This document shows, piece after piece, positions 1-64,000 of a stretch of DNA of 64,000 bases. Location of the stretch: the NCBI GenBank assembly GCA_052426225.1, contig JBNJNM010000021.1, positions 2,604,001 through 2,668,000 on the forward strand. Direction: 5' to 3'. The stretch is from Zancudomyces culisetae HAW-14-8. Its lineage: Eukaryota; Fungi; Kickxellomycota. Each line of letters opens with the position of its first letter. Within the stretch, counting starts at the first letter, position 1. The notes beneath the pieces were generated by a model. That model made no database searches and was not told where the DNA came from. It saw nothing but the letters and a program-made list of their open reading frames with translations. The position numbers and the translations under genes were made by a program.

Positions 1-1064
1 GATAGTCATTGCGGTCGCTGGGTATGGAGGTGAAATGTTCGGCATGTCTGAAGCAAGGGTAAAACCGATACAGCAAGCCGTGGACAACGCGATAAGAATA
101 GCCATGGGAGTGGGCAGATCGACATGTATGAGGAGATTGCGAGAAGAATTAAATATAACAGATATTTACAGTAGAACGACCAGAGCTAGAGACAGAGCAT
201 TCCACAAATGGAGTGGCATGAAAACATGGATAGCAGATTTAATACAGAACCCCTTCAAACACTCGAAGGACACTTGGGTCACAGGGTACACAAGGTGGTC
301 TAACAGATTCAACAGGATCAAGATTGATAATGTACCAACCGGAGAGATAAGAAAAACCAAAGAGACACTCGAGATAAACAACAGACTGAAAGACAAGTCG
401 AATATTACAAAGTGGATAAAGGAAGTTGGAGCAGGCCGACAAAGGAACTGGGTCGACTTACAAGCGGCCTTTCCACAGTACATGAAACACATTCTTTTCG
501 TAGGTCGAATTCGAATAGGCCAATTTTGGACCGCCACGAGATTAGCAAATTCGGGTTTTATAGATCCAGATTACAAAGCCAAATGTCCGTTCTGTAAGAA
601 AGAAGAAAAAGAAACAGTTGAACATTACCTATTAGATTGCAGCAGATGGGACGAAATTAGGAATGATTTACTTACCGAATTTATAGATTTTTATAGTTCT
701 TTTTTATCTAGCACGATTTCCGAGTGTGTTGAGCTTCGCAGGAAAATCGTGGGTAAACTCCTGGGGGAGGAGTTAAAGCTCAAACTACCTGGGATTCTTC
801 GGGATCCAAACGCCACTTGCGTTAGAGCAGTGGTTTCCACAGCCCGGTTTCTTAACGAGACCTTTTTACCTCGCTACCTAGTGTTGAAAGACATTAGTGT
901 AGTCCCACTCCCCTTGAACCAATGCCCATCGGGTACGGAGACTCTAGAGAGTCGAAGGGGGATAGGATGAGTTTAGATTATAGATTGTTTTTAATTGTTT
1001 ATAGGAACTGTTTATTTTCTAAATAAATTTTTTTTTCTACCGAAAAAAAAAAAAAAAAAAAAAA
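1..1064 (+). mobile_element. LINE copy 1 of array 1 (3' end of ORF2, 3' UTR, poly(A)); 5' part lies outside the window
   Basis: Near-identical to 7333-8387. ORF2 C-terminus with CPFC..H..C zinc finger, stop at 968-970. Ends AATAAA...CTACCG + A22 (1043-1064). Confidence 0.97.
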
Positions 1065-1741
1065 CAACAGGCTGAAAGACAAGTCGAATATTACAAAGTG
1101 GATAAAGGAAGTTGGAGCAGGCCGACAAAGGAATTGGGTCGACTTACAAGCGGCCTTTCCACAGTACATGAAACACATTCTTTTCGTAGGTCGAATTCGA
1201 ATAGGTCAATTCTGGACCGCCACGAGATTAGCAAATTCGGGGTTTATAGATCCAGATTACAAAGCCAAATGTCCGTTCTGTAAGAAAGAAGAAAAAGAAA
1301 CAGTTGAGCATTACTTATTAGATTGCAGTAGATGGGACGAAATTAGGAAGGATTTACTTACTGAATTTATAGATTTTTATAGTTCTTTTTTATCTAGCAC
1401 GATTTCCGAGTGTGTTGAGCTTCGCAGGAAAATCGTGGGTAAACTCCTGGGGGAGGAGTTAAAGCTCAAACTACCTGGGATTCTTCGGGATCCAAACGCC
1501 ACTTGCGTTAGAGCAGTGGTTTCCACAGCCCGGTTTCTTAACGAGACCTTTTTACCTCGCTACCTAGTGTTGAAAGACATTAGTGTAGTCCCACTCCCCT
1601 TGAACCAATGCCCATCGGGTACGGAGACTCTAGAGAGTCGAAGGGGAATAGGATGAGTTTAGAATATAGATTGTTTTTATTTTTTAGGAACTGTTTATTT
1701 TCTAAATAAATTTTTTTTTCTACCGAAAAAAAAAAAAAAAA
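1065..1741 (+). mobile_element. LINE copy 2 of array 1, 5'-truncated (~0.68 kb)
   Basis: Starts directly after the previous poly(A) at (AAA)CAACAGGCTG, an internal ORF2 sequence. Ends CTACCG + A16 (1726-1741). Confidence 0.97.
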
Positions 1742-2489
1742 TCAAGATTGATAATGTACCAACCGGAGAGGTAAGAAAAACTAAGGAGACACTCGAGATA
1801 AACAACAGGCTGAAAGACAAGTCGAATGTTACAAAGTGGATAAAGGAAGTTGGAGCAGGCCGACAAAGGAATTGGGTCGACTTACAAGCGGCCTTTCCAC
1901 AGTACATGAAACACATTCTTTTCGTAGGCCGAATTCGAATAGGTCAATTTTGGACCGCCACGAGATTAGCAAATTCGGGGTTTATAGATCCAGATTACAA
2001 AGCCAAATGTCCGTTCTGTAAGAAAGAAGAAAAAGAAACAGTTGAGCATTACTTATTAGATTGCAGTAGATGGGACGAAATTAGGAAGGATTTACTTACC
2101 GAATTTATAGATTTTTATAGTTCTTTTTTATCTAGCACGATTTCCGAGTGTGTTGAGCTTCGCAGGAAAATCGTGGGTAAACTCCTGGGGGAGGAGTTAA
2201 AGCTCAAACTACCTGGGATTCTTCGGGATCCAAACGCCACTTGCGTTAGAGCAGTGGTTTCCACAGCCCGGTTTCTTAACGAGACCTTTTTACCTCGCTA
2301 CCTATTGTTGAAAGACATTAGTGTAGTCCCACTCCCCTTGAACCAATGCCCATCGGGTACGGAGACTCTAGAGAGTCGAAGGGGGATAGGATGAGTTTAG
2401 ATTATAGATTGTTTTTATTTTTTTTAGGAACTGTTTATCTTCTAAATAAATTTTTTTTCTACCGAAAAAAAAAAAAAAAAAAAAAAAAA
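1742..2489 (+). mobile_element. LINE copy 3 of array 1, 5'-truncated (~0.75 kb)
   Basis: Starts at (A)TCAAGATTGATAATG directly after the poly(A). Ends CTACCG + A25 (2465-2489). Confidence 0.97.
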
Positions 2490-2503
2490 TTAAATATAAC
2501 AGA
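2490..2503 (+). repeat. Left target-site duplication of the full-length LINE (TTAAATATAACAGA plus an undefined number of preceding A's); right copy at 8388-8401
   Basis: Identical 14-mer immediately before the element 5' end and immediately after its poly(A). Confidence 0.9.
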
Positions 2504-2802
2504 GATCTCGACACATTTAGACATTAAAAACCATAAGAAAAAAAAAAGATATATAGCAATTAGAAAACATAAGAAAAAACATAAAAAGATAACAAAAAGA
2601 TAACAAAAAAAGTTTTAAAAAACCCAAAAAACATAGTAAAAAGTACCCAAAAGGTCATAAAAAACTCATAAAAAACACGTCTAAACCGAGATTAGTACTG
2701 ATCTCGACACATTTAGTCCAACTGAACATAAATCTAAACCTAAATCTACTAAATTTAACTGACCTTAAATCCAAAAAAACCCTAAGAAACGTCTGCGAAG
2801 AT

Positions 2803-4449
2803 ATGGCATCAACGCAGACGAAAGAAAAGTCCTATGCGCAAACTGCGCAAAGGGGCAGCTACCAAGCTGCAAGAGGAGGTAGAGCGATGCTCTACCAACA
2901 ATACTCTATCCTCCACTGGGTCGATGAGAGACCCGATGTAGGGAATATGATTGTTTGCAGAACCAGAGATGAGCGAAAACTCGCCATCCGAACCAGAAGC
3001 ATCAACGCAAACTATGATGCAGCAATGGGGGAGATCTCTGATACCCTAAAAGACTTTGAAGTATCATTCGACCAAGACAGAGAAAGAGGAGTTCTGTTTG
3101 TCTGGTTCAAAACAGTGGAAGACGCAGAAGCGGCTAGAAAGATCAAAAAAACTGTGTCAGGAAAGGAGCTAGATCTGTGGAACACCTTTCAACACACAGA
3201 AGTAACGAAAGTGGTGACCATACCATCATTCAAGAACGATGAGATCCATGGATTCGTCGCAAATCTATACCAAGTAATGAAGCACTATGGTGAGATTGCA
3301 GACATTATGGCATTAAGGGTGGCGGGCAACGATCACTTCGTTGTCAACAGCCTAAAGGTACTAATAAGGATGCACAAGGGAGCTAAACTGCCTACAACAA
3401 TAGTGGTAAAGGATGAAAAGATCAATCTGATCTGGGATGGGGCGCCAGCCTCTTGCACATACTGCAAGATTGAGGGTCACTGGAAGAGTGAATGCCCTGA
3501 ACTGGCAAAACAAAGAAAAAGAAACAGACCAGACAGGTACAGAGAAATAAAACAAATGATAGCAGAAGGCAAAAACCAGATTGAACAAGAGAGACAAAAA
3601 GAAATGGAAATGAATAAGGAGTTAGAAATGCAGAATGAACTAGAAAACCAACACGAAAAAAAAAGACAACAAGAACAGGAAAAACACCAGGAACGGGAAA
3701 AGCAGCAAAAAGAAGCCGAAAAGGAAGCGGAAAACGAAGCTGATAATGAAAATGAAAATGGGAAGGAAAGGGCAAGCGATAAAGAAAGCTTTGACGACGA
3801 CTACGAAAGTCGTATGGACGAAGGATACGACTCGGAAGAGGAAAAACAAGAACGAGTACAAAATGAAGAGGAAGCACGAAAACAAGCAGAACTGGAGAAA
3901 GCAGAAAACATGGAGGTGGAAAATATCATCAACGAAGTTATCTTTAATAACAACATTAGTAAAAAAAAAACAAAAAAACAAAAATTCAAAATACTGAAAC
4001 AAAGCAGTAAACAAAAACAGATCAAAAAGATCAATAAACAAAAAAAAAATAAGGAAGACAATGCAGTCATAAGGCTGGCACAAAAGCTTGCGATGAAGGA
4101 AAAAGAAGCAAAAGAAAGAATAGAAAGAGAATCACTTACAGCAGAAGGGGAGACACGAATGGAAGCACAGCCACAACAAGAGGAACAAGGGCAAGAACAA
4201 CAACAGGAACAAATGCAGCAACAAGGACAAGAGCAAGAGCAAGAGCAAGAAAAACAACAGGAACAGAATCAAGAACAGGAACAAGAACAACAACAGAACC
4301 AGCAGGCAAGAACACCACCTGCGCAAACGGTCGACAAAGAAACAGGGGACCTGGAGGGACAGGTCAAGGACACCAATAGTAATTCTGGCATACAAGATGA
4401 GGAGATGAAGGAAGCACTCCCTTCATCTCCGATAAATGTAATGGATTAA
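2803..4449 (+). CDS. LINE ORF1p (gag-like nucleic-acid-binding protein, 548 aa)
   Basis: N-terminal KSYAQ motif, CX2CX4HX4C knuckle CTYCKIEGHWKSEC, long E/Q/K-rich coiled or disordered C-terminus. Confidence 0.92.
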   Translation: MASTQTKEKSYAQTAQRGSYQAARGGRAMLYQQYSILHWVDERPDVGNMIVCRTRDERKLAIRTRSINANYDAAMGEISDTLKDFEVSFDQDRERGVLFVWFKTVEDAEAARKIKKTVSGKELDLWNTFQHTEVTKVVTIPSFKNDEIHGFVANLYQVMKHYGEIADIMALRVAGNDHFVVNSLKVLIRMHKGAKLPTTIVVKDEKINLIWDGAPASCTYCKIEGHWKSECPELAKQRKRNRPDRYREIKQMIAEGKNQIEQERQKEMEMNKELEMQNELENQHEKKRQQEQEKHQEREKQQKEAEKEAENEADNENENGKERASDKESFDDDYESRMDEGYDSEEEKQERVQNEEEARKQAELEKAENMEVENIINEVIFNNNISKKKTKKQKFKILKQSSKQKQIKKINKQKKNKEDNAVIRLAQKLAMKEKEAKERIERESLTAEGETRMEAQPQQEEQGQEQQQEQMQQQGQEQEQEQEKQQEQNQEQEQEQQQNQQARTPPAQTVDKETGDLEGQVKDTNSNSGIQDEEMKEALPSSPINVMD

Positions 4450-4678
4450 CATCCTATTCAAGTAACAGAATTACATCATTATAACAACAACAACACAAAA
4501 AAAAATAACAACAAATATCATAACTGATAAACTACTGGTACTCAACATACCAGAATTGTCTCAGAAAACTGTAAAATATTTTTTTTCGTTCATCACAAAA
4601 ATCGAAAAAAAAAATTTACACGTTAAAAAAATCAAACAGAAAAATAAATCTTACCGTTTCGAAATCCAAAAAATCGAT

Positions 4679-7600
4679 ATGTCCTTGATTCGCATTACCG
4701 ACCTAAAAAAAAGGGAGTTTGAAAAAAAATTAAAGTGTATATTAAAATTAGAAGAAAATAAAAATGAAAGAGAGAAAAATTTAAAAAACGAAAAAACAAA
4801 AAATTTATACCAAAAAAAAATAGATAAAAAAAATGAAAAAATTAACCTAAAAATAATGACATACAACGTATGCTCAATAAAAAATAAAAAACATGAATTA
4901 GATTATTTTCTAACAAAGATCAACCCAACCATACTATGCTTGCAGGAGACCCACCTGCAGGAGAAATCTGGGAGGATGAACATAAATGGCTACACATGTG
5001 TAGAGTCAAAAAGGCCGACACTAAAGACGGGTTCTGGTCTTCTAGTAGGGGTAAAAAAAAATATTGGCTGGCACATAGAGGAGTATAAAAATAATAATAC
5101 CTGGATGGCCGCAAAAATACATGGATATACAGAAAAGGAGCATAAAAGACTGGAAGTGATGGTAGTGAATGTACACACGCCACACAAACCAAAAGAAAGA
5201 ACTATGATGAAGAAGGAGGTAGAGGACTTCATCAACAAGGAATACGGTAAAAACAGAGAAATAAAAATAATACTATGCGGAGACTTCAACATGAGGACGA
5301 GCATCGTCACACCATGGTTGAAAAAATTCAGGTGCATAGTCAGGAGAGCCCCAACAAGGAAACGAAGCGGAACTAGGATAACAAAAAAGCGACTGAAGAA
5401 CACCATCGATCACATCTTTTATACCCCCACAGTAGGACAATTCGTGACAACAAAACTACACAAAAAAATTGACCTCAGTGATCATCTGGCTATTACAGCT
5501 AACTTCACCATTGAGGAAATCAAACCAGAGCAGCAAAAAAAAAGTGTCAACCGGAAATTATTGGACCAAAAATCAGATTTATTTAGAACTCACAACAAAT
5601 TTTCAATTTTGACATCTCTTAACGAAACTGACGAACTAATCAGTGAAACCGTTAATGAGACTAAAAAATTGATGGATAAGATGACAAGAAAAAATAATCC
5701 AAACCCAAAAAATAATGAGAAATTGGCCGAAAAAAATTCCGAAGCCAAAAAAAATCAACATTTTTTAAGTAAAAAAACGCGAAAAATGATCAAACTTCGT
5801 TGCAAATTGTTCAAAAAAATGCTCAGAACTTGTGATGAACACGAGAAAGAGCTGTTTTATAATGATTACGTCCAGATGAAGTCCAAAACTACAAAACTGA
5901 TCAAAAGTGACCAAAAATTACATAAAAAAAAGGAGTTAGTTAAACTATGCGAACACATCAAAGGCAATGATGCCAAGACGATGTGGAGATGGTTAAAAAT
6001 GAGGGCTCTAAATAAAAAATCTGTCTTCAATAATGGAGGAGTTTTGGATGAATCAGGAAGGGAGATAACAGAGGAATCAGAGAAACTCAAAGTTTGGATA
6101 AAACATTTTTATAAATTATCAAAAAACGACAATAGCAACGCAAACACAATTCCAGAAGAACTGGACGAGGAAATGGACTATTATAAAGAATGCGACGAAG
6201 AACCAACATGGACAGAAATTAAAGAAGCGCTAAAAGAAACTCCGAGAAACAAAGCAGCGGGTGAAGATGGCATTCCGAGCGAAATCTGGAAATTTATACA
6301 GAGCGATGAAGATCCAGACTCGGAATTAGCTTTACTTTTATTAACTATAATAAAAAGGTTCTGGACTAATCCAAAGTTAAACAGTGAAAACAATACCAGC
6401 GTAATCGTTCCTATCTTCAAAAAAGGAAACACTAAAGACCCAAACAATTACAGAGGAATTTCTTTAATCCCAACAATAACCAAACTTATAGCTAAAATAG
6501 TCGCTAATAAATTAAGATTAATAGATAATAGACATATATTATTAGCAAAAGAGCAAGCGGGATTCAGGACACTGGAGGAATGCGTAGCTCAAGCTACAGC
6601 TCTATACGAAATTATAAAAAGGCGAAAAATTAATAATACAAAAACCATAATTTGTTTTATTGATTTTGAAAAAGCCTACGACAAAGTGCAACACAATTTA
6701 TTATTCAAAAAATTAAAAATGAACAAAATAAATGGTAAATTGCTAACAGTAATTAAAGAATTATACGCTAACGCAAAGATAAAAGTGAGGGTAGGAAATA
6801 GATTATCGGAGGCGATGAACTTCGAAAGAGGTGTTCGCCAAGGATGCCCAGCCTCACCAATGCTTTTTGATATTTTTATCAACGATATATTTGAAGGAAT
6901 GGAGGGAATAGAAGTGCCAGGGATTCAAGAAAAAATTCCGGGACTACTATTTGCAGACGATACAGTTTTATTGTCAGACACTCCAGAACAGATGCAAGAA
7001 GCACTTAACACAATGCAGCAATGGTGTCAGAAGTGGGACATGAAGGTGAATGCTAGCAAGAGTGCAATTATGACAGTTGAAGCAGTGAATAGAACAAGTG
7101 ACGAAAACAACAATAATATTGAAATTACGATTCCAGAATACTTTTTGGGAAGTGCAAAAGTACCAGAAGTAGATGAATATAAATACTTGGGTGTTATATT
7201 CAATAAATATTGGAATAACAAGCTACACATACAGGAGAAGAAAGAAAAAGTACAAAGAGCAACCATGAGCAACTACTATCTACTCAAAGACAGAAATACA
7301 CCGCTGTTGATGAAAAAGATGGTAATTAGGTCGATAGTCATTGCGGTCGCTGGGTATGGAGGTGAAATGTTCGGCATGTCTGAAGCAAGGGTAAAACCGA
7401 TACAGCAAGCCGTGGACAACACATTAAGAATAGCCATGGGAGTGGGCAGATCGACATGCATGAGGAGATTGCGAGAAGAATTAAATATAACAGATATTTA
7501 CAGTAGAACGACCAGAGCTAGAGACAGAGCATTCCACAAATGGAGTGGCATGAAAACATGGATAGCAGATTTAATACAGAACCCCTTCAAACACTCGAAG

Positions 7601-8302
7601 GACACTTGGGTCACAGGGTACACAAGGTGGTCTAACAGATTCAACAGGATCAAGATTGATAATGCACCAACCGGAGAGGTAAGAAAAACTAAGGAGACAC
7701 TCGAGATAAACAACAGGCTGAAAGACAAGTCGAATATTACAAAGTGGATAAAGGAAATTGGAGCAGGCCGACAAAGGAATTGGGTCGACTTACAAGCGGC
7801 CTTTCCACAGTACATGAAACACATTCTTTTCGTAGGTCGAATTCGAATAGGTCAATTTTGGACCGCCACGAGATTAGCAAATTCGGGTTTTATAGATCCA
7901 GATTACAAAGCCAAATGTCCGTTCTGTAAGAAAGAAGAAAAAGAAACAGTTGAGCATTACTTATTAGATTGCAGTAGATGGGACGAAATTAGGAAGGATT
8001 TACTTACTGAATTTATAGATTTTTATAGTTCTTTTTTATCTAGCACGATTTCCGAGTGTGTTGAGCTTCGCAGGAAAATCGTGGGTAAACTCCTGGGGGA
8101 GGAGTTAAAGCTCAAACTACCTGGGATTCTTCGGGATCCAAACGCCACTTGCGTTAGAGCAGTGGTTTCCACAGCCCGGTTTCTTAACGAGACCTTTTTA
8201 CCTCGCTACCTAGTGTTGAAAGACATTAGTGTAGTCCCACTCCCCTTGAACCAATGCCCATCGGGTACGGAGACTCTAGAGAGTCGAAGGGGAATAGGAT
8301 GA
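4679..8302 (+). CDS. LINE ORF2p: APE endonuclease + reverse transcriptase + C-terminal CCHC finger (frame open from 4466; first ATG 4679)
   Basis: EN motifs IMTYNV, LCLQETH, GDFN, IDHIF, SDH. RT motifs YRGISL, DFEKAYD, GVRQGCPASP, LFADD, YKYLG. Zinc finger CPFCKKEEKETVEHYLLDC. Confidence 0.97.
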   Translation: MSLIRITDLKKREFEKKLKCILKLEENKNEREKNLKNEKTKNLYQKKIDKKNEKINLKIMTYNVCSIKNKKHELDYFLTKINPTILCLQETHLQEKSGRMNINGYTCVESKRPTLKTGSGLLVGVKKNIGWHIEEYKNNNTWMAAKIHGYTEKEHKRLEVMVVNVHTPHKPKERTMMKKEVEDFINKEYGKNREIKIILCGDFNMRTSIVTPWLKKFRCIVRRAPTRKRSGTRITKKRLKNTIDHIFYTPTVGQFVTTKLHKKIDLSDHLAITANFTIEEIKPEQQKKSVNRKLLDQKSDLFRTHNKFSILTSLNETDELISETVNETKKLMDKMTRKNNPNPKNNEKLAEKNSEAKKNQHFLSKKTRKMIKLRCKLFKKMLRTCDEHEKELFYNDYVQMKSKTTKLIKSDQKLHKKKELVKLCEHIKGNDAKTMWRWLKMRALNKKSVFNNGGVLDESGREITEESEKLKVWIKHFYKLSKNDNSNANTIPEELDEEMDYYKECDEEPTWTEIKEALKETPRNKAAGEDGIPSEIWKFIQSDEDPDSELALLLLTIIKRFWTNPKLNSENNTSVIVPIFKKGNTKDPNNYRGISLIPTITKLIAKIVANKLRLIDNRHILLAKEQAGFRTLEECVAQATALYEIIKRRKINNTKTIICFIDFEKAYDKVQHNLLFKKLKMNKINGKLLTVIKELYANAKIKVRVGNRLSEAMNFERGVRQGCPASPMLFDIFINDIFEGMEGIEVPGIQEKIPGLLFADDTVLLSDTPEQMQEALNTMQQWCQKWDMKVNASKSAIMTVEAVNRTSDENNNNIEITIPEYFLGSAKVPEVDEYKYLGVIFNKYWNNKLHIQEKKEKVQRATMSNYYLLKDRNTPLLMKKMVIRSIVIAVAGYGGEMFGMSEARVKPIQQAVDNTLRIAMGVGRSTCMRRLREELNITDIYSRTTRARDRAFHKWSGMKTWIADLIQNPFKHSKDTWVTGYTRWSNRFNRIKIDNAPTGEVRKTKETLEINNRLKDKSNITKWIKEIGAGRQRNWVDLQAAFPQYMKHILFVGRIRIGQFWTATRLANSGFIDPDYKAKCPFCKKEEKETVEHYLLDCSRWDEIRKDLLTEFIDFYSSFLSSTISECVELRRKIVGKLLGEELKLKLPGILRDPNATCVRAVVSTARFLNETFLPRYLVLKDISVVPLPLNQCPSGTETLESRRGIG

Positions 8303-8387
8303 GTTTAGATTATAGATTGTTTTTATTTTTAGGAACTGTTTATTTTCTAAATAAATTTTTTTTTCTACCGAAGAAAAAAAAAAAAAA

Positions 8388-9287
8388 TTAAATATAACAG
8401 ATATTTATAGTAGAACGACCAGAGCTAGAGACAGAGCATTCCACAAATGGAGTGGCATGAAAACATGGATAGCAGATTTAATACAGAACCCCTTCAAACA
8501 CTCGAAGGACACTTGGGTCACAGGGTACACAAGGTGGTCTAACAGATTCAACAGGATCAAGATTGATAATGTACTAACCGGAGAGATAAGAAAAACTAAG
8601 GAGACACTCGAGATAAACAACAGGCTGAAAGACAAGTCGAATGTTACAAAGTGGATAAAGGAAGTTGGAGCAGGCCGACAAAGGAATTGGGTCGACTTAC
8701 AAGCGGCCTTTCCACAGTACATGAAACACATTCTTTTCGTAGGCCGAATTCGAATAGGTCAATTTTGGACCGCCACGAGATTAGCAAATTCGGGGTTTAT
8801 AGATCCAGATTACAAAGCCAAATGTCCGTTCTGTAAGAAAGAAGAAAAAGAAACAGTTGAGCATTACTTATTAGATTGCAGTAGATGGGACGAAATTAGG
8901 AAGGATTTACTTACTGAATTTATAGATTATTATAGTTCTTTTTTATCTAGCACGATTTCCGAGTGTGTTGAGCTTCGCAGGAAAATCGTGGGTAAACTCC
9001 TGGGGGAGGAGTTAAAGCTCAAACTACCTGGGATTCTTCGGGATCCAAACGCCACTTGCGTTAGAGCAGTGGTTTCCACAGCCCGGTTTCTTAACGAGAC
9101 CTTTTTACCTCGCTACCTAGTGTTGAAAGACATTAGTGTAGTCCCACTCCCCTTGAACCAATGCCCATCGGGTACGGAGACTCTAGAGAGTCGAAGGGGA
9201 ATAGGATGAGTTTAGATTATAGATTGTTTTTATTTTTAGGAACTGTTTATCTTCTAAATAAATTTATTTTCTACCGAAAAAAAAAAA
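8388..9287 (+). mobile_element. LINE copy 5 of array 1, 5'-truncated (~0.9 kb), terminal copy
   Basis: Starts (AA)TTAAATATAACAGATATTT. Ends CTACCG + A11, then unique flank CCCCATTAAAAAT. Confidence 0.97.
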
Positions 9288-10212
9288 CCCCATTAAAAAT
9301 ATGCAGCATATTCATTAGTACTGCTTAAAATCTTCTTTCCAATAATTATGGCTTTTTTTAGACGTAGGCATTCTGAGCTCATTATTTGCTAATCTTTGGG
9401 ACTTTACACACATTTTTCAATACACCTATTGAATTTTCTTTCTAATGATTATAGGCATTTCTGGAGTAGCAATAAATTGGTTAATTAAATAGCAAATTAC
9501 CACAAAGTATCTACAGTTAAACCATAAAATAAAACTAATATAAATCAATCAATAATGCTAGTTTGCAAAAAGGGTAATAATTACGTCAACCGTTTCATCA
9601 CTAACTGATGTAGTGCTCTGTTAATCATCGGTTTTCACGTCAATAAAAGGTTTTGCTTAAATTATTTAAAAAGTGGTCCTTATTCACTGTAGCCGGAGCA
9701 ATCCATCTACAATATTTTTCCGAGCAGTTTTGCTTTTACAGTTTATTACATCAAGTTATTTTCTTACACGGTAACAACTGCACCTTCACAATATCCCACA
9801 GGCTAGTCTTATTTATTATAAATGACTAGTAATACTGAACCTGTAGTCACAATAATCTTGTTTATGAAACGTAATATATTTGATAAACACCAATTCCCTA
9901 TAGTTTGCTATATTCTTAGGAACTCGTATTATAAAATGTGGACCGCAAAATTAGCACTTTATAGCTATGAATTGGCCGGGTCTTTGATTTTTGCCGGATA
10001 TTGTTTACCTGTTCTGATGAAATGACCCGTAATGACCCAAATATAATAACAAAATTAAAAAAATAGCAACAGCAAAGTACAGTACATTTCATTTTTTTCC
10101 TAAATATATATAAACTGCAAGGTGTTGAAGGCAAGCTTAAAACAAGAAATTCTCATAACTACCCCTTAAACCGTTTTATCAATAAAAAAAAATAAACTAA
10201 AACAAAACAAAA

Positions 10213-11520
10213 ATGAAGTTTATGACAATATTGCCACTTTTGGCGTCTTTATTCGCCGCAGTTAAGTGCAAATCTCGCTACTCTGTGGACAACACCCACT
10301 GTCCAGACACAGGAAGCCCAGTAGGAAATGTTAAAACTGGTTTTGAAATGATCAAATCTCCTGACTTTGACTTCAAGTCAAACTATGGTTTCATCATAAA
10401 TCCAACAGCAGTAAGTAGAGATTTGGTGCATGAGATAGACTATCTCGTTGCATAAAATAAGATGAAGATTGTTGGTGTCGTCGGACCAGAGCACGGATTC
10501 CGTGGAGCAGTTCAAGCAGGAGAATCACTCGGAGCAGCCACATACCGTGATGTCATTACTAACCTTACAGTATATGACGGATATGCATTTACCAATGGCT
10601 CGCAATGGGCTAACGCATTCAACAAAATGGAAGCTGACACTTTGGTTTTTGATATCCAGGATGTCGGAGCTCGATTCTACACATACATCTGGACTATGTA
10701 TGATGCAATGGTCGGCGCTGCCCTTGCTAAAAAGAAGTTTATAGTTCTCGACAGACCAAACCCAGTCGGAGGATTGGTTGTTGATGATGATGCTACTCTT
10801 CAACTTCAAAACGCCTCGTTTGTCGGAAGACGCGAAATCGCTCAACAACACGGCATGACTGTTGGTGAACTTGCAACATTGTTTAACGATGAATTCTTGC
10901 CAAATGAAGTACAGCTCAACAATACCGCAGTCAAGAAGATTGATCTCCAAGTCATCAAAATGACAGGATGGGGACGTAGCATGTACTTTGATCAAACCGG
11001 TCTCCCATGGATCATACCATCACCAAATATGCCAACACCATCAACAGCCACGGTATACTCAGGTCAATCACTCTTTGAAGGAACCAACTTGAGCGAAGGC
11101 CGTGAAACAACCAGGCCATTTGAAACTGTCGGAGCACCATTCATGAAAGATCTTGCACTTGACACATTGGTAAAGACACTCAACTCATACAAACTTCCAG
11201 GAGTCATATTCAGACCATTCTACTTTACACCATCATTCTCTAAGTTCTCTGGAGTTGAATGTGGTGGATTGCAGCTTTATGTTAATGACCGCAGAACCTA
11301 TCGCCCAATTACCGCTGCAATTGCAACACTTTCAACAATCAGAAACCAATTCCCAGCAAACTTTACTCTCTTGGCAACCAACATTATTGAGAAACAATCA
11401 GGAACAACAAGTCTGAGAAAATTCTTGAACGAAGGAGCCAGCTACCCAACAATTGTCAGTTCATACCAAGCTGATGTTGCTGCCTTTACTCAACTCAGAT
11501 CCAAATACCTTATGCACTAA
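10213..11520 (+). pseudogene. Secreted NamZ/YbbC (DUF1343, exo-beta-N-acetylmuramidase-like) gene interrupted by one in-frame TAA at 10453-10455
   Basis: ORFs 10213-10455 and 10462-11520 are in the same frame. Signal peptide MKFMTILPLLASLFAAVKC. Motifs GPEHGFRG, FDIQDVGARFYTYIWTM, VLDRPNP, HGMTVGELA, PSPNMP, EGTNLSEGR. Family call is confident; pseudogene versus sequencing error is not resolvable. Confidence 0.8.
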
Positions 11521-12953
11521 ACTCTTGAGTTTATCAGCTTAAAATGTAATAGATTACATTTTTTATGAAAATAAAGTCTCCCTAGAATAACGCTCAATAA
11601 TGTGGAGCCCCTAGAAAAAAAAAGGTTTTATGTTGTTTAGGATCATTTTTTTGTAGTTTGGGATAGTATTTTTTATAGTTTGTTTTTCTTTAGTGAGATG
11701 CTGCATTTTTATTCTGACTATTACCAAAGTAGGGTTAATTTTAAAACTATTTAGAAAATATTGATGATTGTAAAATTTATTTATTTTGTCTAGTATGTGT
11801 CTAAAAGGTAAACCATATTCAGTAAACTAAATCAACTAAAACCTTGGTCTCGAATAATTTAGTATGTTCTATAACAAAATTTTAGCGATATGTATAAGTA
11901 ATCATAGTTGCAGCTTTGTTCTGTTATTTTTGGTTTTAAAAATAATCATTATTATTAAGATAAAGATTCGATATTCTTTTCTATTTATTCTCATGCTCTT
12001 ATTTTATAGAATAGTCAATTAAAATAGTCACTTCTAAAGGAAAATATATACCATTTTAAACAAACTCTCTTACAAAAAAGCTATTATAATTTTGTTTTGG
12101 TCAAAAACTCACATGCGGGAATATGAAAACAGTGAATTGTAAACATGAAGAACGCAGTATATAAATAAACCATGAACCCAAAGGAGCTAGAGTGGTCGGA
12201 ACATTAGTTTAGTCGGTTAGCTACGTGTAGAAGAATTTAATTTGGTTTAATGATTGCTGAAGTAGATTTGATGATATCACTGCAATTCGCAAGACAGTTT
12301 TTTACCAATAATTTATCTGGTGTTAGTAAGCTATATTGAGCTGTCATCTGAAATCTGCATACTAAGCTTTTTTAACATATTTAACTAATAAGCACGTTGA
12401 GCAAAAAAAAGGAACTTTGGGAAGACCAAAGTGTGATTGGCTAGTAAACACTATTCAGGTTATTTTATCTTGGTGAATCGTGATATTTATTTGTTAATTG
12501 TGTAATACTTTCACCTTTCACACTTTTTGGTGCCATATGTGATACACATTTAACAAGCTTATCGAGAAAAAAAAACATACTCAATTATAAAATTTTTTTT
12601 TCAATGAAATGAAATTTTATGAAAGTGGTAATGATTTTTTTTAACCCATTAATATGTAATAGATTTTGTTTGTGGAACCAACATTACCTAGATAGGCCTA
12701 TTCTGTCAGAACAAAACCAATGAAAAGAGTCACAAATAAAAAAAATAGTGGATAAAGGCCAATAATATTCGTACCTGTAAAATCGGCATACCAATTTGTT
12801 GGATGAGTTGTTTTTATAATAGTGAGCAACTTTTCTACTTTATACTAGGAAGAGTGGAGCAAGTATTTAATTCAGAAAATTATCTATTCACTTATATTTC
12901 TTAAAAATAGAATACAAAACTAGGAGTTCGTCATGTAAAATTCCTCAATAGAT

Positions 12954-14630
12954 ATGGTTAAAGTACTTTATTACTTTCTCAATTTTGTCAATTGGGTAAC
13001 TGGGGCTATAGATTTTGTGAGAGCAGCAAAGGATACTATACAGAATAATGCTCTTATTCACGTCTTTATAAATCTATCAGTGGCTATTGTAGTGCTACAT
13101 GGTATAGGTTCGGATTTCGGTACAGACGGTATTTGGATATGGAGACTAGTGTTAGCACTACTACGAAGTTCATTTGGGATCATTGTGCTTTACGTTGGAA
13201 TTGTTGAAAAGTTTAAAACTATCCTAAAAGAGCTTGCGGTACCATATGGAAGAAAAAAAGTCTATAGCTCTTTGTGTGATATGTCAAAGCTTGATACGAA
13301 TTCGAAAAAATTCAGAGAATATTTTCTGGGCGAGAAAATGAACAATAGTATTAAAACTATATTCTTAAATTCAAAGGTTATGTTAGTGGGTGGTAAATTT
13401 TCAAATGAATTCACTATGTTTCCCGATGAAATACTCAATACCAACAAAGCGAGAAACATTGTACAACACAGGTACACGGTGATGACGAGGGGTGAACATG
13501 CAAGAGATACGTTACTAACGAGATATTTAGTATATTTTTCTTCGTATGTTGACTTGCCAGAGTCGATTTCTGCAATACAGCCGAGCTTGGAGGAAGTAAT
13601 AATTAAGAAAGTACAAAATTCGGGAAAAATATATGCAAACAATGAAATTCAAATCGAAAGTCTAGAGGATCTAGTACGTGAAATAATGGAGTACGCGGTC
13701 ATATTTAGATATTTGGGACCATATGCGATTAAGGATAAAGAGCTAGTAGATTGTTTCTTAAAATCAATGGATCGTACTTCTATTGATATATACAATGAGA
13801 ATTTCTATTCTATGTTGTTCAGAAACGGGGATGTAGGAAAAAACTACATATATGAGTACATTGAGCTGGAATCAAAGCGTAGGAAATATTTGCCCGAATT
13901 TGGCAAACCCATGGATATAATTCAGTTCTTGGTGGATAATAGCAGTTGCGTTGAGGAAAACGTGGTGAAAATGGGATTTCAACTTCAACGTGTTATAGAG
14001 ACAGGTATAATGATAATAGCGAATAGATTATACAATCTGATAATAGAACTCAGTATAAGACATGAAGAGTGCAAGGAATTACTAGAAGAACAACTTTCTC
14101 TAATCGAAATGAACAACGGATCCACACACATTTCGTTTGAGATGCTGGATGAGATGGTATTACTTGATGCTTTTATCAAAGAGTGTCTCAGAATGTCAGG
14201 CGGAACGGCATTTATGCTTCGTATTTCAACTCAGGATGTAGTAATGTCGAATGGTGTGACTATACCTAAAAACGGGTATGTCTGCTTTAACATTCAATCA
14301 CACAACAGAAACCCAAAACTATTTGGACCCAACGCAAATAGCTTCGACTATAAGCGGCATATCCGTCTTGGAATGAAGCTTTCTGATGCCTCATTGGCCA
14401 ATTTGATTTGGGGTGCCGGAGGCCGTATTTGCCTTGCTAGACTGTATTCAGTTGCCATAGTGAAATTGGTAATGGCTATCCTTATACGAAATTTTGAATT
14501 CTTTCCAAATTACCGCTCCCAACGAAATAGTAAATCTGATGACTTTGATACTTCGCATTACGCAATTTTATCGGATCGCAATAAAACATCAGGTCTCTAC
14601 GCTATACAGAGACCCTGGAAGTGCTCATAA
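12954..14630 (+). CDS. Cytochrome P450 (divergent, intronless, 558 aa)
   Basis: N-terminal hydrophobic anchor, ExxR motif (KECLR), heme motif WGAGGRIC. Confidence 0.85.
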   Translation: MVKVLYYFLNFVNWVTGAIDFVRAAKDTIQNNALIHVFINLSVAIVVLHGIGSDFGTDGIWIWRLVLALLRSSFGIIVLYVGIVEKFKTILKELAVPYGRKKVYSSLCDMSKLDTNSKKFREYFLGEKMNNSIKTIFLNSKVMLVGGKFSNEFTMFPDEILNTNKARNIVQHRYTVMTRGEHARDTLLTRYLVYFSSYVDLPESISAIQPSLEEVIIKKVQNSGKIYANNEIQIESLEDLVREIMEYAVIFRYLGPYAIKDKELVDCFLKSMDRTSIDIYNENFYSMLFRNGDVGKNYIYEYIELESKRRKYLPEFGKPMDIIQFLVDNSSCVEENVVKMGFQLQRVIETGIMIIANRLYNLIIELSIRHEECKELLEEQLSLIEMNNGSTHISFEMLDEMVLLDAFIKECLRMSGGTAFMLRISTQDVVMSNGVTIPKNGYVCFNIQSHNRNPKLFGPNANSFDYKRHIRLGMKLSDASLANLIWGAGGRICLARLYSVAIVKLVMAILIRNFEFFPNYRSQRNSKSDDFDTSHYAILSDRNKTSGLYAIQRPWKCS

Positions 14631-14915
14631 CTACATAGAAAATCATGTTTATTTAACTTCAACCTCATTCGCATCTATAATATTTTTACCAATTTGAGTT
14701 TTGAGGTTTGAGTTTTTCAAATATTGTAGATTGTGCTTTTTATAGCAAAAAATACAAAATCTAATTATATTGATGTAATTTTGATTAAATAAAACTCAAA
14801 TAAAAATTAAAAAAGTCAAATATTTACAGAGTAACAAGAAATTATTGATTTAAAAATTGAGGCGTTAGCTTATGAATCTTAATATAAAAAGCAAATAAAA
14901 TAAAGTAGCTCTAGA

Positions 14916-16678
14916 ATGAACGAAAAAAAGTCGCGATGGGATCACGAAGATCTGGTGTCTGATTCGGATGAAGGTAAGAAATTCAAAGTTTTTGTAAACT
15001 ATCTTTTCATGTTCTATATAGGATTTATACGCTAATAAATGGAAAAGTATGATGAAAGCTAATATGCTATGTTTATTTTTTGTAGAGCATAAAAAGCCGA
15101 AAAAGCAAAAGATAATCTATGATAAAAATGCAGAATCCAAATGCAACGAGAGATTGGACTTGATTACAGACGAGAAAAAAATGAAAAAGAGATTACATAC
15201 AATAATGGAGTGTAGAAAGTTTGAGGAGACGTATGAAAAGTTAAATAAGATCGAGGAGGGAACGTACGGGGTGGTATTCAGGGCTAAAAATAAAATCACA
15301 GGGGAAATTGTCGCACTTAAACACTTGAAGCTTGAGAATGAAAACAACGGATTTCCAATTACAAGCTTGAGAGAGATATATACATTACTATTTGCAAAAC
15401 ATAACAATATAGTAAATGTCAAAGAGATAGTTACAGGAAAAGCGCTGAATAGGTAGGTTTCAGTTTTTTCTTCTTTTCATAGTTTATGCCGATATATGCA
15501 CAGTACATCTACAGTTGTGGTAAAAAAAACTCACAAGTGCACTTGTGCGTGTATTTATACAGTATCTATATAGTCATGGAGTATATTGAGCACGATCTAA
15601 AATCCCTGATGACAGACATGCCCTCACCGTTTCTGCAATCCGAAGTTAAAACATTGATGCTCCAGCTTCTTTCAGCGGTTGAGTTTTTACACAAAAACTG
15701 GATAGTACATAGGGACCTGAAAACATCTAATTTACTCGTGTCTAACCTGGGTCAAATCAAGGTCGCAGATTTTGGATTAGCAAGGAAATACAGTAGTCCT
15801 TTGGGATCAATGACACAACTGGTGGTTACTCTTTGGTATCGTGCCCCTGAGCTTCTATTTGGTGAGAACAAGTACTCCACAAAGGTCGATATGTGGTCGA
15901 TTGGGTGTATTTTTGCTGAGTTACTGCATTCGGAGCCTTTATTCCCTGGAAGAGGCGAGCTGGATCAAATCAAAAGGGTATGTTTCATAATCTGATTAGC
16001 TGGACCCAAACTGATATTGAGCAAAAAAAAAGTTTATTACACTGTTTTGTTATTATAATCAATATATCGAATGCAACGGTTAATAGATGCTTTGAATTTA
16101 AACATGTGCAAATAGATATTTTCGCTGCTAGGGACTCCAGACGAAAAAAAATGGCCGGGGTTTAAAGACCTTCCAAATGCCAAGCTATTCAAATTTTCTG
16201 TGCTGTCAAAAAACAGGATACGAGAGAAATTTACAAACTTGACACATAATGGAATAGATTTACTTTCAAAATTACTTGAATACGACCCAGACAAGAGAAT
16301 TAGTGCTAACGAAGCCATTTCACACCCGTATTTTAGGTACGTAAGCCAAAACACTTTTCATTAAAATTTCACCAACACAGTATTGGTTTTTTGCTTTTTA
16401 TATATTTTAAGACCAAAAAAGCCCGATAAATATACCCTAACAATTAAATTAGCGAATCGCCATTACCAAAAGATCCAAGGCTATTCCCCACTTGGCCTTC
16501 TAAAAGCTCTTGCGAAAAGAGAAAGTCGATTGCAAGTCCATCTCTACCCAAGGACACCAAGGATAATTTTCTCAGTGATAATACGTCTGTTGATACAGAT
16601 TCGCTAAATTACAACAGAATGTTGTTCGATATGGACACTAAAGCCAGTGATACTTCAATGTTTAGATTGAGACTATAA
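14916..16678 (+). CDS. CDK11: CDK11/PITSLRE cyclin-dependent kinase; exons 14916-14973, 15086-15452, 15563-15977, 16116-16336, 16453-16678
   Basis: [42 protein letters not shown]-terminal [11 protein letters not shown]. Four GT-AG introns restore a single frame. Confidence 0.92.
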
Positions 16679-17213
16679 TATATATATCTGAAACGTTCTA
16701 ATCATGATAGTGATACCGTTCTTTAATACAAAAATATTGAATGGGTCTGCTATTATATATATATAATAGGACTGTACTAACACCATTCACACTTCCTTTA
16801 CCTATTTAAATTTCTAAACCAAAAGAATTGTAGTACATATTTTATTTTTTTGATATATTTTTATCTAATTTTGATGACAAATACATGCTTCTCACTATTT
16901 TATGTAGTGTTGTATGTTTTCTGAAAAAAAAAAACGATAGTTTGAATACATACAATATTATTGGATAATTAATGTAAAATTTTTTTTTAACAGCCACTCA
17001 ATTTTTGACATTTGAAAAATCGAATCCAGCAATTTTGCTAACGAAAATTGAACTTTCAGCACTAATTTTAATTTTCGTTCTAAAAAGTTTTTCGTTTGGT
17101 TAAGTACTATAGATTTATCTGTTGTATAAAATATAATATATAGTATTATATTGTCTCGTACTATAACATACAAGGATATACCGGTGGTCAGACCTATTAG
17201 TTCAATATTTAGA

Positions 17214-17784
17214 GTAAGTGAAAAATCTTAACAGTAGATATATTGCACAATTATTTTGGGTACGCAATGAAATATAAACGAATGTAAACTGGGACGAAGA
17301 GAAACGAGGACTAACGTGGTCAAATGGGAGAAGGGGTCTGGATGCATGAATGTCTTTGGATAAGTGTAGCGTATACTACGACTTTTAAGGACTTTTGTGT
17401 ATACACCTTTTTTGTAATGCGATTTTGTATCGCATGCAGACTTCAGATTCGATTTGGTTGCATTTGATTTTGAATCCTTATTATATTGCGGGTACTACGT
17501 GTGGAAATCGAAATCACATCTAAAAATAATTTGGTGATTATCAAGGCTAAATGCCTTTTTACTGGAATTTGAAGATTTATGAAATTGTCAATGTGTTTTT
17601 TGTGTGTACAGTTGGTGTGAACTATTATTAACTGAATGGTCATGCTTGGACACCTGTTTCAATTATCTTTCAGGTGTCTTTTATAATTTCTGTAATTTGT
17701 ATAGCATCAGTTTTTGGTTGTAGTATTACTTGTCTCTACAAACTAAATGTGGTTTATACTTAAAATAACTTTTGTATGAAATAG
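17214..17784 (+). other. Probable 5'-UTR intron of RPL32
   Basis: GTAAGT donor at 17214, ACTAA branch-like sequence near 17743, TAG acceptor 2 nt before the ATG. Donor choice is tentative. Confidence 0.5.
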
Positions 17785-17786
17785 AA

Positions 17787-18185
17787 ATGGCAAAACCAAT
17801 CAAATCCATAGACATTGTCAAGAAGCGCACAAAGAAGTTTGTACGAGTCCAATCTGACCGTTTTATGCGCGTTGGAGAATCATGGAGAAAGCCAAGAGGT
17901 ATTGACTCACGCACTCGCCGCCGATTCAAGGGAACTCGTCCTCAACCAAAGATCGGTTACGGATCAAACAACAAGACCAAGAACCTATTGCCAAGCGGTT
18001 TCCGTCTGCACACCGTCAACAACGTTAGCGACCTCAAGCCATTGATTATGTTGAACAGAAAGTACTGTGTTGAGATTGCCTCAAGCGTATGCTCACGCAA
18101 GCGTATTGCCATTGTCAACCGCGCTAAAGAGCTCGATATTAATGTAATTAACGCATCTGCCCGTGTCCGCACCGAGGCCAACTAA
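17787..18185 (+). CDS. RPL32: 60S ribosomal protein eL32 (132 aa)
   Basis: KKRTKKFVRVQSDR, WRKPRGIDSRTRRRFKG, PKIGYGSN. AATAAA at 18241-18246. Confidence 0.97.
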   Translation: MAKPIKSIDIVKKRTKKFVRVQSDRFMRVGESWRKPRGIDSRTRRRFKGTRPQPKIGYGSNNKTKNLLPSGFRLHTVNNVSDLKPLIMLNRKYCVEIASSVCSRKRIAIVNRAKELDINVINASARVRTEAN

Positions 18186-18361
18186 ATTTGCACCAATATA
18201 TTACTACTTTTATCGATTTGTGTTTTTTTCGTTGTTTATTAATAAAATGGTCTTATAAATATACCAACACTAATTGTTTTTGATTCTTCGATGTAAATTG
18301 AACGAGTGGCTCAAATATTTATTCTTGTAAATGTATATATTCTATGAAACCAAATGAACAT

Positions 18362-19227
18362 AGCATTCCACAAATGGAGTGGCATGAAAACATGGGTAGC
18401 AGATTTAATACAAAACCCCTTCAAACACTCGAAGGACACTTGGGTCACAGGGTACACAAGGTGGTCTAACAGATTCAACAGGATCAAGATTGATAATGTA
18501 CCAACCGGAGAGATAAGAAAAACTAAGGAGACACTCGAGATAAACAACAGGCTGAAAGACAAGTCGAATATTACAAAGTGGATAAAGGAAGTTGGAGCAG
18601 GCCGACAAAGGAACTGGGTCGACTTACAAGCGGCCTTTCCACAGTACATGAAACACATTCTTTTCGTAGGCCGAATTCGAATAGGTCAATTTTGGACCGC
18701 CACGAGATTAGCAAATTCGGGGTTTATAGATCCAGATTACAAAGCCAAATGTCCGTTCTGTAAGAAAGAAGAAAAAGAAACAGTTGAGCATTACTTATTA
18801 GATTGCAGTAGATGGGACGAAATTAGGAAGGATTTACTTACCGAATTTATAGATTTTTATAGTTCTTTTTTATCTAGCACGATTTCCGAGTGTGTTGAGC
18901 TTCGCAGGAAAATCGTGGGTAAACTCCTGGGGGAGGAGTTAAAGCTCAAACTACCTGGGATTCTTCGGGATCCAAACGCCACTTGCGTTAGAGCAGTGGT
19001 TTCCACAGCCCGGTTTCTTAACGAGACCTTTTTACCTCGCTACCTAGTGTTGAAAGATATTAGTGTAGTCCCACTCCCCTTGAACCAATGCCCATCGGGT
19101 ACGGAGACTCTAGAGAGTCGAAGGGGAATAGGATGAGTTTAGAATATAGATTGTTTTTATTTTCTTTAGGAACTGTTTATCTTCTAAATAAATTCTTTTT
19201 TCTACCGAAAAAAAAAAAAAAAAAAAA
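18362..19227 (+). mobile_element. LINE copy A of array 2, 5'-truncated (~0.87 kb)
   Basis: Matches the element from AGCATTCCACAAATGG. Ends CTACCG + A20. Confidence 0.97.
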
Positions 19228-19713
19228 CAAAGCCAAATGTCCGTTCTGTAAGAAAGAAGAAAAAGAAACAGTTGAGCATTACTTATTAGATTGCAGTAGA
19301 TGGGACGAAATTAGGAAGGATTTACTTACCGAATTTATAGATTTTTATAGTTCTTTTTTATCTAGCACGATTTCCGAGTGTGTTGAGCTTCGCAGGAAAA
19401 TCGCGGGTAAACTCCTGGGGGAGGAGTTAAAGCTCAAACTACCTGGGATTCTTCGGGATCCAAACGCCACTTGCGTTAGAGCAGTGGTTTCCACAGCCCG
19501 GTTTCTTAACGAGACCTTTTTACCTCGCTACCTATTGTTGAAAGACATTAGTGTAGTCCCACTCCCCTTGAACCAATGCCCATCGGGTACGGAGACTCTA
19601 GAGAGTCGAAGGGGGATAGGATGAGTTTAGATTATAGATTGTTTTTATTTTTTTTAGGAACTGTTTATTTTCTAAATAAATTTTTTTTCTACCGAAAAAA
19701 AAAAAAAAAAAAA
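19228..19713 (+). mobile_element. LINE copy B of array 2, 5'-truncated (~0.49 kb)
   Basis: Starts (A)CAAAGCCAAATG after the poly(A). Ends CTACCG + A19. Confidence 0.97.
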
Positions 19714-20187
19714 CAAAGCCAAATGTCCGTTCTGTAAGAAAGAAGAAAAAGAAACAGTTGAGCATTACTTATTAGATTGCAGTAGATGGGACGAAATTAG
19801 GAAGGATTTACTTACTGAATTTATAGATTATTATAGTTCTTTTTTATCTAGCACGATTTCCGAGTGTGTTGAGCTTCGCAGGAAAATCGTGGGTAAACTC
19901 CTGGGGGAGGAGTTAAAGCTCAAACTACCTGGGATTCTTCGGGATCCAAACGCCACTTGCGTTAGAGCAGTGGTTTCCACAGCCCGGTTTCTTAACGAGA
20001 CCTTTTTACCTCGCTACCTAGTGTTGAAAGACATTAGTGTAGTCCCACTCCCCTTGAACCAATGCCCATCGGGTACGGAGACTCTAGAGAGTCGAAGGGG
20101 AATAGGATGAGTTTAGATTATAGATTGTTTTTATTTTTAGGAACTGTTTATTTTCTAAATAAATTTATTTTCTACCGAAAAAAAAAA
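19714..20187 (+). mobile_element. LINE copy C of array 2, 5'-truncated (~0.47 kb), terminal copy
   Basis: Same start (A)CAAAGCCAAATG as copy B. Ends CTACCG + A10, then unique flank CAACATTTTCTC. Confidence 0.97.
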
Positions 20188-20429
20188 CAACATTTTCTCA
20201 CCACTTTAAATATATACCACGCTGCAACTCAATTTGCTTCTAGTATAAATGAATGATTGTGACTTTCTCATCAGTTGTGCACATAAATTATTTTATTATG
20301 AGGATGTATTATACAAGTCTAACAACATGAATTTTGAGATTATGGGATGTAAATGTAAATGTAAATGTAATAAGCCACAAATATGAACTATAAACTTTGC
20401 AATGCAATCAATAAATCTACTCTTTGCAC

Positions 20430-21251
20430 CTAAAAGGCGTACTTTAATCTTTCTTTCTCATATTCCATTAGTTGACTTAGTAGAGAAAAGTTGGGGGAAA
20501 TCCTAGGTGCTCGTGCCTTTACATATTGATATGCCTCATTAAAGCTATATCCCCTAGAGTACATTACGTATGCGATAACTAAGGTTGCAGACCTGGAAAC
20601 ACCCAGTTGACAATGTATTAACACATTTTTCCTATTATCGACTGCCTGGTTTATAAAGTCAAAACACTGCTCGAAGCTTTTTTTAATACAATCTTCGTTG
20701 TGATCCCAAAATATACTCATGTATTCAATTCTATTGTACGTGTCAAAGTTTTTAAAACTATCACCATGCTCTTGACCATACTCGCTATCCGTATCTTCAG
20801 AATAATCCGGAGTTTCTAGCTCATCATGTGAACATATCAACGTAGGACTTATTTCCTTGTAATCATTATAGTTGTAGTTTGTAGTGGATTCTTTAGCCAC
20901 ACTTAGTATTCGCTCAATGCCTAGATGCCGTAATGTTTTTGGATTTGCAGCATCCCTTTCGCTTCCTAAATATATACTATCTACTATCTCTACAGGTCCT
21001 TCTTCTTCATCTATAGCTTTTTCTTCTTTAAACTCGCACCACATTTCATTGTTGTTATAGTCGTTATAGTTATTTTGAAACCCAAACCCACCATTGCAAG
21101 TACTTTTATTCGCATCGTATTGATATTTCTTAGCGTCTCCTACTGTATTTATGGTTAAAATACTAGGTGGTCCCCTTTTCTTCATTTTTTTACTATAGCT
21201 ATTCTTCGTTAAAAAATTGTTACAAGAGCCTAAAGGTGGAAAAATATTCAT
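20430..21251 (-). CDS. Dual-specificity protein phosphatase (MAPK-phosphatase-like, 273 aa)
   Basis: PVEIVDSIYLGSE, catalytic loop HCQLGVSRSAT, ISPNFSLLSQL. Confidence 0.92.
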   Translation of the reverse strand: MNIFPPLGSCNNFLTKNSYSKKMKKRGPPSILTINTVGDAKKYQYDANKSTCNGGFGFQNNYNDYNNNEMWCEFKEEKAIDEEEGPVEIVDSIYLGSERDAANPKTLRHLGIERILSVAKESTTNYNYNDYKEISPTLICSHDELETPDYSEDTDSEYGQEHGDSFKNFDTYNRIEYMSIFWDHNEDCIKKSFEQCFDFINQAVDNRKNVLIHCQLGVSRSATLVIAYVMYSRGYSFNEAYQYVKARAPRISPNFSLLSQLMEYEKERLKYAF

Positions 21252-24249
21252 AATGCCTTGTTTTATTGTTTTTAACCTTTATTTTATTCTCCAAATTGTT
21301 TTTAACCTCGGCAAATCGACGCTATTAATATTTAAACCTTTTTTTATGGCTATTTGCTCTTGTTATAACTTTTTTGGCTAGTCTCCCAACCCTTACCCAC
21401 TCTTACCCTTAATTGTTTACTTTCGTAACTTTAACTTTTTTTTTTTGCTTTTACAAAGACATCTTTATTTTGACTAACCACTTCACTAGTGGTTATTTTT
21501 ACTCTGATTACATCACTTGGGCATTTCGGTATTAACATTTAAAAATAGAAAAAACTTACAGTTTATACGAAGCTCATGATATAATCATGAGACTCGTCGC
21601 TTCCGTTTTTTCTATTATTAGGCTTTTTAAATTGTAATTTAGAATATTATATTATAATTATACCTATATTGCCGAAGTGCGCCGCCTCTTTAGTGCTTTC
21701 AAAAAAAATATATAAGCTCTTGCGTAAAAATTACATTAATTACTAATTATAGAAGTAAATTTAATTGATGCAATTGGGTGTGGTATTTCGTGAGCTATTT
21801 TCATCTTGTGATATTCTATCACATTCGTGTAACGCCGTAATAGCTTTTTAGGAGTTAAAATCAAAAAAAAAATAAGCAGGACAAGTGATTGCACCAATAC
21901 AATCAATAAAAGTGTAATTAATTTATCCCACTAACTAGATTTATTGAAGGAAATTTTTTTTAAAAAAAGTACGTATTTGTAATGTATTGGGAAAGTTTTT
22001 TGAGATATACGTTCATTTTTTGTCATCCCAGATATCTAGTATACAGCCGCATCAAGTATATGTAACTACGTGAATAATTTATTGTTCAATTATTAGTAAA
22101 AAAATCCAAAATGGCAAAAAAATAATTCGATAGGGTTCAACAACACCTTCATACTTGCGGGACTGGAGAGATATATGAGGTAAGATTCAATTAAAATAAA
22201 ATGTTTCTCTAATAATAAAACCGATACCATGTATACTGTGGTAGTACGCTATTACTAAAATTACCGAATACACACCAAGAATCGGTATCAATCCTAACTA
22301 GCCTCCTTGTCATACATGTTTTTTTTTGCTACAAACGTGGATGTTGAAGAGCAATGCTTTCAAAAATTAACCAGCATTTATCTATTTAATTTTAGTACTA
22401 TATACACCGGGTTTTGAATAAAAGTTAGTATAAACCCTCACTTTGGTGGCCTATCATTATATTCTGTAATATTTGACTACCAACGATGAAGGATTAGATT
22501 CATAAGCTGCTCAAAATAATGGTTAGAATAAAGGTAATCATCCCGCTAAAACTCTATACTTGTTGAAAAGACGAATTGCTACTTGTTTTGTTTTGAACGT
22601 TTTAATGTATCTGAAAGCAGATTTGTGTTATTCAATAAAATAAAAATAAATTAACATTCTAATGCGAATCTAAAGTAGTTGATACTAAATATATCAGTTG
22701 TTTTTGAATATTTTTAGCTCTTCAGAAGGCAGCTTTCGCTGGTTTTTAATATGTTTTTTAAGGCTAGTACGTAATCTACCTGTTCTTTATTTACACACCT
22801 TCTCTTTGTACACAATATTGTAATTGAAACTAGAAGTCCAAGCTAAAAATATATAAAAAATTAGCATTGGCTCCATATTAATTATCACCTTCACTATCCA
22901 AATATTTAATATGCCTACTCCGAGGAAATCAGCTACACAATTTTCAAATATATGTACCATTTCATACGTTATTGTGTCAAGCTCAGCTAAATATATGTGT
23001 AGTTCATTAATGGGTTGGAAATATAGATATACGAGCACAGATTAGTGTTTGAGTGTCAGCATTATGACCAATTTATGCATAATCTCCCTGCCTTGAATGT
23101 ATATTTTCAAACTTTCGTAGTCAGAAGACACGTATACCCAAGTATACAATAAATTTGGTTTATATAAGTAGTACTGCACACATATAATTTATAACACTAT
23201 TTTCTATTGCTTTTCATACATGGTGGAATAATGCGAGGGAGTAATGCACCATACTGGACAACTCTGTTCACGCATGCCGATTTTTCATTACTAGATATTA
23301 ATCGCAAAGTTTTTTTTATAGCATCTTGTGTAAGCTAATTGTAAAAACTTACAAAATATATTTACCCAAGACTGAAATAGAAATCGGTATTATACGTATC
23401 CAATGCTACCTATTTATATTTAAAGACATACATGTGTCAGATTAAAGGGTAAGCTTAATTATGTAACCCGTGTTACTAATGTGTACGGGATTGATATTAT
23501 ACTCCTAATTTTTTTCTTGAGATTTGATATGCATTACCCAGTCACTAAATTCAAAATTAGAGCTAATTACTACAATGGTTGTTTTTTTTATTGTAAAGAT
23601 TTGCAGGTTTAATTCTTAATTATGATGGTTCACATGTCACTTCAGCTTAGGATAAATGTTGGATATTATGTGCTATATCTTTCCTTAAATGTAGAATCAA
23701 TTTGATGTATTCATTGAGAATAAATATTATAATTAAAAGATAGATGGGGTCGTTCAAAAGGCATGGGTATAGAGCTAAAGTGAAAAATGCACAAAGCAAA
23801 GCTAGCTCAAAATTTGGGTTAACTTGTAGTGCTGATCCCAACTCAGGCAATATTATGTGTTTAAATATGGCAGCAGGTATTTGTGCGTGTTAGTTAACAA
23901 AATAACTTCTAAAAATATACAGCCTGGTTAGCCAAACGCTTGTAGTATAATATGTATGTTGATTTGAAATTAGTTATCCCATGAGTACAGCGCTGTCAGT
24001 TACATACCTAGAGAATTTATTTTTAGATATATTTGCTAATTCTAAATCTATAAGGCTTATTGGACTTTATTTTTTGTTGAATCAATTTAATATTGCACAT
24101 CATATCTAAAAAATCAGGCAAATATGCAAAGAGGAGCTGATAGGGTTGTCGGTCTTGTTTTATGTTACACGGGGTTTCATATAAACTCAAAAAAAAAAGA
24201 TACTTTGTAGCCATAGCAAAATCCATATTACAAGCTTTCTCCTTCATCT

Positions 24250-24285
24250 CACTATCACTATCACTATCACTATCACTATCACTAT
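24250..24285. repeat. (CACTAT)6 microsatellite
   Basis: Direct reading of the sequence. Confidence 0.9.
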
Positions 24286-24630
24286 ATTTCGTTCTTTTGC
24301 TTTTTTTTAAAAAAAGTAATACATACACATACACACAATTATGGATACACAGGACAAAATAGGTATTATGAACTGGCTGTTGTCTTACTATTCGCAAATT
24401 TTTCTTTACACTCTAGACCAGTTGATTCAATGAGCTTGCTTGTATCATATGTGTCAAGTAGAAATGAAGAATTGCTTAGCCTTACAAAGTTTTTGTGACT
24501 CACTAAACCAAGTACGTATGAGAGGTGCCAACTTAAACTACTTAGCTTTATGTGTATTCACTTGCGTCTAGTTGATGTATAAACTACTGTATTAAACTGC
24601 ATATATTGACATGTGGTCAAAAGGGAAAAC

Positions 24631-24675
24631 TATGAAAATTATGAAAATTATGAAAATTATGAAAATTATGAAAAT
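24631..24675. repeat. (TATGAAAAT)5 minisatellite in the 3' flank of the 748-aa gene
   Basis: Direct reading of the sequence. Confidence 0.9.
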
Positions 24676-24750
24676 TAAAAAATACATAAAACATTAACAA
24701 GGTTATGTAGACAATATGCTCGAAATAATGAGGGCTACCTGCAATTGTAG

Positions 24751-25477
24751 CTAGAGAGGGTAAAACTCCGAACCCTGGTCATTTTGAGAAACCCAATTTG
24801 ATAAGCCAAAGCAAGTAGTGTTTTTTCGAATTATTAAAAGCTTCTTCATGCTTTGGTTAAAGAAAGAACCAGAAGTGGAAATGATATGCGCAACATGGTC
24901 AATATCAAAGTCATCAATGCTGATATCTGATCCTGTTTTAAGCTGATATGACAAAAAGGGCGGGAATGTAGAATAAAAAAAGTAATTGTTGATGTGCTGT
25001 TGTAGGGACAGGTAACTATGGGGATCGTTGTAATCGCAAAGAGAGGATGAGACGGGTTTAAGATAAACTGAAGAGTAAGAATGTGACTTTGAAGACGATA
25101 ATGGCGGAGAAATGAGAGGAGCTGTGTGATTATTCCGGTTTTTTCTTTTAATGGATCGAAAGGAGTGAGATAGTGAAGGCTGGCGAGAGATGGATTTGGG
25201 AAGAGTAGATTTTGCAGTGTTATCCAAGGCAGAACTGATCGCGCTATATTGACGGTTGTGATGAAGTGATAATCGGGTGGCAAAGGAATTTGACGAAGAT
25301 GAGAACTCGGAGCTCACAATGTAGCTCGGGAGTCTCTCAAAAGAATGGAGAATAAAAGTCGAAGGTTGTGAAAAATTTTCTGTTTGGTTTGGATATCGTG
25401 TGAAGCTTTTTTCACCAGAATAAGCTCCAGTGTTGCTTGATGCATCAATAGTGTTTACTTGAGTATATGATGAAGTC

Positions 25478-25509
<32 letters not shown>

Positions 25510-26997
25510 CTCCATTTGTAAAAGAGGCGCATTTGACTTAGATCCAGAGTCACTCACTTCAACATTTTCAGTGGATTTATACCGATCCGAAATACTCTTA
25601 CTGGGACTTTGGTTCTGGTTTAGATTCTGAGTTAGTTTATTATCATTCAGACTAAATACATCACTGTCATCGGTATCACATGCATGTAACCTATCATTAT
25701 TTTCTATGGTGGCTTTTTCTGAGATATTGCAGGATTTTTTTATGATATTGGATTGCAACATGTGTACACTACATGGGTCGGCAATTACAGGTAAAATTGA
25801 ATCGTCAGACGACGAAGCTAGACCATTCTGAGAGTTATTATAGCATTCCAACTCATAACCCATCAATAATGTGTTGCTCGGTGATAACTTTACATTCTCA
25901 CTAGTATTTTTGTATTCATTCCCATTTTCAATTCCAGTACATAATACATTTAAGGTAGTTGTGGCCACAGAACCTTTTTTTTCCTCAAAGGTGGTGTTTA
26001 CATCAAGTATGTTCAACTCGGTGGCCTTAATGCTACTATGTGCTTGTGTGGAACTATTACCGTTCTGAAGCCCATTCATAGTCCTATTTACTCCACCTTC
26101 GTCCTTCAACTCGTAGCTTTCCACCTCATCCGAAACTACCGATAAGCTCTGTATGAAAAGTTGATCTTCATCCTCGTCCTCATCCGTTAACAGTCCAGTA
26201 TTCATCTCGGGTCTATGCTCCAGTGTATGTTGTATTAGCTCATCACTTAAATGATTTCCATTTGTCTTTTTCTGATTTATAGTTGCTTTATCTGAGATGG
26301 TGCTCATAACAATCGAAATATCACTCTTCCTTATTTCTTTTTTCTCACCTCTTCTATTGAACAAAAATTTTCCAAATTTTTTCTTCTCATCTTTGAATAA
26401 ACCACTAGAGCCTTTTGGCTCTTTTTCATCCATTCCAAGAGCAACCACACCCTTCTCTGTGAAACCGTCCAAAGTTTTGTCGCTAATTCTATGCAAATTC
26501 TGTTTAAGGTAGTGGTCATCTTCAGCTCCAGTGCCCTTAACTATACAATACTCTATACTATCTCGAAAACCGTCGACTGAAGGGGGGATTCCTTTTGCTT
26601 TACCCCCCTCTAGCGTTGCACTCGCGTCTCTTAAAAAGCTGCTTTGGTTATTTTGGGAAGCTTTCAACTCTTCTAGGCCTTTATGTGGATTTACATGCTC
26701 TATTCGGGTTTCCATTCTGATGTTATCTTCAACAGGCGCATCGACTTCCACAACCTCTTTGGCTTTCTTAACTACATTTTCTCTTTCACCATGAATATTT
26801 CTTACATCTAAGGTGTTTCTTGGCGCACAATCTATGTCTATATTCCTGCTTTCCAGTACCTGCTTCTTTCCATTTTTAAAGGATACAATAGAAGTTGTAG
26901 CAGCTCTACTTCTATTAAATATCTTTTTAATCAATTTTATGTTTTTTTTTGTGGCAAACCTCGTCCCTTCCTCTGTTCTGTTCTCCAATAAGTTCAT
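24751..26997 (-). CDS. Hypothetical Ser/Asn-rich, largely disordered protein (748 aa)
   Basis: 2.2-kb stop-free ORF in AT-rich DNA with a poly-Asn tract. No domain recognised. Confidence 0.75.
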
Positions 26998-29900
26998 ATT
27001 TCACACGTATTTCCGGGTGTATTGCGTTTTCGAATCATAAAGGTGTGATAAACTTCTTTCTGTTCAAGAATAGGGTTGATAGCGATAATGTGCAATATAT
27101 TTATAGGGTATTGGTGTTATCAAACGTATTTTTTTTTATCACGGAACTTTGACTTGTTCGACTTCTTCTTTGCTTTGTCAATTGTATTATCCCCACTTCC
27201 TGTAATTATTGTGGATACGAGCCTCCTATTGTGTTTATATATAATATAGTATAACAACTAGTGCTAAGTCCTCGGGTGACACATGCTCGTGGTTTTATTG
27301 TTGATATCACCAAGTACTTGGAGCACTCTTCTATCTAATGTTTAGTTTTGTACTTTTAAAGAGCGATTTTGTATTGTGGTGGTGGAAGACTCAAATAAAT
27401 TGATCTCGTCTTAGTTGTCGTTTTTTTTCGTATCTACTGTTTTTTTGGTGTTTAAAATCCAACATGTCTTCTTTTTTGATATAAATAAGTATATTACTAG
27501 AGTAGTGCAGTAAAATGTTGTTGCATTTTATTTCGAAAACTTTTTTCCCGGTTATTTTTTATCCGTTTGTGAATGAAATTTGTGTTACAAAAAAAAGATA
27601 TAAAAAAAACTTATTTCAAATTGGCGTTAGTTTACATCAATAGTTCACAATACATAATTATGATGATGCTCCCGAATTCAACACTGTTTGGGTAACCTGA
27701 ATGTTTTTCACTATTTATTATATAATTTAGGACAATTTATTCAAAATATATTATTATCCTATGTAGTAGGCAAATTTAATAGAGAGCAAGCTATATTTTT
27801 TTTCAACGCTATGTTAAAACAGTAACAACCCTATCAAATTTATAGCATTTACATTTTGCACAACACTAATACCACATCAAAAGTCCCCACAATTCCTAAG
27901 CCATGATATGCATACTGGTTAATTTTTGTCAAATAAAGTCTTGGGTATTAGACTCTTGATGTAAACTGTGGCATTTATTTCAAGTTCAGTAAGTGTATTT
28001 GTATTTTGTTATAAAATGGAACCACTGATCAAAGTGACAATTAAATAATTGAGCTAATGGCCGAATAGCAATAAAAAAAAACAAAGAATAAAATATAGGA
28101 ATGGTAGTAAAAAAGCATTCTCAAAACCACTATATATCACATAAAATGACCTCGCTGTGCTGTTTATTTTTCAAATAAAAGATATACTTGCTAAACAAGA
28201 GAAACGATCAATAGCAGTAAAATGTCAATAAAAACAAAATACCAACTTGACTCTCGCTTTTACCAGTGAATTAACAAACACTAAATAGTTACCAGCAACT
28301 ACCCAACAACACACATTACCTACATACAAACATTACATAAAACACAACATCTTTGCTTTTGTTTTTCATTTGTGATAGCTGTCACTTTTTGCCACAAATA
28401 AATAGCCTTCTCAACCAAATTGCAAAAATACTGAAAATACCAATGGCCGCGCTCAAATTGGGCCATTCCATTTGGCCATGTTGGGATTAATTAAGCACAA
28501 TTTCATTTAGGATTATCGAAATCCAGAAAAAATGTTATTTTTTGTGCATTCTTTTTTGTAAAGCTTCTTTAATTGGTAGTGGATTGGTTCGTTTGATCGG
28601 ATAAATTACAATATTTCTATATCTCTTCCAAAAAAAAAAAAAAACTTGATATATGCAGTATATAAAAAGCAAAGTCTCAATATATTATTGAGCTAATTAG
28701 AAAAATATGTAATAGGTTAAAACACCGACTGTATTCTAACTAGAGGTTATTGAAAAAAAACTAAGCGGGGAAAGCTATTTAATTACAAAGAGTTAGTTGA
28801 GGAGTATCTCGACCATAAACATGTGCAACAATGTTAGTTCAGGACATTCACGTAGATTAATTGAAGATTAGTCACATATTCTCATAAGTATTAAGCAGGT
28901 CTTGACCTAATACTTATTTAGCCATTCAGCTAACACTTTTTTCTGCTAAAAAAATATTTAGCGATCTACGAATCTACGAGTCAAGTACTGGAGAATAGTA
29001 GCATATAATTAATACTACATAATACCATATCATTCAAGGTGAGAGAGACTGAAATGGAGACAATGCTCATTTTGGAAGCAAGTTAGTGTTGATTTGGCTT
29101 GAAGAAATGTTGTTTTATGGTTAATTGCATTTAGCAATTAATATATCAATAGCAAGTGGTGTGAAAAAAAGCATTTTCACTACAAGTGTTGATGAAAAAT
29201 ATACACCAAAATTACAACCATTTAGTTATAATACACTTTAGAATGTCAACTATTATTAAAATCATATATGAGTTTGTGATGGTTGTAAATATACCAGCTC
29301 AGCACCATTACGTAAAAAAAAAGCATAGTTATCCAAAACACTTTGGGTTGAAAACTACTAGTCATAATAAATGAAGATTATACAATCCAGGTGCATAAGC
29401 GGAAGAGCGTATATATATAAAATGTGTATACACTCATAGATGATATGAAACACTTTGATCGGTAAAATAAACACTTTTATAAACTACCACATGAGCAAGT
29501 TGACACGTCAGCACTTGATATTCTGTGTTTTTCAAGTCCTACCCGCCCATATTTAATCTTAGGTATCTAGGCGTTGTAATTAAGCGATTTTTGCCAATCA
29601 CTTTTTTATTGAACTCGCGATTATTTCAGTTGGACAGCAGAGTCGAAGTATGTAACTAAATAGCCCTTTAAAATTAAAATTAAAAGTAAAATAATTTTAC
29701 TACAAAATATTTAACTATAATATATCGAGTCTACATCATACACCCCCACTAAATTCAGGTCACTTCTTATTACAAAAGTTGAATGCCTATATATCTGGTT
29801 GTTTAAGATACCAACAAATGAATAAGGATAAACATGGAGAGCTTCTTGAGTAAAGTTCAACATCCAATAACCACCGGGTACTAGTAAATATGGTATATCA

Positions 29901-31571
29901 GCCAAAATCGTTCATCTCTTTTTGAGAAGGTTCAAAAACTTTTGATAATGACCGTCTGTGATTATTTTTGAAATATAAGTGTCTACAACCAGGTTTATTA
30001 GTTTTTTCTGTTTGTTATTGAGATCACAAACATACACATACACATATACATACATACAATGATATTTTATATGCTTGTGTTTAGGTTCTCTTTTATTGAC
30101 GCAATGTTATTCAATCAAAAGCTAAGTACTAGGATATAAATAGAATAAGCCCATGTTTGAGTAGTCAAATAAAATACATTTGGCAAGCTATTTTAAAAAC
30201 GCTTAGTAGTACGAGAGCGTATATAGTAAAAGTAATAGGTTTTTATTTCAAGATACAATATAAATGGCGAGTTACGAGGTAATTTTTGTTTGTAAATAAC
30301 AAAAAAAACTATCTTTTATGGCTAACGAGCTCAAGTGAAAAAAAAATTAATAAAATATAAAACAAAGAGCACCATATACAAAACACAGGTGTACCTCAAA
30401 GAGTCAGAATTTATAGTCGCAATAAGCTTTCTTATTAGCATTAGGTAGAAATAAAGTATAGCTATTAGCAGTCTCAATGTATAAGTGAACCTTTATGACA
30501 GTGCCGTTTCTCTTCACTTCGATTAAAACCGTTATTCTGCCGCATATAATACTCAATGCATGTTTTATTGGGGCATAGTGGTTTTCAGATCAACACATTG
30601 GTTACTTGTACCACATTTGATAAAACCCTTTTAGTTCCACGTAAATGTTATAGAGGTTATTTTATGATGTTACATCTGCCAATAATTAGCTTTAAACCCA
30701 CGATTTAATAAGTGACAATGACTCTGAAGGAAGATTATTTTGATTTTATCTATGTATAGCCAAACCTGCAAATATCAGAAAAAACAAACAAATATGTGGG
30801 TACATGAATATGAATGTAATACGGATATTATGACATTCGTTTCAAGATATCAATCAAAACACTGACTCTTGTAGGGCTAATAAATCAAGTGTGTAAAGTA
30901 GATTGGCTTTATTGAGAAACAGTAAACATACAATGTGGTTAACCTGTGAATGTATCAAATAGACACATCAATACTGTACTTTTTCCGCTTTTTATGAGTA
31001 GGCACGTGAGACTAGGTCCAACTTCTAACCGATTTACCCCAATCTTGAATTATCCCAGCTTACATAAAAAGCGAGAAAAAAAAGGATTTTGTTCTTGTAA
31101 TCTGAGTAAAGATGACGGAAATTGCGAAAAGCAGATGGAAAAGGCATCTAGCAACAGTCATCAAAGCAATTAAACTAGAGATGGCCCTATCAAACACAAA
31201 TAAATTGCATTTCAAAATACCTCACCATTTTGTATAGAATAAAAAAAGAGCTGACCAACAAAGAGGCAGATACACTGTTGATCAAAAATACCCATCATCC
31301 AATCCCATTCCAGATCCATAAAACTAAACACCATCTAGGATATTTTTTGTATTAGCTCAGGCAGTATTTTGAGATTATGTGTCCTAGTGTTTAGTACACA
31401 CAAAGCTATCAAGGAATGTAATTAAAATATAGAGTTCAGCTAGTGTTTCTATCTTACCAATTCTGTATGTTAAAGAGGGCAAAGAAACTGCCATACACAC
31501 TGTATTAATTGTTATTCTAAGAATATTGTTGTTATACTTAATATATTAATAGTTTTGATAAATACGTGAAA

Positions 31572-33209
31572 ATGGAGATAGAAAAGGAACTCGAGGGCGT
31601 TAACCCAAGTGGGCAATACGAAGGGAGTGTGGAGGTCCATTCGAAATCAAAACTCACAGCCTATGAAGAGGAGGTTGTGAAACGGTATTTAAAAAAAGTA
31701 GATCGTCGCACCCTCCCTATATTGTCTCTGCTATATTTTGGATCGGTACTTGATTCCGCTAATATCGGTGCTGCGCTGGTTGTGGGAATTGTAGACGACA
31801 TTGGACTTTCAAACCTTGAGGTTGCATTATCCATCATTCTTTTCTATTTATGCTATATCCTGTTCGAAGGTCAGTTCAGTATATAGCTTTTCCTTTTCTA
31901 AAAAATATAGTATGAGAAAAGTAACTATACAGAATAATAGTATAAATATATACACAACCATATAGTCCCCTCAAACCTAATGCTAAAGTATTTTAAACCC
32001 CATCACTGGTTTGCATTTATTGCAGTATCGTGGTCAGTCTGCACACTTCTTTTGGTTGTGATAAAAAATGGAACTGGGTTTGTAGCTGTGCGAACTCTTA
32101 TGGGTGCATTGGAGGCAGGATTGAGTCCTGGTGTAGTTACATACTTGCCCTTTTGGTATACACTTGATGAAATCCCAACTAGAATGTTTATGTTCTATAC
32201 GGCCTTGGCACTAACTGGGGTATTTGGACCAGTTATAGCATACGGATTTAGCGAGCTGCCTGTAAGTAGAAATAATTACTAGAGGTATCGGTGTATAAGT
32301 TTAATACCATAACATGTGTATTATTGTTGAAAATAATAGATTCGGTCACTCTTTAAGTATCAAAGAATATTTTTGTTTGAGGGAATATTGACACTGTTGG
32401 TTGGGGTTGGTACATTCTTATTTCTGCATGACTATCCAGAAACTTCTACAATGTTAACAGAAGAGGAGCGCATTCTTGCTACAAAGCGTATTCGTGAATC
32501 ACACGGGTTGGCAACAAAGGCGAAAATCGATTTAAATCAAATAATGAGGGATCTAAAAGATTGGAAACTTATCCCATTTACAACCATGATTTTTAGCATC
32601 AGTTATGCAATCAGCGTAATAGGGATATTTGGACCAACAATCATAAACAACGCGGGCTTTTCTCAAGGAGTATCACTCTTACTCTCTGCACTACCGGCTC
32701 TCACATCTTTTATTATGCTTCTTTTATCTGTTAAACTGATAAAGATCATACCGTTCTATCTATTCGTCACAGTTAATTGCGCTGTTGTGATGATAGCCTA
32801 TATATTTGTGGGCTTTATTGGCGGTCCCATTCTGAAGATAGTTTTTTTAACATTAGGCGGCTTTGGTGGTGTCTCCAACCTGTCAATAATGATGACGTGG
32901 ACATCAATAAACATGGGTGGGACAGCAAAAAGATTGATCTCAATCGCAGTTATATCTGCTCTTGCTTCTGCAGGTAATATGGTTGCACCAATTCTATATA
33001 CTGGAGACTATGGCCCTGAATTTACTGAAGGTGGATTGCTGTTGATCCTATCACATGCAGCTTCGATTGTCAGTGCGTTGGTACTGGCATATCACTTCAA
33101 GCGTACAAATAAATACCGAGACGAACACCCAATCGATGTCTCTCACCTAACCGAGGAAGAACAGGTGGCATTGAATGACTATCATCCCAACTTCAGGTAT
33201 AGACTTTAA
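31572..33209 (+). CDS. MFS transporter, anion:cation symporter (Dal5/Tna1-like); exons 31572-31869, 31966-32261, 32340-33209
   Basis: KVDRRTLP, LDSANIG, FEVPSN restored across intron 1, RIFLFEG, C-terminal HPNFRYRL, multiple TM segments. Confidence 0.9.
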
Positions 33210-33427
33210 TTTCTTAAGAGAAAAGTATTCCTTTTTGTAGCGTTTACGTGTTTCTACCCTTTTGGTGTTAGCAAGTATCAATATTATCAATCAGAGACAT
33301 ACCAAATCTAATGGAGTTATGTATAACTTGGTTGGCTAGCTCAGTATAAAAAACCGTGAATTTGATACAGATAGTTTAAAACATTATAAACATAAAATGA
33401 AATCTGGGCCATTGAGCCTTCACCCCT

Positions 33428-33452
33428 CCCCCCCCCCCCCCCCCCCCCCCCC
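33428..33452. repeat. C25 homopolymer (G25 on the minus strand)
   Basis: Direct reading of the sequence. Confidence 0.9.
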
Positions 33453-36400
33453 AGTGTAAGGTACTTTCACCTTATGTAGTGAATGGGCGTGCGGATAGGA
33501 AGATCAACACGGTTACCAGCATATTGTTTTATTTACATGAGCTGTCTGTGTCTGGATAGGGTTCAAAATATTACACTTTTTTATAGGTACCAATATCCAC
33601 GTTTCAAGGAACCGAAAAGAGGTATTTCGCTAATGTATTAAATTTTAAACAAACAATAGCAAAACAAACAGCTCTGCTGTAAAACTAACAAAACAGGATT
33701 ATATAATTTTTTTAAATGCGAACATTTACAAAATAAAAAAAAGATTATAATAAATGCCAACAAAATCGAGTTATTGAGCCAAGGATGATATGTCGGAATT
33801 CAAAAAACTAAAATAGTGTTAAATTTGATATGGTATATTTCAGTTGAAAATGTACAAAATCATAAAATCAGTAAACACTCTGCGTTTAGAAAGTATATCC
33901 AGGTTAAACATCCAGGGGGTTTTGAAAAGGAGACTTTATAATACTAGTTTACGTGGGGTAAAATATCTTAATTCAGACATAGTCTGTGCAAATAGAAGAT
34001 ATAACACAGAGGCTGAGACTTCGACTCTAAAAAATGAAGAAAATGCAAGTCATAATTTTGTATTTTAGTTTTGTTTTTTTAAACGAGAAGCAGCGCTTTC
34101 TTCTTCCACTCAATATAATTTTTGTTTTGTTATTATAAACATTTGAAAAATGAATATCAATGTCTGTAACTTCAACTATGAATAGAAACTTAAACAACAT
34201 GAAGGAGCAATATTTGTTGGGAACGTCTTTAAGGTGCAACAACACAAACTTGACGTAATTTCACTTGTGGATTCATGGATCAATAAAGAGAAAGTGAGTC
34301 ATATCACAAAAAAAATCAAAGAGCTGGAAGGGGAAGTGGAGATAACTAGGATAGAAGACAGGTAAATATTCCGGTCATATTTTTCTTGAATTAATTACCC
34401 AGCATTACATTAAAAACAGTACATCTGTATATATGTAGATTTCGAGATGGAGGAGCAAGAATATATATCAAATACAAAACCGATGAAGAAACGAGCAAGT
34501 ATGAAGAGAGATTGGTAGAGCGACTACAGAAAAGCGTAGATATAGAGTATAAGGGGGTGGTAAAGAGATATACAAATAGAATACCTCGGGTATTTAGGGT
34601 AAAGGGCGAACCATTTAATGAAGATTTGATGGATTACTTTCCAACACGCAACCTCAAAGTTTCTTTGGGGGGAGGGGTAGAGAACAACGCGAACAAGACA
34701 GTACTCACGGGTGCGGGATTGGAAAAAGTATACAAGGTTTTTAGAGAGTATGGTAGAATATATTCGATAAGAATAGTGGATGGTAACAGCGTGGAGGTGC
34801 GATATGTGTCACCAAAGAGTGCTGCATACGCATTGAATTGTGAGGGGGGTGATATTATCATGGGTATGAACTTATGGATCGTATATGATAAGGTGGCTAA
34901 GAGAAAGATATTTACAGAGTTTTACAATACGCACTCGAAAATCTTGCTGCCGATAATTCTAGCAGCGATAATAGCAGCAGTATTGGCATTGGTGGAGCCA
35001 ATAAGATTGTGGTTTATCAAAAACAAAGTTACCAGAAGAATGGATAGATTAGGGATATATGTGGTAGATAAAGCTAAAGAGCTTGCCAGTATGATGGGGC
35101 TAAAAGTGGGAAAATATGGAATTTATCTGATTGATGCTGTTGGTGGAGCTAGGGGACAAGAGAAGACAGCATTAAGAGAAATCGAGTCAGAAAGTATAGA
35201 AAGGTTGATAAACAAGGTGGAAAAAAATAATAGGCCCAATGAAATAATAGTAATTAGTGGACCTGAGGGCGTAGGAAAGGGTGAATTGGCAAGGTTGGCA
35301 AAAAGAAATAAAAGAAATGTTTTGGAGATTGATATGGGAACATTGGAGCAAATTGCAGGGCTCAACAGTGAAAACTACCAACTAGATGTATTAGCAAGAA
35401 TGGTTGGGTTTATGCCGTTTTTTGGTTCGCTTAGAAGTATACAGGGGTTATTAGACAAGATAATCAGCTCGACTATGGGACAGAAGACGATAGGGCTGTC
35501 AACTTCAGCTTCAGGCCAGGCCAGTCAAATCATGGATGCAGTATTGACAGCACTTGATAGAATTTACACAACCAACTTGTATAACTCTGCTGCTAAGCAT
35601 GCTAAGGCGGTATCGAGGGCGAAAAAAGCCGAAAATAATGGTATGAAATCGTCAGAACTTGACTATAGTGAGGGAAAAGCTGGACATAACGACAGCACTG
35701 AGATTCTTTTGACCAATATTGAGCACGAAATTCCCAACGAGGAGATACCTCTGATAATAATCACCAACTTCATGAACATGTACCCACATTCCAACTTTGG
35801 ATATTACAGAGAAGTGGCAGATTTTTGCAGAAGGGTTGCTGAAACGGGGTTAGCACACATAGTTTTAACCACCACCAACAAGTCAATCTATCGAGATATG
35901 TTGCAACTCTGGTCGCTCGGCAGCACACAGAGTAAAAATGGTAGTGAAAACACTTCAGGAGCAATGGATTCTAGCTCTTTAGGAACCCTTCAGTCAGGAC
36001 TAATTGATGTTATTGCTGTGAAAGAACCTGATCAAAACGATGCTGTTTCGTATGTGACATACAAGCTGGCAACTATCAGTCCAAGCTTGATATTTAATGA
36101 TAATGACAGTCGCGAATTGCTGCGTGCACATATCGACTGTGTATCAAAGATCGGCGTCAACCAAGATGATTTGGATATATATGTCAGTGAAATACTAAGA
36201 GGTGCGGCGCCACTAGCTGCTCTAGAAACTGTGGTTAAAAGAAATGTTATTACGGTGAAACGCATCTTGAATGGTTGCCTTAGCGATGGATCTAAAAATA
36301 GTGGGAATGGTAACGGTAACGGTAACGGGGGTAGTAACAGCGTCAATGCGATTCAGCTGTGGCATATAATTTCGGCTTTTGGATCCCAAGTTAAGCCCGG

Positions 36401-36914
36401 GGACGGCCTTGAGAATGACGGAGGTAATTACAAGCTCAACTACAACAAAGTGATTTCAACCAACTCGCTGTTTGATCCCAGTAAATTTCCCAACATAAAC
36501 AACAGCAGTTTGATCAACTTTCAATCGCAGGGCCTTATAAACGTAGTGTTTGTAGACTCAATACCGACATACTTGACGGCAAGTAGAAAAATTCTTTTGC
36601 TGGCGTTCAAAGCAATCACATCTGAACCCAGTGCTTCGCAGGACTCTTTTATCAAATACGTCAAGACGTTATACTACAAGCAATTAATTGACCTGGAGAC
36701 AGCTAACCTACAAAAACTCAATGCCGAACTGGCTGGGTATGGGATTTTCAACCTCAACGGGGCTACCAGTGTGCCAGGGACAACAGCCCAGGCCAACGCA
36801 CCGGCACCCCGCCAAGGCGGGATCTTCTCAAGTATTCTGTCTTATTTGGGTCTATCATCCCATAGCACTACACGTATCCAGCTACCCACTACTTTCTACG
36901 CCCTATCGTCCCAG

Positions 36915-36931
36915 CATCAACACAGAGTGTT
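36915..36931. repeat. Left TSD CATCAACACAGAGTGTT (17 bp including junction microhomologies); right copy at 40158-40174
   Basis: Exact direct repeat flanking the minus-strand LINE. Confidence 0.96.
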
Positions 36932-39900
36932 TTTTTTTTTTTTCGGTAGAAAAAAAATTTATTTAGAAGATAAACAGTTCCTAAAAAAAATAAAAACAAT
37001 CTATAATCTAAACTCATCCTATCCCCCTTCGACTCTCTAGAGTCTCCGTACCCGATGGGCATTGGTTCAAGGGGAGTGGGACTACACTAATGTCTTTCAA
37101 CAATAGGTAGCGAGGTAAAAAGGTCTCGTTAAGAAACCGGGCTGTGGAAACCACTGCTCTAACGCAAGTGGCGTTTGGATCCCGAAGAATCCCAGGTAGT
37201 TTGAGCTTTAACTCCTCCCCCAGGAGTTTACCCACGATTTTCCTGCGAAGCTCAACACACTCGGAAATCGTGCTAGATAAAAAAGAACTATAAAAATCTA
37301 TAAATTCGGTAAGTAAATCCTTCCTAATTTCGTCCCATCTACTGCAATCTAATAAGTAATGCTCAACTGTTTCTTTTTCTTCTTTCTTACAGAACGGACA
37401 TTTGGCTTTGTAATCTGGATCTATAAAACCCGAATTTGCTAATCTCGTGGCGGTCCAAAATTGACCTATTCGAATTCGACCTACGAAAAGAATGTGTTTC
37501 ATGTACTGCGGAAAGGCCGCTTGTAAGTCGACCCAGTTCCTTTGTCGGCCTGCTCCAACTTCCTTTATCCACTTTGTAATATTCGACTTGTCTTTCAGCC
37601 TGTTGTTTATCTCGAGTGTCTCTTTGGTTTTTCTTACCTCTCCGGTTGGTGCATTGTCAATCTTGATCCTGTTGAATCTGTTAGACCACCTTGTGTACCC
37701 TGTGACCCAAGTGTCCTTCGAGTGTTTGAAGGGGTTCTGTATTAAATCTGCTATCCATGTTTTCATGCCACTCCATTTGTGGAATGCTCTGTCTCTAGCT
37801 CTGGTCGTTCTACTGTAAATATCTGTTATATTTAATTCTTCTCGCAATCTCCTCATGCATGTCGATCTGCCCACTCCCATGGCTATTCTCAATGTGTTGT
37901 CCACGGCTTGCTGTATCGGTTTTACCCTTGCTTCAGACATGCCGAACATTTCACCTCCATAACTAGCGACCGCAATGACTATCGACCTAATTACCATCTT
38001 TTTCATCAACAGCGGTGTATTTCTGTCTTTGAGTAGATAGTAGTTGCTCATGGTTGCTCTTTGTACTTTTTCTTTCCTCTCCTGTATGTGTAGCTTGTTA
38101 TTCCAATATTTATTGAATATAACACCCAAGTATTTATATTCATCTACTTCTGGTACTTTTGCACTTCCCAAAAAGTATTCTGGAATCGTAATTTCAATAT
38201 TATTGTTATTTTCGTCGCTTGTTCTATTCACTGCTTCAACTGTCATAATCGCACTCTTGCTAGCATTCACCTTCATGTCCCACTTCTGACACCATTGCTG
38301 CATCATGTTAAGTGCTTCTTGCATCTGTTCTGGAGTGTCTGACAATAAAACTGTATCGTCTGCAAATAGTAGTCCCGGAATTTTTTCTTGAATCCCTGGC
38401 ACTTCTATTCCCTCCATTCCTTCAAATATATCGTTGATAAAAATATCAAAAAGCATTGGTGAGGCTGGGCATCCTTGGCGAACACCTCTTTCGAAGTTCA
38501 TCGCCTCCGATAATCCATTTCCTACCCTTACTTTTATTTTTGCGTTATTATAGAGTTCTTTAATTACTGCCAGTAATTTACCATTAATTTTGTTCATTTT
38601 TAATTTTTTGAATAATAAATTGTGTTGCACTTTGTCGTAGGCTTTTTCAAAATCAATAAAACAAATTATGGTTTTTGTATTATTGATTTTTCGCCTTTTT
38701 ATAATTTCGTATAGCGCTGTGGCTTGAGCTACGCATTCCTCCAGTGTCCTGAATCCCGCTTGCTCTTTTGCTAATAATATATGTCTATTATCTATTAATC
38801 TTAATTTATTAGCGACTATTTTGGCTATAAGTTTGGTTATGGTTGGGATTAGCGAAATCCCCCTATAATTGTTTGGGTCTTTAGTGTTTCCTTTTTTGAA
38901 AATAGGAACGATTACGCTGGTATTGTTTACACTGTTTAACTTTGGATTATTCCAGAATTTTTTAATTATGGTTAATAAAAGTACTGCAAGTTCCGATTCT
39001 GGATCTTCATCGCTCTGTATAAATTTCCAGATTTCGCTCGGAATGCCATCTTCACCCGCTGCTTTGTTTCTCGGAGTTTCTTTTAGCGCTTCTTTAACTT
39101 CTGTCCATGTTGGTTCTTCGTCGCATTCTCTGAAGTAGTCCACTTCCTCCTCTCTTTCTTCTGGGATTGTGCTTAATGCTGAGTTTTCATTCTTCGATAG
39201 CTTGTAGAAATGTTTTATCCATACTTTGAGTTTTTCTGCCTCCTCTGTTATCTCCCTTCCTGATTCATCCAGGACTCCTCCGTTATTAAACACAGATTTT
39301 TTATTTAGAGCTCTCATTTTTAACCATCTCCACATCGTCTTGGCATCATTGCCTTTGATGTGTTCACATAGTTTCACTAACTCCTTTTTATTATGTAATT
39401 TTTGGTCACTTTTTATTAGCTTTGAAGTTTTAGATTTCATCTGGACGTAATCATTATAAAACAGCTCTTTCTCGTGTTCATCACAAGTTCTGAGCATTTT
39501 TTTGAACAATTTGCAACGAAGTTTGATCATCTTTCGCGTTTTTTTACTTAAAAAATGTTGATTTTTTTTGGCTTCGGAATTTTTTTCGGCCAATTTCTCA
39601 TTATTTTTTGGGTTTGGATTATTTTTTCTTGTCATCTTATCCATCAATTTTTTAGTCTCATTAACGGTTTCACTGATTAGTTCGTCAGTTTCGTTAAGAG
39701 ATGTCAAAATTGAAAATTTATTGTGAGTTCTGAACAGTTCTGATTTTTGGTCCAATAGTTTCCGGTTGACAATTTTTTTTTGCTGCTCTGGTTTAATTTC
39801 CTCAATGGTAAAGTTGGCTGTAATAGCCAGATGATCACTGAGGTCAATTTTTTTGTGTAGTTTTGTTGTCACGAATTGTCCTACTGTGGGGGTATAAAAG

Positions 39901-40157
39901 ATGTGATCGATGGTGTTCTTCAGTCGCTTTTTTGTTATCCTAGTTCCGCTTCGTTTCCTTGTCGGGGCTCTCCTGACTATACACCTGAGTTTTTTCAACC
40001 ATGGTGTGACGATGCTCGTCCTCATGTTGAAGTCTCCGCATAGTATTATTTTTATTTCTCTGTTTCTACCGTATTCTTTGTTTATAAAGTCTTCTACTTC
40101 CTTCTTCATCTGTGTCCTTTCTCTGGGCTTGTGTGGTGTGTGTACATTCACAACCAT
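36932..40157 (-). mobile_element. LINE copy Y, 5'-truncated within the endonuclease domain (~3.2 kb), inserted antisense in YME2
   Basis: ORF2 remnant 37014-40157 is stop-free with an intact RT. Poly(T) 36930-36943 on the + strand. Flanked by a TSD. Confidence 0.97.
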
Positions 40158-40492
40158 CATCAACACAGAGTGTTGTTCTTGCTAGACAAGATCCATGCCA
40201 TCAACAATAAGATTGACAACTATGACGAGCTCGTCAACAGCTTATCGTTTTAACCTAGTTTACATACTACTACCTTTTTTTTATACCGCTAATATGAGGT
40301 ATAAACTGCTACTTTATCTTTATACTTTACAGATATTCTTGTTTGTAACGCGCGAAAAGAGCGCAAACGACTTTGAACAATTAACACTTTTATATTTTCA
40401 AGTGAGAACAGAAAAAAGGATGGAAAGAAAAAAGGGACATTGATAATAGTAAAATTATATCGTAAAGGAAAAAGTTTAAAACATTAGATCCT

Positions 40493-41107
40493 TTAACGGT
40501 AGCGGCGCAGAGACAAGGTGTTGTTACGTTTCCAGGTGGCACGTCTTCCTGAGCCAGCTGTCTTATTGAACAAGTGTCCCTTACCTTTACCTCTGTTCTT
40601 CTTACCGATGGAGGTGAGGGCTCTAGCTTCACGTCTCTTGTGAACTGGATTACAGATCCAGTTGATTCTTGGGTTGCGTCTAATGGCCTTGTGGCTTGGG
40701 TCAACAAGGATTACCTCGTAGTACTTGTAGGTGCTATCTTCGTTAATCCAGTATGAGTTCAATACTCTCAAGTTCTTGCATCTTCTACCAACTCTCTCTT
40801 CGGCGGTGGCTCTCAAAGATCTCTTGTATTTCATTTCGTTGATACCATGGTTGACTGGCTTTCCAAATACTGCTCCCTTCTTAACGGGTCTCTTGCGTCC
40901 TCCTCTGCGGACGCGGATTCTGTAAATTACAAATCCTTGAATGGCCTTGTATCCCAATCTTCTGGCCTTGTCTGGTCTAGATGATCTTGAGGCTCTGTGC
41001 ACTACCTTGCGTTGTCTGTATTCCCAGCAACGAACGCGCAACAAAAAGCGCATAACATCGGATTGCTTCTTCTTTTGAAGTTCTTCGAGGTATTTGTATG
41101 CTCCCAT
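40493..41107 (-). CDS. RPL15: 60S ribosomal protein eL15 (204 aa)
   Basis: [44 protein letters not shown] and TAG acceptor (41124) upstream suggest a 5'-UTR intron. Confidence 0.98.
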
Positions 41108-42796
41108 TTTCGATTAGATTTCCCTATTTTAAAATAAACCAACCCTTTTTAGTATATCCCACTATATACTTTCTTTGCTTAAACAATAGTTAATCTCGAA
41201 TATACAGAATCCACCGCTAGTATTGTCAATTCCGTACTTTCAATATTTAGAAAACAAAAAAGGATTCAAAGCAAATCGACAGATTACAATACGTTGAGAT
41301 TTTGTAATTACTGGATTCGAATTTCCAATGAGTATCACCGCGGTATACGGTAAACCTTTTCCATTTTATCGTAAAGTACACATATACTGTATCATACTTA
41401 ACATATAGACATACTGTAATTACCTTTTAGCCTTGATGTATATTTCTAGACGAACCCTCTTAATATAACTAAAACCGAAATAAAATAGATCTTTTATTTT
41501 ACCCTCCCTCACTTTTAATTTTTTCTAAAAAAAAAAAAAATGGATTGCTAAAGCTAATTACTCAAATAAGCCAAACATAAAAAAATAATTCTGATCATTT
41601 AAGTGGTCCTTTTTTTCTATCATTTCAAAATTTTTTTTTACTCGTTTTTTTAGACTTTCTAATATGTTAATTGAAACCAAGAAGTGTTTCGTTTATGGTA
41701 GATCAAGCAATACCTACTTTAGAGTGTATTTAGGACTTTAACCATAGCTACAAGCCCTTTTTTATTATCTTTATTTACCATCACTTGCACCTCACCTTGT
41801 TGAGTATAGTTCCCATCACTAATTTGAAAATGTGCATAAAGATAAATACTCGCCAGATATAGAAGCCGAACTCAATCATATCTTGTTGATGAACCATGCA
41901 TTTTAGTATGAAATCTTTATTTTCTCTTTACTACACGTGTGTATACCGGGCGTAAGAATTTGTTGAAAATTATCTACAGATGAAAATAAGTCTCCAATCT
42001 TACAGTGATATTTACCGATATATTAAAAGACATTTGTCACAAATTATTCATTTCGTTTTTCTGATTAAACATGAAAATGAGAGAAAAGCAAGATAATTAC
42101 AAGGAACATTTTCTAAACATCACTGATGAGCCCATCCGACTAGTCAGCTGGAATCTCAACTGACTAGTACTATTAGAAATCACAAAACGGTTGGAATTTT
42201 TGTTTTTGCTCAATAAACGTCACTAAAATAAAGGTAAAAGTTTGAACAGTATTGATTGTTTTTGTAAGAAAGGGGGGAAGGGATAGTATAAATATATACA
42301 TCTCTTTATATTTAAAGAAGCTTCCATAACTCGTCGCTGGCAACCAAGTGTATATATACTTGGATCATCTGATGTCATGCTGCCTTTTTTTATATACTTT
42401 TTTTCTTGCCGGTTTGTTCTTAACTCCATATATTTTGTTGAGGTAGTTCAGATTGTATTTGATCAATGGTTTCTAAAGCAAAAAAAAAAATTTTTTTCAA
42501 TAAAACGGGTGGTTTAATTTTAGCTCAGGTAATTAATGGCATGGTTGCGAAATGAAGATACTGATGATAAACGAATGAAGGGAGGGGGAAAAAAGCAAAT
42601 TTTGGAACTGGGCAGCAGTTTTTTTTTTCCACCTCCAGAATTGATTTCAGGAATTATCATTTGAGAGCGTTTTTAAGATTTAAATAACATTAGTGAATGT
42701 TTTGATAGAAAATTAGACTATAACCAAGTTCTACAAAATCGTTAATTTACACGGGTTGAATAAACAATAGAAGTACAAAAGTAAATCCAGTTTAAA

Positions 42797-43792
42797 ATGT
42801 TTGGAAGGATAGTACCACGACTAGCTGTTGCTAGAAAATTTGCACGATCAAATCCAAAGTCGTTAGTAGATCAGTATAAAACGATCAGCTCATTGTATAC
42901 ATCAAGAAAAATGAGCACATTGACACAAGAAAATAATACAGAAAATCTCCAAAGCAACGAGATACCTGTAAAGAGCAAGTATTTGACTAAAGAGTTAGAA
43001 TCAAAGCTGCTGGCTAATCTGGGCTCTCTGGAAAACGAATTAGGGATAAAATTCTCCGCAACCAACAAGCTGGAAATAACACGACTGTTTGTTCACAAAT
43101 CGTTTATGCACGGAAGGATATTTACAAACGAACGGTTAGAAATGATGGGGAAAAAAGTCTTAAACTTGACAACAACGGAGTACCTGATGGCGAATGAAAA
43201 CACGCATGGATTAACATTTGAGGAAATCGAGTATTTGAGAAAAGCATACTTTGGCACCCATCAGCTATCTAAGCTTGCTGAAAGAATAGGACTATCCAAG
43301 TATGTCTTGTGGACTGCAACGACAAACGGCAAAGAGAAAATATTTGGAAAGGCTTTTTGCGCATTAGTTGGAGCGATATACGTTGATCTCGGATCTGTCC
43401 AGACAAAACAGTTCTTGGATAAGCATCTATTTGCAAACATTAATGTTGATGCTAGTGTTGTTGAATACCTTACGGATTCTCCAAAGTCAGTGTTTATGGA
43501 AACCTTGAAGGTTAACAAAATCAACCCATCACAAATCAAAAGTATAGTTGTGAACAATAACAGCTCAGGAAGTGAAATCAGCAACCATTTCACACTGACG
43601 CCTCATGAAGTTCATACTGTTGCCTTATATATCGGAAAAAACAAGGTTGGTGAAGGAAGTAGTACAAAAAGCATTGCTGCTGCTGAAACAAAAGCCATCC
43701 GTGATGCACTATTAATTAGATTCAAAGACACCAGATATAAAGGCAGTGTGGAACAGCTGGACTATGAAGAGAACCAAATATCTTTCCTATAA
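42797..43792 (+). CDS. RNase III-like mitochondrial ribosomal protein (mL57/mL44 family, 331 aa)
   Basis: Arg-rich presequence, HKSFMHG...NERLEMMG degenerate RNase III signature, ALVGAIYVD, dsRBD-like C-terminus (GEGSSTKSIAAAETKA). Confidence 0.75.
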   Translation: MFGRIVPRLAVARKFARSNPKSLVDQYKTISSLYTSRKMSTLTQENNTENLQSNEIPVKSKYLTKELESKLLANLGSLENELGIKFSATNKLEITRLFVHKSFMHGRIFTNERLEMMGKKVLNLTTTEYLMANENTHGLTFEEIEYLRKAYFGTHQLSKLAERIGLSKYVLWTATTNGKEKIFGKAFCALVGAIYVDLGSVQTKQFLDKHLFANINVDASVVEYLTDSPKSVFMETLKVNKINPSQIKSIVVNNNSSGSEISNHFTLTPHEVHTVALYIGKNKVGEGSSTKSIAAAETKAIRDALLIRFKDTRYKGSVEQLDYEENQISFL

Positions 43793-44030
43793 GTCACCTG
43801 GTTTGTGATAAGCCCCCTTGATCCCTTCCTCCCCTTCCATTTATAACAATTTTTTTTAGGACGATAACAACATATAAATAATGATGTTAATGTGTTTTTT
43901 ATTTGAAATAAAGGACATAAAAAAAATTAATAGTCACATGAATATTTAATATCTATGTACTTGAAAAAGTATCATTATAAAACAAATATAAGGATTTTTT
44001 TTTCCTTTTACATTGCCAAAGAAGAAAAAA

Positions 44031-45743
44031 TTAGCCAAGAAAATCAGATCCGAAATCATCATCAGCAGAACTACCTCCAACACCTTGGTCAAAAAAACCA
44101 GGGTTGCTGTCATTAGGATCAAATGAGAGTAGATTTTCAGGCTTGACGATGCGTTCAAGTAGAACATCAAAGTCGGACATATCGCTACTGGTAGATTCGG
44201 GAGTTGATGGTGTGGTATTTGAGATGGGAGTTATTATAGTTGGGGAGCCAGTCGCAGAGTCGCTTTGCTTTAAAGTTTCCCATAGCTTTTGGCTGTCCAT
44301 CATACGCTGGGAGTGACTCTGGTACTGGACTCTCATACTATCAATACAACGCTCAAACAAAAGTTGATCGCTAAGCATAAAATACTTGTAAACAGCGTTT
44401 GCTTGGTGATGGATGTTGCTGTTCCAGTGAGATTTACATGAATAGAATACCTCTTTCAAAACAATAGGCATAATTGCCTCCAAAGTCATATTAATTAGCT
44501 GGATGATATGATCATTTCTCCAAAATGAAAACGCCCTTTCGGCAACCTGGAACTGTGGGGAAACAATACACTTCGACAACCGCGAAAATAGCTGGCAATG
44601 GAAAGTTTCAAATTCTTCAACAGTAACTACTTCTAAAATCTCTTCAATTTCATTCAAGTACATAACCTCCTTTGATGAATTGGTTTTTGGCCAGTACTTG
44701 AGTAGTTGAAAGACTATCTCAGTAGACAGCGCAGGTTCCTTTTCAATAAATTGAACTGTGCAGTATGCTAACTGCGGATGAAAATTGCACAAATGTTTAG
44801 CCTTGTGTAATGGTAACAACACCCTCTTTAAGAACACTTTGTGCTCCTCCTTCAATGGTGTTGTAAACCCATTTATTATAGACCCCAATATCTCCAGTAG
44901 TTCTGTTATCCCATTAAAATTTTCATTCTCGTACACAAACTGCAAGAATATATAGTTAATCGACTTTCTTATAAAGGCCCTTAGACCTAGCAACTTTCCA
45001 TATATCCGATGTAAGATTGTTTTTAGCATCTCTCTCTCTCTTATATCCTCGCTGTCAAATAACGCCAAAAGCTTTGTGCAGAATCTGCTGTCTATATACT
45101 TTCTTGCTATTCCTTCATCAAATGTTGGACTTTCCAAAAACCTCAGAAAAAAGCCATAAACCAACTCCAAATGTGGCCAACTCACTTCGCTAATCATGTC
45201 ATCTTCTTCATCAAATGCCTCTGCCATACCTCCACCTCCATTGATACCCGTCCCCCCATTGACCTCATCTGCTTGCGGACTTAAATCACGGAACATATTG
45301 TTGGATACCATATTTATCGTCGCGCTGTATACTAATTCGCTACGGCTGATTCCATATCTTCCTACATACTCTATTATTTCTTCTAATGTTACTCTTTTCG
45401 CTTCCTTTCCCTTAATATTTTCTTCTGCTTTCCCAAAGTCAAATAAAATGTTACACTGCTCCACCTTCTTTAAAAACAGTCGTAGCTTATCCTTCTCACT
45501 GTTTTTTTCATCGTCTATCTGTGGAAACACTAAGAATTCAGCTCTATTACTTCCCGGTTTGGGCTTGTTTGGATTCTCCCTCTTTTTCTTTTCGTTACTC
45601 AGCTTTCGAGCATTTTCGTTTGCGTTTGTTGGACTCGTTGGACTCGTTGGACTTTTTGGAATTGTCGGATTTATTGTTGCTTTTTCTATACTCATTGGTT
45701 TGTTTCCTATTCCAGAGACCAGTGGCTCCTCCCTTTTTAGCAT
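44031..45743 (-). CDS. PP2A regulatory subunit B'/B56 (Rts1/Par1-like, 570 aa)
   Basis: SWPHLELVY, LFDSEDIRERE, ELLEILGSIINGF, YWPKTNSSKEV, QFQVAERA. Confidence 0.95.
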   Translation of the reverse strand: MLKREEPLVSGIGNKPMSIEKATINPTIPKSPTSPTSPTNANENARKLSNEKKKRENPNKPKPGSNRAEFLVFPQIDDEKNSEKDKLRLFLKKVEQCNILFDFGKAEENIKGKEAKRVTLEEIIEYVGRYGISRSELVYSATINMVSNNMFRDLSPQADEVNGGTGINGGGGMAEAFDEEDDMISEVSWPHLELVYGFFLRFLESPTFDEGIARKYIDSRFCTKLLALFDSEDIREREMLKTILHRIYGKLLGLRAFIRKSINYIFLQFVYENENFNGITELLEILGSIINGFTTPLKEEHKVFLKRVLLPLHKAKHLCNFHPQLAYCTVQFIEKEPALSTEIVFQLLKYWPKTNSSKEVMYLNEIEEILEVVTVEEFETFHCQLFSRLSKCIVSPQFQVAERAFSFWRNDHIIQLINMTLEAIMPIVLKEVFYSCKSHWNSNIHHQANAVYKYFMLSDQLLFERCIDSMRVQYQSHSQRMMDSQKLWETLKQSDSATGSPTIITPISNTTPSTPESTSSDMSDFDVLLERIVKPENLLSFDPNDSNPGFFDQGVGGSSADDDFGSDFLG

Positions 45744-48700
45744 TCTTTTAATTTTTTTATCCTCTATGTTTGGTTTTCCCCTTTTTTAAGACGATATTTC
45801 TTCGCACCTCGCTCTTTGTGTTTATTTTACAGGCTAAAGCAACAAAATTTATTTAAACCAAAGGTTGATAATAGAATGAAAGAGAATCTTCAGGTTACTT
45901 TGTTCATCAATCTAATCGCTGACCAAGTTCCCCTAGGTACTATTATTTTTCTTGCACGACCAGCAAAAATAAAAGAAAGTATTTGTGTATACCTTTGATA
46001 TTGGATAAATAAACAAGTTGGTTTAGTGTTATGCTTTTTAGTTTTAATTTTGTGGTATTAACTTTTTAGTTTTATTCGTATTTTAGTGAATTTGTTTTGA
46101 TAAAAAAAAAAGTGTTTAAGCTCACAAAGACCAGTACATTATTTTATCAGCACACTTTCCCCTGTTTTAATCGTTTCTTTCATGTAAATGTGCGATGACT
46201 TCAATAAGTTTCACTAATTTTTTTTAGTCAGAAAAAAAACTGCTTTAACAACAATTATAGTTTAATAGCGAAATTTTCATTTTTGTACCCTTTAATTCAT
46301 GGAGTCAACAAATCAATAACTAGCTTTCAAACTTGAATGTTTTTATTTAAATTTTAAAAAAAATATTTTTTTTATTTAATTTGGTTGATTTATTTTTTGG
46401 AGCAAATATTATTGTTTGGAGAGGCAAGTCTCAATCAAATCATCTTGTTCAACATATAAGACAAAAAAGTTTCCACAGCCTTATGCCATTGTATTGTGGA
46501 TTTATTCGCCAAATACACGCAAAAAAAATTTTTTTGCTTTATTAATAATATCTATATCAATGAACTGATTTGTATTTGCTAATTGTGATTACATTTAAAT
46601 TTTTATAGTTTATACCCTATTGAAATTCAGAAAACCTCACTTTGTTATAAATCTGCACGAATTTTATTCACAATCTAAATATGTATTCATCTTGTGTGCA
46701 TGTATTTTTTTAATGGGGCAAAATAGGACTGACAAAGCCGTCACAATATGAAGATTGGTAATGCACAAATGAGAACTAGGTAAGGTGATAAAACCAGCTA
46801 TCCCAACACCATAATCAAAAACCAATAAACAGCAGAATTATTTGGTAATCGAATTTCACACTTCCGGATGGTGTTTTCGCCAACCCTGCTATAAATTTTC
46901 ACAGCATACCCGACATTCCAAGATCAAGTATATTCTGATGGGCAAAAAAGCTAAACTATGGTTTATAATCTATGAAAATTTACACATGTAATTTTAGCAC
47001 TTAACTAACCCAAAAACTTCGACTAAAGTACACTACATAATATCAAAGATTTGTGTACCTAAAGCGGATACCTTGGTACAGCTGTGTAGCTTATAAACAT
47101 TCTAATATCAAAAAAGAGCACATGTAGTTTGGTAGCTATGTGGAGGTATAATACGTATTTGTGTATTTGTATAAATCGCAAACAGTCAATACCAGTCTAT
47201 GCTGGTGTTAGGACAGTATCTCCCGCTGTACATAAGCACCTTCTTTAATACACAAGTTATCTACTCTATTTGGGGGATATTTCTAGAGTTCTAATGATAA
47301 AGGCTTGTCACCGTCATGACGAAAACATAGCAAAATATATTTATTAAGTGTACTACACAAGACATTTGGATAAAATTTAGCTTTTTTTTTTATTTGTTAA
47401 ATACAAATACTAAATGTATGTAAAAGTGATGAAAACAGCAGTGGATGTCACAATGTATTTGATATTTGCAAAACTATGTTACACACTCTCTCCTACTTTG
47501 CACAACATAGCTAGCTACGTATGTACCAGGAGCAATGATAGCACTCAGAATATAATGACGACACACAGTGCTGGTTTCTAGTGGTAAGTGTCAAGGTCCT
47601 GGTATTAGGTGGTGTGTTTTATGATGTGATGGAAAATCCTTAGTTTTAGCTCCTCTCTTTTCCCCTATATTCACCAATATGAATATACCACTCGTACTTT
47701 TTGGTTCAACTTTGTATACATGACACAATTTGTACATTTTATTTTTCTAACCGGGTAGCTTAAACTGCTTTTTGATGGCTCTATATCTTTACTTTCATTA
47801 TTTAACTATAATCATTTTCATATATTTTACTAAAGCGTACTAATTCAAAGATTTGTGAGAAAATGCAACATGTCACAACAATATAAATCAGTCGTGCTCA
47901 TATGTACACCAAAAACCAACCAATTTAGCTTTTGTACGTGCACCACGCACGTAGGCCATATTTTAACAGTATTCCCATCCGCACACATGTATTTAGTCAT
48001 GGATTGGTAGATCGTTTTAAATTTTGCATTTTTCCCTTCGTCCACAATATATTGAGTGTTTAGTACATGAGTTGATTAAATTTAGAACCAATCTGAGCGA
48101 ACTCTCCCCTTGATTTAGAGCTTTTCTAACTTCTGACAAATGAATCGAAATCCCCTACCAAATATATATATATATATATCAATCTGGTAAAAAAAAGTAT
48201 TCAGTAGTTTTATCATGACTTGAATATTACCCTGTATAATTTCTTCATACTTTTACACTTTTTTTACACAAATGCTAGCGACGGCACTTTTAGTAGTTTC
48301 AGTATGCCAATAATTTAGTGTTGGAATAGCAATAGCAATAGAAAATACACACTAACAGTCGCCTATGTTTAAACCAGGCCCTTTTATGCAAGGTCAAAGC
48401 ACCAAAGAAAACGATTTCGTTTTTGTCAAAAAAAAACCTCAAGAACACTGAATAATTGATCTACCGCCGCCTACTTACCGACCCAGTATCATTAGTGGTA
48501 CAATCGAGCCAACCGAGTTTTGTTTTGAAATATGTGTTGTGGTATTACCAAAGTTCGCCTTTCACATTTTGATTCATTATTATGGTGATTATTTGGTATT
48601 TTATACTGGGATTTTGATAACCAATTTTGTGGTGTATTTTTCTGGCAAATGACAAAAAAAAAACAAAATCAGATTACAGTATTTGATCTTTTGTGCTATC

Positions 48701-50587
48701 ACAAAATAGTGTCTTGTGCTAAGATTCACTAGCCCCTTTATTTGGTCTCGAAATTGCTAAGCATTTTTATTTACCTGGAAAATTCTGTGATCCACTCCCA
48801 CTGTCCCCAGATATTACTACTAACTAATGATGTTGGATGTTTCTGAATCATACTCCTTTGCTATGTAGAGCTCGAGTAGTTTATTCAAGCCAAGACGATC
48901 AAGTGTTAAGTATGAGGCAGAGTGTCTACAGAACCTACCACGCCTATATATACAAATTGCTCTTTTAGTACAAAGATTACAGAGAATTTGTGTTTGTGAT
49001 TATGTTTATCCCAAAAATAATGGAAGTATAAATATTTTCATGCGTGGCATATATTGGTGGCGAGTAACCATACCAGTCTGTGCTATCCCTGGTGTATCAC
49101 ATGCTTTACCTGCTGGTTTAGGGACTTGTCAAACTTTACAGACAGGAGACATAACTGCACTAGATGTGTTTGTGTGTACCTGAACCCGTGCAGCTTTGGG
49201 GTGTATTATAAGCTCCTAAAATTGGTTTCAAAGTCTTTTCAGTTCCGCTAAATTGAACTTATCAGAAACTGCTCATATGAAAAAGCAGCTTTAGTAGAAA
49301 AAGAAAGAAAACAAGAGTAAACAGGATGCAAGAATATACACATTTTTGTTACTATTCAAGCAAGCAAAGGGGCTGATGAGAATAATCATTTGCTTTTTTT
49401 GATTTCAGCTTACTAGGAATATGTGTGAGAAAGTATCACGTTTTTATCCACACTTGTGACTAATCTCTTTGGATTAGCAATTTTCTTTCATTTTGTTTTT
49501 ATCTTGCGTTTTATGGTGACGAAATTCTTAATAGAATATTCGACTGTGATTTACACTTGATCTAAAAACTATAGAAAAAAGAACACCTTAATTTTCAATG
49601 CTTAAGTAATCAAGGTTCTATGTAAGTGTTGTTAAATTGCGCGCTATTAAAAGATTGCTGTCTTCCATTGGAATAGTATGGATACCGATCAACTATTTTT
49701 TTAATTTTGTCTTAGTACAACATTAGTAATCCGTTTGGTTGGTATGTTAAATGTTAGCATTTAGACCTAAATATTGCGCAATTAATCAAGCCCCGAAGGC
49801 TTAAATGAGCATTTTTATTGGAAATACATGCAAAATGTTGCGAGCTTAAAAAATCATCCATTGACTTTTTTCTAGCAAGATTTGCTTTTTCAAAAAACGA
49901 ACACATTTTCCAATAATAGCCACAACTAGTTGCAATATAAACATTAGCTGTTTAGATGGCTGAATTTACTTTAGCGTTATTTCCACAAATCTCAATGGCT
50001 CAAAATTTTGCCTATTTGCAAAAAAAAAAAGTTTTAAGATCAAAAAACTACTGGAGAAATCATGTCTAAACCTCCGTTTTTACTTGCAGATATTTTTCAA
50101 TCAACAAGTTTGTAAAGCAAGTACATAGTTTTAATCCAATGAAACAGAATGCATATGATTCTAGTTTTAAGGGGATTGCGAATACTTTTAAATAACCATT
50201 GGCAGTTGCTAGCAACTTGAAAAAAATTTTATTTTTTTTAAAATCAATTGATCCGTTTTTTTACAGGGTCTTGTGCTAACAAAAAGCAACTGGTACCTTA
50301 GTGTTAGTATACTGTCATCCACTTTTTTTTTGAGAGAAAAGATGGTTAAACTACACAGTGGATTAGTAATATGTTTGTTCTCCAATATCTATAAATATGC
50401 GCTTTAGTCGCACATGTACCGAAAAGCCACAAAATACTTAAACAGAGCAAAATCTGATCTCTAGATAGTTGGATATAGCATTAAAGTTCATTTTAAACAT
50501 CTTTGATACTATAGCAACCGAGTTCGGAATCTTATATTAGACAAAATAGATATTTAAGAGTGATAATAACGTAATAACAAAGCAAAA

Positions 50588-52120
50588 ATGACAGATAAGA
50601 AACCTGAAAATTCTCCCGACTTGGCAATAGAGGATAATCCTGATGGCAGTAAAAGAACCATAGGTATTTTGTCCGGTTCCGCAATATCAATCTCGCTGAT
50701 GATAGGATCCGGCATCTTTTCAACACCGTCCTCAGTAGCAAGAATATCAGGCACACCATTAATGGCAATAGTACTGTACATCATTGGTGGGATATGTTCA
50801 TTTGGTGGTGCGCTAGCATTCATTGAAGTAGGAATAATGTTTCCGAAGAACGGAGGAACTTTGCGCTACCTTGCTCATCAGTATTTGAAACCAAGACTGC
50901 TGATTAGTTACCTTTTTGCATGGTGTATGATTGTTTGTATCAGACCAGGTGCTATAGCCGCAAACGGACCAGTGTTTGCTCAATACTGGATGTACGCAGC
51001 AGCAGGAGGCGATGATATGGAAACACTACACCCTACAATATACGCACACAGAGACTGGATATACCGAGGCATCGCAGCGGCCGGGATCACATTTGTTTCC
51101 CTAATATGTATGTTTAGCGTAAAATGGTCGTTGAGACTGCTGAACGTTTTGACTACGGTGAAAATACTCGTCCTCCTTACCATCAGTATTACTGGTATTG
51201 TTGCATTGGCTGGAGGGGTAAAGAAGGTACCAGATGCTGGTAACTGGTCAATGGGCTTTTCTGGATCTTCAGCCAAGTTTGCTGCATACGCCGTTGCTAT
51301 GAACAGAGTTTTCTGGGCATATGATGGTTGGTCAAACATCTGTTATTCTACTGGAGAAATGAAGAATCCAAGACGTAGTCTTCCTATCGCTGCAGGGCTT
51401 GGAGTAATCACTGTTACTATTTTGTATTTGCTCGCTATATTTGCGTACTTCTCAGTTGTCCCCCTCCAAGAAGCTATTCAAGCCAAGGAAATTCTTGCTG
51501 CCGTATTTACAAACAAGATTTTTGGTGAAACTGTGGGGAAAACCGTGCTTCCTATATTTATTGGATTATCAGTCTTTGGTGCTGTTCTTGCTCAAGTATT
51601 TAGTATCGGAAGAATTGTACAAACAGCTGCTGCATTCGAGTATATCCCCTATGGCAGGGTACTAGCACAATACAACAAGAAATATAACACTCCTATGAAT
51701 GCTATCATTTTCAACTACGTACTCTCAATGGTGTATCTCTTTGCACCGCCACCAGGAGACGTGTTTGAGCTTCTTGTAGATTTTGTGCAATATCCAACAT
51801 GGGTATTTTATGGTCTAACCGCGCTTGGTGTCATCTTCTTGAGACGCAGATTGCCCAACTTTAGAGGAAGAAGGTTCAAAGCAAACATCGTTCTTCTGCT
51901 TCTATTTGTGCTTGTCACCGTTTACCTCAGTATACTTCCATTTGTAAAGACTGATGCAACCAGTGGTACATACCCATACTACCTTTCCCCACTACTGGGA
52001 GTGGTATCGATAGCTGTTGGTTTCATACCCTGGTATTTCCGTATGTGGTGGTATGCTGATAGAAAGGGCGTTGATTTTACCTCTTGGATATACCAGGAAG
52101 AGGAGGAGTTTGATTTTTAG
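50588..52120 (+). CDS. APC-superfamily amino-acid permease (LAT/Mup1-like, 510 aa)
   Basis: IGSGIFSTP, FWAYDGW, GEMKNPRRSLP, about 12 hydrophobic segments. Confidence 0.92.
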   Translation: MTDKKPENSPDLAIEDNPDGSKRTIGILSGSAISISLMIGSGIFSTPSSVARISGTPLMAIVLYIIGGICSFGGALAFIEVGIMFPKNGGTLRYLAHQYLKPRLLISYLFAWCMIVCIRPGAIAANGPVFAQYWMYAAAGGDDMETLHPTIYAHRDWIYRGIAAAGITFVSLICMFSVKWSLRLLNVLTTVKILVLLTISITGIVALAGGVKKVPDAGNWSMGFSGSSAKFAAYAVAMNRVFWAYDGWSNICYSTGEMKNPRRSLPIAAGLGVITVTILYLLAIFAYFSVVPLQEAIQAKEILAAVFTNKIFGETVGKTVLPIFIGLSVFGAVLAQVFSIGRIVQTAAAFEYIPYGRVLAQYNKKYNTPMNAIIFNYVLSMVYLFAPPPGDVFELLVDFVQYPTWVFYGLTALGVIFLRRRLPNFRGRRFKANIVLLLLFVLVTVYLSILPFVKTDATSGTYPYYLSPLLGVVSIAVGFIPWYFRMWWYADRKGVDFTSWIYQEEEEFDF

Positions 52121-53938
52121 TAGTTGTGTACATCATATTGTTATATTTAATATATATTAGTATTTTAGCTGTATGCCCTGTCATAATTTATTTATCGCCA
52201 AATAATACATCTATTTTATATTTTCCAGTTAGCACCAGTATAAAAGGCTAGTCTAGACTTTTGCGTTGTACAAGAGCTGTGATAAAAAGAAAAAGAGCTC
52301 ATCCCTTTAATTGAATGGTGTGTTTACTTTTGCATGATATTACCGCTGAAAAAAACAGCTATTGTGAATGCCTGAAAAGTACAGGTAATATACAGAGCAG
52401 CCAGCTTAATCTATATATCGTTTCCCCCTTTTTTCTCGCTCCCCTTACTAACTACTTTTACAATTTTTGGTAAACGTGATGGCCAAAGGAAAAAGAGCTG
52501 TATTTTTCATCCTTTTTTTTTGTTCACACACACTCATTTGTGGCCTTTTCTTTTAATTTGCGCCGCTTGAAGGTTACACAAGTTTACAAGTACTAGTTCT
52601 ATATATCTGTCTGAGCCGCTGCGTTTTAAAATTTGAGGTAGCCTCTGAGTTCTTCATATGTTTTTGTTGAACGAACCAGTTACCTAGAATCCCCCCTCTG
52701 TTTTGTAAACTGGAGTCGATACATCCAGAAAGCATGGTTTATTTTGCACATACTTTCAAATCCAGGCTCGGGAGAGGAGAGTGTTGTTACGACTTTTTCA
52801 TTTATGCTCATAGATTTGCGAATGGTCAGTATCAATTAATAAATATCAATGTTATCCGTCTAATTATCGTATAAAACCTGAACACCGTCAAATTTTGATA
52901 ATGTCAAGGGAAAACGCATGCTGTGACAAATACTGCTACCCTCCAATAAAAAGTAAGATTATGTGTACATTGGTCCTGTTTCCAGCAAATAAGCGTCTTT
53001 TTGTTTCTCTGTACTTTGCATTTCTGGGTTTGATCATGTGCACTTTTTTCCCTATTAACCAAGTAAGGCTAGAAATATTTGCTAGTTATCTAAACCTCAA
53101 TTCATATGTTGTAGTGGGTGTGATAAAAACCTGCTTCCTGGTTTCAAGATGGTAGTGACCTGGGCTTAGGGTAGCTAAGCCTTTAAAAAAAATATTATGA
53201 ATATTTCTTCTGCTTACCAGTATACTTGAAACTCAGTATTATTGGTGATGTATCAACAGTTGATGGTGAATTCAGTATAAAAAAAACCATTGTGGTTTAG
53301 CAAATTACGAGGAAATGTGTTGCAATTTTTGCTGCACTTTTATCATGTTGCAACTATTTTCACCTTTTTGCTTTTGCTTTTACAATAAATTAATTGATAC
53401 AAACCGTAGAATTTGAAATTATACTGGTTTTTGAACCAATTCTGCATGTCCATCATATCGATCCAGAAGGTTATTCGCTAAACAACCGATGGGGTTTTGT
53501 TTCGCTTGAATTCAAGATATATTAATCTAATTAGTTTCAGCAGCCTCCTGATTTCAAGCATCATGCAGTTCAATTTCCAAAAAGTACTTAAACCTCGGCA
53601 TAGATTTCAAGCACTCTCCTATTTTATCTATTTTATTCGTTTTTTAGTTACTCCTTAAGCATAATTAATTTTCAACCGTATTATACGCTATAAAAGAGAT
53701 TATTCCAACCCGAAGTGACGAGAAGTGTATATGTGTATTACTCTTTACCGATAGTTTAACAAGAAAAGGTGTTACAACACATTTTTTAAGGCATTTTATG
53801 CTCTAGAAGATATATTACATTGCATATAAAATAAAGTATAAATTATCTTACTACACCCGCTATTTAGTACCTCACTACTACATAAATATTAACCAAACAC
53901 AAATACGTTTAAATATAGCTACAAAGTATATAAAAAGG

Positions 53939-55342
53939 ATGTCGCAAGATAGAAATTATGAAGTAAACAATGCCTTTGAAAGCGGACATTCCAATAAGGA
54001 AAGGCGATTGGAAAAGGTGTGGTGCCACAATGACTTTTACTCTAGTAGCAAAGGTAGTTAAATGATATTTTTGCTTTTTTTTTTACCAAGACTAAACTGC
54101 TGGTCTTATTGTACTAATACATGCTCTCATGTGATCGCATCTATTTACTAGCATTTTGGCAACATCAATAAATCTGGGGACCAAAAGAACAGTCTCCAGA
54201 CAAAGTTTAATGATCTAAAAAACTTAATAATACATATCGTAGGTGATACCGTTCTTAAAGAAGATTCATCTCCTGAAAAGACCCTCCTCAAAAGAATTAG
54301 AAGTTTGAGTATGAGTAAAGTAAGAGCAATGTGGACTGAAGATTCTATTCATGAGAGTAAGTTTATTCAGCTCATTTATACATCTCATTTTTTGTATAAG
54401 AATACAAAAAAAATACTTACCAATACCACATACACTATTTATCTGTTTTAATTTTTGAGGCTTTACCAGAGTGAATATTTGTTAGATATACGACATGAAA
54501 AAATAACTAACGTCGTAAATGTAAATGTATATATAGAATTTCCCCCAGGAAAAACTGTGGATTTGTATAATTTCCCTAAAGAATATGAAACTTCTGATAT
54601 AAATGATGCTCTATATGCCTTTCAACAAGATAAATGCGTGAACGGTGGATACAGAATAAAATGGTTAACAGATACGCGGGCTCTTGTTACTTTTAAAAGC
54701 CCTATCATAGCACAAGAAGCTTTAGATACACTGGGTGGTAGTTGTGAGATTCAATCGTGCCTATATGCCTTTAAACATAGTGACTTGGAACACTTTAATC
54801 GAAGATCCGATGATAAAAAGCACAAGAATTCGGTCTCCGACGATAATCTTAAGGTTTTAAGCTCTTACATTGAGTCCGTCAGGAAGGTCTACAAGCCGAG
54901 TACATCGATTGAATTATATGATTTTTCTAGGGCAATGGAGACATCCGAACTACTTTTACTGCTCTCTCCGTACCGTGTTGCTGGAAATACTATTAGAATT
55001 AAGTGGTTTAATAAAAATCAAGCTATTGCTTTATTTTCCAGTGCGGAGCAAGTGCCCAAGGCGCTAGACGAGCTTTCAAATATAAGTATTATGAAGGCTC
55101 GAGCCTATGTGTTCATGCCAGCAGATGTAAAATATTTTACACAAGATATTCAAATGACTCCCCTAGATTCTATTAACCTCAGGCACAAGTCTGGTCTTGG
55201 TCAAAACCCACCAAGAAACGCCACTATTTCTAGACGAAACACTGTTAGCTATTCGTCTAGAGCTGCGCCGATTTCCAAGCGAAATACTATATCTTTGTAT
55301 AATCCCGATGAAATCCCCAACTTTACCAGCACGTTTCGATAG
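53939..55342 (+). CDS. R3HCC1/R3HCC1L-like protein with two RRM-like repeats; tentative exons 53939-54016, 54152-54356, 54537-55342
   Basis: Two copies of (V/I)(D/E)LY(N/D)F...(Y/I)RIKW...A(L/I)xxFxS resemble the R3HCC1 RRM-like domain. Last exon is solid; upstream exons inferred from splice signals and frame. Confidence 0.6.
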
Positions 55343-56085
55343 CTACCTTCTTTATTTAACCTCACCCCCACTATACTGTATAAGAAATGCAACTAAAAAA
55401 AAAAGAGCGGGCTATGTTTAGGTTCTGTTTTATTTAATTATTCCATTAGCTATAAGCATTAATAACAAAAATGTACTATTCAACTCGACTAAATAATTTA
55501 AATGATATCTTTAGCTTTTCCATATCGTTCTTGTATGGAATCTCAGAGTCAAGCAGTTTAATATTGCTGGCTAATGTTTAAAAAAAATCCAATCCAATCC
55601 ATGTCATGTCATTCTTTTTATTTTGACACTTGGAGGTTGAAAGAGTGAATCAATTTTTGAGGAACAAATTTAGTGTGATTTTATTTCCTCCTGTCCTTAC
55701 TGGTATTATTGATCATAAGCAAGTTGCTAATTTCTAAAAAGATGTCAAAAAGAATAACAAACATCATTAGTAACTTTGACACTAGATAGTTAACGTCAAA
55801 TATTCAATGTCAAAAAGTTTATGGTGTTTGTAAAGAACTGTATCAAATTATAAGAAAAAAGCCCATTTATTCATGGCAGAAAAAAAAATCTATATATGTA
55901 TTGCCAATGTATTTGTATCGCAAAAAGCGTATATAAAAACCATACGTGACAACAAACTCCAATTTTTCAGCACTGTAGCCTTTGTATCGATTAAATCAGT
56001 TAATTACTACGTTCAAGATAAAGTACCACCACTGTTTTAGACAACAAAGAATTTGATTTTAATAGAATATCTGTTGTTATACATA

Positions 56086-58019
56086 ATGGTATCCTCGTTA
56101 CAAAAAAGCAAAGAGTTAGAATTTATGAACAGCGATGAACTGAGTGAGCTGAGTGATTTCTCGGAGTTTGAAGATGATGATAATAACTACATAGGGGGCG
56201 ATGAATCTGCTAATAAACATGTGAAAAAAAGTGAGAGTGATAGTAAAAAAAACAATACCACCAACAACAACAACACCAACACCAACACCAAGACAAGTAC
56301 GAATACAAATACAAAGCACGTGGATAAAAGTAATATGACCACTAGAGAGGTAGTAGAACAGGAAAATGAGATTAGTGGAGAGGAGTATGTAGACGACGAT
56401 GAGGGTTTTGAATTGATAACTATAGAAATTTTGACAAAAGAAGGTGTAAACTCGGCAGATGTGCAAAAGTTGAAGGCAGCAGGATATTGTACTGTCATGG
56501 TGAGTACATAAAAATAAGTCATACGTATAAATAAACCATGTGTTTATTTTAAAGAATATGGATATATTGAAACGTAGATATATAGTGTTTTGGAAAACAG
56601 GTTTTTTGAATGTTACAATCATGTTAATATTCTTATGGTTTTATTTACAGGCGGTACAGATGGAAACTAAAAGGAACCTGGGGAAAATAAAAGGGTTGTC
56701 AGAGGCTAAAGTTGAAAAAATCAAAGAAATATCCAGTAAACTAATGGTATGCTATATATTCAATCAATATCTGTCGAGTTTCTGATGTAGCCAGTAGTCA
56801 CCCTAAGAAAAAATATGATAAAAGTATATAATTAACGATTATGGTTTACGTGTTAGGGAAACGGGTTTATTACGGCTGCGCAATATAGTGAGCAGAGAGC
56901 ATGTGTGTTAGCCATAACAACAGGAAGTAACGAGTTTGACAAGCTTTTGGGTGGAGGAATTCAGACCATGTCGATCACCGAGGCATTTGGTGAGTTTAGA
57001 ACAGGGAAAACACAAATAGCACACACTTTGTGTGTAACTTCGCAAATGCCATTGGCTATGGGTGGAGCCAATGGAAAAGTAGCCTATATAGATACAGAGG
57101 GTACATTTAGACCCGATAGAATTCGTGCAATTTCAGAAAGGTTTGGATTAGATGCAGAGATAGTTATGGAAAACATTATATATGCCCGTGCATACAACTC
57201 GGAACATCAATTTGAATTACTCACTGACGTTGCTATTAGATTTGCTGAAGAACAGGGAGTATACAGATTGTTGGTAAGCACTAATTAGTTTGATAGTATT
57301 TTCATAATAACAGTAACATTGTGCTTACAACCGTCCTTTTTTAAAAAACAAAAAAAAAACAACAAAGATTGTAGATAGCATTATTGCCCTTTTCAGAACG
57401 GATTTTGTTGGGAGAGGCGAGCTGAGCGAAAGACAACAGAAACTTAACCTGATGATGTCAAGGTTGTCAAAGATAGCCGAGGAGTTTAACGTTGCCGTGT
57501 ATTTGACAAACCAGGTATACTATGCACCAATCCTATTTATGTGTACCATCTATATTTGTATATACTCTGTACATTAGCAGTTAACATTCATTTCAATGAT
57601 CATTAATTAAAATAACATAGATACAATCTGACCCTGGTGCTGGTTTAGCCTTTGTTGCCGATCCAAAGAAACCTGTTGGTGGAAATATAATAGCACATGC
57701 GTAAGTTGGATATTTCATTTTTTCTCTTTTCTTGGATAAAAAAAATACATATTTAACACTGGATCTTTGAAATATAATGATGTAGCTCAACAACAAGATT
57801 GAGCTTGAGAAAGGGTCGTGGCGATCAAAGAGTTGCAAAAATATATGATTCTCCAGATCTACCAGAGGCAGAAGCAAGTAAGTCATATTTTGCTGAAGAC
57901 ATTTCTCTTGATTAAAGAATCACTAGCAGTACACATACATATTTATATGAGCTCACCAGGTGATAATATTTATAGTCTTTGCAATTGGTGAAGGAGGAAT
58001 CATTGATTCAAAGGAGTAG
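56086..58019 (+). CDS. DMC1: Meiotic recombinase Dmc1; exons 56086-56499, 56651-56746, 56857-57273, 57368-57514, 57621-57700, 57786-57877, 57976-58019
   Basis: [28 protein letters not shown], Dmc1-type [22 protein letters not shown]. Six GT-AG introns give a continuous frame. Confidence 0.93.
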
Positions 58020-58225
58020 TCTCCAACAAATTTTTCCCTGTTTCATTTTACTACCACTTATCATTGTCATTATCGTTATTGTTATTATTGTTGAATTTAT
58101 TTTTGCATTTATACGGTTATGCGTAATCTATCGGCTCAATTTTTTTATAGGTAAAAACCCTCTTTTTAATAAACTCTGTTCTAAAATGGTAATATTTTAG
58201 CTTCAATAGTAGTACTAGTAATGAA

Positions 58226-59838
58226 CTAATTAATGTTTGCCATCTCTGAGATTATATCTACGTAAACATTTATGGCGTTCAGGAATTGCGACTCCAAAAC
58301 GTACTCATCATGGTCATGCGCAAGTAAATCATGGTTAATCATAGGACAGAAACCTACTGCAGGAATACCCTTGAGTCTAATAAATCTAGCATCAGTGGCA
58401 CCTGGACAGACAATCTGAACATACTCAAGGCCATGTTTCTTGAATGCTCTGTCAATGACTGACATAAATGCATCAGATGTGTCAAAGTTTGTAACCGGAT
58501 TTCTGGTTTCTGAAAACTTGAATTCGCACTCGACTCCGTTTTTGGCTGCAAGATCGATTAGCGACTGTCTAAACGCAGCTGCATCGCGCTTGGGCGAAAT
58601 GCGGATATCAAATGTAACAGAATATGTTGCTGGTACGACATTCTGCTGCTTTCCACCTTCAAGCATGGTAAGGTTAATTGCCGTAACCTCACCTGCTGCT
58701 ATTTGTGCGCCTTGTTTAAGTGTCTTTAGTTTGGCCAACTCCTCATCTCTAAGTGCCATTACTCCGTTTATTACTGGAAGTAGCTTTTCAATGGCTGTTC
58801 CTTCAATAAATTGGCTTCCATGACCTGTGTTTCCATGTGCGGTGAACTTCACAGTACTATAAGTTTAGGTTTATTTTATGCATCTGGAATACTGTTCATG
58901 TGTTATTATTATATATTCTCACGTAATTTACACTATTTTTCAGAGGACTTGTAAACTCGGCTGTTTGACTACCCATAAAACATACTCACTAACCTCAAAA
59001 GGCGCTCTGCTGTCCACACGCATACTTTGTCCATAATCATTGGAACCCCCTCGTCCAGGTCAAATCCTGCGTTCAGCTCATCAAATTCCTTGGTTTGAAC
59101 CAATGCCTGAACTCCGTCAGCACCACCTATCTCCTCGTCTGGTGAATATATGGCGTACACGTTTCTAAGTAATTTTACTCCAGAGTTCTTAATCTCTCTT
59201 AATGCCTCTAGATGACAGCTTCCTGATACTTTCATATCCTGTGATCCACGCGCGTATATTTTGAAGTCCCCATCCTCTTGCTGGACCCTTTCAGCACCAA
59301 ATGGGTCATAGGTCCATTTATCCTAAATTTATTCGTAGTTTTATTTTTTTTAATAAAAAGTTTACTGTATCTATGAAAAGGTATAAGGAGACTAGGATAT
59401 AGAGTAAGGTAAGAGGAAAACTAAAGACAACAATAATAATTATCGAAAATAGGCTTACCTCGAATACCGGAACGACATCTGTGTGTGAGCTTAGCAGAAT
59501 TGACTTCTTGGTTGGGTCTGATCCTTCCAGCTTGAGGATTACAATAGGCTTGCCTTCTACACACTGTTTTTGTTATTAATATTTTGTTTTTGTTATTAAT
59601 ATTTTGTTGTTGTTATTGTTTCTTTAGAAATGGTAAAAGCCAGATATTATCTTTTTGCCTTAGCAAATATGTAAAAAGAAATGGTTCTAACCTCAATAAT
59701 TTGATAGTCCAATCCTATCTCCTTTGCTTGATCCACTAGAAAATCTCTACATGCGTAATAATCTGGTGTGGGGTGCACAGTTTTCACTTGTAAGTATTTT
59801 CTAAATCTAGCAACTGATTGTGGCTCTGTTATCGTCAT
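58226..59838 (-). CDS. ACY1: Aminoacylase-1 (M20 peptidase); exons 59838-59692, 59563-59459, 59322-58994, 58856-58226
   Basis: FRKYLQVKTVHPTPDY, SHTDVVP, ARGSQDMK, PDEEIGG, LDEG, GHGS, ATDARF, HDHDE. Confidence 0.93.
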
Positions 59839-62507
59839 TTTGCTTTTGTTTCTGTTTCTGTTTCTGTTTCTTCCACGTCACTGTTAGTTTTGTCACTTTT
59901 AATATAGAAAGGGAGGAGGTGGGCGGATGGTGCGCTTTTATAGTTGTTTGTATTCATCTGACTTGACGCACAATTAAAGTGATATTAGTCATTTTTGACA
60001 TATTAGGCATGTTCATCTTTTCCTGTTTCAACTCATCTTGGTGGATTGACTCGGTTTTGATTCTCAGAGCATTTTGCTTATGTAATAACGCAAAGGATTA
60101 TGTAATTTTTGTTAAAAAAAAGAGCACTTGAAGGGCTTGTTTTGCAAGAAGATGCGATTTACCTAGCATTGAATTGCTAATGTACCACACTTTTCCTTTT
60201 TTTTTTTTGTTTCAAAACCTGTTTCATTAATGCTTTATAACAAATTGTATAGAAGGAAAATATCAAAAAAGAACGAACCTGCTTTTTTTCACACCCACCT
60301 CCCAAATATTAAACCAACAATACCAATAGTATTAGCGCAAAAGTTGCCGAAGTTGTGAACACAACAAGTAGAGTTTGTAAATGAAGATCAGGTGCCTGTA
60401 AAACAAAGCTTGTTTACTCTGCTCAGCTGAGGAGCGTTCATTGGATGAATACTTCTGCACTTGTTTTTGTACCAATAGCAATGCTTTAATTCCAAAGTTG
60501 GTATTGATTATATCTGAGAAAAACAAAGTAGTCTAACACCATCAGTATATACAAGCAGAGAAGAGGGGGAGGGAGATATGGAAGGGTATAGAGATGGAAT
60601 AATACTGGCACCAAGAGTTTCAAGTTTATAGTTATCCCTGTCATTACCAATCTCTTTGTTGAACGAAATGTGTTTACAGCGCTATTCAAGCTAGCTATTG
60701 GTAGTGTTTACAGTTTTTAGCGTTTTTCTGGTAGAGCTTTTGAAACTTAGAACCCCAGCAATATCTACAATATTGTAGGGGAAAAAAAAACATATCAAAT
60801 AGTGTTTTTGCGGTAAATGACCGCTCATTGAATTAGTGTTTAACTTTATTTTTGAAAAATATCTTGAAAATATATCTTAAAAACACTTCGTAGTAAATCT
60901 AACTCTCTTCTTTTATGCTAATTGTTGTTATCTGCTGTTATTTTGCTTCTGTAAGTTGTACCCATTTTTAGAATGAATTATCTAACTATCTTTACATTGT
61001 TGTTGTTGACATGACAACGGTTTTAATGTGTTTACTGCAGGTCAGGAACACAACAGGAACATGAAAGGCCATGTCACTGGTGATATAGGTGATGGTTTTT
61101 GGATAAAAAACCTGGTAGTTTTCGGAGCCCAGAATCCAAAAATACTGGTAATTTAACCGACTAATCCATAATAGAGTGTACAGTTTAAAGTGGTGCGGTA
61201 TGAAAGCCGCTTGTGTCGGAAAAGAGATATCTTGAAACTTATTTTCAACCCGCTAAAAAGTGAATGACTTTTTAATATGGGGTTTTGTCGCTTTACTTTT
61301 CTTATAACCTCAAATCACTATTATTTTGGGAGGGAGGAGGTAATTTTATTGTTGTGAAAAGTGCTAGATTTTAAAAGACAAAGTTAACTGCTCCTTTGAA
61401 TATGAGTATTGATCCATGTTCAGGAATTGATAAAAAAGTATTAAGGCTAAAGTATGATTGAATGCGGACCACACAGTAGCAGTGGTAAGCTGCAAGGTGG
61501 TATAAAACAAGAGCATCGCTGGTCCAAGCTTCTCGTTTGTATATTAAAATGATAGATGTGTCACAGTATCACGCTACAAACAACATTCGATAAACTGTTA
61601 CACACTCTAGTAGCATATACATGTGTGTCCTTGTAACCGAATGATTTCTAAAAGTCAAATAACCTATATCAAATCGATTTTGTCTAAATGAGCTGATGGC
61701 CGAGAAATAAAATGGAGCTTGTAACCTTGACCATCCCATTCAAAAAGGATTATATTTGCATCTTTTAATAAAGCTTTTACCACTAGTGAAATTTTTTGAT
61801 AACAAAATAATAATGAAATAGACTATCCACGCCTACATAAGATTCATGTGTGTCGTATAAACATTGAAAGGAATTTTTTAGTTTAAGGTTTTTTTTCAAA
61901 ACAAAAAAAAATATCCGCCTAGTTCAAAAATAATGACATAAAATAGTAAAAGCAAAATATGTTTAGCACTAACTAAATGCTAATTCTTGAAGCACATCTA
62001 CATAAATTAATGTTGGGCGTTGCAGGGAAAATTTCAACACAAAATTTTGCCACTAGAAAGAAGGCAATACAGTTATTAAATATACTTATGTTCTTCACCA
62101 TACACACACACAAAACCTCACTAGTTTTTCCGATATGTATCAGCCTTTAAAATAATGTTTTTTATTTATTTTGGGAACCGGATAACTCTTTTTTTTTTTG
62201 CAATTAAAAGGCGGAGCATCTATTTCGTACATACCTATCCAAAAGAAAAAAAATGATACTCATAAATAATTGTTACACCTATTTTAAGTTTATTTTTCTG
62301 GTGTTAGGGTTTTAGAGATGAGAACCCATTCTAAATAAAAAGTGAGGCAAATACGTTATATATATAATCACCTATATAAAACAGATGTGGCTTTCGCATG
62401 CGTCAAGGTAATATTTTTTTATTCTCTTTGACATTAGCTGGCGTTTTGAAATAACACCGCAGTTATTATAATAAAAATGTTAGTAATGAAACTCAAATTA
62501 TCTAATG

Positions 62508-62544
<37 letters not shown>
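62508..62544. repeat. Compound (TA)n(TG)n microsatellite
   Basis: Direct reading of the sequence. Confidence 0.85.
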
Positions 62545-62545
<1 letters not shown>

Positions 62546-64000
62546 AATGTGTATGTATGTATATTATAACTGGTACATAGATTGTGAAAATATTAAAATG
62601 TTTGTGGCAATAAATAAAGTGAAGGATTACAGCAAGGCTTACTGCTCTTGAGATTTTTTTTTGTGGTAAAAACCCCTTAATATGATAAGTATAACACGCG
62701 ACTGAAAAATTAGATAAACTTCACTCTGGTCTATATAATAGAAAAAGCAGCCATGTCATACATTTGTGTAAAGTTAGGTTTAAATAGCTTTAGTGGTACG
62801 TTAATATGGTGGATACATTTTTTGGGTTGGAAAATGGCTGTTTTAGATTTAATTGGAACTGAAAAAGCCTAAGATTCCCAAACCAGAAAATATTCTGAGT
62901 GTTGTGACAATATGGTATTTACGTGGTAGTATATCCTTTTAGTTAGCCAAGGGGAGGCTCAAATTCTCTCTTTCAAAATAAACGTGCAAACCTAAACGCA
63001 GGAACCAAAGAAATGTAATAATGGGAGATATGTGGTCTGGATGTACATTAAAATTTTATTGATTTATTGAAAAAATGTTTTTCAACGAAAAGGTTGGTAA
63101 ATCAATACATTTAGAGCCATTAAAAATGCAACTAAAAGTTTTTTTTTCTGTTCGCTGGGGAAAAGCCTTTCTTGTCTTTGGCTTGAAAAAAACGAGTGGT
63201 GAAATATGTTTATACTAGATATTGGTAGTGCTCATTGAAATCGTGGTAAAATAATTGCTATACTGATTTTAAAAATATCAAGGCAATGTGAAAAAGGTTT
63301 ATAAACAATACCACTGTTATTTTCAAGAAGTATAAAACAATAAAGTAAACAATATGACTTAGTGTATGTGTGTTTGCGAAAAAAAAATTCAGGACGAGTA
63401 AACACAAGTCAGAGTATATTTAAGGTGTGAATATTCGGGTGATCTAATTTAAGTGCAAAGTGAAGGTCATTTAGAAATAATAGATTAGGGATTTGCGGCA
63501 AGTTGATTATATTTTACATTTGAAACAAGATTTTCCTAGTCAAAATGTAGTCAAGCGATGCAATTCATTCCCAGAAACCTTTTAGGAAATAGATAACATA
63601 GTGTAGGTGTATCTAAAAAAATATTGTGATTAGCGTGATCAATTTTATCTCGGAAGGGAAATCTAAGCCGCCACTTACTTGGAGGTACTTTTATCATAAT
63701 GCGCTTATAGGTTTCTAATTATAAAAAAAAAAGAATTCGCACAATAAAAGGACCAAGGACCCAATAGATATTGTGAAAAAACAGTTAATCGGAATAATAG
63801 AAAATGAGTTTTAGCGAAATTTTGTTGTTGAGTTTAGCGCAGGTTTAGCACGCTGTTGTGTATACACTACGTGTCATGCGAGAGAAAGTGAATGCGTGTG
63901 GACTCATGTGTTAACTTTTATAGTACCGCTAAACTGCATTTGCGTAATTAGTTACAAGTGTTAAAGGGAGAGGGGGAGAGGGGGAGAGGACAAAATAAAA

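Follow-up and report, generated by a model that had tools for sequence, protein, structure and literature searches.

At three places in the window (the whole stretch analysed, 64,000 nucleotides of DNA from Zancudomyces culisetae, a fungus of insect guts) there are copies of a LINE, and each place is behind a co-oriented ribosomal protein (RP) gene: RPL32, RPL15 or RPS3 (Table 1). RPL32 is followed on its own strand by array 2, each of whose copies has a tail of A10-A19. Between the stop codon and the array there are 172 bp, and the AATAAA is about 112 bp away. Copy Y lies behind RPL15 with a gap of 333 bp. It is flanked by a target-site duplication of 15-17 bp (36915-36931 and 40158-40174), its target begins with only two A's, and it sits in an RNA12-like gene, within the final ~27 codons. 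An older Illumina assembly of this species has the exact empty site of copy Y together with an intact RNA12-like gene; copy Y is a polymorphic insertion. An earlier note on this DNA had reported the co-oriented copies directly 3′ of RPL32 and RPL15, and the placing of copy Y inside another gene's coding sequence at a site with two A's, all of which are seen. It had also predicted a + strand RP or other highly expressed gene to the left of array 1. That gene is present and is RPS3: the array starts left of the window (G000:C21:2597104), 298 bp past the stop codon. Within array 1 the target-site duplication of the full-length copy begins within the poly(A) tail of the neighbouring copy.

Table 1. 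Features of the window, in order of position.
Feature	Position (strand)	Basis or remarks
Array 1, head-to-tail LINE array	1..9320 (+)	Runs off the window's left edge; self-BLAST, genome-wide extents, poly(A) junctions
Array 1 copy, 3′ part	1-1059 (+)	Start left of window
Array 1 copies	1062-1741 and 1741-2481 (+)	
Array 1 full-length copy	about 2504-8400 (+)	
ORF1 of full-length copy, 548 aa	2803..4449 (+)	Weak RRM and CCHC zinc-knuckle matches
ORF2 of full-length copy, 1248 codons	4556..8302 (+)	AP endonuclease, reverse transcriptase, zf-RVT (Pfam)
Array 1 last copy	8383-9320 (+)	
RPL32 (eL32), single exon	17787..18185 (+)	Pfam Ribosomal_L32e, E 2.6e-44; AATAAA at 18241
Array 2, three head-to-tail 5′-truncated copies	~18356-20187 (+)	Self-BLAST, poly(A) junctions
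Array 2 copies	about 18356-19227, 19228-19713, 19714-20187 (+)	
RNA12-like host gene	34512..36931 (+)	Pfam RNA12; severed by copy Y from its last ~27 codons
Copy Y, 3.2 kb, 5′-truncated	36930..40157 (-)	Poly(A) tail (poly(T) on + strand)
Displaced 3′ end of RNA12-like gene	40175-40253	Sequence reading
RPL15 (eL15), single exon	40493..41107 (-)	Pfam Ribosomal_L15e, E 2.3e-84

The element is an APE-type (L1-like) non-LTR retrotransposon. It ends in a poly(A) tail and has no LTRs, 5′ truncation varies from copy to copy, and insertion leaves target-site duplications. Pfam matches in ORF2 are to Exo_endo_phos (E 5.7e-12) and RVT_1 (E 8e-40), and the closest solved relative of ORF2 (PDB) is human L1 ORF2p (E 1e-25). 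The combination of zf-RVT with an RRM/CCHC ORF1 is a hint of membership of the L1/Tx1 group. Among 5.8 billion proteins no ORF2 relative exceeds about 30% identity, and outside the catalytic parts of the two ORFs Pfam gave no credible tether domain. Both ORFs are open in 9/9 full-length copies, identity between some full-length copies from different RP genes is 99.95-99.98%, and empty alleles were found for two insertions, those linked to RPL37 and RPL15. Judged from the sequences, the element is autonomous and recently active.

Genome-wide, the search for copies used as marker a 29-mer from the element's 3′ end. It counted 68 copies (3′ ends) at 38 independent places, and 31 of these follow, with gaps of 110-756 bp, as many different cytosolic RP genes (S3, L32, L15, L12, S18, L7a, L10a, SA, S15a, S5, L18a, L24, L7, L10, S16, L4, S8, S14, P2, L8, L11, L27a, L35, S24, S7, L23, S23, S28, L36, L39 and L37). 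One more place is behind a homologue of the ribosome-bound Stm1/Oga1. In all 32 the orientation is sense, with the 5′ end of the element always facing the gene. The RP genes were identified with Pfam, PDB and NCBIfam in flanks of 1.3-2 kb upstream of the copies, spliced ones being searched one exon at a time, and are classed as cytosolic because the members of universal families match eukaryote/archaeal-type models. Of the other six places, four are old fragments, one is at the start of a contig and one is a true exception, a 95%-identical copy (L008, C9:818715) with no RP gene within 1.8 kb upstream. By chance about 0.05 of the 38 places would be expected to qualify (about 80 RP genes, an 800-bp zone, one strand), as against the 32 observed; occupancy is 31 of roughly 80 RP genes. 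Insertions keep almost entirely to one zone and one orientation with respect to a single gene class, to an extent well beyond chance. The proposal of the earlier note, made on two genes, that insertion in sense orientation is aimed at the DNA directly 3′ of RP genes, is supported well past those two: mapping from the element 3′ end extends it to 31 RP genes and one ribosome-associated gene. Assembly artefact is ruled out by the RPL32-LINE and RPL8-LINE junctions, both also found in an independent Illumina assembly, by the duplications and by the empty sites. For the long arrays behind RPL10 and RPSA, continuity was read from coordinates only.

This distribution probably results from integration that is specific in position and orientation and is guided by a feature of RP-gene 3′ ends other than their sequence. 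As to what is recognised, we lean modestly towards ORF2 protein recognising a mark restricted to RP-regulon 3′ ends, and the element would then be the first retrotransposon found to home to the terminators of a Pol II gene class, in one orientation. An alternative is that there is no tether specific to the RP class, and that a generic termination-zone state of the most heavily transcribed Pol II genes is read (R-loops or unwound DNA, paused polymerase, 3′-processing factors and nuclear-pore gating are candidates), RP genes being merely the most transcribed. The insertions do lie past the poly(A) signals of the RP genes and along the direction of transcription, the strict orientation fits a transcription-coupled structure, and the sole non-RP target is the homologue of Stm1, a highly expressed gene in yeasts. 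However, no copy is present behind EF1-alpha (2 copies), GAPDH (2), EF2 or 12 histone-fold gene places, and at the RP rate of about 40% such a run of ~17 misses is very unlikely. We consider this alternative unlikely. The empty controls, which are presumed to be highly expressed, point to targeting following RP gene class more than expression level alone. Of the earlier suggestion that integration is tethered to the termination zones of highly transcribed genes, the location past poly(A) signals stands, but its extension to such genes in general fits these controls poorly. RPL3 is also without a copy. Mitochondrial RP genes were considered as targets and rejected, as an MRPL44-like gene (42797-43792) and a second L3 hit are both empty.

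Insertion might instead be random, or driven by A-tracts, with selection sparing only the harmless sites behind RP genes. The genome is compact with few safe sites, and the lower limit of the gaps, past the poly(A) signal, probably does reflect selection. Another LINE family of this genome (family B) is also mostly behind co-oriented genes. That family, however, has at least 44 places and sits behind non-RP genes, persisting at many such sites, and the youngest, still polymorphic insertions of the present element are already at RP genes, one of them breaking a coding sequence. The single orientation at 32/32 places was reached despite the sense strand of the flanks being T-rich. In addition, outside the LINEs the window comprises 49.6 kb, with 81 A/T tracts (>=8 bases) and 138 TTAAAA/TTTTAA sites, canonical for L1-type insertion, and none is occupied, just as the earlier note had described the A-tract-rich intergenic DNA as free of copies. 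Selection acting on unguided insertion is very improbable as the explanation. With so many tracts empty and the flanks T-rich in sense, A-tract attraction was rejected as the whole cause and kept for array growth.

The duplications are 13-17 bp long and the five clean ones are unrelated to each other. Enrichment of A's 14-20 nt before the 5′ junctions is the only position-specific signal seen. We know of no position- or sequence-specific non-LTR element that targets anything other than an RNA gene or a conserved motif, and a small RNA gene (Pol III or otherwise) or a conserved DNA motif behind RP genes would match that precedent, but as the true target it is scarcely credible, given that ARAGORN detected no tRNA gene in the window, nor any in 33/34 loci, that Rfam matched nothing in flanks, empty sites or window, and that exact k-mers and position-specific base counts revealed no shared motif in 25 gaps, with AATAAA the sole enriched k-mer and, at the nick, a short run of A's. 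Both a shared DNA motif and a hidden gene for a tRNA or small RNA have been discarded as targets. TRE5/TRE3-like elements would have a Pol III gene some 50-150 bp away, and R1/R2/Tx1-group LINEs one target sequence common to every insertion; the insertions here show neither. That position and not sequence sets the site, as had been claimed from the window, agrees with the unrelated duplications and with the existence of empty alleles for two insertions.

Integration is by target-primed reverse transcription, into a zone about 110-760 bp past the stop codons of cytosolic RP genes. Within the zone the first nick is at a short A-run on the sense strand, leading to duplications of 13-17 bp. Once a copy is resident its poly(A) tail is a good nick site, and repeated hits give rise to head-to-tail arrays. 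As the proposed means of guidance, either the ORF2 protein or the RNA's 3′ part would be held in fixed geometry by a putative protein or chromatin feature at the 3′ ends of the RP regulon. By analogy, such a hold may resemble that of Pol III factors on the elements that target tRNA genes. One element has a swapped ORF1 (26% identity) with the same ORF2 and is still behind RPL37 (n=1), which makes ORF2 or the 3′ module the better candidate for carrying the determinant.

The Dictyostelium elements TRE5-A and TRE3 are the nearest parallel. They also are APE-type non-LTR elements of a compact genome, with position and orientation set relative to a gene class, a site that is not set by DNA sequence, and copies that cluster in a safe haven. 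TRE elements find their Pol III targets, tRNA genes, by way of the transcription factors of that polymerase, whereas the landmark here is the 3′ end of Pol II RP genes, with no tRNA nearby and with wider distances (110-756 bp). Sequence-specific LINEs (R1, R2, the Tx1-group Keno and Mutsu, TRAS/SART, NeSL/CRE) likewise keep to one class of host locus and often form arrays. They home to a sequence that is conserved in repeats or multicopy genes, unlike the present element with its 31 different single-copy target genes and its duplications without common sequence. In proposed logic there is a likeness to Ty1/Ty3, Ty5 and Tf1, where a protein of the element attaches to a chromatin or transcription factor of the host and integration occurs beside it. 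Ty1 and Ty3 integrate at Pol III genes, Ty5 at heterochromatin and Tf1 at Pol II promoters; Ty3, like TRE5, uses Pol III factors, Ty5 uses Sir4 and Tf1 uses Sap1. These are integrase-based LTR elements at promoters or silent chromatin, in contrast to an endonuclease and reverse transcriptase LINE at gene 3′ ends in strict orientation. With mammalian L1 are shared the AP endonuclease and reverse transcriptase of ORF2, the poly(A) tail, frequent 5′ truncation, duplications of 13-17 bp and the nick at an A-run. Mammalian L1 is dispersed, its sites being set mainly by endonuclease sequence preference, while the Zancudomyces family ignores hundreds of L1-type sites outside RP flanks.

It has been from position-specific retrotransposons that much was learned of how mobile DNA reads the host transcription machinery. 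To our knowledge, all known position-specific non-LTR cases involve repeated RNA genes or repeats. The 3′ ends of RP genes were not found as a target class for a mobile element in full-text searches of the published literature, including the paper on the HiFi assembly of this genome (PMC12611240). A LINE at the 3′ side of some thirty single-copy RP genes implies that these genes share a recognisable 3′-end feature, and its homing without a sequence cue that a LINE protein has evolved to read it. If this is so, RP genes would carry a distinctive and so far undescribed chromatin or termination state at their 3′ ends, and the long-standing question of what, beyond promoters, marks the RP regulon becomes testable. 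The dispersed family B and the RP-linked recombinant with swapped ORF1 are a natural contrast for mapping the determinant. As a natural case of safe-harbour integration beside very active genes, the element is of interest for integration tools. The arrays may also alter termination of RP genes and affect neighbouring genes, and one insertion truncates the RNA12-like gene. In Smittium angustum a fragment homologous to the ORF2 C-terminus, with poly(A), is 308 bp behind RPL15 on the same strand (n=1), and the homing trait may be old enough to be common to Smittium.

The L1-like LINE under study, family A, lies directly behind cytosolic ribosomal-protein (RP) genes at 31 of its 38 independent places, a place being a single copy or an array. 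The 31 genes are all different, of roughly 80 (small subunit: S3, SA, S5, S7, S8, S14, S15a, S16, S18, S23, S24, S28; large subunit: L4, L7, L7a, L8, L10, L10a, L11, L12, L15, L18a, L23, L24, L27a, L32, L35, L36, L37, L39, P2). One further place follows a gene homologous to that of the ribosome-bound protein Stm1/Oga1, and in all 32 the LINE is co-oriented with the upstream gene. The first LINE base is 110-756 bp from the stop codon (median near 260-290 bp), past the AATAAA signals. Chance would put ~0.05 of 38 places there, if a zone of 800 bp on one strand is counted behind each of about 80 RP genes. Of the remaining six places, four have old fragments that have diverged to 75-88% identity, one has a copy starting at a contig end, and one has a 95%-identical copy (L008) without a recognisable RP gene upstream.

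Copies were counted with a 29-mer taken from the element's 3′ end; this has 68 matches genome-wide (40 + and 28 −), and the reversed 29-mer, used as control, has none. Their extents come from a genome search with the full element, and the genes behind which they lie were named by Pfam, PDB and NCBIfam from the upstream flanks. Sequence was read at all places but three, and throughout the arrays except inside two long ones, and intron-bearing RP genes were searched exon by exon only. An extra place on contig C19 is the duplicate of one on the window's contig, C21. [Many genes and LINE places are present twice, at 99-100% identity, on different contigs (C19 versus C21; C12 and C10 versus C6). 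Haplotypes that are in part separated, or else large duplications, seem to be contained in the assembly (27.1 Mb, 25 contigs); these regions reveal insertion polymorphisms.]

The window is eukaryotic, compact DNA with few introns and a GC content of about 35%. Its host is Zancudomyces culisetae, an insect-gut fungus of the Harpellales: the B56 gene product has 98% identity to the protein of this species, and RPL15 has 100% identity to a protein from a contig of its earlier Illumina assembly. Self-comparison of the window reveals a single repeat family. One of its copies is full-length and eight are 5′-truncated, each with poly(A) at its end. In the full-length copy ORF1 is RRM/CCHC-like, and ORF2 has AP endonuclease, reverse transcriptase and zf-RVT domains. 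Targeting of the zone 3′ of RP genes in sense orientation had been proposed in the earlier note from the two RP genes of the window, both of which do have a co-oriented LINE behind them, and the + strand RP or other highly expressed gene predicted before array 1 is present. It is RPS3; the array extends left of the window and starts at C21:2597104, 298 bp past the RPS3 stop. Seven kb left of there RPL12 (−) is likewise followed, after 179 bp, by − strand copies of its own.

Features of the LINE families and their surroundings (plain numbers, window positions; G000, the genome assembly; C, its contigs; L, individual loci)
Feature	Position	Strand	Remark
Window	G000:C21:2604001-2668000
Array 1	1-9320	+	self-comparison
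Full-length copy	about 2504-8400		about 5.9 kb; ORF1 + ORF2
NamZ-like ORF	10462-11520	+	352 aa
RPL32	17787-18185	+	array 2 starts 172 bp downstream
Array 2	18356-20187	+	self-comparison
Copy Y	36930-40157	-	single copy, self-comparison
RPL15	41107-40493	-	copy Y starts 333 bp downstream
MRPL44-like gene	42797-43792
Recombinant element	L001:3677-9435 = G000:C6:2587126-2592884		inserted 756 bp behind RPL37
Internal LINE pieces	G000:C21:2597104-2597481; L004:7659-8043; L018:3331-3591; G000:C15:868777-869022; G000:C23:109950-110156
Copies with recurrent truncation points	19228, 19714; G000:C21:1814960, 1815446
Family B examples	L014:5505-5936; C10:1009209-1014808; C9:250144-255741
Secreted protein gene	L011:7391-8137; L022:2019-2756; L023:7273-8010		three copies
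S. angustum LINE fragment	L053:8900-9150 (MBFU01000021.1)		same strand as RPL15
S. culicis contig-end repeats	L050:8725-9545; L051:8724-9415

The insertions bear the signatures of target-primed reverse transcription. Copy Y has a target-site duplication of 15-17 bp and sits in the final ~27 codons of an RNA12-like gene convergent with RPL15. The older Illumina assembly of the species has the exact empty site there, with the RNA12-like gene intact (flank identity 99.4-99.5%), and copy Y is thus recent and polymorphic. Polymorphic insertions number two. Both long frames are open in all nine full-length copies examined, and copies on separate contigs, each behind another RP gene, have 99.95-99.98% identity along 6 kb. 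The full-length copy of array 1 is flanked by a 14-bp duplication beginning inside the poly(A) tail that ends the copy before it, which shows that arrays grow by fresh insertion into resident tails. Short internal LINE pieces (element positions about 4660-5620) that immediately adjoin the 5′ end of a co-oriented copy suggest that the reverse transcriptase switched template as it finished. [One 5′ truncation point is common to four copies in two arrays and a second to three others; such recurrence points to microhomology between element and poly(A) target, or else to tandem duplication.]

The main rival to RP-specific targeting is that family A reads a generic termination-zone state of the most heavily transcribed genes. 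Against it stand two EF1-alpha genes, two GAPDH genes, EF2 and twelve histone-fold gene places, which have no family A copy, though the expression of these genes in this fungus is presumed to be high. Cytosolic RPL3 is likewise unoccupied, and so are an L3 paralogue and an MRPL44-like gene, both mitochondrial RP genes. At least 44 places belong to a second LINE family, B. Several RP genes have it inside the poly(A) tails of their family A arrays; elsewhere it is dispersed behind non-RP genes (GST, ankyrin-repeat, MFS, ABC transporter and others), 200-800 bp past the gene end and co-oriented with the upstream gene in 9 of 11 examined. The RP association thus belongs to family A and not to LINEs generally or to genome layout.

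A DNA motif, sought as exact k-mers and by position-specific base counts, or a small RNA gene as the target is rejected. Five clean target-site duplications (behind S16, S14, L27a, L15 and L37, the last defined from the empty allele on C12) have no common sequence, and the poly(A) signal is the sole enriched k-mer in 25 gap sequences. Position-specific counting yields an excess of A 14-20 nt before the 5′ junction, the expected first-nick position for an L1-type endonuclease, and nothing else. The window and 33 of 34 loci lack tRNA genes, and flanks, empty sites and window are without Rfam matches. The sense strand of RP flanks is T-rich (40% T, 30% A), so local composition should favour antisense insertions, but none is seen. 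The 49.6 kb of non-LINE DNA in the window has 138 canonical L1 sites and 81 long A/T tracts, none occupied. Assembly artefact is ruled out, as the RPL32-LINE and RPL8-LINE junctions recur in the older, independent Illumina assembly, whose contigs break within repeats.

In family A both the position and the direction of insertion are tied to RP genes, without a sequence or small-RNA cue, with local nicking at A-runs and tail-to-head stacking of copies. The geometry of ORF2p is probably fixed by a tether, a protein or chromatin feature at the 3′ ends of RP genes; no candidate domain for it is recognised in the family A proteins. The recombinant element behind RPL37, which is missing from the allelic contig C12, has an ORF2 with 94% DNA identity to family A. 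Its ORF1 is 26% identical to that of family A and 34% (protein) to that of family B, and its 5′ UTR has 83-88% DNA identity to that of family B. This one element hints that the targeting determinant is in ORF2 or the 3′ module.

Among position-specific retrotransposons, a known kind, family A is new in its target class and in its geometry. It comes closest to the TRE elements of Dictyostelium, which target tRNA genes, and to the tethered LTR elements known from yeasts. No retroelements targeted to RP genes or Pol II terminators are described in the full-text literature searched or in the genome paper (PMC12611240).

In two assemblies of Smittium culicis, another of the Harpellales, the contigs with RPL15 break off within repeats, 700-820 bp past the gene. 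These are short units starting about 110-190 bp past the RPL15 stop, without similarity to the proteins of the family A LINE. In Smittium angustum a LINE fragment of about 200 bp is 308 bp behind one of two RPL15 genes; it encodes the C-terminal 49 residues of an ORF2 homologue (51% identity, E 1e-9) and has the stop codon and a poly(A) tract. This fragment and the contig ends are a suggestive but thin indication of the same targeting in Smittium.

The intact NamZ-like ORF in the window, unexpected for a fungus, matches both domains of the bacterial exo-beta-N-acetylmuramidase NamZ (E 1e-57, 8e-44) and is a candidate for horizontal transfer. The three copies of a predicted secreted protein gene (245-248 aa) each adjoin old LINE fragments, which looks like a segmental duplication carrying the fragments along.
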